From the sequence record NC_054910.1: a stretch of DNA of 64,000 nucleotides; one strand, written 5' to 3'. Both the position numbers and the translations under genes were made by a program. Every line of letters starts with the position of its first letter. Positions within the stretch are counted from its first letter, which is position 1. The DNA is from Escherichia phage EcNP1. Shown here piece after piece: positions 1 through 64,000 of this stretch. The notes under the pieces are model-generated. The model saw nothing but the letters and a program-made list of their open reading frames with translations. It was not told the DNA's origin and ran no database searches.

Positions 1-1070
1 AATTCATCGACTTCAGCTTCAACAATTTCATTACTATCAATAGCACCTAACTGATAAGCACGTTTAATAGCATCTCGGAATGGTTGATGCTTAAATAAAG
101 GACCCCAGAATGTAGTGCAATTGGTATCTTTTGCACGCCAAGATTTTTCTTCGCGAATCATCTCACCGGTTTCTTCGTCAAGAAATTCACGAGCATACCA
201 ACCATTTTTAGGTTTTACTACAAATCCTAATTCAAGAGCCATATCTAACAATCCAGAATAAGGATCGATACCACCGTCAAATTTAACATCAATAAAGAAT
301 TTACTTTTTTCTTTAACAGTACGAGATTTTTCTACATTTAGAACAAATTGATACCCCTGAAGATCAGAACCATCTTTAATCTGGCGCTTACCGATAATGA
401 ATACAGTATCAGCCGAATACATTACGCCTGTACCACCTGTCATCACGGTTTTACTAAACATTTCAATTGTTTCAATTGTATGGTTAACCGCAACACATGG
501 AATGTTTTTAATACTAAAATAAGGAGTAACAATACGGAATAATGACTTCAGTGATTTAGCACGAGTCATATCTGCCACAGATTTTTCATTCAAGGCATCT
601 TCCGTTTCTTTCTTAGAAGCCATATTACCGATTGAGTCGATGAATACAATAACTTTTTCACCGCGCTCAATAGCTTCAAGCTGATTCACCATATCAATTT
701 TCAGTTGTTCAACTGACTGGATTGGTGTATGAATTACTCGTTCCGGGTCAACTCCCATAGATCGCAAATAAGCTGGAGTGATACCAAATTCGCTATCATA
801 AAATAGACAAACTGCATCAGGATATTTGTTCAAATACGCCGCAACCATAGTCAAAGACATATTTGATTTAAAGTGTTTAGAAGGACCTGCAAAAATGGTT
901 AAACCAGACTGCATACCGCCATCAATCGCACCGGAAATAGCAATATTAAGCATTGGGATTTTTGTACGGATTACATCCTTTTCATTAAAGAATTTAGATG
1001 TAGTCAGTTCAGCAGTCATTTTAGAAGTGGAAGCTTTAATCAAACGGGATTTTAAATCTGCAATAGACAT
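1..1070 (-). CDS. uvsX: UvsX RecA-like recombinase, C-terminus beyond window start
   Basis: Manual reverse-complement translation from ATG at 1068-1070 gives MSIADLKSRLIKASTSKMTAELT..., matching T4 UvsX from memory; absent from ORF track because truncated. Confidence 0.88.
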   Translation of the reverse strand, partial: MSIADLKSRLIKASTSKMTAELTTSKFFNEKDVIRTKIPMLNIAISGAIDGGMQSGLTIFAGPSKHFKSNMSLTMVAAYLNKYPDAVCLFYDSEFGITPAYLRSMGVDPERVIHTPIQSVEQLKIDMVNQLEAIERGEKVIVFIDSIGNMASKKETEDALNEKSVADMTRAKSLKSLFRIVTPYFSIKNIPCVAVNHTIETIEMFSKTVMTGGTGVMYSADTVFIIGKRQIKDGSDLQGYQFVLNVEKSRTVKEKSKFFIDVKFDGGIDPYSGLLDMALELGFVVKPKNGWYAREFLDEETGEMIREEKSWRAKDTNCTTFWGPLFKHQPFRDAIKRAYQLGAIDSNEIVEAEVDE

Positions 1071-1146
1071 TCATTTTTCCATAGGCATCATTATATTTTC
1101 CTCACTGGTTAAAGATAGGGTAATTATAACACAATAAATTTAGGCA

Positions 1147-1989
1147 TTAATCAACTGCTATTGGATGAATAGCATTAAACTTATGAAACGCTTCTGATTT
1201 TTCTTTGCGCGAAACACACATGCGAAGAACCTTTAATGGCTCGTCTTCTTCACCTAATGATTTTCGTTTTTCAATATTAGAAGTTTTCCAACGAGCTTGC
1301 TCTGGAAACTCTCTATTGATTTGCTCAAGCGCTCTATTATGTTTAGAATTACTACGAATTGAGCTACATCCGCCTGGAGCTTGTGCTTTTCCAGATACAA
1401 CCAGATATTTGAACAAGGCCAAATGCGGATAACCTTGATTAATTAAATTGAGAAATGCATACATATCTTCGCATAAATCAATTTTTCCATACCCAATTTG
1501 TTCTGTTGTAAGTTTTCCGAGGTCATACCAGGTATTCGTGAATCCATATGAATTTTCACGATAATTACCCCAAGATGAAGTAATTTTAAAAATTGGTAGA
1601 CGAGCATGGCCATGATAATACCCGCAATCCATAGCATCTTCCACGTATTGAATCAATTCATAGAACTGTTCACGAGTTAATTGATTAATTTTATCTACGC
1701 AGCGACGATCATCTTTCTTTCGCATTGAACTCATACGAATAGTAGTATCATCATCAATCATCCAGATTCGTTGGCCTGCATACATATCAGTAATTGCTTT
1801 ACGAGTACCAGCAATTCCATTAACATCATCAGGAATAGTTATAATTTTAGCTCTAGACCCATAAGCATCATAATAAGCTTTTTCTTCGTGTTTACGTACT
1901 ACAATATGAGGTTCATAATCAGATGGAAACATATCAAGGGCAGAAACTGCCCCTACGCGTTGATAACTTGGAATTACGAATTGAATCAT
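1147..1989 (-). CDS. Glycosyltransferase with DxD-type motif (IDDDTT) at the T4 beta-gt position; not T4 beta-gt-like, possibly T2/T6-type HMC glucosyltransferase
   Basis: ORF track 282 aa from GTG at 1995; ATG at 1987-1989 overlaps gene 42 stop (ATGA); product assignment is inference. Confidence 0.8.
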   Translation of the reverse strand: MIQFVIPSYQRVGAVSALDMFPSDYEPHIVVRKHEEKAYYDAYGSRAKIITIPDDVNGIAGTRKAITDMYAGQRIWMIDDDTTIRMSSMRKKDDRRCVDKINQLTREQFYELIQYVEDAMDCGYYHGHARLPIFKITSSWGNYRENSYGFTNTWYDLGKLTTEQIGYGKIDLCEDMYAFLNLINQGYPHLALFKYLVVSGKAQAPGGCSSIRSNSKHNRALEQINREFPEQARWKTSNIEKRKSLGEEDEPLKVLRMCVSRKEKSEAFHKFNAIHPIAVD

Positions 1990-2726
1990 TTCCACTCACC
2001 GTTATAATCTTTTTTCGCAATATGAGTTTCGCCAGTTTTCCACCAATGGTCAACCAAATAAAAATGACGGGAATACACATGAAGGCTTCCGACATTCCAT
2101 ATAATGGAACCTGCTTTATACTGACGAGTTGAATCACCTGCATTCAAATCAGATACTAATTTATCTAGTACGTATTTTTGCCATGCATAATCATTACGGA
2201 ATCCGAAGACCACGTCATTTGAACGCATGCTTACTACTGCATTGACTTTCTTATCACGAATCAGATACTGTACTGTATTCGTACACATGAAATCTGACAT
2301 GCCATCTTTATTGTAGTCAAACTGCATGGATGGACGAGTATAAATCATGATACCACGTCGAGAATCAGGATTTTGACCAAGTTCAGCTAAACACATATCA
2401 TATTGGGCATAGTTATCTTCTGACCAGATGGCCCAACCATAATTCGAGTTAATTTCGCCTTTAGAAGATGCTACCTGCTGCCAAATCTTTGGTGTTTCAC
2501 CTGGAATATCTTTAACAAACAAACTTTGAGACTTATACCATTCAAGTTCACGCTGAATGTATTCATCATTAAGAGCGCCAAAAATAAAAGGTTCATCTGC
2601 TACAAATGATGCACCAATAATTTCAATAGTTTTAACACCGGTTTTATCAATTACGAAATCTTTTTCCTTTAATGCAAGACCCAAATCAAGACGGATTTCT
2701 TCAACTGTCATATAATCGTTAATCAT
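1986..2726 (-). CDS. 42: dCMP hydroxymethylase
   Basis: 246 aa, near-identical to T4 gp42 as recalled; ATG confirmed at 2724-2726. Confidence 0.95.
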   Translation of the reverse strand: MINDYMTVEEIRLDLGLALKEKDFVIDKTGVKTIEIIGASFVADEPFIFGALNDEYIQRELEWYKSQSLFVKDIPGETPKIWQQVASSKGEINSNYGWAIWSEDNYAQYDMCLAELGQNPDSRRGIMIYTRPSMQFDYNKDGMSDFMCTNTVQYLIRDKKVNAVVSMRSNDVVFGFRNDYAWQKYVLDKLVSDLNAGDSTRQYKAGSIIWNVGSLHVYSRHFYLVDHWWKTGETHIAKKDYNGEWK

Positions 2727-2879
2727 TTAAACCTCAATTGATGCATTCATATTTAACTTGTAACAGTAATAAACTCCACCCTATAATAAGCGTTGGAATC
2801 ATACAAGGAACTGTTACGCTATAGTATATACTTATTATAATCATCAAGATTAAAAGCAATACTGCTAAAATTTTGCTTT

Positions 2880-3131
2880 TCATTCCTTCTCTCTGATGAT
2901 AATTACTTGATTTTGCTGTACAGATTTTTTAGTTTCACCCGCAATTGACCAAATAAAGGTAATAAACCAACCAATAATTGACCAGTTAAACAGTAAAGAC
3001 GTGAAAAAGATTCCTACTGTCGATTTTGACCCACGCATCAAGGCGATGAACCACGGAAGCATGTATATAATAATAGCCAACACGCCTGAAACTAAAACCA
3101 TAAAAATTGAACCTGCTACTAAAGTTTCCAT
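2880..3131 (-). CDS. imm: Imm superinfection immunity membrane protein
   Basis: 83 aa hydrophobic protein, same size and position as T4 Imm; RBS GAGGAA upstream of ATG. Confidence 0.85.
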   Translation of the reverse strand: METLVAGSIFMVLVSGVLAIIIYMLPWFIALMRGSKSTVGIFFTSLLFNWSIIGWFITFIWSIAGETKKSVQQNQVIIIREKE

Positions 3132-3138
3132 GTTTTCC

Positions 3139-3519
3139 TCACTTAGTCAAATTTTTTACACATGAATTATAAGAATTTACTACATACTCCATCGGAGCAT
3201 TTTTACCAGTACGCCATTGGTAATTATTAGCCCAATTTGCCCAAAGTTCAGCACAGTAGTTTTCAATTTTTTCTTCACGCGTAATCACATCTGAATTACG
3301 ATATGCTTGAGCAGATTCATCTGGACGAATAGCTTCGTCAAAATTCGCCTGCATTTGTTCTACTGTCTGTTTTGGAGCCTCTTTATAACACTTGACGTTA
3401 GGATTATAAAATTTGCTTGAACAGTTTACAATTTTTCCTACATCAGACTGATTTACTACTGGTCCTTGAGCTACACAACCAGTAAGACCCAATGCAATAA
3501 CCAAAATAGCGATTTTCAT
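3139..3519 (-). CDS. Predicted lipoprotein (lipobox LTGC)
   Basis: Internal start MKIAILVIALGLTGC with RBS GGAGAA; ORF-track start at 3708 would overlap gene 43 and the promoter. Confidence 0.7.
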   Translation of the reverse strand: MKIAILVIALGLTGCVAQGPVVNQSDVGKIVNCSSKFYNPNVKCYKEAPKQTVEQMQANFDEAIRPDESAQAYRNSDVITREEKIENYCAELWANWANNYQWRTGKNAPMEYVVNSYNSCVKNLTK

Positions 3520-3547
3520 TTCATTCTCCAAATCCGCATCAGTTGAT

Positions 3548-3585
3548 AGTTGTATAGTACCACAAAGGAACTGGGATGTAAACAG
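3548..3585 (-). promoter_or_regulatory. T4-type early promoter (-35 GTTTACA, -10 TACTAT)
   Basis: Plus-strand tgtaaac at 3577-3583 and tatagtacca block; member of the repeated early-promoter block. Confidence 0.7.
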
Positions 3586-3666
3586 TTTTGTGAAAAATTT
3601 TTTAATGAATTCCAGAGGTCCAGAATCATCTATTTTTCCTAAGTATAGATTTATATTACTTGTATG

Positions 3667-3687
3667 AAAAAGGGACCCGGAGGTCCC
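3667..3687 (-). terminator. Rho-independent terminator after gene 43
   Basis: Minus RNA GGGACCUCCGGGUCCC followed by UUUUU, 14 nt after gene 43 stop. Confidence 0.7.
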
Positions 3688-3700
3688 TAGATTTATTCTA

Positions 3701-6397
3701 TCAGCCAAACAGGAAGTCTAACGAAGCTTTTTCCTCATAGTCCATACCTGCCGATTCACACATGCCCGCAAGCGGTTTAACAAACGATTTTTGGAACAAA
3801 GTTGAGTAGTCAATCCAAGACAGTACATCAGAACGAATTTCTTTTGGAAGTTCTGTGCCCGACGGCCAAGCAATACACTTGTCACCAAATGGATTTCCCT
3901 CACGTAATGGAAGAACCATTACCTTATTTCCATCCAAAATTGGAGCTACACCTAAACCACTAACAGCTCGACGATAAGTTAGTACACCACGAATATGGAA
4001 CGGGCATTTAAACCCTGGCCAACCTTTATCATCATATTTCGCTATATCGTTCGCGGTTTTTACTTCAGCAATAACTTTATAATCAAGTTGACGATATTCT
4101 TTCTCAAAGTTCTTGTAGTATTCTTGGACAGACTCTTCGCCTTCCTGAAGAATACGACGAATACTTTCTTCGAGAGCTTCTTGTACTGCTTTTGGTGTTG
4201 AACTCTGCTGAGTTTCCATACCCATGATTTTTAGATGCGGTTCGGCAAATCGCTTATCTTCCATATCATAAACGTTCAGAGCATAACGTTTTTTCGCTTT
4301 CCAAAATCCACCAACACCCTTTGAACCAAGCGGAGGACAAGAAATAGCTTCACGGTCCATATGCATCAGATGCTCGCGGTTATTCATATAATCGCATAAC
4401 TCACGATATGCAACATCAATCATAGGTTCCATCTTTTTCTTACCGAACTGATTCATGAATTCAACTAAATCATTTTGTTCTTTAAAGCGATCAAGACCTA
4501 CTTTTTCAATAACTTTATCTACACAAACATATACCGAATCAGTATCACCTGCTGCGATGAAATCTTCACCATCAGTTCCACATACTTTATTCAGGTATTC
4601 ATTAATTTTACGAGCAATCCACTGAATACCAACTTGACCAAAAATTGTGATAGCAGTAGCATTTCGCAAATCATAGTAACGGAAATGAATATTACCAAGA
4701 GCACCATAAAGACTGTTGATAAGAATTTTACGGTTCAGCTGATTTGTGTTAGCAAGTGTAGCTGCTTTTTCACATTCTTCGATCAGACTATTAAGAACAG
4801 ATTCGGTGTAATTTGATAGTTCATTTAAGAAATCATCACTGAACTTAACATATCGTTCAACTTCTGGTTTAGTTGAACAAGACCCTGCGCCTTTCATAAT
4901 AATCTTTTTAATAGCTTCGGCATTCATTTCTTCAGCGAACATTTTCTTTTTCCAATCTTTACGCTGGAAAAATACTTTAGCGATTTCCTTTGGAATGATA
5001 CCTTCTTGGTGCTTATCATACATCCATCCATTCGGAGAGCAAGAATATTCATCACTTGGCTTAGGAGCTGTTCCTGCGATATATTCATGAATTGGATGAA
5101 CTTTAAACTGCCCACGAATAGTCTCAGGACTAATGTTAACCTGACGAATAATGCTAGGATACAGAGACGTCAAGTCAAAACTCATAATGTATCGACGAGC
5201 AATCGGTTTAGGTTCAAACACAAATGCACCTGGAAAACTCTGTTTAACGTGCGAACCTTGTTGAGGAATAACCTTATGTTCACCTTTCAGTGAGTTAAAA
5301 ATAATAGCATCCCAAGTTTTAATAGGACTCATTACACCAGAAAAAGGCATTTTAGCGTAATAAGACATACTTAAAACTAGATCGATAAACCCACGAATTT
5401 TATCAATTGCTTGAACTGATTCTACGTCAATAATGTTATAACTAATGTATCGTTGATGATTAGTCTCACGAAGTTTATTAATAGGACCATCGTACGGTAA
5501 TTTACCTTTTTTGGTTTCATGTTGAGCAACTGATTCCAAAGAGAACGATGGCAAATTAGTAAATGCGAATTTCTTGTACAAATCTAAATAATCAAGAATA
5601 GATACGCCATCAATAGAATAAATTTCTTTGCTACCGTACATATTTTGAATTAATTTAGATTTTACTCGACCGATTGGAGAGAAACGTTTCATACTGCGTT
5701 CACCGAGAACCATTTTAACACGATTCATGATATACGGAACGTCAAATCCCTCAATATTCCAACCGGTAAAAATAGCAGGTCGTTTCTGTTCCCAGAGATT
5801 AATATATTCCATGAGCATATCACGCTCATTATCAAATGGCATATAAATTACTCGGTCAAGAATTTCTTGAGGAACTTCATCACCACCTTCACAGTCAAGC
5901 TTAGCAGCTAACTTTGCATCCCATTTTGATACTGAACCGTACATTGAATTCAACAAATCAAAGACGTAAAAACGGTCGTCAATTGAATCATAATGAGTGA
6001 TAGCATCAATTTCATATTCTGCTTTCATTGGGTCAGGAAATTTATCACCAGTAACCTCAATGTCACAGTTAGCTACACGAACAAATTTTCGGTCATAAAC
6101 AATTTCTGAACCATATGTATCACTGATATAAGCGAGTTTAAAATCGTTCATACCAAGAGCTTCGAGACCGATGTCTTCCATTCGTTTCATCCAATCTCGT
6201 GCATCTTTCATTGATGGAAATTTTTGAGGAGCGCAATTTTTACCATAAATGTCTTTGTATTTTGACTCTTCCTTACAATGCCTAAACATAGTCGGAAGAT
6301 ATTCTACTTCACGAGTACGTTCCTTTCCATTTTCATCAATATAACGTTCAACAATATTATTTCCGACTGTTTCGATAGAGATATAAAATTCTTTCAT
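3701..6397 (-). CDS. 43: DNA polymerase
   Basis: 898 aa, same length as T4 gp43; family B polymerase motifs (e.g. YGDTDS); ATG at 6395-6397. Confidence 0.97.
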   Translation of the reverse strand: MKEFYISIETVGNNIVERYIDENGKERTREVEYLPTMFRHCKEESKYKDIYGKNCAPQKFPSMKDARDWMKRMEDIGLEALGMNDFKLAYISDTYGSEIVYDRKFVRVANCDIEVTGDKFPDPMKAEYEIDAITHYDSIDDRFYVFDLLNSMYGSVSKWDAKLAAKLDCEGGDEVPQEILDRVIYMPFDNERDMLMEYINLWEQKRPAIFTGWNIEGFDVPYIMNRVKMVLGERSMKRFSPIGRVKSKLIQNMYGSKEIYSIDGVSILDYLDLYKKFAFTNLPSFSLESVAQHETKKGKLPYDGPINKLRETNHQRYISYNIIDVESVQAIDKIRGFIDLVLSMSYYAKMPFSGVMSPIKTWDAIIFNSLKGEHKVIPQQGSHVKQSFPGAFVFEPKPIARRYIMSFDLTSLYPSIIRQVNISPETIRGQFKVHPIHEYIAGTAPKPSDEYSCSPNGWMYDKHQEGIIPKEIAKVFFQRKDWKKKMFAEEMNAEAIKKIIMKGAGSCSTKPEVERYVKFSDDFLNELSNYTESVLNSLIEECEKAATLANTNQLNRKILINSLYGALGNIHFRYYDLRNATAITIFGQVGIQWIARKINEYLNKVCGTDGEDFIAAGDTDSVYVCVDKVIEKVGLDRFKEQNDLVEFMNQFGKKKMEPMIDVAYRELCDYMNNREHLMHMDREAISCPPLGSKGVGGFWKAKKRYALNVYDMEDKRFAEPHLKIMGMETQQSSTPKAVQEALEESIRRILQEGEESVQEYYKNFEKEYRQLDYKVIAEVKTANDIAKYDDKGWPGFKCPFHIRGVLTYRRAVSGLGVAPILDGNKVMVLPLREGNPFGDKCIAWPSGTELPKEIRSDVLSWIDYSTLFQKSFVKPLAGMCESAGMDYEEKASLDFLFG

Positions 6398-6436
6398 AGA
6401 TATTCCTTAGTTTATAGCCCGAGTTATTAGGCTCTT
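6398..6436 (-). promoter_or_regulatory. Gene 43 translational operator
   Basis: Minus RNA AGAGCCUAAUAACUCGGGCUAUAAACUAAGGAAUAUCUAUG: 5-bp stem, 8-nt loop hairpin next to RBS, matching the T4 gp43 autoregulatory operator as recalled. Confidence 0.7.
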
Positions 6437-6457
6437 GATATATTATACTCCAAATAA

Positions 6458-6471
6458 GGGGCCGAAGCCCC
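6458..6471 (-). other. C(UUCG)G tetraloop hairpin
   Basis: Plus ggggccgaagcccc; minus RNA GGGGCUUCGGCCCC. Confidence 0.7.
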
Positions 6472-6475
6472 TTGC

Positions 6476-6697
6476 TTAAATTAATACCAGCTGTCGGTGA
6501 AAAATTGTTAATCCATCTGCATTAATTGACTTAACTACTGCAGTAAAATGTTTTTGTTCTGGGTGAACTAATTTTTGAAATTCTACCTGAAATTTTAGTT
6601 GGAGGTTTTCTGGTAAATCAAAAAGTGTTTCTGTTGCAGAAAGATTATATTTTTCTTTAAGAGACGCCATGTATTCTTGTGGGGTTATAGCAGTCAT
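6476..6697 (-). CDS. Hypothetical protein between regA and 43
   Basis: ATG directly follows regA TAA stop (translational coupling); 73 aa; start chosen to avoid overlap. Confidence 0.45.
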   Translation of the reverse strand: MTAITPQEYMASLKEKYNLSATETLFDLPENLQLKFQVEFQKLVHPEQKHFTAVVKSINADGLTIFHRQLVLI

Positions 6698-6698
6698 A

Positions 6699-7067
6699 TT
6701 AATTACCAATCGTATATTTAGGAACGAGTTTCCATTCATGTTTTTGCTTAAAAGAAATAACTCGGAAGTTATTAGTTAAGTCTTTCATAAAAGTTCTTTG
6801 ACCGGGAGCGATTTCAATCAGTCCCCAATCTTCTAATAGCCATGCGATTGAATCACGACGAACTTCATCTTCTTCTGTCATTTCAACTTGACGACCATCC
6901 ATACGAAGCATTTCTTTAAAATGGACGATATAGTATAGTCCTTTTTTCTGGAGAATATGACAGGATTGATACAGAACTTTATCTTTATTATTAGCAATTC
7001 CCATGCGAGTCAAGGTTTCTTTAACTTTCAGAAAATCTTCAGGTTTTTTAAGAGTAATTTCAATCAT
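6699..7067 (-). CDS. regA: RegA translational repressor
   Basis: 122 aa, matches T4 RegA as recalled. Confidence 0.95.
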   Translation of the reverse strand: MIEITLKKPEDFLKVKETLTRMGIANNKDKVLYQSCHILQKKGLYYIVHFKEMLRMDGRQVEMTEEDEVRRDSIAWLLEDWGLIEIAPGQRTFMKDLTNNFRVISFKQKHEWKLVPKYTIGN

Positions 7068-7068
7068 T

Positions 7069-7632
7069 TTACCATTCCAATGCTAGTTTTTTGAGTTGTT
7101 TCTGTTCTTTTACGTTCTTAGTCACTTCTTTCAAAAAATCATCCGTGACTAAACCTTTTAGTTCTTTTAATACTAAAGGAAGTTTTCCATTTTTAGTAAG
7201 AATTGATTTATAGTTAATTGCATCATTTGTATTAACTTGATACCGCTTAGCAAGTAACTTAATAATCAATACTTCGGTAGAATCTTCAACCAGTTTTGCC
7301 CATTTACCGTATCTTTTACCCCGAGGAACAGCAGCCATCAGATAATTAAAATGGGCTTCATCGCTTAAACCTGATCCAATTAAATTCATAGCATATACAG
7401 CTGGCATGCACTCAGGAAATTGTGATAATGCATTCTCAACCATGTATTTTGAATAATCTTTTTGAGTAATAGAGCATTTAGTTTTATTATTGATAGCTCC
7501 AATTATTTCAAAAAACTCATTTTCAGCTTTTTCTTTAAAAGAATCAGCAGCAGATTGGACAGCTGTCCAATCTTTTGAATACCAAGCAACTTGATGCTCG
7601 TTTAATTGAATATCATCTTCAAATAAGCTCAT
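7069..7632 (-). CDS. 62: Clamp loader small subunit
   Basis: 187 aa, T4 gp62 size and position. Confidence 0.93.
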
Positions 7633-7633
7633 A

Positions 7634-8593
7634 TCACTTCCACTGCATTTCGCATGCCAATTGAATGAAAAGATATGCTAAATGTAATTCCGTATTAGCC
7701 GCAATTCCATGATACTGGTTATTTTCACCAACAATTTCATACATACGAATAATACTTTGCGGAGTTACGCGTGTATAGATTTCTTCAGCAAGTTTACCAA
7801 CGAACCACGAATAATCAGCTGCATATTTTGGTGCTAAAGCTCTGAGCTGTTTAACATCTTTATTTTTGAGAGACTCAAGAACATCATCAATAGCACCACG
7901 ATCGTTAGTAACCAGTGATAAAATACCAGCATCCAAAACACCTTTAGACGAATAACTATCGAGCTCACCAATAGTTTTACGAAAATCAGGAAAATTCTTT
8001 TTAACCAAAGCTGCTACAACTTTCATATCAGCTATAGCAATTCCTTCATGCTTACAGATTTCAGTCAATCGACGAATCATCTGCTTCATCATTTCAATTT
8101 TATCTTCATCGGTCGGTTGACCGAACGTAATAACTCGGCAGCGTGACTGAAGCGGTTTAATAATACCATCAATATTGTTAGCAGTAATAATAATACTACA
8201 GTTTGAACTATAAGCTTCCATAAAGGAACGAAGATGTCGCTGAGACTCTGCTAACCCTGAACGGTCAAATTCATCAATAACGATTACTTTTTGACGACCA
8301 TCAAATGAAGCTGCACTAGCAAAATTAGTCAAAGGACCGCGAACGAAATCAATTTTACAATCTGACCCATTCACAAACATCATATCAGCATTTACATCAT
8401 GACACAATGCTTTTGCTACGGTTGTTTTACCTGTTCCTGGAGAAGGAGAATGAAGAATAATATGTGGAATCTTACCTTTACTTGTAATAGATTTAAAGGT
8501 TTCTTTATCAAAGGCGGGAAGAATACATTCATCGATAGTAGATGGACGATATTTCTGTTCAAGAATGTGTTCTTTTTCATTTACAGTAATCAT
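7634..8593 (-). CDS. 44: Clamp loader large subunit (AAA+, Walker A GTGKTT)
   Basis: Start set to MITVNEKEH (ATG 8591-8593, RBS GAGGAAA), giving 319 aa as in T4. Confidence 0.94.
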
Positions 8594-8626
8594 AATTTCC
8601 TCATTCAAGTTTTAGTGTAAATTATA

Positions 8627-8643
8627 AAGGGCCGAAGCCCTTT
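8627..8643 (-). other. C(UUCG)G hairpin in 45-44 intercistronic region
   Basis: Plus aagggccgaagcccttt. Confidence 0.65.
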
Positions 8644-8644
8644 A

Positions 8645-9331
8645 TTAAAAGTCGTGGGTAGAATCAGCTTCAAGAGCTACTACATAATTCGCGTGTTCAC
8701 CTTCAAATTTAGCAGCACCTTGTTTACCTTTTGCCCAGAGCAGAAGTTTATAATTTCCTGGTTGCATTTTCATATTTGCCATATTGATAATGAAATTAAA
8801 TGTATTTTCACCATCATAATCACCAAGAGTCAAAGAATATTTAACACGGGTCAAAGCAGAATCTTCTACTTTATTAAAACCGTTAATTACGATTTTACCT
8901 TCTTTTACTGTGATAGCAATTGTATCAATCTGCAGACCGCGAGATACACGCAATAGCTGTTGAAGGTCTTCAGCTTTAATTTCAGTAACAACAGATGCTA
9001 CCGGGAATGGAATTGGTTTATTAGGAGCAACTACTGTACTTGGATCGGCTGCTGGCCAAAAAATTGTTGAACGAGCATCAGCAATTTTAATATTACCATC
9101 TTCTGACTGGGAAATTTCTGCATCATCATTAACTAGAGACAGAATACCGAGAAAACCGTTCAAATCGTAAATTGCTACATCAAAATCAATAGTGTCAGAA
9201 ATATTTGCTTCTGCATAAGTTGTACCATTAACTGCGCGAGTCATAATAAATTGACCAGATTTAAGCATAATACCAGAGTTAATAGTAGCGAAATTTTTGA
9301 GCAGAGCAGTAGTATCTTTAGACAGTTTCAT
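8645..9331 (-). CDS. 45: Sliding clamp
   Basis: 228 aa, T4 gp45 size and position. Confidence 0.95.
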   Translation of the reverse strand: MKLSKDTTALLKNFATINSGIMLKSGQFIMTRAVNGTTYAEANISDTIDFDVAIYDLNGFLGILSLVNDDAEISQSEDGNIKIADARSTIFWPAADPSTVVAPNKPIPFPVASVVTEIKAEDLQQLLRVSRGLQIDTIAITVKEGKIVINGFNKVEDSALTRVKYSLTLGDYDGENTFNFIINMANMKMQPGNYKLLLWAKGKQGAAKFEGEHANYVVALEADSTHDF

Positions 9332-9386
9332 GTAATTTCCTTCAATTCAAATGAGATTTAATTTTATAACTAATTTAATAAAGCAA

Positions 9387-9776
9387 TTAACGATTAAAAT
9401 CGGCAGCAATTGTTTCCGCAACAAGTTGAGCAGCAACAATTAGACGTTCATCTGCATTACCGCAATAATCATCTTCAAGGCGTTCACCACATGAAGTCAT
9501 AATAAATTTAGCACCAGCATTTAGAGATTCTGACGTATGTTTGCGCATTAGTTCAATCCATTTATCACTCACTTCACGATCGATAGCTTCATAATACGCA
9601 TGACGAGCAGGTGCAGATTTAATTTTGCTCTGAATAACTTCCATCACGTTATCAGAAAGAGACAAAACCCATGCTCGACGAATTTTATTTTGGTTTTGTG
9701 GATTTGATTCAGAACGCACGTGTTTTGGCTGAATATCTTTTACATCAACACTATAATTCACAGTAATTTTAGTCAT
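9387..9776 (-). CDS. rpbA: RNA polymerase binding protein RpbA
   Basis: 129 aa, T4 RpbA size and position. Confidence 0.85.
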
Positions 9777-9785
9777 AATACACCT

Positions 9786-9974
9786 TTAGTCATAATAATC
9801 AGTAACAGTCCAAGCTTCATTTCTGTTGGACATTATTTTCGTATATTCTGATTTAAATGCATTCTTAAGCATAGATTCAGTAACTATATGCTCTTCATTA
9901 GAAAAATTATTTCTCAGAATATATCGTTTTATTTCGGGAATAGTTAATAGATGCTGTCCAGTTGAATATTCCAT
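9786..9974 (-). CDS. Hypothetical protein (T4 45.2 position)
   Basis: ORF track 62 aa. Confidence 0.65.
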   Translation of the reverse strand: MEYSTGQHLLTIPEIKRYILRNNFSNEEHIVTESMLKNAFKSEYTKIMSNRNEAWTVTDYYD

Positions 9975-10029
9975 GTTTTTCCTCCATAGAGATTATACTC
10001 TAATAAATTAAAGCATAATCTCTTATAAA

Positions 10030-11712
10030 TTAAACCATTACAGTAAATCGACCAACTTTCTTCATTTGAAGATGCTGACCATATGCTTGCGGGTCGTGGT
10101 CTCTATGTGAAATAACAAAAACATTAGTATTTTTTAAACTATCTAAAATAGTTGAAATAGCTTTTACACCTTCAACATCGGTTGCTGAATCAAAAACTTC
10201 ATCAAGAATTAGTGTGTTTATTTTAACACCTGAAACTTTTTCAGCAATATCACGCCAAGTAAATAAAAGAGCAATATCAATTCGTGCTTTTTCACCTTGA
10301 CTAAATGAAGCATAACTAAAATCTTCACGACCACGGGATTTAATTGTCTCATTAAATTCTTCATCTAATGTAAACACATAATCCGCTTCCATTATTTTAA
10401 GATAATGGTTAATCTGCTTATTAAATAATGGAATGTACTTTTTAATAATAGCACCTTTAATACCAGAATCTTTGAGCATGTCAGTCAAAATTCCTCTGTG
10501 GTATTTTTCCATTACTAAATTAGTTTTTGTCTTAACAATTTTATCAAGTTCTTCTTGAAGCAGTGCTATTTCATCAGCATGGTCAATAAACTCAGATGAT
10601 GCTTTTTCTATAGCCGCTTTAACCTTTTTAGCTTTATCTACCGTCGTGATTAAGGATTGCTTTTTATTGCGAATATCATTTGCCAACGTCTGCTGGGTTT
10701 TAATATTATCTCGGTATTCATCAACAAGAACTTTTAAATTATCACGATGTGTTGAAAGCTGTTCAAATGAATGCGTACATTCAGAAACTTTATCTTTAAT
10801 TTTAGAAACAACTTTATCACCGGAACTTAATTGTGACAAACAGGTTGGACATAATCCACCTTCGTGATACATATTAATGACTTTATTATACGAGTCAATT
10901 TTTGATTTAATTAAAAATGCTTCTTGACCGATTTTATTAAATGCATCAGTCGGGTCTTCATCCAAAACAATATTAACTAATCTTTCATTAGCTTCTTCTA
11001 TTTCCGATTTTAACGTTCTGGCTTCTTTTGCCAAATCATCATACATATTCTGTAGACGAGTAAGGTTATCACCAGTTAATTTTTTCTGGCGTTCAACGTT
11101 ATCATTATATATTTTAATTTGTTGGATAATACTATCTTTTTTAACATCAAGCACTTGGTTTTGTGAATTTAATTCACGTATTAGTGCTTTATTAAGCTTA
11201 TCCATTTCAGCTAATGTTCCTACCTCAAGCAGGTCTTCGACGAGTTTTCTTCTTGCAGGAGTGGATAGGCCCATGAAAGGGGTATATCCAGCCGTGCCGA
11301 GTACGACGATCTGTTTGAAACTGGCGTATGACATTCCGATAAGCTGTTCAAATTCTGCTTGGAAATCTTTACTGCTGGCAGATTCATTAAGACGTGTACC
11401 GTTAACGGTGATTTCGAAAACATTCGGTTTTTGTCCTCTTTTGATATAGTACTTTTTCTCATCATATTCCATCCACAGTTCAACTAAAAGCTCTTTCTTA
11501 TTTGTGCTGTTTATTAATTGGCCTTTCTTTACATCACGGAATGGCTTGCCAAAAAGCCCAAATGTGATGGCTTCTAACATAGTAGACTTACCACCGCCAT
11601 TTCGTCCAGTAATAAGAGTTTTTTGAACCTTATCTAGTTGAATGTCAATAGGATTTCCACCTACTGACATTATATTTTGATACCTAACTCGGTTTAGTTT
11701 AAAATTCTTCAC
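10030..11712 (-). CDS. 46: Recombination endonuclease subunit (SbcC/Rad50-like ATPase, Walker A GRNGGGKST)
   Basis: 560 aa as T4 gp46; GTG start overlapping upstream stop. Confidence 0.94.
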   Translation of the reverse strand: MKNFKLNRVRYQNIMSVGGNPIDIQLDKVQKTLITGRNGGGKSTMLEAITFGLFGKPFRDVKKGQLINSTNKKELLVELWMEYDEKKYYIKRGQKPNVFEITVNGTRLNESASSKDFQAEFEQLIGMSYASFKQIVVLGTAGYTPFMGLSTPARRKLVEDLLEVGTLAEMDKLNKALIRELNSQNQVLDVKKDSIIQQIKIYNDNVERQKKLTGDNLTRLQNMYDDLAKEARTLKSEIEEANERLVNIVLDEDPTDAFNKIGQEAFLIKSKIDSYNKVINMYHEGGLCPTCLSQLSSGDKVVSKIKDKVSECTHSFEQLSTHRDNLKVLVDEYRDNIKTQQTLANDIRNKKQSLITTVDKAKKVKAAIEKASSEFIDHADEIALLQEELDKIVKTKTNLVMEKYHRGILTDMLKDSGIKGAIIKKYIPLFNKQINHYLKIMEADYVFTLDEEFNETIKSRGREDFSYASFSQGEKARIDIALLFTWRDIAEKVSGVKINTLILDEVFDSATDVEGVKAISTILDSLKNTNVFVISHRDHDPQAYGQHLQMKKVGRFTVMV

Positions 11713-11924
11713 AAAAGATTCCTTTTAATGTATCTTTTAGACCATTCTATCATATCATCATAATCTAAAAAGTATTCATCAAATTCAGCCATGCAAACAA
11801 CACCTTGTGCTGCTTTTGATGTGATATAAATTATTCCAACATATCTAGAATCTTCTTCGGTGTATTCAATATTTGCTATGAATTCATCGTTAATGTCAAA
11901 TGTCGAAAACTTCACAGTATGCAT
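11709..11924 (-). CDS. Hypothetical protein (T4 46.1 position)
   Basis: ORF track 11709..11972; internal ATG at 11922-11924 chosen; start uncertain. Confidence 0.45.
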   Translation of the reverse strand: MHTVKFSTFDINDEFIANIEYTEEDSRYVGIIYITSKAAQGVVCMAEFDEYFLDYDDMIEWSKRYIKRNLL

Positions 11925-12159
11925 CCTTAATACAAGATACAGCCATATCTTGTAATGATTTAGGTGTGTCATTATCTAAAATGTTGAAGTTAAAAGATAC
12001 AGCCCAGTCAGTGCAGACCGTAACCTTTTTAATACAATTATCTTCAACCTCTAGCGGTTCAAACCAATATTCAATAATTTCTTTATGACCAATATCATCT
12101 TTTACTTCGCATTCAAAATGCTGACTCATCATATCATTTTTAAATTCATCAAAAGTCAT
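11896..12159 (-). CDS. Hypothetical protein (T4 46.2 position)
   Basis: ORF track 87 aa. Confidence 0.6.
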   Translation of the reverse strand: MTFDEFKNDMMSQHFECEVKDDIGHKEIIEYWFEPLEVEDNCIKKVTVCTDWAVSFNFNILDNDTPKSLQDMAVSCIKDAYCEVFDI

Positions 12160-13175
12160 TGTGTTGCCTCTACATATAACTGATTTGCATATTGAATAAG
12201 TGCTTCGCGATCAGAATCAGTGATGTCTGGAATTGCATTAATGTATTCTTCCATCAATGTCTGAAGAGATTGAACTTCAACTTCTTCACTATCATCTGAC
12301 TCAACAGAGTTATCAATCTTTGACACAACTCGTAATGAATGCACAACTTTTTCTAGTTCAGATTCGAACTTCGTCAGATTTTTGTCTACCTCAGTTACTA
12401 TAACACGTACTGATAGATTTGTAAAATCTTTATAGTCAATTTTTCCCTTAAATGGATATTGAATTCGACGATGCCAGGTAGTGTTGTTTGGAATAAATTC
12501 CATTCGTTCTGTTTCTGTATCAAACATCCAGAACCCACGAGGGTCATTCTCGTCACCTGCAGTTAGTGTCCATGGTGTCCCAATATATCTGACGTTAGCA
12601 GCCTCAGAGATAGTATGGAAGTGACCAGACCACACTTCTTTATAAGTCTTAAGGAAATCAGGTTCAAGACCGTGAGATTTCATTCCTTTATAAAAATAAA
12701 ATCCATTCAACTCCCAGTGACCGACACAAAAAGAAGCAGATGAAGTTTTGATGTGTTCAAGAATTTCACCAGTATTTTCTTCACACATCCAAGGAATTAA
12801 ATCAATCAAACATCCGTCAAAATCTACTGTAGTAGGCTTATCATATACTTTAACATTAGGATATTTAGCCAAAAGCTCAGTAGAAGCATTTGGAGTTAAA
12901 GTATTTTTAAAGTGCATATCATGGTTTCCTACAACAGTATGTAGGGTAATACCAGCATCATCAAGCATTTGAACTATTTCACGTGCGAACTCCATAGTTT
13001 TATGCGTGATTGCTTTTCGCACATCAAAAATATCACCGTATTGAATCCATGTAGTAATTCCATTTTTCTTAGAATATTCTATCGCCTGCTTAATTCCATC
13101 CAACTGGATTGATTGAACCCACTCATCATCGGCTTTAACACCTAAATGCCAATCACCTAAATTTAAAATTTTCAT
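12156..13175 (-). CDS. 47: Recombination endonuclease subunit (Mre11/SbcD-like phosphoesterase)
   Basis: 339 aa as T4 gp47; metallophosphoesterase motifs (GDWH, GNHD). Confidence 0.94.
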   Translation of the reverse strand: MKILNLGDWHLGVKADDEWVQSIQLDGIKQAIEYSKKNGITTWIQYGDIFDVRKAITHKTMEFAREIVQMLDDAGITLHTVVGNHDMHFKNTLTPNASTELLAKYPNVKVYDKPTTVDFDGCLIDLIPWMCEENTGEILEHIKTSSASFCVGHWELNGFYFYKGMKSHGLEPDFLKTYKEVWSGHFHTISEAANVRYIGTPWTLTAGDENDPRGFWMFDTETERMEFIPNNTTWHRRIQYPFKGKIDYKDFTNLSVRVIVTEVDKNLTKFESELEKVVHSLRVVSKIDNSVESDDSEEVEVQSLQTLMEEYINAIPDITDSDREALIQYANQLYVEATQ

Positions 13176-13312
13176 ATATCAAGAACCGTCATTGAAATGC
13201 AAAATAAAATTATTGAAATAAATCCATCTGGAGTACTAAAGAACCCAATCCAACATGCTCTAGTGAATAGATAAAATGCGAGAAAAAGTATCACATATCC
13301 AAGAAATATCAT
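13172..13312 (-). CDS. Small hydrophobic peptide, 46 aa
   Basis: Manual translation MIFLGYVILFLAFYLF...; stop TGA overlaps gene 47 ATG (ATATGA); below ORF-track cutoff. Confidence 0.35.
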   Translation of the reverse strand: MIFLGYVILFLAFYLFTRACWIGFFSTPDGFISIILFCISMTVLDI

Positions 13313-13336
13313 TATATCAAACTCCGTATAAAGCTA

Positions 13337-13353
13337 AAGGGCCGAAGCCCTTT
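13337..13353 (-). other. C(UUCG)G hairpin after alpha-gt
   Basis: Plus aagggccgaagcccttt at the alpha-gt stop. Confidence 0.6.
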
Positions 13354-14554
13354 ATTTTGTAATAATGTCAAACTGTTCTTTAAAGCAGAAGCTTGAATCT
13401 TGATGCTGATACAAAAATTCATAAGCTTTTTCACGTTCGCGGTCATAAAGAGCTCGGTCAGATGACAGTTCTTTAATACGTTCAAATGTTAATTCCATGT
13501 CATTTTCATCAAACCAAACGATACCGCTATCATGAGAAATTAATGGAGTATTATCAACACGGAATTTTAAATTTTCGCCCGTAGATTTCCAAAATACTGG
13601 AATTGTTCCACATGCACCAAGCTCGAGATGAGTATATTCTAAAGAACGTTGTAGATATTTTTTATCTAATTTACTCAGCTGATAACCAAATCCGGATTTA
13701 CTCATGCGTTCAAGCATTTCGCTATTTACATAACGATCAAGAATTTGCGTTGGCAAATTAGGAGCAATTTTAATTTGGTCTACTTGATGAAGACGATAAT
13801 ACTCGTATGGAATTCCTTTTTCTTTAATAGGAATGAACGCTGGAGAACGTTCCAGACCTTCCATAATAGTACTTAGTCCTGCAGGTTTAAGATGTTTTTC
13901 GTGAAAATCAAACATCTGATAAAAGCCTTTCCATGTAGTAGTACGACCAATCCAACGATTGATATTCATGTTAATTTCAGAAACATCTTTCCAGTAGGTT
14001 GATCGAACCTTCGCAATATCCATAGGAGGCTGAAAGTTATATACGGTCGGTGCTTCTTCAATATCATCAAACAGTGAAACAGTTTCTGGATACCATTCTT
14101 TCATTAAAACTTTATTAAAATCACCATTATCAGAATGGCTAAAAATAACATCAGCTCGACGAACAGTTTCTTCTAATCCCAAATTTCGGCGTAAAGAAAG
14201 AGAAGAATGGTCATGCTGATAAACTACAACACGAACCGAAGGTTTAATGTTATCAATAATTTTTTTATAGTTATTAATGATGTCTTCTTCTACTGAAGTA
14301 GCAGGAACTGAATTGATAATTAGAATATCACAATCATTTACCAGCTTAAGTGTTTTATCGTATTCTTTTGCCAATAAAACCGGAATTGAAAATGACTTAT
14401 AATCATGTGCGCAATTACGAGTAAATGATTTATCTTTAGCATAAACCAAAGTTACTTCATGACCATTTTTAATAAACCAATCACGTTGCTCAAGAGAAAA
14501 TTTAGTTACACCACAACCTTCAAGACCTCGAGCCATAAAAATACATACTTTCAT
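13352..14554 (-). CDS. a-gt: DNA alpha-glucosyltransferase
   Basis: 400 aa, near-identical to T4 alpha-gt as recalled (MRICIFMARGLEGCGVTKF...). Confidence 0.95.
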   Translation of the reverse strand: MKVCIFMARGLEGCGVTKFSLEQRDWFIKNGHEVTLVYAKDKSFTRNCAHDYKSFSIPVLLAKEYDKTLKLVNDCDILIINSVPATSVEEDIINNYKKIIDNIKPSVRVVVYQHDHSSLSLRRNLGLEETVRRADVIFSHSDNGDFNKVLMKEWYPETVSLFDDIEEAPTVYNFQPPMDIAKVRSTYWKDVSEINMNINRWIGRTTTWKGFYQMFDFHEKHLKPAGLSTIMEGLERSPAFIPIKEKGIPYEYYRLHQVDQIKIAPNLPTQILDRYVNSEMLERMSKSGFGYQLSKLDKKYLQRSLEYTHLELGACGTIPVFWKSTGENLKFRVDNTPLISHDSGIVWFDENDMELTFERIKELSSDRALYDREREKAYEFLYQHQDSSFCFKEQFDIITK

Positions 14555-14605
14555 TTAATATCCTCATTGTTTTGGTTTATTTTACCAAAAATTTATAAAG
14601 CAATA

Positions 14606-14623
14606 TAGGAGCCGAAGCTCCTA
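14606..14623 (-). other. UUCG hairpin
   Basis: Plus aggagccgaagctcct. Confidence 0.55.
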
Positions 14624-14794
14624 TCCGCATAATACGCCATACAGAGGCTCATTAGAGCTTCTAAATTTTATACGCTTATATGTTATAGTTCCTTCTGCTT
14701 TAGCTTTATCATGAGACTCTTTAAAACGTCTCATCATTTCTACTTTAGAGGAACGAATTTTATTATAATCTATTTCAGAAGTCTGGGTGTTCAT
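14621..14794 (-). CDS. Small hypothetical protein, 57 aa
   Basis: Manual translation MNTQTSEIDYNKIRSS...; ATG 3 nt after upstream stop; below ORF-track cutoff. Confidence 0.35.
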   Translation of the reverse strand: MNTQTSEIDYNKIRSSKVEMMRRFKESHDKAKAEGTITYKRIKFRSSNEPLYGVLCG

Positions 14795-14797
14795 CTT

Positions 14798-15004
14798 TCA
14801 CAGTTGCCACCATTTTTTGACTTGATAAGAATCAACCCACACTTTCATATTAGGGTCTGCTCTTACAATAGGAGGATTAACTTCTTTGATTGAACTATCA
14901 TGGTATTCTTTTTCAGAAATTTTCACGCAAAGATGACCATTCAAAGATTCAGTAAATCCTGCATTAATTTTAAGACGCTTGAATTTTACGTGTGTAAGCA
15001 TCAA
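14798..15004 (-). CDS. Hypothetical protein
   Basis: ORF track 68 aa. Confidence 0.4.
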   Translation of the reverse strand: MMLTHVKFKRLKINAGFTESLNGHLCVKISEKEYHDSSIKEVNPPIVRADPNMKVWVDSYQVKKWWQL

Positions 15005-15287
15005 TCATATCCTCAATCTGCGATCTAGTAGTCTTCCAAAGAATACTAATGAGTTCATCGTTATATGGCTGTTTTAGAATATCCCGACTTTTCTTGATAG
15101 CATATTCGTATTGAGCGAAATTATTGTTTTCAGCTGCAATCTGAGCGTGTTTATAAAGACGGTTCAGTTCGCGTTTATTTTTAGACAATAACTTATTTGC
15201 TTTTCTTTCTGCTTCAAGACGGTTCTTTTCTTCAATAGAAGAAATAAGCTTTTCCACTTCATCATTAATTTCGGGTTTATCAGTCAT
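14970..15287 (-). CDS. Hypothetical protein
   Basis: ORF track 105 aa. Confidence 0.6.
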   Translation of the reverse strand: MTDKPEINDEVEKLISSIEEKNRLEAERKANKLLSKNKRELNRLYKHAQIAAENNNFAQYEYAIKKSRDILKQPYNDELISILWKTTRSQIEDMIDAYTRKIQAS

Positions 15288-15288
15288 A

Positions 15289-15507
15289 TTATTTCTCTAA
15301 TATAAAATAAAAATCATCATCTGTTAAATGATACCGATAGTTTAATTCTACACCATTAGATTTAAAAGCGGTATCATACGGATTTTCTGGATCAATATCA
15401 ATGTCAAGAGCTAAAACTTCCCTGAGATACATTTTAAGTAAATAGGGAATAGCTTCAACTTCAGGTATTTCTTCCAAGAATCCGGAGAGGTTAATCGTTA
15501 GCCTCAT
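15289..15507 (-). CDS. Hypothetical protein
   Basis: ORF track 72 aa. Confidence 0.55.
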
Positions 15508-16048
15508 ATAAAAAATCCAAACTAGGAGAATCGTCTACAACACTTTTCTTTTCAGCCCCCGGTGTTCTATAGGTTGATTCTTCGTAATGCGTCATTTTAT
15601 CGTAGATGTCTTGAATAAAAGTTTCATCTACTAACGCAACCATATCGTCGTCACGACTGTCATAGACATTGTGAACGAAGTAACTATATTTCTTTGCAAC
15701 TTCCTTACGTTCTTTTTTAATACGTTGGACGAATGCATTAAAACAAGCTTGAGTTATATATGCATGTGGGTTTTTATATTTCGTTTCATCAAAATTATGA
15801 AGTCCCTTAATAGAAGCTTCTATACCATCTGCAATCATTTCTTGTTTCCAAGATTGGGTGTATCCTGAAAAGTTGAAACGTTTAGATAAGCCTTCTGCAA
15901 TAAGCATAATGGCTAATCCGATAGTATCATTCTGACGAACTACTTTATTTGGGTCTTTATTATTTGCTAATTCTGTTTTCCAATCAATAATAGCTTGTAA
16001 AAGCTCTTTATTGTTTACGTAATTATATTTAGGCTTAGTTTCTGACAT
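15491..16048 (-). CDS. 55: Late transcription sigma factor gp55
   Basis: Start set to MSETKPKY (ATG 16046-16048, RBS AAGAGGTGAAA), 185 aa as T4 gp55. Confidence 0.93.
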
Positions 16049-16126
16049 TTTCACCTCTTAGCTCAATTCATAGATCTATTATATCATAATATTTGAAGAT
16101 CTATCTTAAAGCATAGAGGATATCAG

Positions 16127-16396
16127 TTATCTAAGTAAACAGTATGCTTGGAACACTTTCTCCATCATCTTTTTAAATTCATGAATATCTATGTAATGAC
16201 TAGTTAAATCAGCATGATATAAAAAGTCTAAAAACTTTTCATGTGTGCTAACATATTCGCTTTCATTTAATTCAGAAACATGGCTTTCCCAATATCCAAC
16301 ACCAGTCTTATTTGGGAAAAATGAAATTTTCATGTATTGGTCAACATAGAAAATTCCATAATTTTCAATAGTAATAGAAATATTAATAAATTTCAT
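16127..16396 (-). CDS. Hypothetical protein
   Basis: ORF track 89 aa. Confidence 0.6.
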   Translation of the reverse strand: MKFINISITIENYGIFYVDQYMKISFFPNKTGVGYWESHVSELNESEYVSTHEKFLDFLYHADLTSHYIDIHEFKKMMEKVFQAYCLLR

Positions 16397-16608
16397 GCAT
16401 TCATCAACTTAGCCGCTTCAAGAGCTGCATCTAGTGAATCAAATTGGTCAACGTATTCAATCAATTCGCCATAATTGGCGTATAACCACCATTGGCTAAA
16501 TTCATACTCAAGGATGAATCCATTTCCTTCAATTTGAGTTAAACCAATGCCATTTGTATTTACTTCATATCCGGCAAGACGCAAATCGTTAATAAGAGCT
16601 TCGTTCAT
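16393..16608 (-). CDS. Hypothetical protein
   Basis: ORF track 71 aa. Confidence 0.6.
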   Translation of the reverse strand: MNEALINDLRLAGYEVNTNGIGLTQIEGNGFILEYEFSQWWLYANYGELIEYVDQFDSLDAALEAAKLMNA

Positions 16609-16610
16609 AA

Positions 16611-16937
16611 TTATGCCTTAGTAATTTTCAGGTCAGCAAATTTTTTCTTGCGTTGATTTTTCATACGACGAATAGTTTTATCGGAAATTTCATGTTTTTG
16701 ATAAGCTTTAGATTCTACACCAAAAGCTTTAACATCAAATTCTGACAAAATATATTGAACCAACAATTCACGGACAGTATTGCGTCCAATTTTCTGATCA
16801 TTCTGTTTCATCGTCTGATGAAGTTCTTTTTCCCATTTATCCAAAATTTGAGGAGTTACAATATCGCCTTTTTCTAGCAAAGAAACTACTTTATCATATG
16901 CATAAGAATTGATGGCGTTTTTAATTTGAATAGTCAT
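16611..16937 (-). CDS. Hypothetical protein
   Basis: ORF track 108 aa. Confidence 0.6.
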   Translation of the reverse strand: MTIQIKNAINSYAYDKVVSLLEKGDIVTPQILDKWEKELHQTMKQNDQKIGRNTVRELLVQYILSEFDVKAFGVESKAYQKHEISDKTIRRMKNQRKKKFADLKITKA

Positions 16938-16971
16938 ACATTATCCTCAATTACATTAAAATTTTATTATC

Positions 16972-16993
16972 CAAAAAAGGGCCGAAGCCCTTA
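16972..16993 (-). terminator. UUCG hairpin terminator
   Basis: Minus RNA AAGGGCUUCGGCCCUU followed by UUUUUU. Confidence 0.65.
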
Positions 16994-17191
16994 GCTAAAC
17001 TGTTTGGCACCCTTCCAGCCTTCGTACATCATTGCGGCTGATATTAATATTGCTCCTGCGCATTTTGAATATTTGTGATTCCAAAACCAGTTCAGAAAAA
17101 CTTCGTCATCAATACCCTGGGCTATCATATTTTCAAAGAACTGGCGACGAGCTTCAGCAATTCGTTGTGATAATTTAGATTCAGGATTCAT
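16991..17191 (-). CDS. Hypothetical protein
   Basis: ORF track 66 aa. Confidence 0.55.
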   Translation of the reverse strand: MNPESKLSQRIAEARRQFFENMIAQGIDDEVFLNWFWNHKYSKCAGAILISAAMMYEGWKGAKQFS

Positions 17192-17323
17192 TTAAATTTT
17201 CCAGTTACCGTTTTCATCAATAAATTTAATCCAGTCATTTACTGACCACTTGGTCGTATCGCCTTTTGGAGCAACATTTAAAGTGTATAATCCTTGTTTA
17301 AAAAGCATGCGTTTGATATTCAT
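17192..17323 (-). CDS. Hypothetical small protein
   Basis: Internal start MNIKRMLFKQ with RBS GAGGAAAAT, chosen to avoid 77-nt overlap. Confidence 0.5.
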   Translation of the reverse strand: MNIKRMLFKQGLYTLNVAPKGDTTKWSVNDWIKFIDENGNWKI

Positions 17324-17330
17324 ATTTTCC

Positions 17331-17624
17331 TCAGCTGTAACGATAGCACTCGTTTGATTTACGCTTAGCAACTCGTTGAGAAGTATTGTAATCAAAATCA
17401 TCGTCAATGTAAACTGATTTTTTCAACTTTCTTACTTCACCACGTAATTGACGATTTAACTCATCTTTAACTTCTGAATCAATGCCTTTCATTCTACGCC
17501 ATTTATCAGAGCGAAAAATGTTTTCAACCATATCTTTATGACTTACACCATCAGGAGCTTTACGCTTTCCGAAATAGTCATAATCACGTACTTTTAAATC
17601 TTTACGACGATATGTTTTACCCAT
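17331..17624 (-). CDS. Hypothetical basic protein
   Basis: Internal start MGKTYRRKDL with RBS AAGGAA. Confidence 0.55.
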   Translation of the reverse strand: MGKTYRRKDLKVRDYDYFGKRKAPDGVSHKDMVENIFRSDKWRRMKGIDSEVKDELNRQLRGEVRKLKKSVYIDDDFDYNTSQRVAKRKSNECYRYS

Positions 17625-17799
17625 GGAGTTTAATTTCCTTAGCAACTGAACTAAATACAGCACGATCACAAATCATCTGTTTATGTAACTTGAGTATAAG
17701 ATAATAAACTTCAAAACCGTTTACATAAGTAACACGAACAACATTACCATTAATAAAATAATATCGTCCCTTTTTAATTTCTTTATCAACCACAACCAT
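17617..17799 (-). CDS. Hypothetical protein
   Basis: ORF track 60 aa; early promoter immediately upstream. Confidence 0.55.
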   Translation of the reverse strand: MVVVDKEIKKGRYYFINGNVVRVTYVNGFEVYYLILKLHKQMICDRAVFSSVAKEIKLHG

Positions 17800-17825
17800 A
17801 TCAAATCCTCAAAGGCAATTCATAT

Positions 17826-17861
17826 GTTAATAATACCATAGTTTGAACTTCTTGTAAACAA
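17826..17861 (-). promoter_or_regulatory. T4-type early promoter
   Basis: Plus tgtaaacaactttgtgaaa at 17853 and taataccata -10 block. Confidence 0.65.
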
Positions 17862-17940
17862 CTTTGTGAAAATTATTTTAGGGAATGATAAGAAGGGAAT
17901 GATAGCTTAGAATGGTAATATACCGAATGTGAGAAAGAAA

Positions 17941-17954
17941 GGCCCAGAGGGCCC
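17941..17954 (-). other. GC hairpin after nrdH-like gene, possible terminator
   Basis: Plus ggcccagagggccc; U-rich run follows on minus strand. Confidence 0.5.
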
Positions 17955-17957
17955 GTC

Positions 17958-18281
17958 TTAGTCTTCTATGATATCTCTATCATATCCAAGTGAAATGAGA
18001 GTTTCTTTGAAGTGTTTAATGTTCTTTTGTCTAGAATCATTAATGAAAATGACTGGATAACGAATGTTAAGAGATGTGAATCCAGCGCGTTTAGCAAGAG
18101 ATACAATCAGTGGGCGATCATACTCAATCTTACCATTATTTGTAAGAACTTTATAGAAAGTAAAATGAGCATTGAGCTCCTTTAGAAGTTTTGTAACTGA
18201 TTGACATCCAGGACAACGACCTACTTCTTCGGGGATGCCATAGATTTCAATCTTATTCTTTAAGTTCGAGTTTTGTTCCAC
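17958..18281 (-). CDS. nrdH: Glutaredoxin/thioredoxin-fold protein (CPGC), NrdH-like
   Basis: ORF track 17958..18410; CPGC redox motif; start uncertain (GTG at 18279-18281 with AAGGAA RBS proposed). Confidence 0.6.
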   Translation of the reverse strand: MEQNSNLKNKIEIYGIPEEVGRCPGCQSVTKLLKELNAHFTFYKVLTNNGKIEYDRPLIVSLAKRAGFTSLNIRYPVIFINDSRQKNIKHFKETLISLGYDRDIIED

Positions 18282-18564
18282 GAGAAATAATTCCTTGATA
18301 AGCCCAGTATGGCGGGTTAACAGAATCATCGCCAGAATTTTCTTCAGGAAAATAAACCTGGATAACAAATCCAGATGCATCAAAGGTAAAATAAACCGTA
18401 GGTAATTCACCTAACAATTCAGCACGGTTATTAATTTCTTCGAGTTCTCGTTCTCGTCCAGCCCAAAAACTAGGATTTAGACTACATTCATAAAAATAAT
18501 AGTCATTACCGAACATATCAAAACCCTTCCAACTCTCTACCACGTACCGCTCAAAACTAATCAT
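18253..18564 (-). CDS. Hypothetical protein
   Basis: ORF track 103 aa. Confidence 0.6.
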   Translation of the reverse strand: MISFERYVVESWKGFDMFGNDYYFYECSLNPSFWAGRERELEEINNRAELLGELPTVYFTFDASGFVIQVYFPEENSGDDSVNPPYWAYQGIISRGTKLELKE

Positions 18565-18566
18565 AA

Positions 18567-18806
18567 TTAAGCCTTTTTATCAAGAACAGCATTCAGTTTG
18601 TTAGTAATTTTATCCAGACGCTCATTGAATTCGCTAGAAGATAAGCCTTTTTCTGGAGAAATCAAACTAATCACGAAAAATATAGCAATAAAAGGAATAA
18701 GAAAAATAGCACCAACTGCCATAAACAGAAAGAATGTTACAGTTGTAAGAAAATCAGCTAAACCTTTACGAAATTTATACATATTTACCCTTAATTGATT
18801 AACCAA
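18567..18806 (-). CDS. Small membrane protein
   Basis: ORF track 79 aa with hydrophobic core. Confidence 0.6.
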   Translation of the reverse strand: MVNQLRVNMYKFRKGLADFLTTVTFFLFMAVGAIFLIPFIAIFFVISLISPEKGLSSSEFNERLDKITNKLNAVLDKKA

Positions 18807-18896
18807 GCATTGATAAGCACTAAACTATATTGCGAATAAAATTCTGGACCAAAATGAAAAATCATATCATTTATAGTGTCCATAATATAATTCAAT

Positions 18897-19367
18897 TTAA
18901 TCATGTTTCCACACCCCATCGGTATTTGACCAAAGTCGCTGATTATCTGATCCTCGCCACAGCTTTTTGGTCGGAAGATTTTTCTCATACTTCCCATCAA
19001 TAATAACATCAACATATTTAAGCATTTCTAGTTGTTTAATATCTTCAAACTTATATCCTGTCCACAACCAAATGCTTTTATTGGGATAAAGATTTTTTAC
19101 TGTTTGAACAATGCAATGAACAACATCTCTATTATCAGGATAAAGAGGGTCTCCTCCAGTTATAGTTAATCCTTCTATATAATCATTATTCAAACATTTA
19201 ATTAATTGTTCCAGTGTTTCACCAGTGAATGGAACGCCATTTCTAGCATTCCACGTTGATTTATTATAACACCCTTCGCATTTATGCAAACAACCTGTAA
19301 CGAAAAGAACGACCCTGCATCCAGGGCCATTCACAAAATCGCAGGGATAAAATCTATCGTAATTCAT
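18897..19367 (-). CDS. nrdG: Anaerobic ribonucleotide reductase activase (radical SAM, CLHKCEGC)
   Basis: 156 aa; CxxxCxxC motif; T4 NrdG position. Confidence 0.92.
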   Translation of the reverse strand: MNYDRFYPCDFVNGPGCRVVLFVTGCLHKCEGCYNKSTWNARNGVPFTGETLEQLIKCLNNDYIEGLTITGGDPLYPDNRDVVHCIVQTVKNLYPNKSIWLWTGYKFEDIKQLEMLKYVDVIIDGKYEKNLPTKKLWRGSDNQRLWSNTDGVWKHD

Positions 19368-21181
19368 TGGTGTTTAACCCTATGCATGATTTCTTTATTT
19401 TTGCCGAGATTAAATCCGCGTTCATTCGGATTTCCCAAATAACCACAAGTTCTTCTTATTGTGTTCATCTTTTTAGGATCAGTTTCTCCACAAATAGAAC
19501 AAACAAACCCGTTTTCAGTAGGAGTCATTTCATGGGTACTTCCACACGTAAAACATTTATCTACTGGCATGTTAACACCAAAATAATCTAAATGTTGTGC
19601 AGCATAATCCCATACAGCCTCAAGACCTTTTAGGTTATTTTTCATATCAGGAAGTTCAACATAAGAAATGTGACCACCTGTCGCAATGAAATGATATGGG
19701 GCTTCGCGAGAAATCTTTTCAAATGGAGTAATATTTTCTTCTACCGAAACGTGGAAACTGTTAGTGTACCAGCCTTTATCGGTAACATCTTTTACACTTC
19801 CATATTTTTCGGTATCAAGTTTACAGAAGCGATAGCACAGGTTTTCAGCAGGTGTAGAATACAAACTAAAAGCAAAACCGGTTCTTTCAGTCCACTGCTT
19901 AAGATGAGCATTCATTTTAGTTAAAATTTCTTGTCCAATATCACGACCGACAAGAATATTCAATTCGTGAATACCAATGTATCCTAAGGACACTGAACTT
20001 CTACCGTTTTTAAATAACTCAATTATATCGTCATCAGGTTTAAGACGAACCCCGAATGCACCTTCTTGGTAAAGAATAGGAGCAACAGTAGCTTTAACTC
20101 CTTTTAAGGAACTAATTCTACACATCAATGCTTCAAAACATAAATCCATTCGCTCATTGAACAATTCGGCAAATTTCTGTTCATTGAACTGTGTTCCAAT
20201 ATAAGAATCTAGCGCAATGCGAGGAAGATTCAGTGTTACAACACCAAGATTATTACGTCCATCAAGAATTTCATTACCAGTCGAATCTTTCCATACACTC
20301 AAGAAACTACGACAACCCATTGGAGAAACAGGAATAGATGAACCGGTGATAGCTTTATTGTTCTTAGCCGAAATGATGTCAGGATACATTCTTTTACTTG
20401 CACACTCTAGAGCAAGCTGCTTAATATCATAGTTCGGATCGTCTTTATAAAGATTAACACCTTCTTCAACGAACATAACAAGTTTAGGGAAAATAGGAGT
20501 TATCCCGTCACGACCAAGACCTTTAATACGATTTTTCAGAATTGCTTTCTGAATCATTCGTTCAGTCCAGTCAGTTCCCGTACCAAATGTAATTGTTACA
20601 AAAGGCGTTTGTCCGTTTGAACTAAAGAGAGTATTTACTTCATATTCATAAGCTTGGAATGCATCGTATACGTCTTTTTCTGTTTTAGATTGGGCATAAT
20701 TCAATGCATCAGCGATTTGCCATTTTTCTGCATCCTCAATGTGTTTTGCGTAGGTGCGTTTAACATAAGGAGAAAGGACTTTATCTACATTCGCAAAAGT
20801 CGTTCCGCCATATTGATGAGAAGCAACCTGTGCAGTAATTTGTGCCATAATTGCAGTAGCAACGCCGATTGATTTAGGAGTTTCAATCTGTGCATTACCG
20901 AGCTTAAATCCGTTCTCAAGCATTCCTTTTAAATCTACTAAACAACAATTAGTAAATGGAAGAGCAGGGGAATAATCAATATCGTGGAAATGGATAATTC
21001 CGCTTTCATGCGCTTTCATAATAAAAGACGGGACCATATTTTTGGCAATGTGTTTAGACACAATACCAGCCATAAGGTCCCGTTGAGTTGGAAAAACACG
21101 AGAATCTTTATTAGCATTCTCGTTTAAAAGGTCTTTATTAGTTTTATGAATCAATCCTTCAATTTCTTTTTCAATTGTCAT
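19364..21181 (-). CDS. nrdD: Anaerobic ribonucleoside-triphosphate reductase, uninterrupted
   Basis: Contiguous 605 aa ORF; C-terminal glycyl-radical and Zn-ribbon region (CGYLG, CxxC); no intron. Confidence 0.95.
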   Translation of the reverse strand: MTIEKEIEGLIHKTNKDLLNENANKDSRVFPTQRDLMAGIVSKHIAKNMVPSFIMKAHESGIIHFHDIDYSPALPFTNCCLVDLKGMLENGFKLGNAQIETPKSIGVATAIMAQITAQVASHQYGGTTFANVDKVLSPYVKRTYAKHIEDAEKWQIADALNYAQSKTEKDVYDAFQAYEYEVNTLFSSNGQTPFVTITFGTGTDWTERMIQKAILKNRIKGLGRDGITPIFPKLVMFVEEGVNLYKDDPNYDIKQLALECASKRMYPDIISAKNNKAITGSSIPVSPMGCRSFLSVWKDSTGNEILDGRNNLGVVTLNLPRIALDSYIGTQFNEQKFAELFNERMDLCFEALMCRISSLKGVKATVAPILYQEGAFGVRLKPDDDIIELFKNGRSSVSLGYIGIHELNILVGRDIGQEILTKMNAHLKQWTERTGFAFSLYSTPAENLCYRFCKLDTEKYGSVKDVTDKGWYTNSFHVSVEENITPFEKISREAPYHFIATGGHISYVELPDMKNNLKGLEAVWDYAAQHLDYFGVNMPVDKCFTCGSTHEMTPTENGFVCSICGETDPKKMNTIRRTCGYLGNPNERGFNLGKNKEIMHRVKHQ

Positions 21182-21651
21182 TTTAAACTCTTTCTAAGCT
21201 GCTTCTTAAATGAAGCTATTAATTGTGTTTTAGTGTCAGATTCATTATATTCAAATCCTCTTTGAAGCATCTCAGCCATCATTTCCTCTTTTCCTAAACG
21301 AGAAAATTCCTTTGATTTATCTCCAACAAAGTTAGGGTGAATATTATTTTGGGTGTAATCGGATTTTAAATAAGTAAGTAAATTTTCTAACCATTCAAGA
21401 TAATCAACACCTTGTCCCTTTAAACCAGAACGATTAAATTTATGTTTCATTTGACCTTCTGCAGCATTGCAGAGATTACAAAGCAATCCACGTACCTTTC
21501 CTGCTTTCGGTCCATTTAATTCATGATCATGGTCAAGGTGATTAGCTTGAACATCAGGATTTAATTCTCGTTGGCAAATTAAGCATTTACCGTTTTGTGC
21601 ATCATAAAATTTCTGTTTTTCTTCTTTATATAATTTGCCAGTCAATAACAT
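21178..21651 (-). CDS. 49: Endonuclease VII (Holliday junction resolvase)
   Basis: 157 aa, matches T4 endo VII as recalled; ATGA overlap with nrdD. Confidence 0.93.
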   Translation of the reverse strand: MLLTGKLYKEEKQKFYDAQNGKCLICQRELNPDVQANHLDHDHELNGPKAGKVRGLLCNLCNAAEGQMKHKFNRSGLKGQGVDYLEWLENLLTYLKSDYTQNNIHPNFVGDKSKEFSRLGKEEMMAEMLQRGFEYNESDTKTQLIASFKKQLRKSLK

Positions 21652-21692
21652 AATAAACCCTTACCTTAAATAGATAAGGGTATTTATTATTT

Positions 21693-21869
21693 TCAAGTAT
21701 TGTAAAACATTCGATGCAATCGCTTATATTGCCGAATCATCTTTTTAGTAGGACGAGAATAAGTTCCTACACAAGTGGTCATATTAGAGTCGGTAGGACT
21801 TCCTTTAATAAAAAGTTTCCAAACCTTACCACCATTTAACTTTTCAGTATAAACCAATTCAGTTTTCAT
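21693..21869 (-). CDS. Small hypothetical protein, 58 aa
   Basis: Manual translation MKTELVYTEKLNGG...; TAATG overlap with upstream stop; below ORF-track cutoff. Confidence 0.3.
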   Translation of the reverse strand: MKTELVYTEKLNGGKVWKLFIKGSPTDSNMTTCVGTYSRPTKKMIRQYKRLHRMFYNT

Positions 21870-22315
21870 TAAAATGCTCGGTCAGAAAAAGAAATTTGAG
21901 TTTCAAGCCATTCAATATATTCTGCCGCAGCTTGCATCAAATTTCCTTCATAGCCATCGTTGTTTTCTTGCGCAGCTAATTTAGCTAATGCATATGAAAT
22001 GCGTTCACCTTGAAAAGCGGCTTTAGGTTTATGAATAGCTTGATCAACTCGTTCTACAACTTCTTCAATCTCGCCATTTTCTACTGATTCAGTATTCCAC
22101 AAGCACCAATACGTAATTGGCTTATCATAGATGTTAATAATCTTTCCATCAGAAAGTTCAATTTCAATAATTCCAGTATCAGGTTCTATATCATCTTCGC
22201 ATTCTTTTGCGAGTTCACGAACTTTAAAGACAGTACCTGCACTAAGTTCTGGCCAATAATTACATAGCCCTTTATCAGCACGATTAATTCTAAACCACTT
22301 ATCTACTGTAATCAT
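21869..22315 (-). CDS. Hypothetical protein
   Basis: ORF track starts at TTG 22333; ATG at 22313-22315 with RBS GGAG preferred. Confidence 0.65.
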   Translation of the reverse strand: MITVDKWFRINRADKGLCNYWPELSAGTVFKVRELAKECEDDIEPDTGIIEIELSDGKIINIYDKPITYWCLWNTESVENGEIEEVVERVDQAIHKPKAAFQGERISYALAKLAAQENNDGYEGNLMQAAAEYIEWLETQISFSDRAF

Positions 22316-22349
22316 GTCCCATCTCCATATCAATTAAGTCATTTATCGT

Positions 22350-22387
22350 AGGTTCATTATATACTGTTTCTTCATCAGTGTAAACCG
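22350..22387 (-). promoter_or_regulatory. T4-type early promoter
   Basis: Plus gtgtaaac at 22378-22385 and cattatatact -10 block. Confidence 0.5.
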
Positions 22388-22438
22388 GTTCTTCCGGCTC
22401 TGGCTCTACTGTTTCCCATCTAGCCGCCCACCAAGGTT

Positions 22439-22759
22439 TTATAGCGTAATCCATTCTCGTATTGTCTGAGTTACTACACGTTCACGGGGCTCGACTAATT
22501 CAACAGTCGGAACTGCATAATACCAGTCAGAATGGTAAGAACCTGAACGGCATTCATTTACGGAAACATGTACATTATGTTTTGGGCTAAAATAAACACA
22601 CTGCCGATATTGACATTTGCCATCTTGTACCCAGTCTTCTATTTCGACAGGTTTAAGATAGTCTGAAAAATCAAAATCATAATTTTCTGAAAATGCATCA
22701 TGGTCTTCAATGATTTCACTCAGAACTGCATCAACATCTAATTTATTTTCAATAGTCAT
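22439..22759 (-). CDS. Hypothetical protein
   Basis: ORF track 106 aa. Confidence 0.6.
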   Translation of the reverse strand: MTIENKLDVDAVLSEIIEDHDAFSENYDFDFSDYLKPVEIEDWVQDGKCQYRQCVYFSPKHNVHVSVNECRSGSYHSDWYYAVPTVELVEPRERVVTQTIREWITL

Positions 22760-23064
22760 TTATCACACCACCAACTCGACACTTCAAAATCAGGTTCACC
22801 GTTTTCCCAATACCAAGGACCCACTGGATGCCAATCACCATGCTCATCTTCTTCAAATTCTTCAGATTCAAGCCCAACGTATTGCCATTGGACTTCATAA
22901 GCAGTACCACCGATTACAACCGTGTTCTCGCCATACGGGTTAGCCACAACAAAGTCTATACCTTCTGCTTTAGCTAACCAAACCATATATTCATATAGTT
23001 TATATTCCAGTTCGTCTTCTGTGCCATCGCCTAGAAAAATAGTCTGTTCATTTAATTCTATCAT
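22756..23064 (-). CDS. Hypothetical acidic protein
   Basis: ORF track 102 aa. Confidence 0.6.
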   Translation of the reverse strand: MIELNEQTIFLGDGTEDELEYKLYEYMVWLAKAEGIDFVVANPYGENTVVIGGTAYEVQWQYVGLESEEFEEDEHGDWHPVGPWYWENGEPDFEVSSWWCDK

Positions 23065-23324
23065 TTAAAGTATTCCCGCAATTGGTCAAATCCACCAATA
23101 TGACTTCCATCAGGAGCAAATACTTGTGGCATCGTCAATCCGATTTGAGTATCACGACTTAGTTTCGTCAGAAGCTCAGCAATTTTCTCGTCATCAAAAA
23201 CACCTTTTTCCGGCATAATGTTGATAAATTCAAACGGCTGTTTCTTCACAGTCAAAAGACGTTTTGCATTATCGCAATACACACATTTGTGGATGTTGCT
23301 ATCATAGCCATATACTTTAAACAT
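23061..23324 (-). CDS. nrdC: Glutaredoxin-like thioredoxin (CVYC)
   Basis: 87 aa, matches T4 NrdC as recalled. Confidence 0.9.
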   Translation of the reverse strand: MFKVYGYDSNIHKCVYCDNAKRLLTVKKQPFEFINIMPEKGVFDDEKIAELLTKLSRDTQIGLTMPQVFAPDGSHIGGFDQLREYFK

Positions 23325-23325
23325 A

Positions 23326-23568
23326 TTATTCCTTAATTCCTAGTACTTGTTTAAAAGTCTCGTCGTAATCAAGACTTTGACCTGTTTGTTCTTTATGTTT
23401 GTATATAATATCACTTACTTCTGATAGCATATTTTTATATGAACGAGTTAAAGCAGATTTAAGCACGCTGTATCTATCAGGAAATTTACCGTGTTCATTA
23501 TAATACGCTATTGCTAATTCACGGACTGCCTTTTCAGCAGTCTCCATATATTCTTTACGCTTTGTCAT
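23326..23568 (-). CDS. Hypothetical protein
   Basis: ORF track 80 aa. Confidence 0.6.
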
Positions 23569-23872
23569 TTTCTTCTCGGTTAAATCGGTGTTTGCAATGA
23601 CGGCATTTATAACGAAGATTACTAGTCTGCCAATGGACTAATTGAACCTGTTCAGTACCGCATTCAGGACAATTAGGAACGTTTTTAGAAGCCCTTTCGC
23701 GACGTTCAACCATAACCATAATGGCATCCCAAGCTGGAGGTTTAAAGTCTAGATCGTCACAACCATGAATCTTTCCACGCATTTCTAGATCGTCTTCTTC
23801 ACCAGCCATAATAATTTTAATTAGACTGGAATTACTTGAAGCTGCAATATCTTCTAATAAACGCTTTTTCAT
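23555..23872 (-). CDS. Zn-ribbon protein (CPECG...CRHCKH)
   Basis: ORF track 105 aa; two CxxC pairs. Confidence 0.6.
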
Positions 23873-24795
23873 TTCAGTACCTCAATAGCATCACGTAAAC
23901 CATTTGCTTTGGCGGTTAAAGCCTTAATAACTTTAGTATGCTCTTCAATCTGTTTTTCAACTTCAATCAAACGGGCACTGAGATATTCGCGTTCTTCTTT
24001 CATAGTATCATTCCCATGATTGGGCTTTGGTGTAGGTTTAAATTTACTAGGGTCCTTTAACTTAATAACAACTTTAGTTTCAAACAGTGAAAGACCATAA
24101 TTCGTATTATCATCAAAGGATTCAACTACGTCCATTTTAGACAATAACGTACGAAGATTATAAGTCAAAGAACGAATCGTTTTATTATGTTTATTAGCTT
24201 CACGCGGTTTCATATATGGAAGATTTTTATATATTTCATGCGGAGCACAAACAATAATTGACAATTCAAATGGTCCATTCTGTGATGATGGAATAAATTT
24301 AGCCGTAACCCAATCTTTTACATTTACATTAATAGTACGGTCATCGCCATGACAAAACAGTCTACGAGAATGCTTAAAAAGCATATTCACATTATTATTA
24401 AATTCATGTGAAAACTCACTAGCAAATTTTTCTTTACTATTTTTAGAAAACCATTCTTCTAAATAAGTTCTTTTCACGTCATTAATAATATTAAATGTAA
24501 CAACATTAGCATTTGATACATTAGTCTCAATGTAGCTTGGATACATAAATTTTTTAACATTATTAACAGCTATCACAGAAGATAGTAATCGGGAACGTTT
24601 GAACCACTCTAGCAAAGAACCAAGAGAATGTGAATACGCATTTTGTGTATCTTTACAAATATGGTTTTCCCATCCAATATAGTCTAAAAAATCACGAAGA
24701 ATATTATTGATTACTGCTCTATGTCCTATCTGATAATTACGATGTTTAGTAATAAGACTGTCAAAATAATCAATATAATGTTTACGAGTTTTCAT
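23869..24795 (-). CDS. Hypothetical protein with C-terminal coiled coil
   Basis: ORF track 308 aa. Confidence 0.75.
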   Translation of the reverse strand: MKTRKHYIDYFDSLITKHRNYQIGHRAVINNILRDFLDYIGWENHICKDTQNAYSHSLGSLLEWFKRSRLLSSVIAVNNVKKFMYPSYIETNVSNANVVTFNIINDVKRTYLEEWFSKNSKEKFASEFSHEFNNNVNMLFKHSRRLFCHGDDRTINVNVKDWVTAKFIPSSQNGPFELSIIVCAPHEIYKNLPYMKPREANKHNKTIRSLTYNLRTLLSKMDVVESFDDNTNYGLSLFETKVVIKLKDPSKFKPTPKPNHGNDTMKEEREYLSARLIEVEKQIEEHTKVIKALTAKANGLRDAIEVLK

Positions 24796-24847
24796 GTTCT
24801 TCTCACTTGGTTAATGATTTATACTCCGAGCCATCCTTGGCTTTAAA

Positions 24848-25849
24848 TTACTTAATTAACTGTAAAGCTTGTTCCAAACGATCAAGGCGATTAACAGATT
24901 CTTCCCAAATCCTTTTAGCCTTCTCATAATCTTTCTGCGCTTTATTAGAAATTTCTAGAACTTCTTTATAAGCTTTTTCTAGTGCAATAACTTCTGGACG
25001 AATTTCTATCGGTTCAGGCGAATCGTCAAGACATTCCATTAGTTCTTCAAGGGTAGTTTCTTCTTTAGGAGTATTCACAATTTCATCACATTTTTGTTGG
25101 TAAATTTCTTTATCAGTCGGTGAGTACGTACGTTTCACTTCACGGAGGCTAATTATAATTTTATATCCTTCCCAACCGCACATATTTTTAAAAGGATAAG
25201 TATGAATACTTTTTACGGTTTCCATACAGCCCAAAGCCGCCTCTAATTGATAAGTTATAGTGCTAGCAATTGAGAAAAATTTATTAATATTCTTTTGGTT
25301 AGCGTCTGGTGTAAAAAATCCATAATTCACAAAAATAGCTACTTTATTTTTATCAAGTTCATATTCTTTTACGATAATCATATCAGAAGCCAAAGGATGA
25401 ATTTGACGATAATCGCCATAACATAATTTAGAAGCTGATTTTAGAATTTGTCCTTTGAAAAGTCTGAAATTACTAATCCAACGACGAGTAAAAATATTCT
25501 CAGGGTCTTCTTTATTATTAAGATGATAAGAATTAACATCACCGAACCAATTATATCCTACTACATCTTTAGTTCGTTTAATTTCTTTCCCAAATTTACC
25601 AAGAATATCTCTGTTGACTAAGTATGAAAGAAGACGAGACCCTTTAAAGGTTTTCTTAATGTCATCTTTATCTGTACGACTAGAAATTTCACGAACTTCG
25701 TGAATAAATCTGCTGGAAGAAACAATGCTTACATCAATATTATTGAGCCATTGATTGATAATAGAAAGAACACTATTCTGACTAGACATAGGTTTAACTT
25801 TATCATCAATAACGCTATTGAATGATTTGATATATTCGTTACGAGTCAT
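24848..25849 (-). CDS. Hypothetical protein with C-terminal coiled coil
   Basis: Internal start MTRNEYIKS with RBS GAGGAGA; ORF-track start would overlap promoter. Confidence 0.72.
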   Translation of the reverse strand: MTRNEYIKSFNSVIDDKVKPMSSQNSVLSIINQWLNNIDVSIVSSSRFIHEVREISSRTDKDDIKKTFKGSRLLSYLVNRDILGKFGKEIKRTKDVVGYNWFGDVNSYHLNNKEDPENIFTRRWISNFRLFKGQILKSASKLCYGDYRQIHPLASDMIIVKEYELDKNKVAIFVNYGFFTPDANQKNINKFFSIASTITYQLEAALGCMETVKSIHTYPFKNMCGWEGYKIIISLREVKRTYSPTDKEIYQQKCDEIVNTPKEETTLEELMECLDDSPEPIEIRPEVIALEKAYKEVLEISNKAQKDYEKAKRIWEESVNRLDRLEQALQLIK

Positions 25850-25873
25850 ATTAATCTCCTCAGTAGAAAGTAA

Positions 25874-25909
25874 GAACATTATACCACATCCTTGTGGCAA
25901 AGTAAACTA
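25874..25909 (-). promoter_or_regulatory. T4-type early promoter
   Basis: Plus agtaaac at 25901-25907 and cattatacca -10 block. Confidence 0.55.
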
Positions 25910-26935
25910 GTTTAGTGCATTTAGTGCATTGTTCAGTTTAGAACGTTGCTTCGTAAGATTTTTGACTTTTTCTTGAGCTTTTTCTAGCATCTTTTCAGCT
26001 TCTAGCACTTCATTAGTTGCTTTAACGAGTTCATCATCTACTGCCTTGATAGACTTCTCAATCGCATCTGCATGCCATTTTTCAACAGGTTTAAGACTCG
26101 GATTTTCAACAGGAAGAAAATTCACTTTATTGAATTTCCATGCATCCTTATTACCTGAACTATACATCCAAAATTTAGGATCGTTTGATGAGTAATTAGA
26201 TAAATTTAAATTTAAGTTATCTTGCACTTCTTGCTTTTTCTCTTGCGTGACTTCGTCCTTTCTCAAAAAATCGTATTTAAATGAAACGATCATATCAAGT
26301 TCATACGTTGTTGTATGTTCCCAATTTCGCTCAAAATGAGGTAAAATCTTAGACTGAACAGCGGCAACAACATCCATATACTTAAATGCTTCTGTCAACT
26401 GCGATTTAAGGCATTCGCAAATTGAAAGAGAATTTTTTGTATTAGGTTTAAAGCTAATTCGTGCAGTTCTATTATTTTCTTTTAATGGTCTTACTTCCAT
26501 CTGAAGAGTATAACCATCAAATTTCAGGTTCTTTAAGTTAATATCAGAACCTTTTAATCGACTCGCAGTTGATAAAATTTGCTTTAATTGTCTACGGAAC
26601 AGAGCAATAAATCTCCATTCAATACGATAATGATTTGGATTGAAAAATCCAGATGATAAATCGACCTTACTTTGACCAACGCCTTGAACAAATAAAGGAT
26701 TTTTATAATCAATAGTTTTACAGAAATCGGTGAGTTGCTCACGAGCAGTCATTTGTGTAATATATCCCGCTTTACTAAAATTACGCACCCATTCACTGCT
26801 ATTCGTATACTTAAAGTGATGAATAACACGATTAACTTTATCAGGGTCTAAATTATTTTCACACAAAAATGTCATAACATCACGAGTATAACTGGCATTA
26901 CGAACCATATCTTCAATTTGAGAACGAGTTTTCAT
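25907..26935 (-). CDS. Hypothetical protein with C-terminal coiled coil
   Basis: ORF track 342 aa. Confidence 0.75.
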   Translation of the reverse strand: MKTRSQIEDMVRNASYTRDVMTFLCENNLDPDKVNRVIHHFKYTNSSEWVRNFSKAGYITQMTAREQLTDFCKTIDYKNPLFVQGVGQSKVDLSSGFFNPNHYRIEWRFIALFRRQLKQILSTASRLKGSDINLKNLKFDGYTLQMEVRPLKENNRTARISFKPNTKNSLSICECLKSQLTEAFKYMDVVAAVQSKILPHFERNWEHTTTYELDMIVSFKYDFLRKDEVTQEKKQEVQDNLNLNLSNYSSNDPKFWMYSSGNKDAWKFNKVNFLPVENPSLKPVEKWHADAIEKSIKAVDDELVKATNEVLEAEKMLEKAQEKVKNLTKQRSKLNNALNALN

Positions 26936-26943
26936 GGTGTTCC

Positions 26944-27834
26944 TTAAGATTTAAGTAAATCAACAATTTTAATTAACTTTTCACGCTCAGATTTAGCTTT
27001 ACTACTCAATCCAGATAGTCTGAAAATTTCATCATCATATTGTTGAATAGAAATATTCAGCTCTTCAATCTGCTTATTAAAATAATCAATTTGTTCAGAA
27101 TGTTTTTCGTTACTACGAACCGGTACAGGTTTTGTAGGCAATTTAGTTGAACTGGATTCATCCGGGCGATAAATTAAAATACAACTTGAACCAATAGGGC
27201 ATTTAGCACCAGACGTATATTCTAATGTTCCAGCTTCTTTTAAAACTTCAAAAGCTAAACAGAGATGATGCCCCATATTAGCATAATCTGTAGAGTGAGC
27301 TCTGATGTAATAATCATCTCCACGAATACTAAATTTAAAGCATTTAAGGTCTTCTGTATTATTGGTCTTAAAAATCATTTGTTTATCTAAACCTTTAGCT
27401 AATCGAGCGCCTAATGCTAATAATCGTCTTTGATTTTCCCACAAATCCGCTATCATTTGATCGAATGATAATTTTGGCATCAGTCGACCATAAAGGTCAT
27501 ATCCTTTATTATAATTACGAAGGATTTCACTCGCGTTAATACGAGACAATGCTCCAATTTTATTAAGGGCTTTCATAATGCGATTAGATAAACTCATTCC
27601 AGATCCGCTTGTTCGCTGCAAATGTTTTTCTAATCCAAATCCAATATCAACTTTAAACTTATCTAAAATTTCGGCATGAACATCTTTATCAATAACATTC
27701 AAATCCAAAGTTGGGTTAAATCTATGAAAAAATTTATCTGGCTCTCCACGACGAAGTACAGTCCATTCATTCATCATTTTTTTATTAACTAATGATTTAA
27801 TTACTGCATTGACATTATTAATTACTACTGACAT
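26944..27834 (-). CDS. Hypothetical protein with C-terminal coiled coil
   Basis: Internal start MSVVINN with RBS GAGGAAAAT, removing overlap. Confidence 0.72.
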   Translation of the reverse strand: MSVVINNVNAVIKSLVNKKMMNEWTVLRRGEPDKFFHRFNPTLDLNVIDKDVHAEILDKFKVDIGFGLEKHLQRTSGSGMSLSNRIMKALNKIGALSRINASEILRNYNKGYDLYGRLMPKLSFDQMIADLWENQRRLLALGARLAKGLDKQMIFKTNNTEDLKCFKFSIRGDDYYIRAHSTDYANMGHHLCLAFEVLKEAGTLEYTSGAKCPIGSSCILIYRPDESSSTKLPTKPVPVRSNEKHSEQIDYFNKQIEELNISIQQYDDEIFRLSGLSSKAKSEREKLIKIVDLLKS

Positions 27835-27841
27835 ATTTTCC

Positions 27842-28249
27842 TCACTCAATTTCAATTTTACTAAATACACAGAATATGATTGAACAGACTACATAAGCAC
27901 CGCACACAGATTGAACTAATACCATCCCAAAGAACCAAACAATATTATCAAACAATGTCTGTTTTACGTCGAAAGGACGTAAACTTACAGTAATATTATC
28001 ACCTTTTTCTATTGAAGAATACATCTCTGGGGAAATATATTCACTAAATCTATAACCGTCTTTGAGTTCATATACGGCAATAAACGATAAACTAGACCCT
28101 TTTCCTTGTGTTCCTGTAATGGTATTAACTACAGTAACATCATAATCTTTATAATGCATATAATCATTAATTGCGTAATAACCGTATGCAACTACTACAC
28201 ATAAACAACATATCAATAAATTCAATCTTTTAATTATCAACTGTTTCAT
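27842..28249 (-). CDS. Membrane protein
   Basis: ORF track 135 aa, N- and C-terminal hydrophobic segments. Confidence 0.65.
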   Translation of the reverse strand: MKQLIIKRLNLLICCLCVVVAYGYYAINDYMHYKDYDVTVVNTITGTQGKGSSLSFIAVYELKDGYRFSEYISPEMYSSIEKGDNITVSLRPFDVKQTLFDNIVWFFGMVLVQSVCGAYVVCSIIFCVFSKIEIE

Positions 28250-28304
28250 AATAATCTCAATTAAAAGGGCTTAGAACCATTATACCATCCTTGGTATAAA
28301 GCGG

Positions 28305-28832
28305 TTATGCGAGTACCGTCTTTAACCGTTCTTCAAACTTCCGAAGAGTATTTTGGCGTTCAGCTCTTTGCTTTTTGTAAGTTTCAATACGCTCTGAAAT
28401 GAGAGTGTATCGTTCATTTACTGATTCTTTCATAAAATCAGGAATTTCACGAGAAGCTTTAATCTCATCAAATTTATCAATAACAGCTTGCTCTTCAGCA
28501 ATTAAGTTATCATACATTAAAATATCTTTCTTGATGAACTCAATATCTTCTTGAGTTACACGAGATAATTTAGATGCTTTATCCTTTTTGTACTGTTCGT
28601 TAGTATCACGAGACCAATGTAATGTACGATTTTTATTCGTATTCTTGTAAATTTCTACAATACCAATCTCATCGATAATAACGATCCAATTCCAACGGGA
28701 TTTATAAATTTGTCCTCCATCAACTGTGATTTCACCTCCGATTGAGATGTCATTAAAGAACTTGCTTTGTGCTTCAGATTTAAATTTACCATCGTTGTAA
28801 TTTACCAAGTTGAAAATATCTTTAGCATTCAT
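28305..28832 (-). CDS. Hypothetical protein
   Basis: ORF track 175 aa; early promoter upstream. Confidence 0.7.
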   Translation of the reverse strand: MNAKDIFNLVNYNDGKFKSEAQSKFFNDISIGGEITVDGGQIYKSRWNWIVIIDEIGIVEIYKNTNKNRTLHWSRDTNEQYKKDKASKLSRVTQEDIEFIKKDILMYDNLIAEEQAVIDKFDEIKASREIPDFMKESVNERYTLISERIETYKKQRAERQNTLRKFEERLKTVLA

Positions 28833-28854
28833 TTTGTGTTCCTCCGTAGTTGAT

Positions 28855-28892
28855 AGTTGTATAGTACCACAGAGGAACAGTCTTGTAAACCA
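28855..28892 (-). promoter_or_regulatory. T4-type early promoter
   Basis: Plus gttgatagttgtatagtaccac...tgtaaac (28884-28890). Confidence 0.7.
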
Positions 28893-29207
28893 CTAAAAGA
28901 AACTTCTTTCACAATTTTTTCCACTGAACCATGCGCTTACCGCTTTCTTAGTCTCAGGAGCAGTGTTATCCATAAACCATTCAAAGGCAGCCTTTTTATG
29001 ATTCTGGAGGGCTTCTCGGGCTTTAATCTGCTCACGGTCTATTAACACTAACATATGAGCCTTTCTTGTCACCATGGGCTTCTTATGATTTTTTGAATAC
29101 TCCCAGTCATTTGTCCATCGCATTGTCGTTGCGAATTGAAATACCGCTTCTTTAATCTTAGTTTCGTAAATTTCACGAGCCTTTGAATATAACATCACTA
29201 CCTCCAT
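28893..29207 (-). CDS. Hypothetical protein
   Basis: ORF track 104 aa. Confidence 0.6.
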   Translation of the reverse strand: MEVVMLYSKAREIYETKIKEAVFQFATTMRWTNDWEYSKNHKKPMVTRKAHMLVLIDREQIKAREALQNHKKAAFEWFMDNTAPETKKAVSAWFSGKNCERSFF

Positions 29208-29296
29208 TCACCAGTTTAATTCTAGTCATCTTTTTGATGGCAGTCCATATAATCTATTTCTGAACTGCCTTTTTGTCATAGAAGTCCTCTTATGAA

Positions 29297-30265
29297 TTAT
29301 TTCAGAAGAGTAACCTCAGCAATTTCTTCCCAACCGTTTTTGTCGGTCATAATAAAGTCAGCAAGATAAAGAGCAGTACGCAGTGAAACATTGCGTAAAC
29401 GATTAACATTAACTTTCATCCATGATAACGCTTTATAAGTTTCTTCATCCGAAAGACCGCGCTTTTGCATCATGTCAGTTGAAAGAATAACATCTTCAAC
29501 CCTGACCATAATTTCTTCATTAGTGTGAACACCCAAATCCAAATAAACTGAGCGGGACACCAATGCTTGTAAGTGTGGAGCAAGTTTAGTACCACGGTCT
29601 AATTCGCGGTCAATGTCAACGTTTGTGATAAAAACAATCGTTCCTTTAAATTCAAACTCACGGTCAATGCCTTTTTCTTCTAAGTAAGAAGATGCAGTGC
29701 TCCAGCAGACTTTACGGGTCTCTCCAGTGTCCAGAGCAGCTTTTAGAAGATTAAGAATGTCCATATCAGAGAAAACATCCACATCATCAATCAAAAGGAC
29801 AGAATTCTCTTCACGATTATTCCAAAGCTGCTCATAAAGACCAATACCAGAGATTTTACCATTAATGCTTTTATATTCAATGTATCCATTATCATTTGCT
29901 TTATTTAAAGCTTTATCTAAAGAATACGTTTTACCAATACCTGCTGCGCCAGAGATAATCAATGAACGAATATTTCCATTAATAATACCATTCGTCATCA
30001 TTCCCATAACATTAAATCTTTTATTAATGCGGGTTTTCATATCTTCATATGATTCTTTAACTTCTTCAACTTTTACACCATCATATGAAATATCTGATTT
30101 GTAAACCCAAACACCGCGACGTTTACCGTCAATTTCAACAAAAACTTTACCATCTCCTTGTGCATCTACCGGAGCATTATCTGGGAACCATTCGCCTAAG
30201 AGCTCAAAAGTTCCAGAGATTTCTTTACCGAAGTAGATACCCTTATTGATAGTTACAGTTTTCAT
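29297..30265 (-). CDS. P-loop NTPase (Walker A GAAGIGKT, Walker B LLIDDVD)
   Basis: Start set to MKTVTINK (ATG 30263-30265, RBS GGAGAA); motifs read from translation. Confidence 0.8.
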   Translation of the reverse strand: MKTVTINKGIYFGKEISGTFELLGEWFPDNAPVDAQGDGKVFVEIDGKRRGVWVYKSDISYDGVKVEEVKESYEDMKTRINKRFNVMGMMTNGIINGNIRSLIISGAAGIGKTYSLDKALNKANDNGYIEYKSINGKISGIGLYEQLWNNREENSVLLIDDVDVFSDMDILNLLKAALDTGETRKVCWSTASSYLEEKGIDREFEFKGTIVFITNVDIDRELDRGTKLAPHLQALVSRSVYLDLGVHTNEEIMVRVEDVILSTDMMQKRGLSDEETYKALSWMKVNVNRLRNVSLRTALYLADFIMTDKNGWEEIAEVTLLK

Positions 30266-30295
30266 TTTATTCTCCAATTTCACATTTGTTTTGAT

Positions 30296-30333
30296 AGGGT
30301 AATAGTATCACACTACTACCCTACTGTAAACAA
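30296..30333 (-). promoter_or_regulatory. T4-type early promoter
   Basis: Plus gggtaatagtatca...tgtaaac (30325-30331). Confidence 0.65.
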
Positions 30334-30334
30334 T

Positions 30335-30598
30335 TTATTTTAATGTTCGCCAAATTTTTACTGCTTCGCGACGAGATACTTCTACAGCTCCAAGTTCTAC
30401 GGCTTTTTGGCGGCGGCGCGCGTGTAAGTCATAATGTTTAATGCGTTTATCTTGAAACCAAGAGCGTTTCATTCCTATTGCTTCTGCCATTTCATGAAGC
30501 TCTTCAATATCTCCATCAGTGAACATATGACAATTTTTAGTTGGATGACCGCGAAGTTTCCATCCATGATTCATTAAAACATCTACGTAAACTGTCAT
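30335..30598 (-). CDS. Hypothetical protein
   Basis: ORF track 87 aa. Confidence 0.6.
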   Translation of the reverse strand: MTVYVDVLMNHGWKLRGHPTKNCHMFTDGDIEELHEMAEAIGMKRSWFQDKRIKHYDLHARRRQKAVELGAVEVSRREAVKIWRTLK

Positions 30599-30744
30599 TG
30601 ATTCTGCTCCAAATATGTTTCTATAATTTTCTGAGCGAGATAAACTGCGTTATCTTCAGTTGCATCTTCTAAGAAATTTTCAAAACAAGCTGAAATCTCT
30701 TCTGTGTCAATCAACTTTTTTACTTCAATTAACGTAGTTTTCAT
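30595..30744 (-). CDS. Small hypothetical protein
   Basis: Internal start MKTTLIEVKK with RBS GGGGGAA. Confidence 0.5.
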   Translation of the reverse strand: MKTTLIEVKKLIDTEEISACFENFLEDATEDNAVYLAQKIIETYLEQNQ

Positions 30745-30773
30745 TTTATTCCCCCAAATCCACATCAGTTGAT

Positions 30774-30811
30774 AGTTGTATAGTACCATAAAGCTTTATG
30801 CTTGTAAACAA
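30774..30811 (-). promoter_or_regulatory. T4-type early promoter
   Basis: Plus gttgatagttgtatagtacca...tgtaaacaactttgtga (30803-30809). Confidence 0.7.
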
Positions 30812-30832
30812 CTTTGTGACGTCATTTTAAAC

Positions 30833-30856
30833 AAAAAAGGGAGCCCGAAGGCTCCC
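30833..30856 (-). terminator. Rho-independent terminator (UUCG hairpin)
   Basis: Minus RNA GGGAGCCUUCGGGCUCCC followed by UUUUUU, just after 30859 stop. Confidence 0.75.
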
Positions 30857-30858
30857 TA

Positions 30859-31872
30859 TCATTTATAATAACTTCGGTGGTTTTCAAGATATACCTCTTC
30901 AACGAACTTGTCCCAGAACTTCATGTCTACCTTATCAGGCATACCGTTCTTAGCTGCCTGGATGGCTAGGACTTCAACCAAATCAACAGTATCTTCAAGA
31001 AGTTCTTGAACTTCTTTAAATGGTAATTCACCGGCTTTAATCAGCTTAATGATAGAGGCTTCGCGCAATGGGAACGCCAAATCACCTGTTTGGTAGATTT
31101 CCATCAATTGATACCCTGCGCGATAAGCATGACTCAGAGCTTTCCAGTCAATACCTTCATTAGCTTCAGCCTTACGAGCACGTTCACCATATTCCGCATC
31201 GAGCTTATTCAGAGATTGCTTGAGCTCGATTAAAGACAAGGTGGTTTGGTACTTACGTCCAAGAACAGTATAGAACGTTTGAGGACCTGTTTTCTCGTGG
31301 TTATGGAATACCCATTCACAGAACTCGTTTTCAGGAAGCCGATGTTTAATATCTACAATTTTAGTACGACGTTGTCCTTGTGTTCCATCTTCTCGGTAAT
31401 CAACCCACTGATCGGGGATTTGATTAACTACTTTCAATACATTACGCAATGCAGCCAAACGAGAACCCTTAACACCATATTTAGAAGCTTGCTTACGCAC
31501 ATATCCTAAATAGGCTTTCATGTTAGTTGTATAAAACCGTGAACGATTGTCTTGGATAAATTTCCATACATCAGGCAAATCAGATTTAACTACTAGTTCA
31601 GGCGGAGTGTGAAGCATATCCAATGCTACAGTTTCACCGTCTGCTGCTAATTTAAAGAAATACTTAAGACTGTATAGTTCATGGTCAATATCATCTTTAG
31701 TGTTTTTAGATGATGTGTTGTTAGTGTTTTTACTCATATGCTCTTTAACATTTCCGATAAGAATATCGCGAGCAGGAGGAACAAAGATTTCTTTAAAATC
31801 TACATCAGATTCTGGAGTAGAAGTTCCATAAAGATGACTACCAAAATAGCTTTTCATTACTGTTTTCATCAT
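30859..31872 (-). CDS. Nucleotidyltransferase-fold protein (GS-x10-DVD motif)
   Basis: 337 aa; N-terminal YFGSHLYGTSTPESDVDF resembles Pol-beta-type NTase signature. Confidence 0.78.
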   Translation of the reverse strand: MMKTVMKSYFGSHLYGTSTPESDVDFKEIFVPPARDILIGNVKEHMSKNTNNTSSKNTKDDIDHELYSLKYFFKLAADGETVALDMLHTPPELVVKSDLPDVWKFIQDNRSRFYTTNMKAYLGYVRKQASKYGVKGSRLAALRNVLKVVNQIPDQWVDYREDGTQGQRRTKIVDIKHRLPENEFCEWVFHNHEKTGPQTFYTVLGRKYQTTLSLIELKQSLNKLDAEYGERARKAEANEGIDWKALSHAYRAGYQLMEIYQTGDLAFPLREASIIKLIKAGELPFKEVQELLEDTVDLVEVLAIQAAKNGMPDKVDMKFWDKFVEEVYLENHRSYYK

Positions 31873-32342
31873 TCAGCCTTATATTCAATAACAGGACATA
31901 CTTTAGCTTTACGAGCTTTTAAAAATTCGACGATAATAGATTTCTTGGGTTGAATAGGAGGTAAACCTTTATACGCCCTATCAATATTTTCTACATGTAA
32001 AGCATAATCCTTTTTCCATTTATAATCTTTATATTTTTCATGCAATTGTGCAGGAATAACAAATGAACCGATAATAAGTAAAACAAGCAAAATGGCAAGT
32101 ATAAATGCTGCTGGAATAAGAGTCCATAAACTACCAAAAATAAGCCATTTCTGTATGATTTCTGCACAGATGATAGTTAGACCTGCGAGTATAGTACATC
32201 CGAAAAAAGAAACGAAAAATGTAGGAATAACAATAGACCAAAAATACGCGCATAGTGTCTTAGGCCGTTTCCATTCATCATTAAACATTTTGAATAATTT
32301 ATAGTGCCAAGAGCTTTCATTAATAATCATAATTATAATCAT
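31869..32342 (-). CDS. Membrane protein (multiple TM helices)
   Basis: ORF track 157 aa, strongly hydrophobic. Confidence 0.65.
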   Translation of the reverse strand: MIIIMIINESSWHYKLFKMFNDEWKRPKTLCAYFWSIVIPTFFVSFFGCTILAGLTIICAEIIQKWLIFGSLWTLIPAAFILAILLVLLIIGSFVIPAQLHEKYKDYKWKKDYALHVENIDRAYKGLPPIQPKKSIIVEFLKARKAKVCPVIEYKAE

Positions 32343-32860
32343 CCTTTCATTGAAGGTGTAACAGTTGTTAAATACTTAATCATAGCTTCAGCTTCTGATT
32401 TTGATAATGAAATTTCTCCATTGTTTTGACGAATAGAAATAAAATCTGGATGACGGTCACCACCAGCTTTCAAAACACACATATAAGTATCAGTTTCATC
32501 TTCAATATTTGAAATGATTGAAGCAGTTCCACATGAATGCGGTTTTTGATAAATCAATACGGCTTTTCTTCCACCGTTTGACTGTTCATAAACTTTTAAC
32601 ACATCAAACAAATCACTTCTTTTATCAATAGCTAAGATGTTGTTTTCATCTTCAATGTTAAATCCTTCGGATACTTCATAAAGTGTCACCCATAAATCAC
32701 CTATATCGATAGTAGCATTTTCCTTTCCATGACTTTCAAGAGTATGACAAATTTTCTTGATTTCGTCATAACTCATTTTAATAATATCATCTCCTTGAAT
32801 AAGGAAGATGTCATTTTTAAATTCAACACGAATTAAACCACTTTCACTTGAAATAAACAT
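32339..32860 (-). CDS. Hypothetical protein (paralog of 32867..33424)
   Basis: ORF track 173 aa; C-terminal similarity to neighbor. Confidence 0.68.
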   Translation of the reverse strand: MFISSESGLIRVEFKNDIFLIQGDDIIKMSYDEIKKICHTLESHGKENATIDIGDLWVTLYEVSEGFNIEDENNILAIDKRSDLFDVLKVYEQSNGGRKAVLIYQKPHSCGTASIISNIEDETDTYMCVLKAGGDRHPDFISIRQNNGEISLSKSEAEAMIKYLTTVTPSMKG

Positions 32861-32866
32861 ATTTCC

Positions 32867-33424
32867 TCACTTTGAAATCATAGTTGGAATGACAGAATCA
32901 AGATAAGTCTTTAGCGCAATAGCTTCGTCTTTGGTAAATGTGACAATATGTGATCGAAAATCGTCAATTTGACGAATAGTTAAGACATCTCCCTCTTCAT
33001 AACATTTTGATACATTTAAAACAGTTTCATAATTTTGATTACAAGCGTTAGTAATAATAGCATTGCAATTTTTAAACCATTTTAAACCATGTTTTCTTTC
33101 ATTAGAATAATAGAAATATTTAATCTTAGCTATAAAATTATCCCAATTATTAATTGATAAGCATATTGACTCGCTTTCAATATTAAATCCTGGGCATAAA
33201 GAATAAAAATGAATTTTATGCTCATCATTAATGCTTACAATTTTATCAGTGTAAGGTTTTTCAATTTGGGTTAAATGAATAATTTCGCTAGGCGTAAAAT
33301 ATAGCATATCGTCTTCTTGCGTCAAACGATACATATTATTTACTTTTTCTATAGCCAATTCACCAAAAAGTGAACTAACTTCTAGTACTAATCGTTTCAT
33401 ATTGATTCTCTTCGACTCACTCAC
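32867..33424 (-). CDS. Hypothetical protein (paralog of 32339..32860)
   Basis: ORF track 185 aa. Confidence 0.68.
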   Translation of the reverse strand: MSESKRINMKRLVLEVSSLFGELAIEKVNNMYRLTQEDDMLYFTPSEIIHLTQIEKPYTDKIVSINDEHKIHFYSLCPGFNIESESICLSINNWDNFIAKIKYFYYSNERKHGLKWFKNCNAIITNACNQNYETVLNVSKCYEEGDVLTIRQIDDFRSHIVTFTKDEAIALKTYLDSVIPTMISK

Positions 33425-33555
33425 AATTACATACTCCTTTGAATAATATCAATAATGTTGTTCACCAGATTATAAGTAAACATTGGGTAATTATATTGAA
33501 TCATCACATACACAACAAACAAAACTTTCATTCTCTTCTCCTTGGCAGTTGGCAA

Positions 33556-33591
33556 GATTACTATACCATAACCTTGCCAACTTGTAAACCG
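33556..33591 (-). promoter_or_regulatory. T4-type early promoter
   Basis: Plus ttactatacca...tgtaaac (33583-33589). Confidence 0.6.
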
Positions 33592-33754
33592 TTAAATGAC
33601 GTTTTCAATAAAATTCTGAAGCTTTGTGTGAGCATCAACCATGATTTTCATTTCTTCCTTTGCGAAAGCTGTGCCTCTTTCACGAGAAGAATACTCATAG
33701 TCAGAAACTGCATTAGCATATTCTTCAATTAGCTTCATTAAAAACATCTGCTTT

Positions 33755-33949
33755 TCAGTTTTCATTATTCCACCTAATCATTTCAAGATATTGAACTAAC
33801 TTAGCTTTGGATTTATCCAAATCCTTTTTAGCTGCTGCTATACCTTCGTATGAATATCCTTCGCAATGCTCAACTGCTAATTGATATGAATCTATTTCAA
33901 CATCACGTGCTAATTTAATGATTTTTTCAAACTGTTCGTGTGTCAGCAT
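33755..33949 (-). CDS. Hypothetical protein
   Basis: ORF track 64 aa. Confidence 0.55.
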   Translation of the reverse strand: MLTHEQFEKIIKLARDVEIDSYQLAVEHCEGYSYEGIAAAKKDLDKSKAKLVQYLEMIRWNNEN

Positions 33950-33951
33950 AC

Positions 33952-34155
33952 TTAAACTCTCGTATTGTGATCGATAATTTCATCAAGAAACATATCTAAA
34001 GCTTCTACAGCATTATCAACTTTAGCTTCAAGTTCTTCAGCGCCTTTATTTGCAATGCCTGCCGAAAACCAAGCAAAGTCACTAAGTTCCTCGTCTGCTT
34101 TGCGAATTAAAGCTACCAATTCTTTAATTTTATCTGCTTGTTCGATACTAATCAT
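33952..34155 (-). CDS. Hypothetical acidic protein
   Basis: Internal start MISIEQADK with RBS GGTGGA; TAATG overlap with upstream stop. Confidence 0.55.
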   Translation of the reverse strand: MISIEQADKIKELVALIRKADEELSDFAWFSAGIANKGAEELEAKVDNAVEALDMFLDEIIDHNTRV

Positions 34156-34343
34156 TATTCCACCACATATGAAAGAGAGAATATTGCACACGCCATATGA
34201 GTTGCAGCTTCATCACACATATCATAGCGTTTCTTAAGAAGTTCTACAAGTTCTTCACTAGTAACTTCATCCATGTCGACGAAAAAATCACCATTAATGA
34301 TAACGTAGATATTTCCTTCTTGATTAAGTGCTTCAATTTTCAT
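34155..34343 (-). CDS. Hypothetical protein
   Basis: Internal start MKIEALNQ with RBS GGAGAA. Confidence 0.55.
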
Positions 34344-34365
34344 GATGTTCTCCTCTTTATCCGAT

Positions 34366-34403
34366 GGTTGTATAATATCACAGCTCAAATAGAAAGTAAA
34401 CCG
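34366..34403 (-). promoter_or_regulatory. T4-type early promoter
   Basis: Plus ttgtataatatca...agtaaac (34395-34401). Confidence 0.6.
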
Positions 34404-34439
34404 GTAAAATGAAAAAAGGACTCCCGAAGGAGACTAATG

Positions 34440-34826
34440 TTATTCGAGGGAAAGAAGATATTTGCTCTGGTAAAACATTCCAGTAATATCATCTATCGTG
34501 CTTTGAATGGCTGGAGGCATTTCTTTATAAATGCTGTTAGATTGGTCTAGTATGCGATCAATCATTTTAATTGTGTCGGTAGGAAGTTTACTAGCATCTG
34601 GAATTGAAGGTGTGTATTTTCTACCAGAATACCCCAAATATTGCTCGCCAAATTTATCAATCAAATCTGGCAACTCAGAGAAAATAAAATCGTATGCCTT
34701 GTGTCTAACATAACTTTTAGTTTCAAAATGCGCAGAATGAAAATAAGCTTGTGCAGCCATTAATAAACCTAAGTATTCATCTGCCTTTGAAGGTTTTCCA
34801 CTTTGTGAAAAGTCGCTGAATTTCAT
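34440..34826 (-). CDS. Hypothetical protein (T4 rI.1 position)
   Basis: ORF track 128 aa. Confidence 0.75.
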   Translation of the reverse strand: MKFSDFSQSGKPSKADEYLGLLMAAQAYFHSAHFETKSYVRHKAYDFIFSELPDLIDKFGEQYLGYSGRKYTPSIPDASKLPTDTIKMIDRILDQSNSIYKEMPPAIQSTIDDITGMFYQSKYLLSLE

Positions 34827-35116
34827 TCAGTCTCCAATTTAATGTTCATAATTCTAGCGTATGATTGTGCCATCTCCGCGCCTCGTTCTATACATTCAAA
34901 ATCGGAAGAGCACGGGTCATTTTTATAGGTCGTTCGCATAAAACTATAGAACTGTTCAGATGATTCTACGCTTTTATTTTCAAAAAGCATATAAACATGT
35001 CTAATACCAGATTCCATAAATTTATCAAAATGAGGATCGACATTCGCTTCAATCGGTGGAGATAAAGCAAATGCTAATCCTAGCATGGCAAATAATGCCG
35101 TTGCTTTTAAGGCCAT
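34823..35116 (-). CDS. rI: Lysis inhibition regulator rI (signal peptide)
   Basis: 97 aa, matches T4 RI as recalled. Confidence 0.9.
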   Translation of the reverse strand: MALKATALFAMLGLAFALSPPIEANVDPHFDKFMESGIRHVYMLFENKSVESSEQFYSFMRTTYKNDPCSSDFECIERGAEMAQSYARIMNIKLETE

Positions 35117-35128
35117 AAAGGCCTCCTA

Positions 35129-35341
35129 TCATTTTTGTCCTGTATTTACTTTATGCCGATGCACGGCCTTAACTTTATCAAGGTATTTTTCAAAATTTCG
35201 CAATCTAGTATAGTCTGCCGGAGATTGGTTGAGTGATACTTCTCGACGCAAAGCTGAAATGATATTTCCAACTTCCCTACGAATTTCATCTAATTGAAGA
35301 ACAGTAAGATTGCGAAGTTGCTTTTCAGTTAATTGTAGCAT
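35129..35341 (-). CDS. Hypothetical protein (T4 rI.-1 position)
   Basis: ORF track 70 aa. Confidence 0.65.
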
Positions 35342-35365
35342 ATATACCCCTTTAGTTAGATAAAC

Positions 35366-35373
35366 CTATTTAT
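35366..35373 (-). promoter_or_regulatory. Late promoter TATAAATA
   Basis: Plus tatttata, reverse complement of TATAAATA, upstream of rI-region genes. Confidence 0.5.
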
Positions 35374-35383
35374 AACTTTTGCA

Positions 35384-35965
35384 CTAACCGAGCTTTTTAG
35401 TTAATTCATTCCAATGTTTTCTGCACAAAGAAACATAAATTTCATCACCAATACAGATTTGATTACCTTCTTTAACTGGTGTTCCATCTTCCATTAATCG
35501 AGCCGTCATAATCGCTTTTTTACCGCAATGACAAACTGCCTTTAGTTCAATAAGTTTATCTGCAATCGCCAAAAGTTCTTTAGAACCTTCAAATAATTTT
35601 CCGGCGAAATCAGTCCTTAGACCATAAGCCATAACAGGAACATTATATGTATCAACAATTCGACTTAATTGATGCACCTGTTCAGTTTTTAAAAACTGGG
35701 CTTCATCTACAAATACACAATGAATATCTTTTTGTGCTTCAGCCCATTTATAGAACTCAAAAATATCCATATCATCCGTAATAATATTCGCTTCCTGCTT
35801 AATTCCAATACGAGAAACGACTTCACAGACAGAATCGCGAGTATCAATAGCAGGCTTAAGAACTAATACACCCATTCCGCGTTCTTTATAATTATGCGCA
35901 GCAGTCAAAAGAGAAGCAGATTTTCCAGCATTCATTGCTGCATAAGTAAAAATTAAACTCGCCAT
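35384..35965 (-). CDS. tk: Thymidine kinase
   Basis: 193 aa; P-loop NAGKSAS; matches T4 Tk as recalled. Confidence 0.95.
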   Translation of the reverse strand: MASLIFTYAAMNAGKSASLLTAAHNYKERGMGVLVLKPAIDTRDSVCEVVSRIGIKQEANIITDDMDIFEFYKWAEAQKDIHCVFVDEAQFLKTEQVHQLSRIVDTYNVPVMAYGLRTDFAGKLFEGSKELLAIADKLIELKAVCHCGKKAIMTARLMEDGTPVKEGNQICIGDEIYVSLCRKHWNELTKKLG

Positions 35966-35974
35966 ATCACCTTC

Positions 35975-36160
35975 TTAAAGCGTATTCACATAAGCTATTA
36001 ATTCGTTTTCTTTCTTATCAAACCGATCAGCAAATTCTTCCTGCTGTTCGGGAGATAGCGGGCCGTATTCATCATAAAAGGTGTTTGCTTCTGCATGTTC
36101 ATCTAGAAGTTCATGGATAAGCTCAAACAATTTATCTTTTTGTTCTTTACTCAGACTCAT
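35975..36160 (-). CDS. Hypothetical acidic protein
   Basis: ORF track 61 aa. Confidence 0.6.
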   Translation of the reverse strand: MSLSKEQKDKLFELIHELLDEHAEANTFYDEYGPLSPEQQEEFADRFDKKENELIAYVNTL

Positions 36161-36330
36161 ATATTAATTTCCAGGAGTTTTAAAATAATTCGCTTTTGCT
36201 TAAATATTTCCGTAGTTAAATGGTCAGTATCTTTTTGACCGATTCCAACGGCAAAACCTTTATTAACAGCGAGTTCAATTAAATTATCAAGCTCACGTAA
36301 CACTTCATATTGTAACTCAAAATTATTCAT
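36157..36330 (-). CDS. Small hypothetical protein, 57 aa
   Basis: Manual translation MNNFELQYEVLREL...; ATGA overlaps at both ends; below ORF-track cutoff. Confidence 0.4.
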   Translation of the reverse strand: MNNFELQYEVLRELDNLIELAVNKGFAVGIGQKDTDHLTTEIFKQKRIILKLLEINI

Positions 36331-36533
36331 TTTGGTTTACCTTCTTTAACGAAATCAGGATAAGGATAAAATCCTGAATAAAATCCTTCACCTTTATGAT
36401 TGATGCATCCTTTATTAGAACAATAGCACCAATAGTCAAAATCACAGGCCATTTCATCATTACATAAAGCAAAAACAACAGGCCATTTACACTTTTCACA
36501 ATGGGCATTTTTAAGAATACTAGTTTGGCTCAT
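36327..36533 (-). CDS. Cys-rich small protein
   Basis: ATG at 36531-36533 overlaps upstream stop (ATGA); ORF track starts at TTG 36554. Confidence 0.55.
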   Translation of the reverse strand: MSQTSILKNAHCEKCKWPVVFALCNDEMACDFDYWCYCSNKGCINHKGEGFYSGFYPYPDFVKEGKPK

Positions 36534-36742
36534 AACCATGTAACCTTTAAGCAATATTCTTCTACATGTTGTTTACGACCTTTCCTATCAATAAAGGTAT
36601 ATTCAACGAATGTTCCAATATAGTCTTTATCTACATCATGAGGACTATTAATTGGGCATTTAGTACGGCAAATGCGTTCCCATTGACGAATAATTTCTGC
36701 TTTGTTTTTAGGATCAAACGGATGCGGGTAATGTACTTTCAT
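36530..36742 (-). CDS. Hypothetical protein
   Basis: ORF track 70 aa; ATG confirmed. Confidence 0.6.
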   Translation of the reverse strand: MKVHYPHPFDPKNKAEIIRQWERICRTKCPINSPHDVDKDYIGTFVEYTFIDRKGRKQHVEEYCLKVTWL

Positions 36743-37193
36743 AATCCACCACTATCAAATCAATATCAGGAGTAAACATGTCGATTAATTTAGAAACCTT
36801 ATCCCAATCACCGCCAGCAATACCACAACCTATGCGTGGAATGTAAATTACTGGTTTAAACAAAAGGGTTTCTGCCTGTAGATTTAATTCTATCATGCAG
36901 TTTACTAAAGCACCATAATCAAGATTAGGACCCGGTTCGTATTGCGTATACAGATTATAGCATATACCAAATCCTGTAGGATTATGTTTAAAAACAATAG
37001 ACATATCGCCTAATTTATCACGAGAACCATATTCAGTAGTGGTTTTATCTATTTCTAAAATTTTAGGATAAGCCCTTGCTAATTGACCCGCTACACCTGA
37101 ACCCATAGTATGAAAACAGTTGCACCCGTGCGCAATAATATTACCTTGAAGAAATAGGGCGACAATATCGCCCTTGATATATTTTACAATCAT
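36714..37193 (-). CDS. Macro-domain-like protein (predicted ADP-ribose binding/processing)
   Basis: 159 aa; motifs HGCNCFHTMGSGVAGQLA and IPRIGCGIAGGDW resemble macro-domain loops; ATGA overlap with upstream gene. Confidence 0.7.
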   Translation of the reverse strand: MIVKYIKGDIVALFLQGNIIAHGCNCFHTMGSGVAGQLARAYPKILEIDKTTTEYGSRDKLGDMSIVFKHNPTGFGICYNLYTQYEPGPNLDYGALVNCMIELNLQAETLLFKPVIYIPRIGCGIAGGDWDKVSKLIDMFTPDIDLIVVDYESTLPASV

Positions 37194-37531
37194 CTAGTAC
37201 TCAATCCTCGATTATAAGAATCTACCAAACGGTCAACCATTGAATGACAAGCGGCTTTATCTTTCTCCTCCGCAACTGAACATTCTAAGGTATTCCACTT
37301 TTTAGCATATCGTTTTAATAAAGTATCGTTCTTGTATCTGCTTGATTTATCTCTTTCTCCGTCTTTATATGCATATATTAATTTCTGCGCAAATTCAGCT
37401 TGGCATGCTTTATTTTTCCCACAATAATCCGCGGCAGTACGGTTTACATACTCTCTAATTTCAGTGTATGATGTATTTGCTAACGCAGAAAATGAAATTA
37501 ATCCTACACATAAAACCAAAATTTTAGTCAT
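37190..37531 (-). CDS. Small secreted protein (signal peptide)
   Basis: 113 aa; N-terminal MTKILVLCVGLISFSALA. Confidence 0.7.
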   Translation of the reverse strand: MTKILVLCVGLISFSALANTSYTEIREYVNRTAADYCGKNKACQAEFAQKLIYAYKDGERDKSSRYKNDTLLKRYAKKWNTLECSVAEEKDKAACHSMVDRLVDSYNRGLSTR

Positions 37532-38069
37532 TTACTATTTCCAACAGTTTATTATTTTTAAGGTAGTTAGCCTTTTCTAGGACTTCAGAAGCATATTTAG
37601 AACCTGCTTTAACATTCCATCCCGAATTATAAGAGGATATTGCCTTTCTTATATCGCCCTTATGTATATTTAACCAATAAGAAAGTTCAATGTACGCCCA
37701 GGAAGCTGAATTGGACCGTTTATTCAACATTCTTTTTATTTCAGCATCGGTCATATTATAACCAAGTTCCTTAACTCTTGCTCGCATGGTCGGCAAATAA
37801 TTTTGGAACATTCCATAGGCATGATGCTTTGGTTTAGATTTTAAATTAACTCCGGCAGAGCTTTCTTGCCATAAAATAGCAGCCATTATATGACCTAATC
37901 CGCTCTTGTGGATATTTTTATGTGTTTTATATTTTCCATCCTTGGAAAATTGTTCCCCGAATTGATACGCGTAACGCATGTTATCGAGTTGGACATTACT
38001 GAAAGTATGCTCGGAGCTATGTGCCATCATAGAAATGGCCAATAGACCAGCGAGTAGTGCTTTTCTCAT
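37524..38069 (-). CDS. Periplasmic lytic transglycosylase-like protein (SLT motifs)
   Basis: 181 aa; signal peptide; motifs WQESSAG, YGMFQ, SYNSG. Confidence 0.75.
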   Translation of the reverse strand: MRKALLAGLLAISMMAHSSEHTFSNVQLDNMRYAYQFGEQFSKDGKYKTHKNIHKSGLGHIMAAILWQESSAGVNLKSKPKHHAYGMFQNYLPTMRARVKELGYNMTDAEIKRMLNKRSNSASWAYIELSYWLNIHKGDIRKAISSYNSGWNVKAGSKYASEVLEKANYLKNNKLLEIVND

Positions 38070-38076
38070 GCTTACC

Positions 38077-38538
38077 TCATTGAGTTTTAATTACTGCTTT
38101 AGAAGCCTTTCCCGGTAAACGACGACTATTGATAATTGCCATCCTGCACTGAAGTGACGGGTCTTTGAACTTCGCATTAGGTTTACAAACTGTAAATCCA
38201 AGCCAAAGATTTCCATCTGTGATTTCTAAACGCCCAGGACGATATTCAACCCCATCAATAAAATCCTCATCAATGTCAGGCCGCGGAGGCATACTCAGGA
38301 ATTCATTAACTTCTAAAACATGGTCTTTTATTTTGTGGAATAATTCAAAAACATATGTCTCATCAATCTCCCGCTGAATTGCACGATCAAGAAGATGCTG
38401 AGAATATTTTAGATGAAACGATGAGACTCCTGCTGCTTTTGATGCCTCACGAATCTCATTGTTAATTTGACGAAACTCCGACTCAAAATGACGACGGAGT
38501 TTATTTCGACGGATAAAAACTTCTGTGTTGATAGTCAT
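38077..38538 (-). CDS. regB: RegB endoribonuclease
   Basis: 153 aa as T4 RegB; early promoter immediately upstream. Confidence 0.88.
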   Translation of the reverse strand: MTINTEVFIRRNKLRRHFESEFRQINNEIREASKAAGVSSFHLKYSQHLLDRAIQREIDETYVFELFHKIKDHVLEVNEFLSMPPRPDIDEDFIDGVEYRPGRLEITDGNLWLGFTVCKPNAKFKDPSLQCRMAIINSRRLPGKASKAVIKTQ

Positions 38539-38561
38539 GTTATTCTCCTCTTAACTGATAG

Positions 38562-38597
38562 AAAAATTATACCACAGTCAAGAGGAAAAGTAAACAG
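38562..38597 (-). promoter_or_regulatory. T4-type early promoter
   Basis: Plus aaattatacca...agtaaac (38589-38595). Confidence 0.6.
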
Positions 38598-38918
38598 TTA
38601 TTCTTTAAATCTAATCAATTTATTCATAGACTTTGAAACTTCTGCACGAACCTCATGTAAATTTTTGAGTTGCTCAAGACGCTGCGCATAGTAAGCAATT
38701 TCATCTTCTTCGAGACAGTCCTGTGAATCTTCTTTAAGATAACGCGCATAGTCCTGGAAAGCGTTACGGACTACTTCCTGGAAGTCATCAAGACTTTGAA
38801 TTTTCTTAGGAGCAACAGATACACGACGAGGGGCAGTATAATACTCATAACCAAACCCTGCGCTTAATTGAGCCATTAATATTTTTCCTCTGGTTGGAAC
38901 ACTGCACGACAAGCCCAC
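38598..38918 (-). CDS. Hypothetical protein
   Basis: ORF track 106 aa. Confidence 0.6.
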
Positions 38919-39142
38919 ATACTGGCTTCTTTGAGTTTCGTTTTAGCAATAGTTAACTGATCGAGACTTTCAGCATAATTCTTCGCGAATTCACAGTCTT
39001 CACAATTATCTAGCGCTTCCCAGAATTCATCATATAAAGCATCAAAGATAAGTCCTAAACGAACTTCAGCATCTTTGATAGCATTCACTTTACTGATTTT
39101 ATCGTCAGTATGTGGCTTATAACCTTTAATGTCTTCAATCAT
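38876..39142 (-). CDS. Hypothetical protein
   Basis: ORF track 88 aa. Confidence 0.55.
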
Positions 39143-39356
39143 ATTTTACTTCCTCACCTGTTCCCAAATCATATTCAACTAAACGAATAGGTTCATGAAT
39201 GCCATATCCTTGAACAGAAATTTCTGTCGTAGGATAAATTCCATTAATATCACCCATGTTCCACGCTTCATTAAATTGCTGTTCGCCTGAATTACTAAAC
39301 CACTCGGCGAAAGCATTTAGCACATCTTCAGAACCTTCAATAATTATCTTTGCCAT
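39135..39356 (-). CDS. Hypothetical protein
   Basis: ORF track 73 aa. Confidence 0.55.
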   Translation of the reverse strand: MAKIIIEGSEDVLNAFAEWFSNSGEQQFNEAWNMGDINGIYPTTEISVQGYGIHEPIRLVEYDLGTGEEVKYD

Positions 39357-39718
39357 TACAAACTCTCAGTAAAGGTACGAGCAATAACGTCGCGTTGCTG
39401 CTCCGGAGTCAGAGAGTTAAAGCGAACTGCGTATCCGGATACACGGATGGTCAGCTGCGGATATTTTTCCGGATGCTTAACTGCATCTTCCAGAGTTTCG
39501 CGACGCAGAACGTTTACGTTCAGGTGTTGACCACCCTCGATTTTAACTGTAGGTCGTGTTTCAATTTCAATTTCACGGGCATGCAAACCATAGAAAATTT
39601 CTGGGTCTACAAAAGAATCCTCTTTAAAGGTTTTAGAAACAATAATTCGTGCTTGAATACCATCTTCAAAATAAATAGTACCTTTATGTGTGCCTTCAAG
39701 AATTTGGTATGCTTTCAT
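39356..39718 (-). CDS. Autonomous glycyl radical cofactor (GrcA/YfiD-like)
   Basis: C-terminal 61 aa ([10 protein letters not shown]...[29 protein letters not shown]) match E. coli GrcA as recalled; start at MKAYQ with RBS GAGAGG. Confidence 0.85.
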
Positions 39719-39726
39719 ATAACCTC

Positions 39727-40056
39727 TCAATTAGAAAATAAATTTATCCAAGATTGTTCTTTAATTAAAAATGGCTCAGAATCATATGCCATTAAACTTT
39801 GGGTGATTAGTCCTTTAAAAGGTCCATCAATAAATTCCATGGTAAAATATGGAATTTTATTCATTAATCTTGCATTAGGAGCAGTGCACAAAACTCTGCA
39901 TCCTTTGAATACACCTTTTTGTAATTTGTATTGCTTAGGATAAAATTCGCTCAAGACGTTGTTATTTGCCAAAATTTCAAAATGATTCACCAATTTATTT
40001 TTAACAGTTTTTGGCGAAAAATAAAGATATTCGAAAAGTTGCGTATCTGTCATCAT
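39727..40056 (-). CDS. Hypothetical protein
   Basis: Internal start MMTDTQ with ATGA overlap; ORF-track start 40107 also ATG. Confidence 0.55.
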
Positions 40057-40595
40057 TGCATTCCAATTACGAAAAACTGTGGACGAGTAATACCACCAAT
40101 GCAGCATTTACTATTGCAGCAGTGTTGCACAGTTTCAATATGAATATCGTAAATTTTATCCATATCAGGAGCTTTAACAGGCTCATCAATTATATACAAA
40201 ATTCGAGAAAGTGATAAGCCTCTGAATTTGCTACCTCTATTACCAATAAAACTACGGACAGAATCAATAAATAAGCGGAATCGAATATCATCGCTAGAAT
40301 AACGAGAAAATTCTTTTTTAATGTGTCCCGCAGAAATTTTAGCATAAGCTGAAGTATTAGAAAGAACAATAACTGTTCCACCGTCATACAACCAATTAGC
40401 GGCAAAATTAGTTACTGCAGCTGATTTACCGGATTGTCTGCCACCATCTAAACGAAGTGTACAATATTCTTTAAATAAATGCGACGAATCAAGTACATAA
40501 AATCCACTATTACAAATTTCTTCTACTCTAGCATCAGAATGGTGTGTAAAAGCATTCATCAGGGATAGATAAGGACCAGTTAAAAATGTTCTCAT
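40053..40595 (-). CDS. Small P-loop NTPase (Walker A GGRQSGKS, Walker B IYIIDEP)
   Basis: ORF track 40053..40643; start uncertain, RBS-supported ATG at 40593-40595. Confidence 0.6.
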   Translation of the reverse strand: MRTFLTGPYLSLMNAFTHHSDARVEEICNSGFYVLDSSHLFKEYCTLRLDGGRQSGKSAAVTNFAANWLYDGGTVIVLSNTSAYAKISAGHIKKEFSRYSSDDIRFRLFIDSVRSFIGNRGSKFRGLSLSRILYIIDEPVKAPDMDKIYDIHIETVQHCCNSKCCIGGITRPQFFVIGMQ

Positions 40596-40772
40596 TTTAT
40601 TCTCTCTAAATTTGGGCCATTCCATGGCGCATGAATTGTCCATTTCTGTATTTACCCATTACCGCACTTGGGCTCGACCTTATTACAGGTTGGCGGGAAT
40701 CCCTCATAGAATCATGAGGTCCAGCTTGTTCCCATGTTATTTGAATGTAAATAGGCCTAAGTATCGGCCTTA

Positions 40773-41348
40773 TTAATTACCACGGGCTGCATTAGCAACG
40801 GCGTAAGCATACTGAACATTAGCGTCTTTAAACGTACCTTTAGAGGTATCTAGTTCTGCCTTAAAGCCGCCTTTAGTCATAACCTCGGCGAATTCTTTAC
40901 GGAAAGCCATTGCATCAAGACCTTTCCATGCCGATTTGTGCTTGGCAAATTCAAGACCGGCGAAGTTGACAGCCTTAGCTAATTTATTATCAATAACCCA
41001 TTTACCAGCTTTAGGCGCAAACACTGGGCCTTTCTGTTTAGAGAATAATTTTAAATTCCAGCGACGAAGGTCACCGTCAGCTTTAACAAAAGCTGCGTCC
41101 AAGTTACTAGCAACAACATCTTGAATATGGCCAAATTTAAGCCCATCAACTTCAATATTTAGATCAGTACGCCAGCGAAGTCCTTCCCAAGCGAAAGCTT
41201 TAAAGTCGGAAGCTTTTGTAGCTAAGTATCGTTCAATAGGGGCTGTTTTAGGGTCAAAACCATTTCCTCGGTAAGTCCACTCATCTTTATTAATGCCTTT
41301 GGCCTTTTCCACAGAAGCTTCAGCGATAAATTCTTTATACGTTTTCAT
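40773..41348 (-). CDS. ipIII: Internal protein III (capsid targeting sequence MKTYKEFIAEA)
   Basis: 191 aa; CTS N-terminus; T4 IpIII-like. Confidence 0.88.
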   Translation of the reverse strand: MKTYKEFIAEASVEKAKGINKDEWTYRGNGFDPKTAPIERYLATKASDFKAFAWEGLRWRTDLNIEVDGLKFGHIQDVVASNLDAAFVKADGDLRRWNLKLFSKQKGPVFAPKAGKWVIDNKLAKAVNFAGLEFAKHKSAWKGLDAMAFRKEFAEVMTKGGFKAELDTSKGTFKDANVQYAYAVANAARGN

Positions 41349-41369
41349 GTGTTTCCTTGTTTGTTTTGA

Positions 41370-41408
41370 TAGAGTAATTATACCATATTAATACTTAAGC
41401 GTAAACTG
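41370..41408 (-). promoter_or_regulatory. T4-type early promoter
   Basis: Plus agtaattatacca...gtaaac (41401-41406). Confidence 0.6.
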
Positions 41409-41409
41409 T

Positions 41410-41664
41410 TTAAGCTTTACCGCCAGAAATAATTCCGAAGTTGTTAAAATCGTATCCAATATCGTCAACATCTACTTTAGGGCTTACTACAACATAAGCA
41501 ATTTCACTACGTTTTGCATAGGTGTTTATTTCTTTACCATTGCCGCCTGAGAAAGAATACCCATTACGTTTTAATGAGCCAAAATCTTCGGCATCACCAA
41601 TGAAAGCTTTAACTTTAAATTTGGGGCCTTTGGCATCTGCTTCAGCGATAAATTCTTGATACAT
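41410..41664 (-). CDS. ipII: Internal protein II-like (CTS variant MYQEFIAEA)
   Basis: 84 aa; RBS AAGGAAAAA; CTS-like N-terminus. Confidence 0.75.
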   Translation of the reverse strand: MYQEFIAEADAKGPKFKVKAFIGDAEDFGSLKRNGYSFSGGNGKEINTYAKRSEIAYVVVSPKVDVDDIGYDFNNFGIISGGKA

Positions 41665-41676
41665 TTTAATTTTTCC

Positions 41677-42090
41677 TTAGTAAATTGATTTACCATAGTA
41701 TTTGTACCAAGTAGGACGTTGAGCAATTTTTTCATCTAAGCATGCTTGACTTATCGCAATGGACGCTTCGTCCGGGACATAATTATTACGAAATTCGGCA
41801 GGGATGTCGGAAATATCCTGGACAGTCGTGTCCTTGATTTTGAAACCACGTTTCAAGCATTCAGCGATTAGCTCGATTTGACGTAAACGTAAAAATTCGA
41901 GTTTGTCGTAAAAGAATGTTACGTGACCTGTGCCTAATATAAATGTTGGAGAGATTTTAAAATCCTTTACACATTTACCGTTTTGAACATGTTTACGGAC
42001 TGCACCAAATACGCGTGGTAATTCACGATACTCAGCCATAAGATGTTGGTCGGCCAATTCAGAAACAAGTGTTAAATTGATACGGGTCAT
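41677..42090 (-). CDS. denV: Endonuclease V (pyrimidine dimer glycosylase)
   Basis: Start [11 protein letters not shown] (ATG 42088-42090, RBS GGAGGAAA), 137 aa; matches T4 DenV as recalled. Confidence 0.92.
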
Positions 42091-42110
42091 AATTTCCTCC
42101 AAGTAGTTGA

Positions 42111-42148
42111 TGAATGTATAGTATCAAAACCCTTGGAGGAAGTAAACA

Positions 42149-42149
<1 letters not shown>
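42111..42149 (-). promoter_or_regulatory. T4-type early promoter
   Basis: Plus aatgtatagtatca...agtaaac (42141-42147). Confidence 0.65.
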
Positions 42150-42951
<802 letters not shown>

Positions 42952-43407
42952 TTAAAAGAGGTTGTTCATTATTCGGTAAAGTGAAGGACCCATCACATAT
43001 TGCCACTGAGTGCGAGGAATAAGAGCAAAAGCATCCATCTCTGGAATCATAACACCATCTTTATTTTCAAAATAAGACTCGCAATGGCAATTTCTAAACA
43101 TCTCATGCTCTACTGGAATCGTATAATAAAATAACTGAAGGTCTTTATTACTAGAATATTTAAATACACCTAGGTCTTCTAGAAGGTCTGGATTATAATT
43201 GCTAAAACCAGTCTCTTCTAAACATTCTCTTCGTGCTGCATCTAGTGCGTTTAAATCAGAATTTTCTACACGGCCTTTTGGAATATCCCAGCGATGTGCC
43301 ATCATTCCAGGCTTACGAGAACCAGTAACCCGTCCCATGAATAAATCTTTATCTTCTGTCATAAAGATAATACCAGCTGATAGTGTTTTCATTTTAATTT
43401 CCTGCAT
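42952..43407 (-). CDS. nudE: Nudix hydrolase
   Basis: 151 aa; Nudix box GRVENSDLNALDAARRECLEETGF; RBS-supported alternative start at 43392. Confidence 0.9.
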   Translation of the reverse strand: MQEIKMKTLSAGIIFMTEDKDLFMGRVTGSRKPGMMAHRWDIPKGRVENSDLNALDAARRECLEETGFSNYNPDLLEDLGVFKYSSNKDLQLFYYTIPVEHEMFRNCHCESYFENKDGVMIPEMDAFALIPRTQWQYVMGPSLYRIMNNLF

Positions 43408-43877
43408 TCAGTGATAAAGTTATTTAAATTTTGAGTATATTTCTTTTCATCAAAAATCTTTTGTTGTCTGCGTAGCCGCCATGGCATTTCTATGAACGTG
43501 TACCATATCCCAGATAATATTGCTGCTGTAAAAATATTAACAAGTATGGTTAAAAGAATCCAATCTCCTATTCTGTCCATTGGATTTTTTATAAAAAAGT
43601 AAAATATGAATGATGTCACAGGAAGACTAATAATATACCACAGAATCATAATTTTATCTGTGAACCAATCAGCGTTCGTTAACTTAGCGCGACCATTATA
43701 AATACACACGAATTTATCATCTGTTGCAGTAGATGGCTTAACTGGTTGATATCCCATTCTAAACTCCCTAATTAACAAATTTTTCATATCTTCGGAACAG
43801 CCATTCCAGTCAACTCTATCAACTGGAATGCCATCATCCCCATCATCTAAATCATACCAGCGAGTTTTTAAAATCAT
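43389..43877 (-). CDS. Small membrane protein (paralog family, C-terminal CRKLK tail)
   Basis: ORF track 162 aa. Confidence 0.65.
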   Translation of the reverse strand: MILKTRWYDLDDGDDGIPVDRVDWNGCSEDMKNLLIREFRMGYQPVKPSTATDDKFVCIYNGRAKLTNADWFTDKIMILWYIISLPVTSFIFYFFIKNPMDRIGDWILLTILVNIFTAAILSGIWYTFIEMPWRLRRQQKIFDEKKYTQNLNNFITECRKLK

Positions 43878-44236
43878 TTAATTTTCCTACAATCACTCAC
43901 AAACTCTTCCATTGATTCTTTTTCAATATAAGACATGTAGTTATTATATTCCTTTAATTGTATTTTGTAATCCTTTTTTCTTTGCCAATTTATTTTAAAA
44001 TTATCATAATGAAAATATAGCATGGTGCCAAAGAATGAAAATAATGAAATCGCTATAGTATAACGAAGTTCACTCCAAACCTCTGTTATAATTACTGTGC
44101 CGTCGATGTTTAAAATAAAACAGTCAATTAGCAATCCAATAAGACTACCCGCAAGAGCTGCAAATACTGACACAGCAAGAATTAATAGTGCCTCGGGAAA
44201 CGAATATTTGACTTTATTTAGTTTTGGCTTTTGCAT
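43874..44236 (-). CDS. Small membrane protein (paralog family, C-terminal CRKIK tail)
   Basis: ORF track 120 aa. Confidence 0.65.
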   Translation of the reverse strand: MQKPKLNKVKYSFPEALLILAVSVFAALAGSLIGLLIDCFILNIDGTVIITEVWSELRYTIAISLFSFFGTMLYFHYDNFKINWQRKKDYKIQLKEYNNYMSYIEKESMEEFVSDCRKIK

Positions 44237-44631
44237 CGTGATTCCTTAACAAATTTCATAATTTCATTAAATTCATACATATCTAGTTTAAGCTGGTGTT
44301 CCTTTTTAATCTTTTTACACTGAGCTTTCCATTCACGTACACGTTTACGATAATGCCTTCCTTGATACCAATATCCTACCCAATTTACAGGTACTAATAA
44401 AAATGGAACTACTAATGGAAGAATTAATACTGACAGAAATATTACACCAGATTCAATATCAGTCATAACGTCTATAACCATTCCAATAATCAATAGAATT
44501 ACAAATGATATAGCTGTCACAGGACCTATTAATACATCGGTAGAAATTATCTGGTGCTTTGGTTCATACTTCAAAGGTTTACTTGGAAGGTATAGTGATG
44601 GCTTTGACATATTCTCTACATTCCTTAACAA
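44218..44631 (-). CDS. Small membrane protein (paralog family)
   Basis: ORF track 137 aa. Confidence 0.65.
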   Translation of the reverse strand: MLRNVENMSKPSLYLPSKPLKYEPKHQIISTDVLIGPVTAISFVILLIIGMVIDVMTDIESGVIFLSVLILPLVVPFLLVPVNWVGYWYQGRHYRKRVREWKAQCKKIKKEHQLKLDMYEFNEIMKFVKESRCKSQN

Positions 44632-45193
44632 ATTTTTCTAGTAATAAATCGCTTTCAAAATTGGGATTTTCCACGAATTTATCAAAAAGATCATCAATAA
44701 TAGTCAAGATATTCCTTTTATTAAGAATACGCTTATTTTCATATTTTGTTTCAGAGTCAACTATAAGAGTAAAGAAATATTTCTTTCCCTGAAATTTTAC
44801 CGTAGTATCAATATAGAACAAATTTGACTTTTGTAAATTACGTTTAAACCATGCGTCACTTAAACTATAAACGCCAAGATAATCATAATCGTCATTTAAA
44901 TAACAAACTGTCCATTCAGGAGAAATGAAATCAGTAAATTCAACATCAAAATCACACGTCAATGAATGAATTGATTCAATACTGTTAATGAGTATTCCAG
45001 GACGTATTAAAGACTTTTTACCTCTAGAAAATCTTCCAGAAAGACTTTCATCAGTTTCATATGAAGACCCCCAATAGTAATTACGTCCTTCTGCCATACG
45101 TTTAAGAGCATTTAGTAATTGGTCTGGAACATCAACCTGTCTTTGGAACTCTTCAAACATTGAATTGAAATCACTTTGCATTTTCATTTTCAT
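44579..45193 (-). CDS. Hypothetical protein
   Basis: ORF track 204 aa. Confidence 0.68.
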   Translation of the reverse strand: MKMKMQSDFNSMFEEFQRQVDVPDQLLNALKRMAEGRNYYWGSSYETDESLSGRFSRGKKSLIRPGILINSIESIHSLTCDFDVEFTDFISPEWTVCYLNDDYDYLGVYSLSDAWFKRNLQKSNLFYIDTTVKFQGKKYFFTLIVDSETKYENKRILNKRNILTIIDDLFDKFVENPNFESDLLLEKFVKECREYVKAITIPSK

Positions 45194-45212
45194 TCCTATT
45201 TACTCCAAGTAT

Positions 45213-45231
45213 AAGGGGCCGAAGCCCCTTA
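45213..45231 (-). other. C(UUCG)G hairpin
   Basis: Plus aaggggccgaagcccctta. Confidence 0.65.
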
Positions 45232-45234
45232 TCA

Positions 45235-45828
45235 TTATTTCAGAGAATTAATGTATTCCTGAACATCGGCAGAGGTAGTTTCAACCCCGGAAATATTACC
45301 GTTAAAGGTTTCAACTCGAGCAAGAGTATCTTCAATATCAACCTTAGTTAGCGCTGCGATTTCAACTACATCATCAGCAGTACTAATTCCAAGGGCATTT
45401 GCCGCACGAGTTTCACGGATATATTCCAATTTAACTGCAAGTTCTTGACGAGCATCATCTAACTCAACTACTTTCTTGGCGATTTCAATTCGCATTTCAG
45501 CATAACCATCAGCTTTAGTAGTCAACTGCTCAGCTGTTCGACGATATAGTAAACCGAGCTTAGCATGCATTGTTACATCTTGACCTTCGGAAAGAAGTTT
45601 GCGAATTTCACGCTCTTTTGATTCGGCTTGTCGATTCTTTTCGATAACAAGTTCACGAATACGTTTTTCTTCATTAATAGATTTAACAGAAGCAGTTTTT
45701 AGGTCTTTAATTTTGTCAAGAAGTTTTGCTGCTGCAGCAGTATACTGTTCTTCAACAGATAGATTTTTAGCCATAGCAGAACCAAGTTTAGTGCGAATAA
45801 ACTCAACAATTTTCTTCAGTGTGTTCAT
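45235..45828 (-). CDS. Coiled-coil protein
   Basis: ORF track 197 aa; early promoter upstream. Confidence 0.72.
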
Positions 45829-45865
45829 AGTATTTCCTTAGGTTGATTAAAAATTAAAATCTGTG

Positions 45866-45902
45866 GAAGAATTATATCATGCTATTTAAGAGATGTAAAC
45901 TA
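45866..45902 (-). promoter_or_regulatory. T4-type early promoter
   Basis: Plus gaattatatcat...tgtaaac (45894-45900). Confidence 0.6.
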
Positions 45903-46402
45903 TTTTTAATTTTACAAATTCGTTCAGCTTCTTCAACAGCGGCGGCGATAATGCTTTTAGCTATAGGAGTACTAATACTAGTAGCTTTTACACTTAACAC
46001 GATTTCTTTATCTTTACCAGGCCAACCCCACGATTTTTCACCGTGAGTGCCTTTAATTACAGCAGACACCTCAAGTGAGCATCCATTATCATATGTTTTT
46101 ACATTGACAACCCAAGGTTCACTTTTCTCAATCGGTTTCTCAATCGGTTTATCCCAGTAAATATTAAGAATACGTGGGACATCAAATTTGGCAGGACAAA
46201 TCTTAACTGTAAGACCTTCGCTTTCTAGCCAATTAATAAGAGGGCGTTCATACAGGCGACGATGTGGGCTTGGGATTCGACAAGCCTTATGTCCGTTGCT
46301 TGCGGCTTCACTAAGCTGTTCTAATACCTGCTTTTGCATTATTGATAAGATACCATCAAAAGATTTTTCGGAAGTTTCATTCAGTTCGGTATAAAGAGAC
46401 AT
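45872..46402 (-). CDS. Hypothetical protein
   Basis: ORF track 176 aa. Confidence 0.68.
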   Translation of the reverse strand: MSLYTELNETSEKSFDGILSIMQKQVLEQLSEAASNGHKACRIPSPHRRLYERPLINWLESEGLTVKICPAKFDVPRILNIYWDKPIEKPIEKSEPWVVNVKTYDNGCSLEVSAVIKGTHGEKSWGWPGKDKEIVLSVKATSISTPIAKSIIAAAVEEAERICKIKNSLHLLNSMI

Positions 46403-46423
46403 AACAGTTTCCTCAAATTATAG

Positions 46424-46460
46424 GCTCATAATATCTCAATCATGAGCCTATGTAAACTTA
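46424..46460 (-). promoter_or_regulatory. T4-type early promoter inside a 10-bp inverted repeat
   Basis: Plus ataggctcat aatatctcaatc atgagcctat then tgtaaac (46452-46458). Confidence 0.55.
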
Positions 46461-46721
46461 TTTCATATTATTAAAATATTCTTCTGCGATTTCGTCGTTA
46501 TCATGGTAAACTTTAGAAGACAGTTTAACATAACCTTCAGCAGTGAACATGTTAATCACAACATTTACAGTATACCACTGACCATCTTCATTACCCATTA
46601 CTGCGTAAGTTTCAAACATCGGATGATCAGGACCGATAACTTTAATATCATTCACTGTACGACCGAAATCTTCTGAAACGCATTTCATAAAGAAGTTGAA
46701 CAGTTCGCCGTAATTATCCAT
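46458..46721 (-). CDS. Hypothetical protein
   Basis: Internal start MDNYGELFNF with RBS GGAGAA. Confidence 0.55.
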   Translation of the reverse strand: MDNYGELFNFFMKCVSEDFGRTVNDIKVIGPDHPMFETYAVMGNEDGQWYTVNVVINMFTAEGYVKLSSKVYHDNDEIAEEYFNNMK

Positions 46722-46758
46722 TTCATTCTCCAAGTTGTTTTTCTGTATCAGTAGTTGA

Positions 46759-46797
46759 TAGTTGTATAGTACCATGGAAGAACAGGGATGTAAACAG
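46759..46797 (-). promoter_or_regulatory. T4-type early promoter
   Basis: Plus gttgatagttgtatagtacca...tgtaaacagttttgtgaaaaa (46789-46795). Confidence 0.7.
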
Positions 46798-46928
46798 TTT
46801 TGTGAAAAATTTTTTAAAAAGTTTTAGGGAATTCTAGGGAAGGGAGGGGCAATTAAAGGATAGGATAATATATTATAAAGGGTAGAAACTAAATGATGCT
46901 TAGAGAGGTCCAGAAAGGCCTAGATACC

Positions 46929-46953
46929 AAAAAGCCCTATCATTTAGATAGGG
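46929..46953 (-). terminator. Rho-independent terminator
   Basis: Minus RNA CCCUAUCUAAAUGAUAGGG followed by CUUUUU, after 46962 stop. Confidence 0.65.
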
Positions 46954-46961
46954 ATTTAAAA

Positions 46962-47525
46962 TTATTTATCTAGTTTAGTTATTATAGCTTCTGCGGCAGC
47001 TTTTAGCTTAGATGCAGTGTTAATACGATTTTTAATTTCAGTATACGCATCGCCAAGAACATCAAGGCTATCAGAATAAACACTTACACTATTGCGTTCG
47101 CTATTTGAAATAAAACCTTTAGTTTTACGATCAAAATCGGTGTACACGTCTTGAAGATCACGGGCAGCCTTCTTTGCATCATCCAATGCATCAAGAGCTT
47201 TATTCAAAGCATTAACATATTTTTTAGTGTCAAACATATTCTTAGAAATTTTAACAGGTGCACGTTCAGGAGTAGCTAAGGCAGATTTAGGAACATGAGC
47301 GCCAGATGCCAATTTCTTAGAAATTTTGAAAAACGCTTTATTGAATTTATTTTCTTGACTCATCGTAAAAGAACTATTATCGATGTTATACATTTCAATA
47401 GCTTTAGCTTTCCACTTAAGAAAATCGCCACGGTCTTTTGGGTCTAATTGAAAGAATACTTTAGTAAGATCTGCTTCAGACGGTAATTTTGCTGCTTCGG
47501 TCAAAAATTCGGCATAGGTTTTCAT
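46962..47525 (-). CDS. Internal-protein-like protein with CTS (MKTYAEFLTEA)
   Basis: 187 aa; RBS AAGGA; CTS-like N-terminus. Confidence 0.75.
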   Translation of the reverse strand: MKTYAEFLTEAAKLPSEADLTKVFFQLDPKDRGDFLKWKAKAIEMYNIDNSSFTMSQENKFNKAFFKISKKLASGAHVPKSALATPERAPVKISKNMFDTKKYVNALNKALDALDDAKKAARDLQDVYTDFDRKTKGFISNSERNSVSVYSDSLDVLGDAYTEIKNRINTASKLKAAAEAIITKLDK

Positions 47526-47615
47526 TTAAAATCCTTGAAATAATTTATCGGTTGGTTATTAATTATTTATTACTTTGTTATTATCCGCAACAGCATTCTC
47601 TATGTGATTCAAACT

Positions 47616-47642
47616 AAAAAGCCCCAACCTTTCGGTCGGGGC
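47616..47642 (-). terminator. Rho-independent terminator, GNRA tetraloop (repeat copy 1)
   Basis: Minus RNA GCCCCGACCGAAAGGUUGGGGC followed by UUUUU. Confidence 0.75.
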
Positions 47643-47650
47643 TAAGAATG

Positions 47651-48123
47651 TTATTTGATTTGTTTAGCAGACCAAATGCGGTCTTTAATAATTTTTTGGA
47701 TGTCTTCAACATACTCTAGGTCATGAGCATGTGGGTTGTCTTTGAAACTATAAGCACGGGCTAACTTTTGGCCTTCGGTTTTGATTACTAAAAGCTCTTT
47801 AAGGATAGCTTCATATTTAGCGATAATTCCTTTAACAATATTTTTTTCTTGTGCAGCTTTAGGATCTGCTTTAGGAGCAGGTTTACCGGAAGGTTTTTCG
47901 AAAGCCGCACCAGTAGCAACCAGGCTTTTCCAGGCGGTGGTAACATAGTTACCCACAAAGCCTTCAGCTCTCATATCGTCGTAGAACTTGTACCTGGATT
48001 CGTCAGAAGCATCTTTATAAGAATATTTACCAGCTTTAATAGCAGCAGTTGCTACAGCGCGAACATCTGAAGCGGATGCTTCATTTAACACCACTTCATT
48101 TAAAATTGAGCATATGATTTCAT
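47651..48123 (-). pseudogene. Internal-protein-like gene disrupted by frameshift
   Basis: ATG 48121-48123 with RBS AGGAAA encodes MKSYAQF then TAA; 147-codon ORF continues in another frame; ~14-nt tandem duplication at junction. Confidence 0.45.
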
Positions 48124-48162
48124 CTTATTTCCTGTTTTAATTCGTGATTTAATACACTACTA

Positions 48163-48170
48163 TATTTATA
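48163..48170 (-). promoter_or_regulatory. Late promoter TATAAATA
   Basis: Plus tatttata between terminator copy 2 and the disrupted Ip-like gene. Confidence 0.55.
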
Positions 48171-48172
48171 CT

Positions 48173-48199
48173 AAAAAGCCCCAACCTTTCGGTCGGGGC
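48173..48199 (-). terminator. Rho-independent terminator, GNRA tetraloop (repeat copy 2)
   Basis: Identical to the hairpin at 47616-47642; ends the tRNA/stable RNA transcription unit. Confidence 0.75.
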
Positions 48200-48251
48200 T
48201 AAGCCTTGCGGCAACCTTGTCGGGGTTCCACCTGCTAAGGCAAGTGTTTGT

Positions 48252-48343
48252 ACGAAACGCCGGGATTTGAACCCGGTTATTAAGCAGTTGACGCTACTCA
48301 ATATTTTTAAAAGGCCATATCTCGACCATATCCGAACGTTCCG
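48252..48343 (-). ncRNA. tRNA-like stable RNA candidate
   Basis: Perfect T-arm CCGGG-UUCAAAU-CCCGG and a 7-bp acceptor-like stem with one G-U pair; no clean anticodon arm; no ORF >=60 aa in 48203-48511. Confidence 0.3.
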
Positions 48344-48511
48344 TCAAAAACGCTACTCGGCTTACGGCAAAGATATTTCCTCGAATCGATAATTCGGTGC
48401 GCCGTTTCTGCTGTGATGTAAGAGGGCATCAACAAATCATAAAGATTTATTAACGCAATTCCTTACCCAGGGAACATCAGTCCGACGACTTACCGGTAGC
48501 GACCCGGTTTC

Positions 48512-48862
48512 TTAATATTCTTTTAAAGCATCAATTTGTTCACGGCGTTTACGCCATAAATCAATTGCTTCATACGCAGATTCAGCATTTCGAATTGGAC
48601 GGCATTTATATAAAGACTTGTGATTTTGATATTGTGTAGATAACGGAATTTTATCTAAAAGGTCTTTACGTTCAAAATATTCGTAACCATCTAAACCAAA
48701 TGAACGATTTTTGAGAAATTGCCAATGACCATATTCGTTTTCGACATAAACATAATCTGCATGCTGATAAAGTAAATTAATTACACGTTCAGAAATAACA
48801 GTGTCATTATGATTAAAATAGAATGTTAAATCATGAACTACTAAATAAACATTACCTTTCAT
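48512..48862 (-). CDS. Hypothetical protein
   Basis: ORF track 116 aa; RBS GAGGAAAAT. Confidence 0.65.
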   Translation of the reverse strand: MKGNVYLVVHDLTFYFNHNDTVISERVINLLYQHADYVYVENEYGHWQFLKNRSFGLDGYEYFERKDLLDKIPLSTQYQNHKSLYKCRPIRNAESAYEAIDLWRKRREQIDALKEY

Positions 48863-48878
48863 ATTTTCCTCACTTAAT

Positions 48879-48954
48879 TGGTCGAGGCAGTAGGGATCGA
48901 ACCTACGACCTAGGACTTAGAAGGTCCTTGCTCTTCCTTCTGAGCTATGCCTCG
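48879..48954 (-). tRNA. tRNA-Arg (anticodon UCU)
   Basis: Manual fold: acceptor CGAGGCA/UGCCUCG, T-arm GGTTCGATCC, anticodon loop CUUCUAA, encoded CCA. Confidence 0.85.
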
Positions 48955-48958
48955 GATT

Positions 48959-49033
48959 TGGCGGACGTGATAGGATTCGAACCTATAACCAATCGCTTAA
49001 CAGGCGATCGCTCTGCCATTGAGCTACACATCC
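48959..49033 (-). tRNA. tRNA-Asn (anticodon GUU)
   Basis: Manual fold: acceptor GGAUGUG/CACGUCC with G-U, anticodon stem AUCGC/GCGAU, loop CUGUUAA. Confidence 0.8.
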
Positions 49034-49037
49034 AAAT

Positions 49038-49124
49038 TGGTGGGGAGTGATGGAGTCGAACCACCCGAGTCGCAATGACAATGGATTTACAGTCCACACC
49101 GCTACCTCTACGGAATAACTCCCC
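49038..49124 (-). tRNA. tRNA-Tyr (anticodon GUA), long variable arm
   Basis: Manual fold: 87 nt, acceptor GGGGAGU/ACUCCCC, anticodon loop CUGUAAA. Confidence 0.8.
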
Positions 49125-49133
49125 AAATTAATT

Positions 49134-49208
49134 TGGTGGCCCTGGGTGGAATTGAACCACCATCTGGCGATTATGAGTCGCTTGCTTGAACCTTCCAGCT
49201 ACAGGGCC
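49134..49208 (-). tRNA. tRNA with anticodon CAU (Ile2-type or Met)
   Basis: Manual fold: acceptor GGCCCUG/CAGGGCC, perfect T-arm, anticodon loop CUCAUAA; occupies the T4 tRNA-Ile position. Confidence 0.75.
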
Positions 49209-49209
49209 T

Positions 49210-49285
49210 TGGTGCTGATTGACGGAATCGAACCGCCGACCTTCTCATTACAAGTGAGTTGCTCTACCTACTGAGCTAAATCAGC
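49210..49285 (-). tRNA. tRNA-Thr (anticodon UGU)
   Basis: Manual fold: acceptor GCUGAUU/AAUCAGC, anticodon loop CUUGUAA. Confidence 0.85.
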
Positions 49286-49290
49286 AAAAC

Positions 49291-49380
49291 TGGCGGAGGC
49301 GATAGGATTCGAACCTATGAGTCGCCGGAGCGACTGCCGGTTTTCAAGACCGGTGCATTAAACCACTCTGCCACGCCTCC
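49291..49380 (-). tRNA. tRNA-Ser (anticodon UGA), long variable arm
   Basis: Manual fold: 90 nt, acceptor GGAGGCG/CGCCUCC, anticodon stem CCGGU/ACCGG, loop CUUGAAA. Confidence 0.85.
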
Positions 49381-49382
49381 AG

Positions 49383-49456
49383 TCTCCATACAAGGATTTG
49401 AACCTTGGACCTCCTGATCCCAAATCAGGCGCTCTACCAAACTGAGCTACACGGAG
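49383..49456 (-). tRNA. tRNA-Pro (anticodon UGG)
   Basis: Manual fold: acceptor with two G-U pairs, anticodon loop UUUGGGA, CCA not encoded. Confidence 0.8.
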
Positions 49457-49466
49457 TAAATTAAAT

Positions 49467-49540
<74 letters not shown>

Positions 49541-49545
49541 AAATT

Positions 49546-49632
49546 TGGTGCGAGAAGTGGGACTCGAACCCACAAGGAAATCATTCCGCAGCATTTTAAG
49601 TGCTGTGCCTTTACCAATTTGACCATTCTCGC
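49546..49632 (-). tRNA. tRNA-Leu (anticodon UAA), long variable arm
   Basis: Manual fold: 87 nt, acceptor GCGAGAA/UUCUCGC, anticodon loop CUUAAAA. Confidence 0.85.
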
Positions 49633-49633
49633 G

Positions 49634-49706
49634 CTGGGAATAAAGGACTCGAACCTTTGCATCCTGGAATCAAAATCCAGTGCCTTACCAACTTGGCTAA
49701 TTCCCA
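49634..49706 (-). tRNA. tRNA-Gln (anticodon UUG)
   Basis: Manual fold: acceptor UGGGAAU/AUUCCCA, anticodon loop UUUUGAU. Confidence 0.85.
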
Positions 49707-49803
49707 ATTATTAACAAAGGCTCTCAAACAAGAACCCTTGATGATAGAGGGTATTAATCAGTGCGGTATGAGTTAATAATAACAAATAATTCTTAAAGCA
49801 TAT

Positions 49804-50091
49804 TTACCATTTATGATAATACATATTTACGATGCAGTCAAGACCTAAAGGATTCTTGAAAATATCATATTCAAGAGGACCTTTTTCCGTTTCAATAAAG
49901 AAATCAAAGTTAACTGTGTTAAATTTACGGTCTTCCTTCACTAATTTAACTTGAGAAGATGAACGGTCAATGTAAACCTTTTCAACTTCAAAATATGTTA
50001 AAATGCCGTAATCATCAATCAAGGCTTTAGCTGCTTCTTGATCATATTTATATCCATTTTCAATGGATGATACTTTCGCATAAAGAATCAC
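49804..50091 (-). CDS. Hypothetical protein
   Basis: ORF track 95 aa. Confidence 0.62.
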   Translation of the reverse strand: MILYAKVSSIENGYKYDQEAAKALIDDYGILTYFEVEKVYIDRSSSQVKLVKEDRKFNTVNFDFFIETEKGPLEYDIFKNPLGLDCIVNMYYHKW

Positions 50092-50093
50092 TA

Positions 50094-50504
50094 TTAACCT
50101 CTATCAACAATAGCATGAGTATGAGCATTTACGATTTGCCACCAGTCGAAACGATTGGAACCATACTCTGGTTTATTTTCATTTTCTTTAATGATATCAC
50201 GCAGTTTATCTTCTGTTTCAGCATACGCAATCAAATCATCATATCCACCACAAGGATAGTAATTATCGCCTGCGAACAAAAGAAAATTTACTTTAGATGG
50301 GTCTACATAATAATGCTCTTTAGGATATTTAGTTCCTTTCCAATCAGTTACTTCAACATAACGGTAAGAAAATCCATTTTTACTTTCAACCCAACTCCAC
50401 GCTTCAAAAGGAGTATTAAAAACTCTATCAGGTATTAAATTACCTTCAAAATGAGAAGGATTTGCATAATCCCCAGCATAAACATAATATTCGTTAATAT
50501 TCAT
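50094..50504 (-). CDS. Hypothetical protein
   Basis: ORF track 136 aa. Confidence 0.68.
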   Translation of the reverse strand: MNINEYYVYAGDYANPSHFEGNLIPDRVFNTPFEAWSWVESKNGFSYRYVEVTDWKGTKYPKEHYYVDPSKVNFLLFAGDNYYPCGGYDDLIAYAETEDKLRDIIKENENKPEYGSNRFDWWQIVNAHTHAIVDRG

Positions 50505-50690
50505 TTATTCACCTTTAGAAATTTTATCCATAACGATAGCAATTAAACCAATTAAAAATGCTACTACAAGTGAAAACACATTTTCTGCTGTAGTTAATAA
50601 TCCGCATATAAATCCAACAAACATTGAAAAACTAAAAGCGGAAGCAGAAATTGCAATAGCAACATTTCGAATTAATTCACAGCGTTTCAT
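50505..50690 (-). CDS. Small membrane protein
   Basis: ORF track 61 aa, hydrophobic. Confidence 0.55.
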   Translation of the reverse strand: MKRCELIRNVAIAISASAFSFSMFVGFICGLLTTAENVFSLVVAFLIGLIAIVMDKISKGE

Positions 50691-50711
50691 TTTATTCTCC
50701 TCAGTAGTTGA

Positions 50712-50750
50712 TAGGGTAATAGTATCACAACTAAAACCCTATGTAAACAA
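50712..50750 (-). promoter_or_regulatory. T4-type early promoter
   Basis: Plus gggtaatagtatca...tgtaaacaactttgtgaaa (50742-50748). Confidence 0.7.
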
Positions 50751-50766
50751 CTTTGTGAAATATTTA

Positions 50767-51054
50767 TTACAAAAGATTTTTAGCAATAATCTTGAGATGT
50801 GCCGCAGAAATGTGTTTAGCTTTAAACAACGCAGTTTCTTCAGCAGGAGAGATAATGATTGTAGCACCATCCTTTTTAGCAGACCACCCATCACCTAGGT
50901 AAACAGTACCTTTGATTTCTTCGCCATCAACCAAACTAATCATTGGTTTACCTTCTCGTCCTTTATTTGCTTTAATAACTTCAGAAGTAAGAGTAGCTTC
51001 AGTAATAGTAGAAACCGGGGTAGTTGTAGAAGTAAATTCTTTGAAAGTTTTCAT
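50767..51054 (-). CDS. ipI: Internal protein I-like (CTS-like N-terminus MKTFKEF)
   Basis: 95 aa, same length and position as T4 ipI next to 57B. Confidence 0.78.
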   Translation of the reverse strand: MKTFKEFTSTTTPVSTITEATLTSEVIKANKGREGKPMISLVDGEEIKGTVYLGDGWSAKKDGATIIISPAEETALFKAKHISAAHLKIIAKNLL

Positions 51055-51077
51055 TTTATTTTCCTAATTAATTTTGA

Positions 51078-51116
51078 TGAGATAATAGTATCACTACCTC
51101 ATCAGCGTGTAAACAA
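51078..51116 (-). promoter_or_regulatory. T4-type early promoter
   Basis: Plus gataatagtatca...tgtaaacaactttgtgaaa (51108-51114). Confidence 0.7.
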
Positions 51117-51126
51117 CTTTGTGAAA

Positions 51127-51811
<685 letters not shown>

Positions 51812-51812
<1 letters not shown>

Positions 51813-52537
51813 TATAGTACCTTTAGTGTATTTTTAATTTTAGAAAAAAGTTCTTCAAGAGAACCATCGTTTGTAATTACTAAATCGCCATTACGAATTG
51901 GCAATCCAGCTTCTGTAATATGTGTATCATTGGATTTTTGACCAGGACGAACTACATGAATTACTGTAGCACCCATCGCCCTAGCCGCATCCATTTCATG
52001 GTCTTGACGAGTATCAGGAACGATATAATAATCATAACCTGAGTTAAATTTATCAAGATAATCTAAAGCAAATAATTTTACCCAATACATGCGGTCGAAG
52101 TTATTAACAATCAAATCCGTACCTAGGGCTTGCATCAGACGACGGACTGACCATTGATCTTCAATATTATTTATAACGTCAGCAATCTTATTAAATGCTA
52201 CGAAAGTAACTGATTCTTTTCCTTCGTCATCAAAAACAAACACACCTTTAATTGGGCTTTTACTATTAAGATAGCAAAATGCTTGTTCCATAATCGTAAT
52301 TACTTCTAATTTAGTCAGATTTAAATTAGTCTCACGATCATAGTCAATTCCTTCAAACTCTTTACGAGTTAAACAAGGATAGTCAGTGTTTGCTGCAAAT
52401 ACACCCCATGCATAAGCCAATGCATCTTTAATAGGACCAGCAAGTTGATATTTAACTGCAGAATAATTATTCATGATAAAATCTGCAGTAGTATCTTTTC
52501 CACTACGCTTTACACCACTTAAAAAGATTAGTTTCAT
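51812..52537 (-). CDS. 1: dNMP kinase
   Basis: 241 aa; P-loop GVKRSGKDT; T4 gp1 position. Confidence 0.93.
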
Positions 52538-52586
52538 ATGTTTCTCCTCAAATTTAGTTAAGATTATAACACATGAAACTGAAGCA

Positions 52587-53117
52587 TTAAACTTCTGCTA
52601 TAATTTTGCCATCTTTTTCTACTTGAAAATACGTATAAGGAATCGTTGCTGTACATACTAAAGCTGGGTCTGAATCTTCAGTGTAGCTAAATTCTACTTC
52701 AGACAGGTCAGAAACCCAAGGCTTATAAAAATTTATTGACATCACGATTTCAGTTTTACTATTATCTAAAATGTAAAGCGTAATGTATTCAGGACCTGTT
52801 TTTTGGGCAGTATTTTCACCTGTAAGATAGTTACTAGTTCCTAGCATCCATTCATACATTCCTATCCACGACTTAAGCTCTTCATCAACTATAAATCTCA
52901 CGATGAGTGGGTCATACTCAAATGTAACTCCTGGACGCTGTGCTCGGCCTAGTCCAAACGGCCCAGTCACGGTATCAGTAACAGGTATTCTAATTCCTGG
53001 AATAGGAACTGACTGAGCATTTAAAGTAAAAGCAGATGTAGTATTACTATGCGGTATTGATACTACAAAGTTAGTTGTATTTGCTTGGTTAAAAATTTGT
53101 TGTAGTGCTTGCGACAT
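52587..53117 (-). CDS. 3: Tail completion / sheath stabilizer gp3
   Basis: Start MSQALQQIFNQ (ATG 53115-53117, RBS GAGGAA), 176 aa as T4 gp3. Confidence 0.85.
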   Translation of the reverse strand: MSQALQQIFNQANTTNFVVSIPHSNTTSAFTLNAQSVPIPGIRIPVTDTVTGPFGLGRAQRPGVTFEYDPLIVRFIVDEELKSWIGMYEWMLGTSNYLTGENTAQKTGPEYITLYILDNSKTEIVMSINFYKPWVSDLSEVEFSYTEDSDPALVCTATIPYTYFQVEKDGKIIAEV

Positions 53118-53223
53118 ATATTCCTCATAATGCTTTATAAGTGTTGGTGGTATAATGGGTCTAAGTCCCTTCCATTCAATTCCAATTAGAACAAACAATA
53201 GAAAAGAATGGAAGATAATAGAA

Positions 53224-54048
53224 TTAGATATTTGACCAGACTTTGTTTGCAGAGAAACGTTTTCCTTTTGAAACGAACTGCTGAAGTGGCATTAATACAA
53301 CGTTCGCCCAGTCTTTCGGGGCGATTTCAACTAGGCTACCCATAATATTACCAGGTATATATGCCTTAATCATTTGGTCTGCACCCCTAAATCCTTTCAC
53401 TTGACTCCAATCAATTTTTAATTTCGTTTTATTAGTAATAGTAGGTGTATTTGCATATTGCTTTAAAAGCTCTTCTAGAAATTGCTGACGAGCTTTAGGT
53501 GGAATATAGTGCAAGTTCAATCCATACATTAAATTATGTTTACCTAAACCGAGGTAAATTATCAAAGGAAATTTATCCCAATAAGGAAGAGTTTCTTTGT
53601 GTTTAGCATCATAAGCAAAAGCATATATTCGTCCCGGCTGCGGTCGAACAACTTTATGTCCTTTTACTTGCTTAATAGTTTCAGCAAACCACTTTCTGGT
53701 TTTATTATTAATTGCTGCACCTTCATTACGAATTTTATCACGCAACGTTTGCCTGAATGAATTTATCATAAGCAGTTGTCTTTCTTGCTTATTGAGTTTA
53801 TTCATTGGTTTTGATTCAAGCTTTTGAATCTTTTCAGCCGTTTTAATTCCTGAAGCATATTTTGACATTGCCGAAGTAAACGTAGAGTATTTGATTCCTC
53901 TTTCTTCAGCAAATTGCTTTCCTGTCATTCCTTTTGCTTTGGCCTTTTTGTATTCAAGACCTATCTGAATCCATTTCTTTTCGTTTAATGATTGCTTAAC
54001 CTTTGGAACTTGGGGAGTGCTTTCATTAATTATTTGAAAAATAGCCAT
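53224..54048 (-). CDS. 2: DNA end protector protein gp2
   Basis: 274 aa, T4 gp2 size and position. Confidence 0.92.
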
Positions 54049-54500
54049 TATGCCCCCTTAAAGCCAAGAGCTCGTAATCCATCTTCTGTTAAAATTCTAA
54101 ATTTTATTCCACGCTTTTCAGCTAAAGATTGCGCTGCTTTCCATTTGTCAGTATTAACTGAATATGTATAAATTTCATTCATAAATCTTTTCTTCGCTGC
54201 AGTTGTTAGATGTGCTGGTTTAACTGGTGGTTGTGTTTCTTTTTTAGGTTTTATTTCAATAAAAAATTCTTGTCCAGAAGAATCTTTCATCCAAATATCC
54301 ATGAAGTATCTACGTTTTTTCCCTTCTGCATTACAAAAATAAGGAATTACTGCCGTTTCACTACCCCATGCAATAATTTCTGGATTTTTATCTAACCATT
54401 CAAAAAAGAATTTTTCCCAATTTGATCTATACGTAATTTTTTTAGGGTCACCTCTATATTTTGATATATTTTTAGGAACCCATTTTCCAGAATATGCCAT
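54048..54500 (-). CDS. 4: Head completion protein gp4
   Basis: 150 aa, T4 gp4 size and position; late promoter upstream. Confidence 0.92.
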
Positions 54501-54511
54501 TGGATTCTCCT

Positions 54512-54519
54512 TATAAATA
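54512..54519 (+). promoter_or_regulatory. Late promoter TATAAATA for gene 53
   Basis: tataaata about 29 nt upstream of gene 53 ATG; RBS caggaggg. Confidence 0.75.
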
Positions 54520-54526
54520 GATAATA

Positions 54527-54534
54527 TATTTATA
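54527..54534 (-). promoter_or_regulatory. Late promoter TATAAATA for gene 4, divergent from P53
   Basis: Plus tatttata, 27 nt upstream of gene 4 ATG on minus strand. Confidence 0.7.
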
Positions 54535-54547
54535 AACAGGAGGGCCC

Positions 54548-55138
54548 ATGCTCTTTACATTTTTTGATCCGATTGAATATGCGGCCAAAACGGTGAATAA
54601 AAACGCGCCGACTATTCCTATGACAGATATTTTTAGAAACTATAAAGACTATTTCAAACGTGCTCTTGCGGGATACCGTTTACGTACTTATTATATTAAA
54701 GGTTCACCACGCCCGGAAGAATTAGCAAACGCTATATATGGAAATCCACAGTTGTATTGGGTTTTATTGATGTGTAATGATAATTATGATCCGTATTATG
54801 GATGGATTACTTCGCAAGAAGCTGCTTATCAAGCATCTATCCAAAAATACAAAAATGTAGGTGGAGACCAAATAGTATATCATGTGAATGAGAATGGTGA
54901 AAAATTTTATAATTTAATATCATACGATGATAATCCATATGTTTGGTATGACAAAGGCGATAAAGCTAGAAAATACCCTCAATATGAAGGAGCACTTGCT
55001 GCAGTCGATACGTATGAAGCTGCTGTTCTTGAAAATGAAAAACTTCGTCAAATAAAAATAATAGCAAAATCAGACATCAATTCATTTATGAACGACCTTA
55101 TACGTATAATGGAGAAATCTTATGGAAATGATAAGTAA
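54548..55138 (+). CDS. 53: Baseplate wedge protein gp53
   Basis: 196 aa, T4 gp53 size and position. Confidence 0.93.
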   Translation: MLFTFFDPIEYAAKTVNKNAPTIPMTDIFRNYKDYFKRALAGYRLRTYYIKGSPRPEELANAIYGNPQLYWVLLMCNDNYDPYYGWITSQEAAYQASIQKYKNVGGDQIVYHVNENGEKFYNLISYDDNPYVWYDKGDKARKYPQYEGALAAVDTYEAAVLENEKLRQIKIIAKSDINSFMNDLIRIMEKSYGNDK

Positions 55139-56849
55139 TAACCTTAATTGGTTTGTTGGTGTTGTTGAAGATAGAATGGACCCATTAAAATTAGGTCGTG
55201 TTCGTGTTCGTGTGGTTGGTCTGCATCCACCTCAAAGAGCGCAAGGCGACGTAATGGGTATTCCAACCGATAAATTACCATGGATGTCAGTTATTCAACC
55301 TATAACTTCTGCAGCAATGTCTGGAATTGGAGGCTCCGTTACTGGTCCAGTAGAAGGAACTAGAGTTTATGGTCATTTTTTAGACAAATGGAAAACTAAC
55401 GGAATTGTCCTTGGCACATATGGCGGAATAGTTCGTGAAAAACCTAATAGACTTGAAGGCTTTTCTGACCCAACTGGACAGTATCCTAGACGTCTAGGAA
55501 ATGATACTAACGTATTAAACCAAGGCGGAGAAGTAGGATATGATTCGTCTTCTAATATTATCCAAGATAGCAATCTAGATACTGCGATAAATCCTGATGA
55601 TAGACCGCTATCAGAAATTCCAACTGATGATAATCCAAATATGTCAATGGCTGAAATGCTTCGCCGCGATGAAGGATTAAGACTAAAAGTTTATTGGGAT
55701 ACTGAAGGATATCCGACAATTGGTATTGGTCATCTTATCATGAAGCAGCCAGTTCGTGATATGACTCAAATTAATAAAGTTTTATCAAAACAAGTTGGTC
55801 GTGAAATTACCGGAAATCCAGGTTCTATTACAATGGAAGAAGCGGTAACTTTATTTGAACGCGATTTGGCTGATATGCAACGTGACATTAAATCACATTC
55901 TAAAGTTGGCCCAGTTTGGCAAGCAGTTAATCGTTCCCGTCAAATGGCATTAGAAAATATGGCATTTCAGATGGGTGTTGGCGGTGTAGCTAAATTTAAC
56001 ACAATGTTAACAGCTATGTTAGCCGGAGATTGGGAAAAAGCATATAAAGCTGGTCGTGATTCATTGTGGTATCAACAAACAAAAGGCCGTGCATCCCGTG
56101 TTACCATGATTATTCTTACAGGGAATTTGGAATCATATGGTATTGAAGTGAAAACACCAGCTAGGTCTTTGTCAGCAATGGCTGCTACTGTAGCAAAGTC
56201 TTCTGATCCAGCTGACCCTCCTATTCCGAATGATTCGAGAATTTTATTTAAAGAACCTGTTTCTTCATATAAAGGTGAATATCCATATGTTCACACAATG
56301 GAAACTGAAAGCGGTCATATTCAGGAATTTGATGATACGCCTGGACAAGAACGATACAGATTAGTTCATCCGACTGGAACATATGAGGAAGTATCACCGT
56401 CAGGAAGAAGAACAAGAAAAACTGTTGATAATTTGTATGATATAACAAATGCTGACGGTAATTTTTTGGTAGCCGGCGATAAAAAGACTAACGTCGGTGG
56501 ATCAGAAATTTACTACAACATGGATAATCGTCTTCACCAAATAGATGGAAGCAACACAATATTTGTCCGTGGCGATGAAACTAAGACAGTTGAAGGTAAT
56601 GGAACTATCCTAGTTAAAGGTAATGTTACTATTGTAGTCGAAGGTAATGCTGACATTACAGTTAAAGGAGATGCTACCACTTTAGTTGAAGGAAATCAGA
56701 CTAATACAGTAAATGGAAATCTTTCTTGGAAAGTTGCTGGAACAGTTGATTGGGACGTTGGTGGTGATTGGACAGAAAAAATGGCATCTATGAGTTCTAT
56801 TTCATCTGGTCAATACACAATTGATGGATCGAGGATCGACATTGGCTAA
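55122..56849 (+). CDS. 5: Baseplate hub / tail lysozyme gp5
   Basis: 575 aa; lysozyme domain MAEMLRRDEGLRLKVYWDTEGYPTIGIGH; beta-helix VxG repeats. Confidence 0.96.
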   Translation: MEMISNNLNWFVGVVEDRMDPLKLGRVRVRVVGLHPPQRAQGDVMGIPTDKLPWMSVIQPITSAAMSGIGGSVTGPVEGTRVYGHFLDKWKTNGIVLGTYGGIVREKPNRLEGFSDPTGQYPRRLGNDTNVLNQGGEVGYDSSSNIIQDSNLDTAINPDDRPLSEIPTDDNPNMSMAEMLRRDEGLRLKVYWDTEGYPTIGIGHLIMKQPVRDMTQINKVLSKQVGREITGNPGSITMEEAVTLFERDLADMQRDIKSHSKVGPVWQAVNRSRQMALENMAFQMGVGGVAKFNTMLTAMLAGDWEKAYKAGRDSLWYQQTKGRASRVTMIILTGNLESYGIEVKTPARSLSAMAATVAKSSDPADPPIPNDSRILFKEPVSSYKGEYPYVHTMETESGHIQEFDDTPGQERYRLVHPTGTYEEVSPSGRRTRKTVDNLYDITNADGNFLVAGDKKTNVGGSEIYYNMDNRLHQIDGSNTIFVRGDETKTVEGNGTILVKGNVTIVVEGNADITVKGDATTLVEGNQTNTVNGNLSWKVAGTVDWDVGGDWTEKMASMSSISSGQYTIDGSRIDIG

Positions 56850-57378
56850 TATACTTCCAATGAGCGCTGATTTAGGAGAATCCATGGAAGGTTCTTCTAT
56901 TGACGTCACCTTTACCGCTCAATTAGAAACAGGTGAAACGTTAGTATCTATAAATATAACTAGTTACGAAGAAACTCCTGGGGTTTTAGTAGAAGAAAAT
57001 CGTTTATATGGAACGTATGAATCTGTGTTTGGATTTGGAAATGACGCACTAAAATATCGTTTAGATAATGAATTTAAAACTGCTGCTTCATGGGAAGACC
57101 TTCCAACTGATTCTAATACTCAGTTATATCTATGGAAAGCTCCTCAAAACCTCCAGAAGACATTCACTTACGAAGTAACATTAATATATGACTATCAAGA
57201 ACAAAGTGAATCTGGAGGTTCTGGTAGTAATTCTAGGTCATCTTCTGATACTACTGAACCAACGGATCCTCCTGCTCCAATAAGAAAAACTCTTGTTAAA
57301 AATTACACAAAAACTATAGTTGGAAATTGGAGTCGTTGGGCTAATAAATTAAGAAGCTACGTATATGAGAGGCAATAA
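56821..57378 (+). CDS. Hypothetical protein (T4 5.1 position)
   Basis: ORF track 185 aa. Confidence 0.7.
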
Positions 57379-57671
57379 TGTCAGGATTAAGTTATGATAA
57401 GTGTGTTACTGCTGGTCATGAAGCGTGGCCTCCAACAGTTGTGAATGCTACACAAAGTAAAGTATTCACTGGAGGAATTGCTGTTCTCGTGGCAGGTGAT
57501 CCAATTACAGAACATACAGAAATTAAAAAGCCATATGAAACACATGGCGGAGTGGCACAACCTAGAACTTCTAAGGTATATGTCACTGGAAAGAAAGCTG
57601 TTCAAATGGCTGATCCAATATCATGCGGTGATACTGTGGCTCAGGCATCATCTAAAGTATTCATTAAATAG
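57378..57671 (+). CDS. 5.4: Spike tip protein gp5.4-like
   Basis: 97 aa, T4 gp5.4 size and position. Confidence 0.82.
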
Positions 57672-57679
57672 GATTTAAA

Positions 57680-59662
57680 ATGGCAAAGACCCCTGTAAAT
57701 TATCAATTAACAAGAACAGCAAATGCTATTCCCGAGATATTCGTCGGGGGTACATTTGCTGAAATAAAACAAAACCTCATTGAATGGCTTAATGGCCAAA
57801 ATGAATTTTTGGATTATGATTTTGAAGGCTCAAGATTAAACGTTCTGTGTGACCTTTTGGCTTATAATACATTGTACATTCAGCAGTTTGGTAATGCTGC
57901 CTTGTATGAAAGCTTTATGCGTACTGCTAATTTGCGTAGTTCAGTAGTTCAAGCTGCGCAAGATAATGGATATTTACCTACTTCAAAATCAGCTGCTCAA
58001 ACTGAAATTATGCTAACTTGCACAGACGCATTGAATAGAAATTACATTACTATTCCTCGCGGTACTCGCTTTTTAGCATATGCAAAAGATACTTCCGTTA
58101 ATCCTTATAACTTTGTATCTACTGAAGATGTTATTGCTATTCGCGATAAAAATAACCAATATTTTCCGCGTTTAAAATTAGCCCAAGGACGTATAGTAAG
58201 AACTGAAATCATTTATGATAAATTAACACCTATTATCATTTATGACAAAAATATAGATAGAAACCAAGTTAAACTATACGTTGATGGAGCAGAATGGATT
58301 AACTGGACAAGAAAGTCAATGGTTCATGCTGGTTCTACATCAACAATTTACTACATGCGTGAAACTATTGATGGAAATACTGAATTTTATTTTGGTGAAG
58401 GTGAGATTTCCGTTAATGCAGCAGAAGGAGCATTGACCGCTAATTATATTGGAGGTCTTAAACCTACCCAGAACTCTACGATTGTTATTGAGTACATCAG
58501 TACTAACGGTGCAGATGCGAATGGCGCAGTCGGATTTTCATATGCAGATACATTAACAAATATAACTGTCATCAATATTAATGAAAATCCAAACGACGAC
58601 CCAGATTTCGTTGGAGCAGACGGCGGTGGTGACCCAGAAGATATTGAGCGTATTCGCGAATTGGGTACTATTAAACGCGAAACCCAGCAACGCTGCGTAA
58701 CTGCGACTGACTATGATACATTCGTTTCAGAGAGATTTGGTTCTATTATTCAAGCAGTTCAGACGTTCACTGATTCTACTAAACCTGGTTATGCATTTAT
58801 TGCTGCTAAACCTAAATCAGGGCTATATTTAACTACTGTACAACGTGAAGATATTAAAAATTATCTCAAAGATTATAATTTAGCTCCTATTACGCCATCA
58901 ATTATTTCTCCTAATTACCTTTTTATTAAGACTAATTTAAAAGTCACATATGCTTTAAATAAGCTGCAAGAATCCGAACAGTGGCTTGAAGGTCAAATAA
59001 TTGATAAAATTGATCGTTATTATACCGAAGATGTAGAAATTTTTAACTCATCTTTCGCTAAATCTAAGATGTTGACATATGTAGATGATGCAGATCATTC
59101 TATCATTGGCTCATCAGCGACAATTCAAATTGTTCGTGAAGTACAAAACTTCTATAAAACGCCTGAAGCAGGTATTAAATACAATAATCAAATAAAAGAC
59201 CGTTCTATGGAATCTAATACGTTTTCATTTAATTCTGGACGAAAGGTTGTAAATCCTGATACTGGTTTAGAAGAAGATGTATTATATGACGTTCGCATAG
59301 TATCAACAGACCGAAATTCTAAAGGAATTGGTAAAGTTATTATTGGTCCATTTGCTTCTGGCGATGTTACGGAAAATAAAAACATTCGTCCATATACAGG
59401 CAACGATTTTAATAAATTAGCAAATTCTAGTGGACGCGACAAATACTATGTTATCGGTGAAATAAATTATCCAGCTGATATGATTTATTGGAATATCGCT
59501 AAAATTAATTTAACATCCGATAAATTTGAGGTTCAGACTATTGAACTATATTCTGATCCAATAGACGATGTTATTTTCACACGTGATGGTTCACTGATTG
59601 TATTTGAAAATGATTTACGCCCGCAATACTTAACTATCGATTTGGAGCCTATATCACAATGA
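57680..59662 (+). CDS. 6: Baseplate wedge protein gp6
   Basis: 660 aa as T4 gp6. Confidence 0.95.
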   Translation: MAKTPVNYQLTRTANAIPEIFVGGTFAEIKQNLIEWLNGQNEFLDYDFEGSRLNVLCDLLAYNTLYIQQFGNAALYESFMRTANLRSSVVQAAQDNGYLPTSKSAAQTEIMLTCTDALNRNYITIPRGTRFLAYAKDTSVNPYNFVSTEDVIAIRDKNNQYFPRLKLAQGRIVRTEIIYDKLTPIIIYDKNIDRNQVKLYVDGAEWINWTRKSMVHAGSTSTIYYMRETIDGNTEFYFGEGEISVNAAEGALTANYIGGLKPTQNSTIVIEYISTNGADANGAVGFSYADTLTNITVININENPNDDPDFVGADGGGDPEDIERIRELGTIKRETQQRCVTATDYDTFVSERFGSIIQAVQTFTDSTKPGYAFIAAKPKSGLYLTTVQREDIKNYLKDYNLAPITPSIISPNYLFIKTNLKVTYALNKLQESEQWLEGQIIDKIDRYYTEDVEIFNSSFAKSKMLTYVDDADHSIIGSSATIQIVREVQNFYKTPEAGIKYNNQIKDRSMESNTFSFNSGRKVVNPDTGLEEDVLYDVRIVSTDRNSKGIGKVIIGPFASGDVTENKNIRPYTGNDFNKLANSSGRDKYYVIGEINYPADMIYWNIAKINLTSDKFEVQTIELYSDPIDDVIFTRDGSLIVFENDLRPQYLTIDLEPISQ

Positions 59663-62600
59663 CAGTAAAAGCACCTTCAGTCACTAGTCTCAGAATTTCC
59701 AAGTTATCCGCAAATCAGGTGCAAGTACGCTGGGATGACGTTGGTGCTAATTTCTACTATTTTGTAGAAATCGCTGAGACAAAAACAAACTCGGGGGAAA
59801 ATCTCCCGAGTAATCAATACAGATGGATTAACTTAGGATATACTGCAAATAACAGCTTCTTTTTTGATAATGCTAATCCATTGACATCGTACATTATTAG
59901 AGTAGCTACAGCTGCGCAGGATTTTGAGCAGTCTGATTGGATTTATACCGAAGAGTTTGAAACTTTTGCTACAAACGCTTATACATTTCAAAACATGATT
60001 GAAATGCAATTAGCTAATAAATTCATTCAGGAAAAATTTACTCTTAATAATTCTGACTATGTTAATTTTAATAATGATACTATAATGGCTGCATTGATGA
60101 ATGAATCATTCCAATTCAGCCCATCATATGCTGATGTTTCATCAATAAGTAATTTTATTATTGGTGAAAATGAGTATCATGAAATACAAGGTTCTATTCA
60201 GCAAGTATGTAAGGATATTAATCGAGTTTATTTGATGGAATCAGAAGGGATTCTATATCTTTTTGAGCGTTATCAACCTGTAGTTAAAGTATCCAATGAT
60301 AAAGGTCAAACCTGGAAAGCTGTAAAGCTCTTCAATGACCGTGTAGGATATCCTTTATCTAAGACTGTATATTACCAATCTGCGAGCACAACATACGTTC
60401 TAGGATACGACAAGATTTTCTATGGCCGCAAATCTACTGATGTTAGATGGTCAGCTGATGATGTCAGATTTAGTTCGCAGGATATAACATTCGCTAAACT
60501 TGGTGATCAACTTCATTTGGGATTTGATGTTGAAATCTTTGGTACTTATGCTACATTACCTGCAAATGTGTATCGTATAGCTGAAGCTATTACTTGCACC
60601 GATGATTACATTTACGTTGTCGCCAGAGACAAAGTTAGATACATAAAAACGAGTAATGCACCTATAGATTCTGATCCATTATCTCCAACATATTCGGAAA
60701 GACTTTTTGAACCTGATACAATGACTATAACCGGAAATCCTAAAGCAGTATGCTATAAAATGGATTCTATCGGTGATAAAGTTTTTGCTCTTATTATTGG
60801 TGAAGTTGAAACATTAAATGCTAATCCTAGAACATCAAAAATAATTGATTCTGATGATAAAGGAATATACGTTTTAAATCATGATACAAAAACGTGGAAA
60901 AGAGTTTTTGGCAACACTGAAGAAGAAAGAAGACGTATTCAACCTGGATATGCGAATATGTCAACTGATGGTAAATTAGTTTCTCTGTCTTCGAGTAATT
61001 TTAAATTTTTAAGTGATAACGTTGTTAATGACCCTGAAACTGCAGCGAAATATCAGTTAATCGGTGCTGTTAAATATGAATTTCCTCGTGAATGGCTAGC
61101 CGATAAGCATTATCATATGATGGCATTTATAGCAGATGAAAAATCTGATTGGGAAACTTTTACGCCTCAACCGATGAAATATTATGCAGAACCATTCTTT
61201 AACTGGTCTAAAAAATCTAACACACGTTGTTGGATAAACAACTCTGACAGAGCTGTAGTAGTTTATGCTGATTTAAAATACACCAAAGTTATAGAAAATA
61301 TTCCGGAAACATCGCCAGATAGATTAGTTCATGAATACTGGGATGATGGTGATTGTACGATAGTAATGCCAAATGTTAAATTCACGGGATTTAAAAAATA
61401 TGCGTCTGGGATGCTTTTTTATAAATCTTCTGGTGAAATAATTTCTTACTATGATTTTAACTATCGAGTGAGAGACACGGTTGAAATAATTTGGAAGCCA
61501 ACTGGAATATTTTTAAAAGCATTTTTACAAAATCAAGAGCGTGAAACTCCTTGGTCACCAGAAGAAGAGCATGGATTAGCTGACCCTGATTTAAGACCAT
61601 TGATTGGCACAATGATGCCTGATTCTTATTTATTACAAGATTCAAATTTTGAGGCATTTTGCGAAGCATATATTCAATATCTTTCTGATGGATATGGAAC
61701 TCAGTATAACAATTTACGAAATTTAATTCGTAACAAATATCCACGAGAAGAGCATGCGTGGGAATATTTGTGGTCAGAGATATATAAAAGAAACATTTAT
61801 TTAAATGCTGACAAACGTGATGCTGTTGCAAGATTTTTTGAATCACGTAGCTATGATTTTTATTCTACTAAAGGAATTGAAGCATCATACAAATTTCTTT
61901 TTAAAGTTCTTTATAATGAAGAAGTTGAAATTGAAATTGAATCTGGGGCTGGTACTGAATATGATATAATCATTCAATCTGATTCTTTGACTGAAGACTT
62001 AGTAGGACAAACGATTTATACAGCTACAGGAAGATGTAATGTTACTTATATAGAAAGAAGCTATTCTAATGGTAAATTGCAATGGACCGTAACTATTCAT
62101 AATCTTTTGGGAAGATTAATTGCTGGTCAAGAAGTTAAAGCAGAAAGACTCCCTAGTTTTGAAGGCGAAATTATTCGCGGGGTTAAAGGAAAGGATTTGC
62201 TTCAAAATAATATAGACTATATTAATAGAAGTCGATCATATTATGTAATGAAAATTAAATCCAATTTGCCTTCTTCCCGCTGGAAATCTGACGTTATTCG
62301 TTTTGTTCATCCAGTAGGATTTGGATTTATAGCAATTACTCTTTTAACAATGTTTATTAATGTCGGTTTAACTCTTAAACATACAGAGACTATAATTAAT
62401 AAATACAAAAACTACAAGTGGGATTCTGGATTGCCTACTGAATATGCTGATAGAGTAGCTAAATTAACTCCAACTGGTGAAATTGAACATGATTCAGTAA
62501 CAGGAGAAGCAATTTATGAACCTGGCCCAATGGCTGGTGTAAAATATCCTCTTCCTAATGACTATAATGCTGAAAATAATAATTCAATATTTCAAGGTCA

Positions 62601-62757
62601 ATTGCCTTCTGAACGACGCAAGTTAATGAGTCCTCTATTTGACGCATCTGGAACAACATTTGCACAGTTTAGGGATTTAGTTAATAAACGTCTAAAAGAT
62701 AATATAGGAAATCCAAGAGACCCTGAAAATCCAACACAGGTTAAAATAGATGAATGA
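59659..62757 (+). CDS. 7: Baseplate wedge protein gp7
   Basis: 1032 aa as T4 gp7. Confidence 0.95.
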   Translation: MTVKAPSVTSLRISKLSANQVQVRWDDVGANFYYFVEIAETKTNSGENLPSNQYRWINLGYTANNSFFFDNANPLTSYIIRVATAAQDFEQSDWIYTEEFETFATNAYTFQNMIEMQLANKFIQEKFTLNNSDYVNFNNDTIMAALMNESFQFSPSYADVSSISNFIIGENEYHEIQGSIQQVCKDINRVYLMESEGILYLFERYQPVVKVSNDKGQTWKAVKLFNDRVGYPLSKTVYYQSASTTYVLGYDKIFYGRKSTDVRWSADDVRFSSQDITFAKLGDQLHLGFDVEIFGTYATLPANVYRIAEAITCTDDYIYVVARDKVRYIKTSNAPIDSDPLSPTYSERLFEPDTMTITGNPKAVCYKMDSIGDKVFALIIGEVETLNANPRTSKIIDSDDKGIYVLNHDTKTWKRVFGNTEEERRRIQPGYANMSTDGKLVSLSSSNFKFLSDNVVNDPETAAKYQLIGAVKYEFPREWLADKHYHMMAFIADEKSDWETFTPQPMKYYAEPFFNWSKKSNTRCWINNSDRAVVVYADLKYTKVIENIPETSPDRLVHEYWDDGDCTIVMPNVKFTGFKKYASGMLFYKSSGEIISYYDFNYRVRDTVEIIWKPTGIFLKAFLQNQERETPWSPEEEHGLADPDLRPLIGTMMPDSYLLQDSNFEAFCEAYIQYLSDGYGTQYNNLRNLIRNKYPREEHAWEYLWSEIYKRNIYLNADKRDAVARFFESRSYDFYSTKGIEASYKFLFKVLYNEEVEIEIESGAGTEYDIIIQSDSLTEDLVGQTIYTATGRCNVTYIERSYSNGKLQWTVTIHNLLGRLIAGQEVKAERLPSFEGEIIRGVKGKDLLQNNIDYINRSRSYYVMKIKSNLPSSRWKSDVIRFVHPVGFGFIAITLLTMFINVGLTLKHTETIINKYKNYKWDSGLPTEYADRVAKLTPTGEIEHDSVTGEAIYEPGPMAGVKYPLPNDYNAENNNSIFQGQLPSERRKLMSPLFDASGTTFAQFRDLVNKRLKDNIGNPRDPENPTQVKIDE

Positions 62758-63754
62758 TTCAAGTGTTATCTATCGTGCGATAGTTACTTCAAAATTTAGA
62801 ACAGAAAAAATGTTGAATTTTTATAATTCAATTGGAAGTGGTCCGGATAAAAACACTATCTTTATTACATTTGGAAGATCAGAACCGTGGTCATCAAACG
62901 AAAATGAGGTGGGATTTGCCCCACCTTATCCCACCGATTCTGTATTAGGTGTAACTGACATGTGGACTCATATGATGGGAACCGTGAAGGTTCTTCCATC
63001 TATGCTTGATGCAGTTATTCCTCGTCGAGATTGGGGAGATACTAGATATCCGGATCCATACACATTTAGAATTAACGATATTGTAGTGTGTAACTCAGCT
63101 CCTTACAACGCTACCGAATCAGGCGCAGGCTGGTTAGTATATCGTTGTTTAGATGTTCCTGATACCGGAATGTGCTCAATTGAGTCTTTAACTAATAAGG
63201 ATGAATGCCTTAAGCTAGGTGGAAAATGGACTCCTTCTGTTAGGTCAATGACTCCTCCTGAAGGTCGAGGAGACGCGGAAGGAACAATCGAACCTGGAGA
63301 CGGGTATGTATGGGAATATCTTTTTGAGATTCCGCCTGATGTATCTATAAACAGATGCACGAATGAATATATCGTGGTTCCTTGGCCTGAGGAATTAAAA
63401 GAAGATCCGACTAGATGGGGGTATGAAGATAACCTCACTTGGCAGCAAGATGATTTTGGATTAATTTACCGGGTTAAGGCAAATACTATTCGTTTTAAAG
63501 CATACTTAGATTCAGTTTATTTTCCTGAAGCTGCATTGCCAGGAAATAAAGGATTTAGACAAATATCGATAATCACGAATCCTCTTGAAGCTAAAGTTCA
63601 TCCAAATGACCCAAACGTTAAAGCTGAAAAGGATTACTATGATCCGGAAGATTTAATGAGGCATTCGGGCGAAATGATTTATATGGAAAATAGGCCACCT
63701 ATTATTATGGCAATGGATCAAACAGAAGAAATCAATATTCTGTTTACATTTTAA
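62750..63754 (+). CDS. 8: Baseplate wedge protein gp8
   Basis: 334 aa as T4 gp8. Confidence 0.95.
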   Translation: MNDSSVIYRAIVTSKFRTEKMLNFYNSIGSGPDKNTIFITFGRSEPWSSNENEVGFAPPYPTDSVLGVTDMWTHMMGTVKVLPSMLDAVIPRRDWGDTRYPDPYTFRINDIVVCNSAPYNATESGAGWLVYRCLDVPDTGMCSIESLTNKDECLKLGGKWTPSVRSMTPPEGRGDAEGTIEPGDGYVWEYLFEIPPDVSINRCTNEYIVVPWPEELKEDPTRWGYEDNLTWQQDDFGLIYRVKANTIRFKAYLDSVYFPEAALPGNKGFRQISIITNPLEAKVHPNDPNVKAEKDYYDPEDLMRHSGEMIYMENRPPIIMAMDQTEEINILFTF

Positions 63755-63759
63755 ATTAA

Positions 63760-63782
63760 GGGAGCCCATGGGCTCCCTTTTT
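63760..63782 (+). terminator. Rho-independent terminator after gene 8
   Basis: Palindrome gggagcccatgggctccc followed by ttttt. Confidence 0.75.
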
Positions 63783-63785
63783 CTT

Positions 63786-63793
63786 TATAAATA
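63786..63793 (+). promoter_or_regulatory. Late promoter TATAAATA for gene 9
   Basis: tataaata 25 nt upstream of gene 9 ATG. Confidence 0.75.
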
Positions 63794-63817
63794 CTATAAA
63801 CTCATAAGGAAACCGCT

Positions 63818-64000
63818 ATGTTCATTCAAGAACCAAAGAAATTGATTGATACCGGCGAAATTGGTAACGCTTCTACTGGTGATATCTTATTCGACGGTGG
63901 TAATAAAATTAATAGTGATTTTAACGCAATTTATAACGCGTTTGGCGATCAGCGTAAAATGGCAGTAGCAAATGGCACTGGTGCTAACGGCCAAATTATC
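63818..64000 (+). CDS. 9: Baseplate wedge / tail fiber socket gp9, N-terminal part
   Basis: Manual translation MFIQEPKKLIDTGEIGNASTGDILFDGG... matches T4 gp9 N-terminus as recalled; RBS aaggaaa. Confidence 0.85.
   Translation, partial: MFIQEPKKLIDTGEIGNASTGDILFDGGNKINSDFNAIYNAFGDQRKMAVANGTGANGQII

Follow-up and report, generated by a model that had tools for sequence, protein, structure and literature searches.

We find that the gene at 1147-1989 on the minus strand of the analysed DNA, a 64-kb stretch of the Escherichia phage EcNP1 genome that we call the window, almost certainly encodes the enzyme of T2/T6 type by which alpha-glucosylated hydroxymethylcytosine (hmC) in phage DNA receives its second glucose. 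The gene is known as ba-gt, ggt or TAGT (beta-glucosyl-HMC-alpha-glucosyltransferase), and its identification draws on the open reading frame, homology, PHROG and Pfam matches, a fold model and dN/dS. What the analysis establishes for the window gene is its orthology, its locus with the partner genes, its fold and conserved motif, and the action of purifying selection. It is a textbook gene at its usual locus, and the assignment is correct but already known: the distribution, GT-A fold and anti-defence role of the enzyme have been presented in papers from 2024 (PMC11078745) and 2026 (PMC13216743, PMC13390438).

Identity of the glucosyltransferase

In a BLASTP-type comparison, which an earlier sequence-only reading of this DNA had proposed, the window protein was 98% identical to T2 protein EcT2_00043 over its full length (274 of 280 residues). 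It differs from the proteins of two T6 records at seven to eight positions (about 97% identity), and in one of these records, MH550421, the orthologue is annotated as ggt at the same place. The protein of Shigella phage SF2-1, annotated as beta-glucosyl-HMC-alpha-glucosyltransferase, is 100% identical. At the level of families, residues 1-275 match PHROG 842 (beta-glucosyl-HMC-alpha-glucosyltransferase) at 2e-88, and the match to Pfam PF20691 (TAGT, TET-Associated Glycosyltransferase) reached 38.3 bits against a gathering cutoff of 27.5. A search of 5.8 billion proteins yielded 12 clusters at 29-99% identity, ten of which carry a precomputed PF20691 match.

Comparing the gene to five orthologues, we obtained dN/dS values of 0.03-0.08 at a dS of about 0.2, which indicates strong purifying selection at the sequence level. 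Given this and the PHROG match, we conclude that this is a real gene and not a chance open reading frame. A Pfam 'RNA_binding' match to the protein (E 0.15) lies under the cutoff and was regarded as noise, and no NCBIfam model matched ba-gt or alpha-gt.

The sequence-only reading had noted that the protein does not resemble T4 beta-glucosyltransferase, and this is borne out: the best BLASTP match to T4 beta-gt (from NC_000866) has E = 3.3, there is no PF09198 match, and the two-Rossmann-domain fold of GT-B enzymes is absent from the fold model, so that we rejected an identity with T4 beta-gt. A tblastn search of the 64-kb window detected neither a beta-gt nor a segA homologue. The further proposal, a non-T4 DNA glycosyltransferase such as one for T2/T6-type gentiobiosylation, is supported by the similarity to the T2 protein, the shared locus, the presence of alpha-gt and the absence of beta-gt from the window.

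Genomic context

The minus-strand open reading frame spans 1147-1995 and encodes 282 residues when counted from a GTG. An in-frame ATG at 1989 gives 280 residues plus stop, that is 1147-1989, and the records of T2, TB37, CP and Geo likewise show a CDS of 843 nt whose first bases are shared with the end of their gene 42 homologue. We thereby recovered the exact coordinates of the 280-residue gene with an IDDDTT motif that had been described between gene 42 and uvsX. Its ATG overlaps the TGA stop of gene 42 in the sequence ATGA (1986-1989, minus strand), and translational coupling of the two genes is probable.

The order uvsX (1-1070), ba-gt (1147-1989) and gene 42 (1986-2726), all on the minus strand, is the same in T2 and T6. 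Gene 42 encodes a dCMP hydroxymethylase with 95.5% protein identity to T4 gp42 and has weak matches to the thymidylate synthase family; past it lie imm and then gene 43 (3701-6397). The downstream neighbour uvsX, whose 3' end lies beyond the window, has a product called recombinase in all matching records. Over 1-1058 its DNA is 85.8% identical to T4 uvsX (22498-23555), compared to about 95.5% for the block from gene 42 to gene 43, a difference that points to a mosaic boundary where the glucosyltransferase gene lies. The sequence-only reading had also called alpha-gt conserved; in agreement with this, the DNA alpha-glucosyltransferase gene at 13352-14554 (minus strand) is 90.5% identical to its T4 counterpart and 91% identical to T6 alpha-gt.

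The 3.4-kb locus has 95-99% identity to several hundred Tequatrovirus genomes, and over its first 25 kb the window is 99.6% identical to Escherichia phage vB_EcoM_Nami. A scan of 900-3000 for promoters and terminators gave counts no higher than those in shuffled sequence. We observed a G+C-rich hairpin at 1935-1955 (minus strand) within ba-gt codons 12-18, with a 7-bp stem (GGGGCAG ttt CTGCCCT) that the scan extends to nine pairs when flanking bases are included. T2 and T6 have exactly the same hairpin, in spite of variation at synonymous sites close by; a single terminator-like site of this kind is no excess over shuffled sequence.

Conserved residues and predicted fold

The IDDDTT motif (residues 78-83, 1741-1758 on the minus strand) is of the DxD type and constitutes the predicted site for metal and the UDP diphosphate. 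D79, D80 and D81 are invariant in the alignment of 11 homologues, which reaches down to 30% identity. Further invariant positions among the 11 sequences are I6, P7, S8, Y9, R11, D175, G206, G207 and R212. The pair E174-D175 in 'CEDMY' (1465-1470, minus strand) is a candidate for the catalytic base on the grounds of conservation and the model, with E174 kept in at least 90% of homologues.

An AlphaFold2 model built from the 11-sequence alignment (mean pLDDT 80.3, pTM 0.81) consists of a single GT-A domain, and its top structural matches are GT-A enzymes. Residues 132-149 form one disordered loop of low confidence. The DDD residues directly follow beta-strand 74-77, the canonical position of the GT-A DxD, and E174-D175 lie at the start of helix 174-184. 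The window enzyme thus has a GT-A fold according to the model. By what is known of GT-A enzymology, the aspartates of DDD would hold Mg or Mn together with the UDP diphosphate, and by analogy to the ED/TED motif of GT2 enzymes, E174 or D175 might act as the base for an inverting transfer. The reaction would be inverting because UDP-alpha-glucose must yield a beta linkage. No solved structure was found to be related by sequence, either with phmmer or with hmmsearch and a profile of the 11 homologues; both gave only chance matches (E ≥ 0.13; TLR4, RNA-binding proteins). Likewise, the protein has no match to Pfam Glycos_transf_2 at E ≤ 1.

As polysaccharides, teichoic acids and lipid-linked sugars are the substrates of the nearest solved relatives by fold, and the sequence of the window protein reveals no DNA-binding domain, one might suppose that the enzyme modifies a glycan of the host envelope or a protein of the phage. 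We regard such a non-DNA target as extremely improbable. Deletion of the T6 orthologue alters the sugar content of the DNA and its sensitivity to enzymes (PMC11078745; bioRxiv 10.64898/2026.02.25.707755), so that the orthologue acts on DNA by genetic evidence and the possibility of a non-DNA glycosyltransferase, which the sequence-only reading had considered, falls away. Furthermore, the window gene is embedded in the cluster for the hmC pathway and replication, where it overlaps gene 42. A T2/T6-type enzyme on DNA is thus the preferred reading, and the enzyme, with its GT-A fold, would have to bind a sugar carried by double-stranded DNA in a mode unlike any solved structure.

Proposed pathway and expected DNA composition

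The enzyme was described in the 1960s. The DNA of T2 and T6 alpha-gt mutants is unglucosylated, and therefore the second enzyme is inactive on bare hmC. In the pathway that we propose, the gene 42 product would form hydroxymethyl-dCMP, which the phage polymerase would build into DNA, and most of the hmC would receive a glucose in alpha linkage from alpha-gt. The ba-gt product would then take another glucose from the UDP-glucose of the host and join it to the first by a beta-1,6 linkage, resulting in gentiobiosyl-hmC, and hmC out of the reach of alpha-gt would be left unglucosylated, as no beta-gt is encoded in the 64-kb window.

This scheme follows what is known from related phages, where gentiobiosyl-hmC is the product of ba-gt working after alpha-gt (PMC6024577; PMC13216743). 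Deletion of the T6 orthologue abolishes gentiobiosyl-hmC; the DNA of T6 without ba-gt is degradable in vitro by Brig1, an alpha-glucosyl-hmC glycosylase, and the phage is more sensitive in vivo (PMC11078745). In addition, the BapA hydrolase frees glucose from the DNA of T6 delta-g-gt but not from wild-type T6 DNA (bioRxiv 10.64898/2026.02.25.707755). In new isolates of Tequatrovirus with alpha-GT and TAGT but no beta-GT, HPLC/MS detected 5-hmdC, alpha-glucosyl-hmdC and alpha-gentiobiosyl-hmdC, with the beta-glucosyl form undetected (PMC13390438). As no beta-gt is present in the 64-kb window, we infer that the virion DNA of the window phage would contain hmC, alpha-glucosyl-hmC and gentiobiosyl-hmC, without beta-glucosyl-hmC, and this is what annotators can expect for this phage.

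It is conceivable that the window enzyme uses another acceptor or linkage than the T2 and T6 enzymes, either by glucosylating hmC directly or by extending beta-glucosyl-hmC. TAGT homologues adjoin beta-gt homologues in many other phages, among them CC31, S16, Merlin, PM123 and Muldoon, and TAGT occurs alone in 288 of 753 genomes (PMC13216743), so that the acceptor specificity of the family is not uniform or not settled. Yet the TAGTs paired with beta-gt mostly belong to a branch at 47-65% identity, the exception being a 96%-identical copy in PM123, whereas the window copy falls into the 96-100% branch of T2, T6 and TB37 and has alpha-gt as its sole partner in the 64-kb window. The combination of TAGT and alpha-gt has, moreover, measured alpha-gentiobiosyl products (PMC13390438). 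We therefore give a different acceptor or linkage next to no chance and retain the transfer to alpha-glucosyl-hmC.

Sequence variants and the extent of di-glucosylation

The share of gentiobiosyl-hmC ranges from 5% in T2 over about 40% in Geo, EL and BGP to about 2/3-72% in T6 and TB37. We compared the enzymes of TB37, CP, Geo, BGP and T2 to the window protein. In TB37, whose DNA contains about one third hmdC and two thirds gentiobiosyl residues with no beta-glucosyl form (PMC13390438), the differences from the window are S23T, K33E, K92R and I101V. CP, which belongs to the composition group of TB37 (PMC13390438), differs at five positions. Geo and BGP, with a ratio of hmdC to glucosyl to gentiobiosyl of 1:2:2 (PMC13390438), have nine differences that include M89I, R95K, C97R, A202S and Q203H. 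T2, with 5% gentiobiosyl (PMC6024577), has six, namely R11H, S23T, K33E, K92R, I101V and P251S.

Codon 11 of ba-gt encodes His in T2 alone (AP018813, gene at 4283-5125) and Arg in the window (1957-1959). R11 is invariant among the window protein and ten homologues from the database, which reach to an identity of 30%, and T6 AP018814 keeps it as well. From this comparison, R11H is a candidate reason for the 5% gentiobiosylation of T2 against the 72% of T6. Candidates for substitutions that set the ratio are R11H in T2 and M89I, R95K, C97R, A202S and Q203H in Geo and BGP, the intermediate group. That a few natural substitutions in the enzyme set the ratio of mono- to di-glucosylation is, overall, a proposal that we consider unlikely. 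If it holds, the window allele (R11, K92, I101) would represent one more natural form of the enzyme, with a ratio particular to it.

For the window phage, a high gentiobiosyl-hmC share like that of T6 and TB37 seems moderately probable from the sequence comparison, because R11 is kept, the Geo and BGP changes are absent, and the enzyme is nearly identical to that of TB37. The extent is not reliably readable from sequence, as di-glucosylation varies widely among near-identical enzymes.

The two public T6 records each contain a different change. In MH550421, ba-gt (4138-4980) has a TAG at codon 10 (Q10amber), and the annotated CDS begins at a later Met and has 261 residues. In AP018814 (2135-2974), one GAT of the DDD motif is missing (D79 deletion). 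Y40N, D55G and R106H are common to both records. These changes are possibly inactivating, and they could be lesions of laboratory stocks or sequencing errors.

The amber codon and the lost aspartate, which make a loss in laboratory stocks seem possible, raise the question of whether ba-gt is an inactive relic and the DNA only mono-alpha-glucosylated; T2, whose gene is intact but whose DNA contains no more than about 5% gentiobiosyl-hmC (PMC6024577), would fit the same picture. The window copy, in contrast, is full length and keeps all invariant residues including R11, D79-D81 and D175, it is 100% identical to the gene of another isolate, and its dN/dS of 0.03-0.08 argues against decay. We thus consider a relic very unlikely and maintain that the window gene most likely encodes an active second glucosyltransferase.

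Distribution of ba-gt and T4-type beta-gt

At an identity of at least 90%, we found ba-gt in 471 phage records (470 at ≥ 95%) and the T4-type beta-gt in 29. T4 is therefore the exception, as a paper from 2026 has also noted, and the arrangement called 'non-T4' is the norm. A similar picture has been obtained for 753 phage genomes that contain glycosyltransferases: six have the T4 combination of alpha-GT and beta-GT, and the vast majority pair TAGT with alpha-GT or beta-GT (PMC13216743). Within Tequatrovirus, most phages have the ba-gt arrangement, which has been described before (PMC13216743; PMC13390438).

Other differences between the window and T4

Several mobile elements of T4 are absent from the window: segA, mobB, mobC, the nrdD group I intron with I-TevII, mobD and segB. 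The sites without T4 mobile elements are 1059-2003, 14545-14570, 19367, 20643-20646, 31874-32841 and 48513-49188, and nrdD is one uninterrupted open reading frame of 605 residues (19364-21181). Window-specific genes, defined as genes without a counterpart in the T4 interval of 21-80 kb, lie at 46962-47525 and 47651-48094 (minus strand) and also in 31869-32860 and 45872-46402. Among them are two tandem paralogues of PHROG 2280, a family of unknown function, a PHROG 944 membrane protein with PHROG 1502 in place of mobD, and PHROG 6869.

The tRNA cluster (48879-49706, minus strand) contains ten genes compared to eight in T4, the extra ones being tRNA-Asn(GTT) and tRNA-Tyr(GTA), and a tRNA called 'Met(CAT)' corresponds to the position of tRNA-Ile in T4. 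Between regA and gene 43, about 220 nt at 6476-6739 (minus strand) are absent from T4, T2 and T6. This insert contains a small open reading frame of up to 87 residues, phage BGP has the same insert with the annotation 'Phage protein', and it sits where T4 has the translational operator region of gene 43.

The denV/ipII/ipIII region is rearranged compared to T4. The genes for internal head proteins at 41410-41664 and 42149-42445 (minus strand) belong to PHROGs 2667 and 3499 and are unlike T4 ipII. These differences may be relevant, since internal proteins act against nucleases directed at glucosylated DNA.

Implications of the DNA chemistry

The DNA chemistry bears on restriction enzymes, GmrSD/BrxU-type nucleases, the Brig1 and Brig3/BapA glycosylase defences and CRISPR nucleases, and it also affects the sequencing and cloning of phage DNA. 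The di-glucosyl ratio, with its spread from 5% to 72% between phages, alters how sensitive a phage is to defences, among them Brig1 and BapA. The remaining questions, on the recognition of DNA and acceptor and on this spread, concern the whole enzyme family and not the window gene in particular.

Comparison with known systems

The closest known systems are those of T2 and T6. Their ba-gt, like that of the window, encodes 280 residues, lies between gene 42 and uvsX with the ATGA overlap, and has alpha-gt and gene 42 as partners; the DDD and ED residues are in common. The window gene is free of the Q10amber and D79-deletion lesions of the two T6 records.

T4 beta-gt shares with the window gene the map position downstream of gene 42, and both enzymes use UDP-glucose in an inverting reaction that forms a beta linkage on phage hmC DNA. 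T4 beta-gt (b-gt, PF09198, PDB 1JG7) is a GT-B enzyme of 351 residues, whereas that of the window has 280 residues and the GT-A fold (PMC13216743). The acceptor of T4 beta-gt is bare hmC and not alpha-glucosyl-hmC, and the T4 locus contains segA and beta-gt where the window has ba-gt.

More distant TAGTs, found in T4-like phages of Klebsiella, Enterobacter and Serratia and in PhiJL001-like phages, belong to the same Pfam family and usually adjoin a gene 42 homologue. Their identity to the window protein is 24-77%, and they keep I6, P7, S8, Y9, R11, D79-D81, D175 and G206-G207. Many of them lie beside a beta-gt homologue or are the sole DNA glycosyltransferase, and their acceptors may differ (PMC13216743).

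GT2-like GT-A enzymes (WrtF 9omh, TarP 6h1j, GlfT2 4fix and cellulose synthase) have 8-16% identity over the aligned residues. They use glycan or lipid acceptors, whereas the predicted acceptor of the window enzyme is a sugar on duplex DNA, and the C-terminal 80 residues of the window enzyme have no assigned counterpart in them. We did not assign the enzyme to CAZy GT2, as the likeness is at the level of the fold only, with none by sequence or profile.

Lastly, Mosigvirus (RB69-type) is another case of T4-like phages in which a modified cytosine receives sugars in two steps, here from DNA arabinosyltransferases (PMC13390438). The RB69-type system uses 5-hydroxy-dC from a diverged gene 42 homologue, another sugar and other loci. 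We rejected RB69-type arabinosylation for the window phage, whose gene 42 product is 95.5% identical to the T4 hydroxymethylase and whose glycosyltransferase is of the T2/T6 type.

Follow-up and report, generated by a model that had tools for sequence, protein, structure and literature searches.

The bacterial defence DarTG2 tags viral DNA with ADP-ribose, and genetic evidence in a 2025 preprint indicates that deletion of tk.4 sensitises T4 to DarTG2 (10.1101/2025.11.20.689424). HIDEN-SEQ under DarTG2 returned tk.4 as the single T4 hit, a clean knockout was sensitised, and, because of this deletion phenotype, the gene was named AdfM (anti-DarT factor Macrodomain); the other T4 anti-DarT gene, adfN, is gene 30.3, which lies outside the tk.4 neighbourhood (10.1101/2025.11.20.689424). 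A bacterial macrodomain protein, SCO6735, cleaves thymidine-linked ADP-ribose made by DarT on DNA and rescues cells from DarT (PMC9411070). In SCO6735, N27 positions Gln85, the Q85A protein is inactive and the N27S protein nearly inactive, the Q85A protein still inhibits DarT through interaction, and an extended mobile loop with Lys89/Lys94 forms a DNA clamp (PMC9411070). Here we analyse a tk.4 allele that differs substantially from that of T4, and compare its product with these and related proteins.

The tk.4 gene and its neighbours

The window, a stretch of 64,000 nucleotides from Escherichia phage EcNP1 (NC_054910.1), comes from a T4-like phage (Tequatrovirus) and contains the 159-aa ORF singled out in the initial annotation, which lies on the minus strand (Table 1) in a locus 100% identical to that of phage Nami. 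The initial annotation described this ORF as the head of a chain of small ORFs joined by ATGA stop-start overlaps. The three junctions among the four small ORFs are all ATGA overlaps of 4 nt, but the 3' end of tk.4 overlaps the first small ORF, tk.3, by 29 nt. Nor is tk.4 the head of the chain: because the vs stop and the tk.4 start form an ATGA overlap, and vs.1 and vs overlap by 8 nt, the tight run extends upstream to regB, and comprises nine genes, ending with tk, which follows the 61-aa gene after a gap of 9 nt. ATGA coupling is ordinary in this genome (18/93 annotated CDS junctions in the first 50 kb). The regB-to-tk run contains no ART gene, and the neighbours of tk.4 are vs and tk.3, not darT.

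Table 1. Positions of genes, protein motifs and nucleic-acid elements in and around the tk.4 locus.
Feature	Coordinates	Strand	Basis or remark
regB	38077..38538	-	first gene of tight run
vs.1, SLT domain	37524..38069	-	upstream gene in same run
vs	37190..37531	-	directly upstream of tk.4
tk.4 / adfM allele, 159-aa stand-alone macrodomain (ALC1-like class, predicted Gln-type active site)	36714..37193	-	Pfam, AF2, Foldseek, T4 synteny
tk.3 ortholog, 70 aa, DUF7202	36530..36742	-	Pfam/PHROG match
68-aa Cys-rich protein, Pfam PF23895 phage zinc-binding domain	36327..36533	-	Pfam/PHROG match
57-aa protein, phrog_3452	36157..36330	-	PHROG match
61-aa acidic protein, DUF7438, tk.2-like	35975..36160	-	Pfam/PHROG match
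tk, thymidine kinase, 99% identical to T4	35384..35965	-	final gene of tight run
Tk.4 loop 1, residues H22-A35, HGCNCFHTMGSGVA	37089..37130	-	alignment, conservation
Tk.4 NLYTQ motif, residues 80-84	36942..36956	-	alignment, conservation
Tk.4 loop 2, residues P119-W130, PRIGCGIAGGDW, diphosphate-binding glycine-rich	36804..36839	-	alignment
sigma-70-like promoter match, TTTACT-17-TATAAT with TG	38566..38594	-	consensus match only, upstream of regB
8-bp GC-rich hairpin, tk.4 codons 7-13	37156..37174	-	real stem

The four small ORFs are not spurious: all four match phage families in Pfam or PHROG, with E of 1e-19 to 1e-42, and the small-gene module recurs in 344 records at a coverage of at least 80%. 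The ORF picked out initially as Cys-rich encodes the 68-aa zinc-binding-domain protein, with 7 Cys and 2 His; we rejected a 75-aa TTG-start form of this ORF and chose the ATG at 36533, which coincides with the beginning of the Pfam model and is the start annotated in GenBank; neither of these supports the TTG form. The ORF said to fall below the ORF cut-off is that of the 57-aa phrog_3452 protein (cut-off, 60 aa), which has no Pfam match. Both of these genes are absent from T4. The 61-aa DUF7438 protein is 54% identical to T4 Tk.2 and has weak similarity to Tk.1. The tk.3 ortholog is 93% identical to T4 Tk.3 and forms a conserved island flanked by two variable patches. A literature search on the function of tk.1, tk.2 and tk.3 returned nothing relevant, and the HIDEN-SEQ text does not mention these genes (10.1101/2025.11.20.689424). 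We conclude that the four small genes are conserved phage genes in a variable region, linked to the macrodomain by tight packing alone.

The sigma-70-like match upstream of regB may serve as an early promoter for the genes from regB to tk. One related record labels the hairpin near the start of tk.4 as a rho-independent terminator; we set it aside as a terminator or regulatory element on the basis of its poor U-tract and the unexceptional fold of its 86-nt context (z = -0.93). A match to the MotA box of T4 middle promoters (WWTGCTTYA) inside the chain, at 36465..36473 on the minus strand, was treated as chance because inspection of the sequence revealed no TAnnnT -10 element 11-13 bp downstream. 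An Rfam scan of the whole window at gathering thresholds detected only 10 tRNAs, and nothing near the tk.4 locus.

Fold, active site and divergence from T4 Tk.4

Profile search and structure prediction both bear out the macro domain proposed in the initial annotation. The 159-aa protein matches Pfam Macro (PF01661) at 33.1 bits, above the 22-bit gathering cut-off (E=5.8e-8; model positions 2-117 of 118), and has 795 homologs at E<=1e-3. The AlphaFold2 model is a confident macrodomain fold with three alpha/beta/alpha layers (pLDDT 93.9, pTM 0.89), and the top Foldseek matches are all ALC1-like macrodomain hydrolases (TARG1, Poa1p, BT1257 and DarG; probability 1.00, TM 0.67-0.74), the best PDB matches being ADP-ribose hydrolases. 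There are 172 PDB structural matches at E<=1e-3, the best 50 of which are macrodomains or macrodomain-based designs (TM 0.58-0.74). A family profile searched against PDB sequences recovers the same proteins and SCO6735 (BT1257, 9e-19; TARG1, 7e-16; SCO6735, 5e-15; Poa1p, 7e-15; DarG, 1e-11). Among PADLOC models, DarG is the sole match (27.7 bits, positions 3-144 of 329), and the NCBIfam DarG model scores 27.8 bits vs. a 250-bit cut-off and matches over positions 2-142 of 338 only. We conclude that the ORF encodes a genuine macrodomain, beyond chance. The feature is already known: tk.4 carries a macrodomain annotation in GenBank, and its T4 counterpart has been characterised functionally.

The glycine-rich loops reported initially are present, with MGSGVAGQLA within residues 30-39 and IPRIGCGIAGGDW at residues 118-130, and align with the ADP-ribose-binding loops of TARG1, BT1257 and SCO6735; MGSGVA and PRIGCGIAGGDW match up with the loops of these three proteins and of DarG. 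Loop 1 contains the invariant residues H22, N25, C26 and G33, of which N25 aligns with N27 of SCO6735 and N23 of PhiKZ AdfM. In an explicit alignment, Q84 corresponds to Q85 of SCO6735, K84 of TARG1 and K80 of DarG, and A126 occupies the position of TARG1 D125. H22, N25 and Q84 do not vary in any of the 109 homologs, and G31, G33, P119 and G122 are invariant in 8/8 aligned proteins; a short loop after the Gln is present in 80 of the 109 family members. From these alignments, we conclude that the predicted active site is of the SCO6735 type (Gln84 plus Asn25), and not one built on the catalytic Lys of DarG, TARG1 and PhiKZ AdfM.

In T4, Tk.4 is likewise encoded between vs and tk.3, and it aligns with the window protein over its full length at 58% identity (155 aa, E=1e-70), whereas the genes flanking tk.4 are 93-100% identical to those of T4. 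The two proteins are of the same length class (155 aa in T4 vs. 159 aa in the window), are nearly alike over the first 35 residues (31/35) and have 12/12 family-invariant residues in common. The 42% of residues that differ from T4 Tk.4 lie mostly outside the loops and are concentrated after residue 35; only 6/25 of the last 25 aligned residues match, and the window protein has a 4-residue C-terminal extension. The tk.4/tk.3 junction, a 29-nt overlap in the window, is ATGA in T4. In loop 2 the window sequence, GCGIAGG, equals the family consensus, whereas the T4 sequence, GAGIGKG, deviates, and the window allele retains 28/28 conserved family positions, T4 Tk.4 25/28. We conclude that the window gene is the positional ortholog of T4 tk.4, and an intact, divergent allele. 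More broadly, there are two deep tk.4 alleles, 58% identical, each found in >200 sequenced T-even phages, with intermediates at 62-81% identity; the genomes that carry the differing alleles are otherwise ~97% identical.

Proposed function and alternatives

We propose that tk.4 probably encodes an ADP-ribosyl-glycohydrolase that removes DarT2-installed ADP-ribose from phage DNA by use of an SCO6735-type centre, as an early counter-defence. In the mechanism envisaged, the tk.4 product would be made early in infection, within the regB-vs.1-vs-tk.4-...-tk run; the host DarT2 toxin (DarTG2) would ADP-ribosylate thymidines in single-stranded phage DNA, blocking replication; and Tk.4 would bind ADP-ribose, cut the N-glycosidic thymine-ribose bond and restore the DNA. 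At the catalytic centre, Asn25 would hold Gln84, which in turn would orient the distal ribose, and the reaction would be initiated by a water bound to the backbone. The initial suggestion that a phage macro domain could reverse ADP-ribosylation gains support from the DarTG2 phenotype of T4 tk.4 (10.1101/2025.11.20.689424) and from the SCO6735-like active site (PMC9411070), and we infer that substrate and role are shared by T4 tk.4 and the 58%-identical window allele. Counting against a DarT2-DNA role are the absence from Tk.4 of the catalytic Lys of DarG and TARG1 and of the SCO6735 DNA-clamp loop, the weak DarG-model scores and the 42% divergence from the T4 allele. The literature searched contains no biochemical assay of any Tk.4-type protein, and in recent papers on DNA/RNA-ADPr hydrolases we found no in vitro assay of phage Gln-type macrodomains.

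It is unlikely that the macrodomain acts on other targets, instead of or besides DarT2-modified DNA: protein Glu/Asp-ADPr, uracil- or phosphate-linked ADPr on RNA, or molecules modified by other ART-based defences. The nearest relatives with a characterised activity, SCO6735 and TARG1, accept several substrates, namely T-ADPr DNA but also ADPr on protein and U-ADPr RNA (for SCO6735, PMC9411070); given this range, the substrate of Tk.4 is not fixable from sequence. Both the missing DNA-clamp loop and the existence of two deep alleles in otherwise nearly identical genomes are in keeping with other targets, and the divergent allele could reflect a shifted specificity. However, conserved active-site positions are all identical between the alleles, and no ALC1-like macrodomain is known to act on the Arg-linked ADPr that T4 Alt/ModA/ModB make. 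The phenotype of the T4 ortholog, moreover, is specific to DarTG2 (10.1101/2025.11.20.689424).

A Poa1p-like ADP-ribose-1''-phosphate phosphatase, clearing a small-molecule by-product from RNA repair or splicing, is what the legacy T4 annotation would imply, and we consider it improbable. Both T4 NC_000866 and PHROG 335 describe tk.4 as a phosphatase ('phosphatase; A1pp motif'), but this label is a transfer of a domain name, not the outcome of an assay. Yeast Poa1p (6lfq), which has this phosphatase activity, is among the best PDB matches in both sequence and fold (Foldseek TM about 0.7), with strong N-terminal similarity to Tk.4 and a shared H-x-C-N-C loop-1 motif that includes the His of the H23A mutant (6lfs); Thr29 of Tk.4 falls at the position of Poa1p Ser30, in an alignment that omits the middle of Poa1p. 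However, Poa1p is about 20 residues longer, and in sequence it aligns with Tk.4 over part of the domain only, in a split match that is weaker in the C-terminal half; the substrate known for Poa1p is a small molecule. Appr1p is the product of Tpt1/KptA-type 2'-phosphotransferase reactions, which are not known to occur in the T4 Pnk/Rnl tRNA repair route. The DarTG2-specific phenotype of T4 tk.4 likewise argues against a Poa1p-like role (10.1101/2025.11.20.689424).

Finally, we regard a binding or inhibitory role without catalysis as extremely improbable, whether Tk.4 were a YmdB-like 'RNase III inhibitor', which is how the Nami record labels it, or neutralised DarT2 through binding and not hydrolysis, as SCO6735 Q85A inhibits DarT by interaction (PMC9411070). 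The YmdB-type (O-acetyl-ADP-ribose deacetylase) NCBIfam model NF001661 scores 16.7 bits vs. a 291-bit cut-off, YmdB is MacroD-type whereas the top structural matches of the tk.4 product are ALC1-like, and the PDB entry that bears the 'RNase III inhibitor' name (5m3i) is the M. tuberculosis DarG macrodomain. That Q84, N25 and H22 never vary among the 109 homologs also points to catalysis.

Returning to the proposed DarT2-directed hydrolase, we give only a small chance to the further idea that the two tk.4 alleles are arms-race specificity variants, matched to DarT2 variants or to other nucleic-acid ADP-ribosylating defences. Matching to DarT2 variants could operate via catalysis or via non-catalytic toxin binding as for SCO6735. 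If the alleles were such variants, Tk.4-type proteins would represent a third thymidine-ADPr hydrolase architecture, in which an SCO6735-like Gln/Asn centre is paired with a short loop as in TARG1 and DarG, distinct from the Lys-type PhiKZ 'AdfM' of the same name. The identification of tk.4 matters chiefly for annotation. Hundreds of T-even phage records call this gene 'RNase III inhibitor', 'phosphatase' or 'hypothetical protein', whereas it is orthologous to a gene with a demonstrated role in counter-defence against DarTG2. In phage therapy, the Tk.4 allele that a candidate phage carries could affect its host range on DarTG2-positive E. coli.

Comparison with known macrodomains

Human TARG1/OARD1 (4j5r/4j5s) is the best Foldseek match to Tk.4 (E=4.4e-10, TM 0.72-0.83), and has the same loop length from the catalytic position to the next conserved Tyr and the same PRIGCG in loop 2. 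The two differ at the active site: the TARG1 dyad K84/D125 is replaced by Q84/A126 in Tk.4, and TARG1 S35 by N25.

The active-site residues find their counterparts in SCO6735 of Streptomyces coelicolor (PDB 5e3b) and BT1257 (2afc/2fg1), in which, as in Tk.4, Gln replaces the catalytic Lys. The Gln-positioning Asn and the H-x-C-N motif of loop 1 are common to all three proteins, and loop 2 is nearly the same (PRIGCGLAGGxW in SCO6735/BT1257). However, Tk.4 is only about 26-27% identical to SCO6735 and BT1257, lacks the post-Gln insertion (a gap of 6 columns vs. BT1257 and 5 vs. SCO6735) and, with it, any equivalents of SCO6735 Lys89 and Lys94, and has Gly23 where SCO6735 has Val25. Tk.4 is phage-encoded, whereas SCO6735 and BT1257 are products of bacterial chromosomal genes.

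The DarG macrodomain (5m3i, 5m31) has the same fold as Tk.4 (TM 0.73-0.74), and DarG and PhiKZ gp104 AdfM (PMC13309987) have in common with Tk.4 the proposed role of reversing thymidine ADP-ribosylation by DarT2. All three retain the loop-1 Asn, but DarG and PhiKZ gp104 have an FPTK motif with the catalytic Lys where Tk.4 has LYTQ. In addition, Tk.4 differs from DarG in having neither a C-terminal DarT-binding domain nor an adjacent darT. Against the PADLOC DarG HMM, PhiKZ AdfM scores 132.9 bits vs. 27.7 bits for the window protein; this gap, together with FPTK vs. LYTQ, places the T4-type and PhiKZ 'AdfM' proteins in different subclades. Since T4-type AdfM appears to be Gln-type, and not a DarG-like Lys enzyme, the two phage proteins that share this name probably use different chemistry.

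Macrodomain identity of the product of the 159-aa ORF

The initial annotation proposed, from two glycine-rich motifs, that the 159-aa ORF (tk.4) encodes a macrodomain-like protein. Both motifs are present in the translation, and a profile search yields a Pfam Macro (PF01661) match (33.1 bits, E=5.8e-8; gathering cut-off 22 bits) that spans nearly the whole model. A database search returns 795 homologs at E<=1e-3; with 109 of these aligned as input, AlphaFold2 predicts a macrodomain fold (mean pLDDT 93.9, pTM 0.89) with disorder in the last four residues only. Foldseek against PDB retrieves, at probability 1.00, macrodomain hydrolases of the ALC1-like class, TARG1 (E=4.4e-10, TM 0.72-0.83), Poa1p, BT1257, and DarG, and the 109-homolog profile matches the PDB sequences of BT1257 (9e-19), TARG1 (7e-16), SCO6735 (5e-15), Poa1p (7e-15), and DarG (1e-11). 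Profile, fold, and homolog matches thus all support the initial reading, the profile search and structure prediction being the two results on which it had been staked. We conclude that the ORF product is a macrodomain.

This feature is already known. HY01 and other GenBank records name the window-type protein 'Macro domain-containing protein', and macro domains occur in 41% of myoviruses in a 2022 survey (PMC9503650). In a November 2025 preprint, tk.4 is the only T4 gene to become depleted when a transposon library is grown on a host carrying the DarTG2 defence, and clean deletion of tk.4, there named adfM, sensitises T4 to DarTG2 (10.1101/2025.11.20.689424). The name has been reused for PhiKZ gp104, which in vitro strips DarT2-installed ADP-ribose off single-stranded DNA, an activity lowered by N23A (2026 Cell Reports, PMC13309987). 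The element type and the role of the gene family are therefore already published.

Organisation of the regB-tk region

Across the 2.8 kb around tk.4, identity is 100% with Escherichia phage vB_EcoM_Nami and 98-99% with many other Tequatrovirus genomes; the collinearity of Nami and the window extends over at least 50 kb, with 1-nt offsets outside the locus that keep the two from being byte-identical. The minus-strand order, regB, vs.1, vs, tk.4, four small ORFs, tk, rI.1, rI, is that of the T4 regB-tk early region.

Features of the tk.4 locus and the tRNA cluster
Feature	Coordinates	Strand	Description
Macro ORF (tk.4)	36714..37193	-	159 aa, two glycine-rich motifs
First small ORF (tk.3)	36530..36742	-	70 aa
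Second small ORF	36327..36533	-	68 aa, 7 Cys + 2 His
Third small ORF	36157..36330	-	57 aa
Fourth small ORF	35975..36160	-	61 aa
Candidate sigma-70-like promoter	38566..38594	-	strong match, TTTACT-17-TATAAT, extended -10 TG, just upstream of regB
Hairpin in tk.4 codons 7-13	37156..37174	-	perfect 8-bp GC-rich hairpin AGGGCGAUAUUGUCGCCCU, then AUUUCUUCAA
tRNA cluster, 10 genes	48879..49706	-	ARAGORN, Rfam, GenBank annotation agree

The initial annotation placed tk.4 at the head of a chain coupled by ATGA stop-start overlaps. ATGA joins are present at all three junctions among the four small ORFs but not between tk.4 and tk.3, and tk.4 does not head the chain: vs joins tk.4 through ATGA and vs.1 overlaps vs by 8 nt, and nine tightly packed genes, regB (38538) through tk (35384), form one run. 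Judged by its sequence, the candidate promoter is likely the early promoter of this run. Of the 93 CDS junctions annotated within the first 50 kb, 18 are 4-nt overlaps; such coupling is typical of the genome, not specific to the locus. The tk.4/tk.3 overlap is 29 nt in the window (36714..36742) vs. 4 nt in T4; pLDDT in the model is <50 for residues 156-159, by which Tk.4 is longer at its C-terminus, and the extension therefore looks like a by-product of a recombination junction. A 29-nt overlap also occurs at ~18254..18282 in the locus-identical Nami record, in a gene pair unrelated to tk.4 and tk.3.

All four small ORFs belong to conserved phage gene families: Tk.3/DUF7202 (70 aa, E=5.5e-38), the PF23895 phage zinc-binding domain (68 aa, E=3.3e-29; the Cys-rich protein of the initial annotation), phrog_3452 (57 aa, E=1.2e-32), and DUF7438/phrog_653 (61 aa, 54% identical to T4 Tk.2). 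In T4, tk.1 takes the place of the zinc-binding and 57-aa genes; the three-gene module occurs in 344 phage records at >=80% coverage. We found no functional literature on the four small genes, and their only tie to the macrodomain is adjacency.

The tk.4 hairpin sits in the 5' end of the gene, the section closest to T4; the ECML-123-2 record annotates the site as a rho-independent terminator, and the folding of the surrounding 86 nt is unexceptional (z=-0.93). The matching GenBank record MZ502380.1 (window 22400..38100) carries several misleading product names: 'RNase III inhibitor' for Tk.4, 'valyl-tRNA synthetase' for the Vs modifier, 'endoribonuclease' for the SLT-domain protein Vs.1, and 'thioredoxin' for all of about a dozen nrdC.x-region genes. 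The T4 mobD HNH homing-endonuclease gene is apparently absent (window 32868..34344 vs. T4 56429..58722), the genes annotated there being mobD.x-like small genes only. The tRNA cluster comprises Arg-TCT, Asn-GTT, Tyr-GTA, Met/Ile-CAT, Thr-TGT, Ser-TGA, Pro-TGG, Gly-TCC, Leu-TAA, and Gln-TTG; as T4 has 8 tRNAs, Asn and Tyr may be extra.

Divergent tk.4 alleles in near-identical genomes

T4 Tk.4 is 58% identical to the window protein (E=1e-70, 155 aa ungapped), whereas its T4 neighbours are far closer (RegB 99%, Vs.1 99%, Vs 96%, Tk.3 93%, Tk 99%, rI.1 100%). Sliding nucleotide identity to T4 reveals two divergent patches, one covering most of tk.4 (~37150 to 36745, 33-80%) and one covering the small-gene block from tk.3 to tk, exclusive of both (~36530 to 35968), separated by a conserved tk.3 island of 93-95%; within tk.4, identity is 98% in the first ~40 nt, then 80% and 73% across the next 120 nt. 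Both alleles are common, with 274 window-type and 221 T4-type phage records at >=95%, and intermediate alleles (62-81%) exist. Across the T-even phages, the patches assort independently of one another: in both ECML-123-2 and EC.W14-2, a 100% T4-type Tk.4 is accompanied by the window-type set of small genes. The window allele keeps 12/12 invariant and 16/16 near-invariant family positions and, from these residues, looks fully functional; T4 Tk.4 keeps 12 and 13, respectively, and deviates in loop 2.

Active site, proposed function, and comparison with known macrodomains

We aligned both tk.4 alleles with sequences recovered from PDB alignments. Gln84, within an NLYTQ motif, is invariant (109/109 homologs) and aligns with Gln85 of SCO6735 and a Gln of BT1257, but with Lys84 of TARG1, Lys80 of DarG, and a Lys of PhiKZ gp104; Ala126 occupies the position of TARG1 Asp125, and Asn25 corresponds to SCO6735 Asn27 and PhiKZ Asn23. 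SCO6735 strips thymidine-linked ADP-ribose made by DarT and rescues cells from this toxin, Q85A abolishes and N27S nearly abolishes its activity, and its proposed mechanism is water-initiated, with the Gln positioning the distal ribose (PMC9411070).

Our analysis shows window Tk.4 to be a macrodomain and an ortholog of T4 Tk.4, with a conserved active site; the published DarTG2 phenotype of T4 Tk.4 and the Gln-type chemistry of SCO6735 would, by analogy, extend to it. We consider it probable that Tk.4, made early from the regB-tk unit, would bind the ADP-ribose that host DarT2 puts on thymidines in single-stranded phage DNA and hydrolyse the base-ribose bond, restoring replication. A broader or shifted substrate range, including protein or RNA ADP-ribose, is unlikely. 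Still less likely is a Poa1p-like ADP-ribose-1''-phosphate phosphatase, as in the legacy annotation of the same-position T4 gene ('phosphatase; contains A1pp phosphatase motif'). A non-catalytic binder or a YmdB-like 'RNase III inhibitor' is the least probable, the YmdB model scoring 16.7 bits vs. a cut-off of 291 bits.

Tk.4 lacks the 5-6-residue loop insertion (Lys89, Lys94) of SCO6735 and BT1257 and has Gly23 in place of Val25 in that comparison. DarG HMMs score the window protein at ~28 bits and T4 Tk.4 at 36 bits, vs. 133 bits for PhiKZ gp104. Together with the active-site alignment, these scores indicate that the T4-type 'AdfM' is, by sequence, a Gln-type, ALC1-like macrodomain and that the PhiKZ 'AdfM' is of the Lys type and truly DarG-like. 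The one advance on the published description is that T-even AdfM has an SCO6735-type Gln/Asn centre, not the DarG lysine, and deeply diverged alleles within near-identical genomes.

Follow-up and report, generated by a model that had tools for sequence, protein, structure and literature searches.

The early vs.1-vs gene pair of T4-like phages is predicted to encode an exported lytic-transglycosylase-like protein and an exported helical partner

Introduction

In phage T4, the product of vs.1 (NP_049725, UniProt P13311; PHROG 600) has been suspected since 2003-2006 to be a secreted cell-wall-cutting enzyme: its marginal SLT similarity was published by Nolan et al., 2006 (PMC1524935), citing the 2003 T4 genome review. 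A biochemical activity of Vs.1 was not reported in the literature searched. The adjacent gene vs (NP_049724, UniProt P13310; Pfam PF26829, PHROG 1256) is annotated as a valyl-tRNA synthetase modifier, i.e. with a function in the cytoplasm, whereas the sequence features described here point to the periplasm or the membrane surface. As cited in PMC8076793, Muller and Marchin (1975/1977) described the vs product as binding and modifying cytoplasmic valyl-tRNA synthetase.

Three groups of described systems can be set beside this gene pair. The family-1 lytic transglycosylases of E. coli (the catalytic domain of Slt70, MltE/EmtA, MltC and MltD; Pfam SLT, CAZy GH23) share approximately 15-18% identity with Vs.1, which differs from them in carrying neither a lipid anchor nor an accessory domain, in being encoded by an early phage gene and in that its activity is a prediction. 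Specialised small transglycosylases of secretion systems, namely EtgA with the rod protein EscI, VirB1, IagB and IpgF, work together with a protein partner; Vs, however, has no sequence relationship to EscI, its interaction with Vs.1 is one that we infer, and no trans-envelope machine for Vs.1 to serve is known. The third case is T4 Spackle (Sp), the periplasmic inhibitor of the gp5 tail lysozyme, a small, helical protein that acts in the periplasm by binding a domain of the muramidase type. Like Vs, it is early, about 100 residues long and equipped with a signal peptide and cysteines, and it provides a functional precedent for a Vs-like regulator. Homology between Vs and Spackle was not detectable (hhalign probability 2%), and the Spackle gene, unlike vs, lies away from the gene of its target.

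Here, we analysed a 64,000-nucleotide stretch of Escherichia phage EcNP1 (NC_054910.1), referred to as the window. It is T4-like phage DNA: over the vs.1-vs stretch, Escherichia phage Nami is 100% identical and most Tequatrovirus records are 95-99% identical.

Results

Identity of the two genes

An initial annotation, made from the sequence alone, had singled out two adjacent open reading frames as a secreted lytic-transglycosylase-like protein and a small secreted partner in the early region. Both frames are present on the minus strand with lengths of 181 and 113 residues, and we show here that they are the orthologues of T4 vs.1 and vs, the names that the same two genes bear in the T4 annotation:

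37524..38069, minus strand: vs.1 orthologue, ORF of 181 aa; precursor; the enzyme predicted from it is periplasmic, single-domain and lytic-transglycosylase-like (GH23/SLT)
37190..37531, minus strand: vs orthologue, ORF of 113 aa; annotated 'valyl-tRNA synthetase modifier'; predicted exported four-helix protein with two disulfides

The T4 names did not appear in the initial annotation, and the small frame already carries the label of a cytoplasmic valyl-tRNA synthetase modifier.

The window vs.1 has the length of T4 vs.1 and also its position between regB and vs, with no material difference between the two. Its best-matching protein cluster, P0001, shares 99% identity with it, 444 phage records contain a copy that is at least 99% identical, and the family extends over 2083 phage records, those of Straboviridae, Ackermannviridae and Felixounavirus among them. 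Window Vs is 94-96% identical to T4 Vs, which has 115 instead of 113 residues because of a 2-residue indel within the signal peptide. It is a member of PHROG 1256 (E=7.5e-40), and a precomputed PF26829 domain is found in all its homologues; NCBIfam holds a model for neither Vs.1 nor Vs. The predicted mature forms comprise 163 residues (18.8 kDa, pI 9.65) for Vs.1 and 95 residues (11.0 kDa, pI 9.05; precursor 12.9 kDa) for Vs.

Motifs and predicted fold of Vs.1

The three SLT signature motifs claimed in the initial annotation were located by position and their translations checked:

37860-37874, minus strand: motif I, LWQES; the codon of Glu69, the putative catalytic acid, is at 37863..37865
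37797..37814, minus strand: motif II, GMFQNY; corresponds to the GLMQ motif of family-1 lytic transglycosylases
37620..37634, minus strand: motif III, SYNSG; counterpart of AYNxG

In an alignment of 34 Vs.1 homologues reaching down to 40% identity, Glu69 is invariant and S70 nearly so, and the invariant residues further include G86, F88, Q89, N90 and Y91 of motif II and Y147, N148 and G150 of motif III. The Pfam search that had been proposed as a check returned SLT (PF01464) at residues 61-154, scoring 23.4 bits (E=4.8e-5) compared to a gathering cut-off of 21.3; 31 of the 34 family members match the same profile, the best with E=1.3e-7. Sequence and profile searches of the PDB gave nothing significant for Vs.1, the best profile match being a goose-type lysozyme (E=0.36, non-significant) that aligns at motif III, so that a comparison of folds was needed. 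The AF2 model (pLDDT 88, pTM 0.82) adopts the lysozyme-like, all-alpha fold of GH23 lytic transglycosylases and goose lysozymes, and Foldseek returned MltD, Slt, a GH23 chitinase and the phi6 lysin as top matches with a probability of ~1. An hhalign comparison of the family with E. coli MltE was non-significant (probability 0.3%); its motif register is sensible, and within this non-significant alignment Glu69 stands opposite the catalytic Glu64 of MltE. Taken together, the SLT match, the confident GH23 model and the invariant glutamate and motifs bear out the description of the larger protein as lytic-transglycosylase-like, and lytic-transglycosylase chemistry is the probable activity. T4 e mutants do not lyse, and any activity of Vs.1 must therefore be weak, local or restrained. 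Beyond the published suspicion, our analysis contributes a confident GH23 model and shows that the motifs are invariant, that the predicted signal peptide is conserved and that vs.1 is strictly paired with vs.

Predicted export of both proteins

Signal peptides were judged with a crude home-made heuristic requiring a basic n-region, a hydrophobic core and small residues at -3/-1, which yielded the following predictions:

38016..38069, minus strand: predicted Sec signal peptide, Vs.1 residues 1-18, MRKALLAGLLAISMMAHS, cleavage AHS|S
37478..37531, minus strand: predicted Sec signal peptide, Vs residues 1-18, MTKILVLCVGLISFSALA, cleavage ALA|N

Among the 147 ATG-initiated ORFs of at least 60 residues in the window only 7 pass the heuristic, one of them being the known periplasmic RI protein, and it is therefore unlikely by chance that the adjacent Vs.1 and Vs both do so. 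At the level of prediction, the signal peptides that the initial annotation had assigned to the two frames are thus both recovered, and for Vs.1 the Sec-like N-terminus is a family trait: it is seen in 34/34 aligned homologues and, by the heuristic, in 47/48 loci collected from IMG/VR. The N-terminus of Vs varies in sequence and is hydrophobic throughout the family, and again 47 of the 48 loci are signal-positive by the heuristic. In this 48-locus set, four Vs homologues carry a lipobox (LSGC); other members of the family have longer N-terminal anchors. The AF2 models have low confidence in these segments (pLDDT 56-59 for Vs.1 residues 1-20, below 50 for Vs residues 1-19). A signal-less isoform of Vs is unlikely, since its sole other methionine is M98. 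We consider it probable that both proteins are indeed exported and their signal peptides cleaved. At the prediction level, the signal peptide, the lipobox variants, the anchors, the four cysteines and the lack of an internal start speak against a cytoplasmic location of Vs, and these features of an exported module fit poorly with a purely cytoplasmic role.

Structure and family of Vs

Cys37, Cys43, Cys84 and Cys95 are conserved across the Vs family and probably form two disulfides, C37-C43 and C84-C95. The AF2 model shows four helices at a pLDDT of 68, and because this confidence is just moderate no fold assignment is claimed; a PDB sequence search and Foldseek gave no matches for Vs. An exhaustive HMM search of 1.84 billion protein representatives with a 25-sequence Vs profile retrieved 24 genuine members, all of them small (77-134 residues), and no identifiable cellular homologue. 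Two long matches to the profile, P0126 and P0127, were rejected as spurious, being translated repeats.

Pairing of vs with vs.1 and the transcription unit

In 53/53 T4-like loci examined from several Straboviridae genera vs directly follows vs.1, with the proviso that one locus (L042) has a truncated ORF 141 nt away. In 47 of the 48 IMG/VR loci a Vs-family ORF starts -8 to +3 nt after vs.1, while L042, the remaining one, has just a truncated ORF of 61 residues at that distance downstream; Vs is also truncated in L022. The same gene order was found in JD18 and AC4 and in 3/3 Vs-anchored loci from other genera, and the gene next downstream of the pair varies among loci. The small partner noted in the initial annotation is hence a constant downstream neighbour of vs.1 in the T4-like loci, a stronger support than its author could have known. 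Vs.1-like genes of Aeromonas phage AS-gz, Kuttervirus and Felixounavirus stand without a Vs neighbour, from which it follows that Vs.1 does not require Vs. A mirror-tree analysis of Vs.1 and Vs, with RegB and Tk.4 for comparison, revealed nothing beyond shared phylogeny (partial r=0.23) and is uninformative either way.

The ORFs overlap by 8 nt (ATGACTAA), i.e. the start of vs overlaps the stop of vs.1, and vs lacks a good Shine-Dalgarno sequence, which makes translational coupling likely. Tight overlaps are normal among T4 early genes. The pair is embedded in the following context:

38077..38538, minus strand: regB (endoribonuclease), Pfam REGB_T4, E=1.4e-68; upstream, in the same transcription unit as vs.1-vs
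38566..38594, minus strand: sigma-70-type promoter-like site, TTTACT-17-TATAAT with an extended -10 TG; consensus match upstream of regB
36714..37193, minus strand: tk.4 macro-domain gene, Pfam Macro, E=5.8e-8; 4-nt overlap with the vs stop (ATGA)

A RegB homologue is present in the fetched flanks (~3 kb on each side) of 47/48 IMG/VR vs.1 loci, and in the annotated loci of AS-gz, GEC-3S, PSTRCR_121 and IT22 regB is the gene immediately before vs.1. By its sequence, the promoter-like site is a candidate early promoter for regB-vs.1-vs-tk.4; in the promoter scan of the region, the total count of sigma-70-type sites was not above that of shuffles.

Expression and phenotype in T4

Early RNA has been reported for both genes in T4 and both proteins have been detected (PMC9697503, supplement), in line with the placement of the pair in the early region by the initial annotation. 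Published T4 transposon data (HIDEN-SEQ) indicate that vs.1 is non-essential. In liquid LB, insertions in vs and vs.1 were about 10-fold rarer than those in neighbouring genes (26.6 and 22.6, respectively, versus 179-652), and the second experiment gave 33.9 and 15.0; the two fitness defects are thus similar. In M9, insertions in both genes were further depleted, with a log2FC of -2.19 (p<1e-5) for vs and of -0.87 (p=0.0055, adjusted p 0.155) for vs.1. The vs.1 phenotype could be due to polarity on vs, although the weaker effect of vs.1 insertions in M9 argues against full polarity. Deletion of vs impaired plaques specifically in minimal medium, which its authors read as an effect on translation or nutrients.

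Discussion

The explanation that we favour as a whole, with a probability of about 0.6, is that vs.1-vs is an early exported module consisting of a transglycosylase-like enzyme and a helical envelope partner, Vs. Both genes would be transcribed early within a regB-vs.1-vs-tk.4 unit. Vs.1 would be synthesised with a Sec signal peptide that is cleaved off, and would reach the periplasm as a single-domain enzyme of ~19 kDa with the GH23/SLT fold. By analogy to Slt70 and MltE, the residue that donates a proton to the MurNAc-beta-1,4-GlcNAc glycosidic bond in murein would be Glu69, whereupon the C6-OH of MurNAc would attack to leave a 1,6-anhydroMurNAc end. Translation of Vs is probably coupled to that of vs.1 via the 8-nt overlap, and Vs would likewise be exported as a basic four-helix protein of 11 kDa, in which the sequence-local C37-C43 and C84-C95 pairs probably staple two helical hairpins. 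It would most likely act with Vs.1 in the envelope, and not solely in the cytoplasm, as a regulator, inhibitor or targeting factor; the constant pairing suggests to us a physical or functional interaction between the two. The module is dispensable, but it provides T4 with a measurable fitness gain that is larger in minimal medium. As for its purpose, our guess is that it remodels or loosens the sacculus locally while infection proceeds.

The main competing account concerns Vs and retains its classical role as the cytoplasmic tau factor of ~10 kDa that binds E. coli valyl-tRNA synthetase and alters its stability. The position behind vs.1 would then reflect T4 gene packing, for which the overlap of vs with the unrelated tk.4 can also be quoted, and the N-terminus would be no working export signal or allow partial export. 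The account has on its side the annotation given in T4 RefSeq as well as hundreds of phage records, the valyl-tRNA synthetase binding of Muller and Marchin (1975/1977, cited in PMC8076793) and the confinement of the plaque defect of the vs deletion to minimal medium. It has to contend with an N-terminus whose signal-type character is conserved in all family members and with variants whose lipobox requires an anchor in the membrane, on the side away from the cytoplasm, as well as with four conserved cysteines in two sequence-local pairs and the lack of an internal start codon. Moreover, vs follows the gene of a secreted enzyme in all 53 loci while other neighbours vary, and it has its fitness signature in common with vs.1 insertions. 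The size of tau, reportedly ~10 kDa according to Muller and Marchin in 1977, is also nearer to the cleaved form of Vs (11.0 kDa) than to the 12.9 kDa precursor, and we regard a cytoplasmic tau factor as rather unlikely. At the opposite extreme, Vs, so named for fifty years, would not act on valyl-tRNA synthetase in vivo but would be an exported, disulfide-bonded inhibitor, activator or tether of Vs.1, and the 'modification' would be a secondary effect, or else an artefact that arises when a basic periplasmic protein of 11 kDa binds the synthetase after lysis. This proposal is possible but doubtful; if true, the minimal-medium defect of vs would be an envelope phenotype and not one of translation.

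With regard to Vs.1, the GH23 fold might serve something other than lytic transglycosylation of host murein: the protein could be a goose-type lysozyme that cleaves by hydrolysis, act on a different glycan or bind murein without catalysis. The marginal Pfam SLT score, the lack of a significant sequence match among solved transglycosylases and the failure of T4 e mutants, which carry vs.1, to lyse would agree with this, but the invariance of Glu69 and of motifs II and III in 34 sequences down to 40% identity argues for retained catalysis. In g-type lysozymes, Asp residues are located in the hairpin after the catalytic Glu; inspection of the 34-sequence alignment revealed no conserved acidic residue in the corresponding hairpin of Vs.1, which speaks against the lysozyme variant, and overall we consider a non-transglycosylase unlikely. 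Very unlikely, in our view, is that Vs.1 assists lysis in the manner of a SAR endolysin, held at the membrane by a weakly hydrophobic N-terminal helix that stays uncleaved and freed once the holin depolarises the membrane. The h-region of Vs.1 (ALLAGLLAISMMA) resembles SAR domains in its richness in Ala, Gly and Ser, and one Felixounavirus record labels its homologue 'putative lysin'. However, vs.1 is an early gene between regB and the anti-defence gene tk.4, away from holin and endolysin genes, cleavage of its product at AHS|S is plausible and it is non-essential in HIDEN-SEQ. T4 lysis depends on gene e.

Taken at face value, vs.1-vs is an ordinary annotated pair of T4 accessory genes with an already published domain prediction. 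The genuinely surprising point is that Vs, which has for decades borne the name of a valyl-tRNA synthetase modifier, has the features of an exported protein and is always placed directly after vs.1. The evidence for its export and for its tie to Vs.1 questions a textbook annotation that has been copied into hundreds of genomes, and it turns the long-open purpose of the valyl-tRNA synthetase modification, still unknown according to a recent preprint, into a testable matter. The role of a secreted early transglycosylase-like enzyme in a lytic phage that already possesses lysozyme e and the gp5 tail lysozyme is of interest as well, and the family is widespread. The downstream gene tk.4, which is functionally unrelated to vs.1-vs and is described for context only, goes by the name AdfM, for anti-DarT2 factor, in a preprint of 2025 (10.1101/2025.11.20.689424).

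Gene identity and locus organization

DNA comparison identified a T4-like phage, and over the 1.9 kb around vs.1 and vs the identity is 100% to Escherichia phage vB_EcoM_Nami and 95-99% to a further 473 Tequatrovirus records. Both ORFs were recovered on the minus strand exactly where the initial annotation had placed them, overlapping by 8 nt:

37524..38069, minus strand: vs.1, 181 aa ORF
37190..37531, minus strand: vs, 113 aa ORF
36714..37193, minus strand: tk.4, macro-domain gene (Pfam Macro) adjoining vs

In the T4 reference genome, the pair lies between regB (upstream) and tk.4 (downstream), and its members are named 'hypothetical protein' (vs.1) and 'valyl tRNA synthetase modifier' (vs). 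The small ORF is the orthologue of T4 vs (PHROG 1256, E=7.5e-40; 94-96% identity), and the neighbours were confirmed by Pfam (REGB_T4, E=1.4e-68; Macro, E=5.8e-8). Tk.4 has lately been named AdfM, an anti-DarT2 (anti-defence) factor (preprint 10.1101/2025.11.20.689424). MZ502380, the GenBank record whose sequence is identical to that of the window, carries displaced or incorrect product names at locus 3015..4839: 'endonuclease' for regB, 'endoribonuclease' for vs.1, 'valyl-tRNA synthetase' for vs and 'RNase III inhibitor' for tk.4. Such misnaming is repeated across many phage records. About 15 nt past the vs stop, within the first tk.4 codons, lies a GC-rich 8 bp hairpin (AGGGCGAU-AUU-GUCGCCCU; 37156..37174, minus strand; folding z-score -2.2) followed by a U-rich tail, which could act as an attenuator or mRNA-stabilising end.

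Vs.1 is a divergent SLT protein

The three SLT motifs proposed for vs.1 are all present (LWQES, GMFQNY and SYNSG), and the Pfam SLT search suggested as a check returned a match to residues 61-154 at 23.4 bits, only just over the gathering score of 21.3; the profile was also matched by 31 of 34 diverse homologues. The family comprises 77 protein clusters at 90% identity (lowest identity to the query 40%), and tblastn matches were found in 2083 phage records, including Straboviridae on many hosts, Ackermannviridae (Kuttervirus) and Felixounavirus. Glu69, Gly86/Phe88/Gln89/Asn90/Tyr91 and Tyr147/Asn148/Gly150 are invariant in the 34-member alignment. An AlphaFold2 model based on this alignment (pLDDT 88, pTM 0.82) was confident except for the first 20 residues, and a Foldseek search of the PDB with it retrieved the lytic transglycosylases MltD, Slt and Slt70, a GH23 chitinase and the phi6 lysin. 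By sequence alone, Vs.1 gave no significant match to solved structures; the hhalign comparison with E. coli MltE, likewise non-significant, placed Glu69 over the catalytic Glu64 and AYGMFQ over AIGLMQ. Vs.1 is thus a minimal, divergent member of GH23/SLT that consists of one domain and retains the full catalytic signature. Since inspection of the 34 members revealed no conserved acidic residue after the catalytic Glu, the alignment, read with general knowledge of the family, favours a predicted transglycosylase over a hydrolase.

The SLT assignment is already known, as are both genes: Nolan et al. 2006 (PMC1524935) described the vs.1 match as marginal yet conserved in six T4-like genomes, crediting earlier PSI-BLAST results to the T4 genome review, and several GenBank records carry the label 'transglycosylase SLT domain-containing protein'. 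No functional study of vs.1 was found in the searchable literature. Vs.1-like proteins predicted to be secreted also occur outside Straboviridae, in Kuttervirus EP75 (L007, 2453..3070) and in Felixounavirus tootiki (L008, 2501..3049), where the gene lies directly 3' of rIIA/rIIB and is annotated 'putative lysin'.

Predicted export signals of Vs.1 and Vs

Signal peptides, which the initial annotation had assigned to both ORFs, were judged by a simple heuristic rather than SignalP. Each N-terminus combines a basic residue with a hydrophobic stretch free of charged residues and a small-x-small site, with predicted cleavage between MRKALLAGLLAISMMAHS and S in Vs.1 and between MTKILVLCVGLISFSALA and N in Vs. 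Of the window's 147 ATG-ORFs of 60 aa or more, the heuristic passes only 7, including the known periplasmic RI protein; besides vs and vs.1 these are:

34823..35116, minus strand: rI
3139..3519, minus strand: heuristic-positive ORF, with a lipobox (MKIAILVIALGLTGC)
18567..18782, minus strand: heuristic-positive ORF
27842..28249, minus strand: heuristic-positive ORF
50505..50690, minus strand: heuristic-positive ORF

A signal-like N-terminus was present in all 34 aligned Vs.1 members. In the Vs family, the N-terminal ~20 residues vary in sequence and length and are always hydrophobic while the remainder is conserved, which is the usual pattern of a signal peptide. Some homologues have longer N-terminal membrane anchors, and four carry a lipoprotein signal (MKKLFVLLVVFALSGC...) and no type-I signal peptide; these would be lipid-anchored outside the cytoplasm:

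L039 3549..3875: Vs homologue with lipoprotein signal
L040 2495..2821: Vs homologue with lipoprotein signal
L043 3549..3875: Vs homologue with lipoprotein signal
L054 3549..3875: Vs homologue with lipoprotein signal

Linkage of vs to vs.1

We sampled 48 IMG/VR contigs encoding a Vs.1 relative (43-100% identity). A Vs-family ORF lies just downstream of vs.1 in all 48. In 47 of them it starts between -8 and +3 nt relative to the vs.1 stop; the exception, L042, has a truncated 61-aa ORF 141 nt downstream, and the ORF of L022 is likewise truncated. The order regB-vs.1-vs was found in all three loci anchored on Vs (Krischvirus, Gualtarvirus, Roskildevirus). Downstream of their vs.1 homologues, Klebsiella phage JD18 and Acinetobacter phage AC4 encode predicted secreted proteins of 106-109 aa with Vs-like Cys spacing, which are true Vs homologues (BLASTP 2e-9, four Cys aligned; hhalign probability 96%) and widen the family by several hundred more phage records. 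In an exhaustive HMM search covering 1.84 billion protein representatives, genuine Vs relatives numbered only 24, all small (77-134 aa) and Vs-like. No Vs neighbour was present beside the Vs.1-like genes of Aeromonas phage AS-gz, Kuttervirus and Felixounavirus, which argues for Vs as an accessory of Vs.1 rather than a subunit that it always requires. The gene 3' of vs varies among the 48 loci, being tk.4 or, in 19 (for example L017), a third predicted secreted protein (PHROG 4957), which also follows vs in the JD18 and AC4 loci:

L006 3363..3755: PHROG 4957 protein, Klebsiella phage JD18
L005 3321..3746: PHROG 4957 protein, Acinetobacter phage AC4
L017 3866..4267: PHROG 4957 protein

This protein of 130-146 aa, whose signal peptide ends ...NAWEKLPG, is absent from the window and T4; many T4-like genera thus encode three predicted exported proteins in a row.

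Expression and phenotype in T4

Both genes are transcribed as early RNA in T4 and both proteins were detected (PMC9697503 supplement). The HIDEN-SEQ transposon study of T4 found both to be non-essential, and in liquid LB their insertions were about 10x under-represented relative to neighbours (means: vs 26.6, vs.1 22.6; regB 179, tk.4 290, vs.3 652; second experiment: vs 33.9, vs.1 15.0). In M9-glucose, vs was the most depleted gene (log2FC -2.19) and vs.1 was reduced too (log2FC -0.87, p=0.0055, adjusted p=0.155). Table S8 of that study lists a mild enrichment of regB insertions in M9 versus LB (log2FC +1.17, p=0.049, adjusted p=0.80), the reverse of the trend in vs.1 and vs further downstream. 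The authors verified the phenotype of vs with a deletion and read it through the ValRS annotation, stating that the role of ValRS modification is unknown. The vs.1 phenotype may reflect polarity on the translationally coupled vs; the authors argue against widespread polarity.

Interpretation

The best-supported reading is that vs.1-vs encodes a predicted early exported two-protein module, in keeping with the exported SLT-like protein and small exported partner proposed from the sequence. Vs.1 would be its minimal lytic-transglycosylase-like enzyme, and Vs a small disulfide-stabilised helical partner that may modulate, restrain or position it. Because T4 e mutants fail to lyse, Vs.1 cannot be a bulk lysin; local or regulated sacculus remodelling is the more likely purpose, but this is a guess. 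Precedents for such a partner are the T3SS transglycosylase EtgA, which is under the control of EscI, and the T4 gp5 lysozyme, which is inhibited by periplasmic Spackle, a protein not homologous to Vs.

The classical alternative, a cytoplasmic role of Vs on ValRS, may still hold, and we regard as less likely than not the view that Vs does not in fact modify ValRS in vivo. Several features nonetheless fit a cytoplasmic tRNA-synthetase modifier badly: the N-terminus, the anchored variants, the cysteines, the lack of a second start and the size. All family members conserve the four cysteines, which fall into two sequence-local pairs, modeled at the ends of helical hairpins (predicted helices 15-37, 41-60, 69-84 and 89-110). 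M98 is the only other methionine, making a signal-less isoform unlikely. After predicted cleavage Vs would have 95 aa (11.0 kDa, pI 9.05); the biochemical tau factor was reportedly ~10 kDa. No discussion of the predicted export of Vs or of its strict coupling to Vs.1 was found in the searchable literature, and the remaining interest lies in these two cheaply testable properties.

Across 40 IMG/VR loci with all four genes, the mean pairwise amino-acid distance was 0.57 for Vs, 0.30 for Vs.1, 0.36 for RegB and 0.40 for Tk.4. Vs thus evolves at about twice the rate of Vs.1, which would fit a small exported protein at an interface with some variable component of the host or phage.

Follow-up and report, generated by a model that had tools for sequence, protein, structure and literature searches.

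The closest described relative of the gene analyzed here is vs.6 of bacteriophage T4, which has been included, as a Gly_radical ORF, among those conserved in T4-like phages (PMC1524935). Its product, Y06I, is, like YfiD of E. coli, activated by the activase of pyruvate formate-lyase (PFL) and restores the activity of O2-cleaved PFL, as stated in a passage of PMC8683613 that cites Wagner 2001. The GrcA/YfiD family (TIGR04365, IPR011140) comprises stand-alone proteins of ~14 kDa in which the C-terminal ~60 residues are a glycyl-radical domain homologous to residues ~697–759 of PFL. A further comparison is offered by psbA of cyanophages, in which a patchy GC content has been ascribed to intragenic recombination between host and phage (PMC3900582). 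We analyzed a 64,000-nt stretch of Escherichia phage EcNP1 (NC_054910.1), hereafter the window, in which vs.6 shares features with each of these systems. Compared with T4 vs.6, it is an orthologue that differs at three amino acids and shares both neighbours and mosaic junctions, but its host-like tract has the markers of a rarer E. coli haplotype as well as four private synonymous changes. It has the last 60 residues of E. coli GrcA (YfiD), including the glycine of the RVSGYAV motif, and an N-terminal half that is homologous at the profile level; this half, however, is only ~26% identical to that of GrcA and seven residues shorter, and is encoded with phage codon usage. Like psbA, vs.6 is a host-derived metabolic gene of T4-like phages with segments of host composition inside the gene. 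Unlike in psbA, the patch is in some phages exactly identical to a living host allele, its junctions are fixed across phage genera, the tract is host-species-specific (E. coli or K. pneumoniae), and the phages carrying the mosaic degrade the DNA of the host and replace the cytosine of their own. The gene and its biochemical role are thus already known from T4, and the new element is evolutionary, namely a mosaic that tracks the host. A literature search retrieved no paper reporting that vs.6 matches host grcA at the nucleotide level or that it does so in a host-specific manner; older T4 sources were incompletely covered, and an earlier mention may exist.

The gene order in the window is that of T4 (vs.7 - vs.6 - vs.5 - vs.4 - regB), and an Acb2/Tad1 domain is present in the vs.4 neighbour. 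At the nucleotide level, vs.6 is 99.2% identical to its counterpart in Escherichia phage Nami and 93.6% identical to that of T4, and ~600 phage records, T4 included, match it at ⩾90% over the gene; its relatives are annotated as 'autonomous glycyl radical cofactor'. The identity to T4, together with the T4 gene order, makes it the orthologue of T4 vs.6/Y06I, a homologue that the initial annotation had correctly named. Its position between vs.7 and vs.5/vs.4/regB and its high identity place it in the T4 vs.6 orthologue group, and the three residues at which its product differs from Y06I all lie in the N-terminal half. An ORF finder had listed the gene as 39356-39730 (-) with a TTG start, and the initial annotation took over position 39730. 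This TTG shares bases with the stop codon of the upstream gene and sits upstream of the GAGAGG Shine-Dalgarno sequence, so that the true start is the ATG at 39718, 12 nt downstream; all annotated relatives begin at the equivalent ATG (MKAYQ...). At its other end, the vs.6 stop codon overlaps the ATG of the vs.5-like gene (TAATG), which is translationally coupled to vs.6. A promoter and terminator scan around vs.6 gave 9 promoter-like sites, against 7.6 expected. Coordinates are collected in Table 1.

Table 1. Features of the vs.6 locus, and the anaerobic ribonucleotide reductase genes, in the 64,000-nt window
Feature	Position	Strand	Remarks
vs.6 / Y06I / phage grcA CDS	39356..39718	(-)	120 aa + stop, ATG start
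Shine-Dalgarno GAGAGG	39723..39728	(-)	4 nt upstream of ATG 39718; read from sequence
Phage-type 5' half, codons 1-60	39539..39718	(-)	AT-rich, diverged GrcA N-terminal region
Core host-derived tract, glycyl-radical domain	39368..39535	(-)	Gene positions 184-351, GGT GGT CAA ... TTT ACT
Codon of Gly95, radical-bearing glycine of RVSGYAV	39434..39436	(-)	Aligns with Gly_radical motif of GrcA and PFL
Phage-specific last three codons + stop	39356..39367	(-)	GAG AGT TTG TAA; E. coli has GAA AGC CTG TAA
Downstream gene, vs.5-like, 73 aa	39135..39356	(-)	No Pfam match
Upstream gene, vs.7-like	39727..40056	(-)	No Pfam match
NrdD, phage anaerobic ribonucleotide reductase	19364-21181		Same window
NrdG, NrdD activase	18897-19367		Same window

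The 120-aa vs.6 protein is a small protein with a stand-alone glycyl-radical domain, as in the GrcA/YfiD family to which the initial annotation had assigned it. Pfam Gly_radical was detected with 67.2 bits (cut-off 22.2), the structure of E. coli YfiD/GrcA (PDB 6owr) was matched with E = 3e-42 and the PFL structures 1cm5/1h16 with E = 4.9e-26, residues 58–120 aligning with 697–759, and the RVSGYAV motif is present, with Gly95 as the radical glycine. The NCBIfam GrcA model TIGR04365 gave 153.9 bits over residues 20–120, compared with 233.9 bits for E. coli GrcA; the phage protein falls under the 170-bit equivalog cut-off because its N-terminal half has diverged.

Codon-by-codon comparison confirmed that the final 60 residues and the stop codon are identical to those of E. 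coli GrcA, an identity that the initial annotation had put forward. Over the last 183 nt, identity to E. coli grcA is 95.6%; the eight differences are all synonymous, half of them falling in the last three codons, and the longest exact run is 68 nt. The identity collapses directly upstream of GGT GGT CAA: BLASTN searches of 5,426 complete E. coli genomes aligned only positions 193–375 of a 375-nt query (93–95.6%), and the first 180 nt of vs.6 were without a match in these genomes. A protein-guided alignment to E. coli gave 88 identities in 177 nt for the 5' half and 172 in 180 nt for the 3' half (Fisher p = 1.6e-24). Composition changes at the same time, from a GC content of 0.33 (GC3 0.17) in the 5' half to 0.50 (GC3 0.46) in the 3' half, and the step and the host-like codons described in the initial annotation are both real. 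The core tract matches the common E. coli allele at 161 of its 168 nt and a rarer, TR01-type allele at 164. It is also the only E. coli-like coding stretch of the window, as megablast of the whole 64 kb against the 5,426 E. coli genomes retrieved no other protein-coding match; bases 25001–50000 yielded the vs.6 tract and the tRNA-Tyr gene of the phage tRNA cluster (matching an E. coli plasmid) and nothing else, and nothing matched in bases 1–25000 and 50001–64000. The gene is a mosaic, in which a segment of host composition is nearer to the host gene than to its counterpart in related phages and the remainder follows phage relationships.

The 5' half had been described as AT-rich and unrelated to grcA; the first holds, but the second is true at the nucleotide level only. 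We built one profile from the N-terminal halves of eleven phage proteins and another from those of ten bacterial GrcA proteins, excluding the C-terminal anchor, and hhalign aligned the two over 61 columns with a probability of 97% (E = 7.8e-11, 26% identity). The pattern common to both includes AR-IV-K...ED and RE--(V/I)E--P-V, and the 5' half is conserved in T4-like and T5-like phages. It is a diverged GrcA N-terminus. Homology of the N-terminal profiles means that the whole of vs.6 descends from a grcA, and that one half only looks recent.

We compared T4, four other GenBank Tequatrovirus genomes, the Mosigvirus OLB35 and six IMG/VR contigs, and all sampled Tequatrovirus and Mosigvirus have the same left junction (AAA ATT/GTT followed by GAA GGT GGT) and the same right-hand limit before the last three codons. 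The boundary is therefore not private to EcNP1, and its presence throughout the sampled T-even homologues is, to the letter, what the initial annotation had named as evidence against its own proposal of recombination; the proposal survives because the interior of the tract follows host alleles and host species. Between Tequatrovirus and Mosigvirus, dS is 0.8–2.2 in flanking genes and 0.37–0.53 in the vs.6 5' half, but 0.02–0.20 in the host-like tract, which is far below its surroundings and argues against one old event. Three phages drawn from both genera (L097, slur03 and L100) have 173–175 consecutive nt exactly matching grcA of E. coli SK1144, a common allele, and are 100% identical to it over the equivalent of the core tract. 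The window and Nami, by contrast, carry all three markers of the TR01-type allele (E. coli grcA positions 225, 306 and 357), a haplotype found in 82 of 5,433 E. coli records, next to their four private synonymous changes; the chance of hitting three such markers in parallel by independent mutation is ~2e-6. TR01-type markers in the one group and identity to SK1144 in the other imply that exchange with E. coli took place at least twice and with different haplotypes. With seven in-tract differences, the tract of the window is further from E. coli than any other in the sample, indicating that it has not been reset recently.

Phages of Klebsiella repeat the pattern with another host. The Jiaodavirus vs.6 has a closely related 5' half, the same two junctions as the T-evens and a tract with a GC3 of 0.6, which is 95.4–96.6% identical to grcA of K. 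pneumoniae (the reference being a chromosome filed as a plasmid in a plasmid collection), 90.2% to that of K. aerogenes and 85.5% to that of E. coli. Compared in register, Jiaodavirus differs from K. pneumoniae at 7–8 positions per 168 nt, with exact runs of 68–86 nt, whereas E. coli phages differ at 21–23 and E. coli grcA itself at 21. It departs from K. pneumoniae at the same right-hand limit, in the last codons, at which the T-evens depart from E. coli, and the two residues that distinguish Klebsiella (LLDAVE) from E. coli (LEDAVK) split the same way among the phages. When the K. pneumoniae tract was used as the query, 77 phage records matched at 95–99% and 61 at 90–95%. Among the best 80 E. 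coli-like GrcA loci, a set from which K. pneumoniae and the other Escherichia species are absent, the best match of Jiaodavirus was Pseudocitrobacter (88–90%). For Salmonella, where some phages would likewise be predicted to have a matching tract, no phage tract reached ⩾90% over most of the 186-nt query; the best near-full-length match was ~84%, and three shorter phage matches were at 90–95%. An IMG/VR sequence (L123) considered as a Yersinia-matched phage tract (91%) proved to be a complete bacterial grcA with a bacterial N-terminus, and seven others (L164-L170) are pflB fragments rather than phage grcA.

We consider it likely that vs.6 is an old phage grcA, the glycyl-radical-domain half of which has repeatedly been overwritten by host grcA through homologous gene conversion. 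It is also probable, if a little less so, that this half is a standing recombination target, through which phages carry an up-to-date, species-specific host segment (from E. coli haplotypes in Tequatrovirus and Mosigvirus, and from K. pneumoniae in Jiaodavirus). The mosaic, its host-to-phage direction, the fixed junctions, the decoupled divergence and the matching of haplotypes and species are shown by the sequence comparisons; the recombination mechanism, proposed from patterns within ~180 nt that hold ~45 synonymous sites, and any selective benefit are inferred. The N-terminal half would have diverged along with the phages, until a first, rare recombination between diverged sequences put host sequence into the 3' half. 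The tract would be confined to the stretch over which phage and host genes retain enough similarity for pairing, and this would set both junctions, one immediately upstream of GGT GGT CAA and the other immediately upstream of the last three codons. Once host-like, the tract would offer near-identity to the host gene and make later conversions easy, its interior being reset to the current host allele; among the T-evens of E. coli there would have been two such conversions or more, with different E. coli haplotypes as donors, and Jiaodavirus would have been converted independently by K. pneumoniae grcA. A point against this is that T4 degrades host DNA and modifies its own, so that conversion from host to phage would be expected to be rare.

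An alternative that avoids repeated host events is a single recent capture from E. coli by one T-even phage, which then spread through Tequatrovirus and Mosigvirus by recombination between co-infecting phages. Several observations are in keeping with it, and yet we regard it as unlikely. GAG at the fourth-last codon is common to all E. coli T-even alleles and AGT at the third-last to most of them, which would be consistent with one founding event and subsequent transfer from phage to phage; GAG also lies within GAGAG, 8–12 nt before the overlapping ATG of the vs.5-like gene, and may have been retained as the ribosome-binding site of that gene. PuKrd, which has Tequatrovirus-type flanks, and FL23, which is classified as Tequatrovirus, both have a Mosigvirus-type 5' half, and these mosaics demonstrate that 5' halves have moved between genera and that phages exchange DNA at vs.6, for which the 170-nt identical block is an obvious crossover site. 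Part of the uniformity of the tract may therefore come from phage–phage rather than host–phage exchange. A single capture, however, would account neither for the presence of three linked TR01-type markers in both the window and Nami nor for a Jiaodavirus tract that has the same junctions but is specific to K. pneumoniae, and it would still have to be much younger than the split between the genera.

That a host grcA was captured only once, long ago, and that protein and codon constraint kept its 3' half host-like while the 5' half drifted, appears very improbable. It is the C-terminal domain that has to fit host PFL and PflA, and its protein sequence is nearly invariant across phages and bacteria. 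Protein constraint nevertheless leaves synonymous sites free, and bacteria with the same protein differ at a dS of 0.44–0.87. Other phage genera encode nearly the same protein with AT-rich, saturated 3' halves: in Karamvirus-like, Cronobacter, Aeromonas and T5-like phages, the 3' half has a GC3 of 0.2–0.3 and is ~72–80% identical to any bacterium (~77% in Karamvirus-like phages), with exact runs of only 17–35 nt, where bacteria of different genera have runs with a median of 18 and a 95th percentile of 32. Such a 3' half has the look expected of an unconverted phage copy. The dS between the window and Karamvirus-like phages is ~0.67–0.69 in the 5' half and 1.75–2.26 (saturated) in the 3' half, a contrast that gives the two halves different histories. 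Nor would constraint account for 173–175 nt exactly matching a living E. coli allele beside flanking genes at dS 0.8–2.2, or for tracts that are specific to host species.

The comparison of bacterial and phage sequences points firmly to Escherichia grcA as the source and the phage as the recipient of the tract. For its 3' and 5' halves, respectively, E. coli grcA has a dS of 0.44 and 0.57 to Citrobacter and of 0.87 and 0.87 to Salmonella, and a GC3 of 0.41 and 0.42. Since the E. coli gene is not a mosaic, its halves diverging in step and having equal GC3, the transfer ran from host to phage. The window tract is closest to Escherichia (dS 0.09–0.30 to E. coli, compared with 0.44–0.73 to Citrobacter and 1.2–2.0 to Salmonella), in support of the initial proposal of a mosaic formed by recombination with host grcA, and its codon usage is host-like rather than phage-like. 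Other candidate donors were rejected: identity to tdcE is only ~76% for the T-even tract, and for that of Jiaodavirus identity to E. coli pflB is 82–83%, compared with 95% to K. pneumoniae grcA. The reverse, in which E. coli acquired the 3' half of its grcA from a T-even phage, is scarcely credible. Identity alone carries no information on direction, and the minor TR01-type allele could in principle be of phage origin, as a phage-to-host patch. But the two halves of E. coli grcA keep in step in their divergence from Citrobacter, Salmonella and Klebsiella alike, the GC3 of the tract (0.46) is in line with that of the host (0.41) rather than with that of the phage 5' half and flanks (0.17–0.2), and K. 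pneumoniae and its phages repeat the pattern with a different sequence. An artefact in which host reads were joined to a phage contig might be suspected from the host-identical tract of some genomes, but is dismissed by the same in-frame junctions in ~600 independently sequenced phage records, T4 included, and by phage-specific last codons and lineage-private synonymous changes.

Going by the reported activity of its T4 orthologue, the vs.6 protein would serve as a stand-alone glycyl-radical 'spare part' for oxygen-damaged PFL. The host activase PflA would install the radical on Gly95, as work on the T4 protein suggests, and the activated protein would take the place of the C-terminal fragment in oxygen-cleaved host PFL, thereby maintaining the output of acetyl-CoA and formate in the infected cell under trace oxygen. 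Formate is the reductant of class III ribonucleotide reductases, and PFL kept alive in this way may feed both energy metabolism and, via NrdD/NrdG, phage dNTP synthesis at low oxygen. The C-terminal halves of E. coli and Klebsiella GrcA differ at two residues only, which makes selection for host matching at the protein level doubtful; nucleotide identity to the host is more likely a by-product of homology-driven conversion.

The usual view is that degradation of host DNA and the hydroxymethylcytosine of their own insulate T-even phages from the DNA of the host. Repeated conversion of vs.6 by host grcA would qualify that picture, as up to 175 nt that are identical to the host and track its species and haplotype are direct sequence evidence for recent, and probably ongoing, gene conversion from host to phage. 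The tract could also be used as a species-level marker for predicting the hosts of T-even phages in metagenomes. As grcA has been proposed as the marker gene for Straboviridae (PMC12845203), caution is warranted in PCR typing, where primers directed at the conserved half would also yield a product from the E. coli host. If our interpretation is correct, virulent phages still trade sequence with the chromosome of the host over short evolutionary times, even though they replace their cytosine and degrade host DNA, and the identical block that results may be a site of crossover between phage genera that have otherwise diverged.

Exchange between the two E. coli T-even genera appears to have reached vs.6, the phage grcA gene. 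In phage Pu-Krd-SF2 the genes flanking vs.6 are of the Tequatrovirus type (dS 0.24 vs the window), and the 5' half of vs.6 itself is of the Mosigvirus type (dS 0.11 vs Mosigvirus); phage FL23, a Tequatrovirus by classification, carries the same Mosigvirus-type 5' half. The presence of such 5' halves in these two phages indicates that vs.6 has been exchanged between Tequatrovirus and Mosigvirus, and the identical host-derived block in the 3' half of the gene is a possible crossover site.

Within that tract, which is otherwise invariant, the vs.6 of phage Nami has two amino-acid substitutions, HLNVNV to HLHVNV and LTIRVSG to LTSRVSG, the latter adjoining the radical glycine; these may be sequencing errors or mark a damaged allele. 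Phage-like grcA genes from six loci (L113-L118) contain the Haemophilus-specific signature NPDKYPQ, and one of these, L115, is identical to grcA of Haemophilus sp. (L073, L078) over an unbroken 56 nt, against a 95th percentile of 32 for exact runs between grcA genes of different bacterial genera. These genes may constitute a third host-matched lineage.

Features discussed and their positions (window coordinates unless a compared locus is named)
Feature	Position	Strand	Remark
vs.6 of phage Pu-Krd-SF2	L004 612-974		
vs.6 of phage FL23	L182 310-672		
vs.6 of phage Nami	L002 3013-3375		nearest relative of the window gene
phage-like grcA, IMG/VR metagenome contig	L115 601-990		
nrdG + nrdD	18897-21181	-	domain matches
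vs.4-like gene	38876-39142	-	88 aa; second gene downstream of vs.6
cluster of 10 tRNA genes	48879-49706	-	

Three database records were found to be unusual: a 5.37-Mb K. pneumoniae chromosome is recorded as a plasmid (L183, CP125156.1), grcA of K. aerogenes NCTC10006 is frameshifted by a one-base insertion in that assembly (L184, LR134122.1), and an IMG/VR 'viral' contig (L123) holds a complete bacterial grcA of the Yersinia type.

Besides vs.6, the window holds a second glycyl-radical system, nrdD (605 aa; Pfam NRDD, 571 bits, and Gly_radical) and nrdG (156 aa, a radical-SAM activase), neither of which was matched when the window was compared with E. coli genomes by megablast. The same program matched the tRNA-Tyr region (about 49035-49127) to a 101.8-kb E. 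coli O111:H8 plasmid at 91.6%, and for most E. coli genomes it returned a second match somewhere within 25001-50000. The vs.4-like product contains an Acb2/Tad1 hairpin domain (Pfam, 70.6 bits); cyclic nucleotides that serve as defence signals are bound by the phage proteins of this family.

The gene grcA has been put forward as the PCR/qPCR typing marker of Straboviridae (PMC12845203). In its conserved half the phage gene agrees with E. coli grcA at 95-100% identity, so primers directed at that half would amplify the E. coli host as well.
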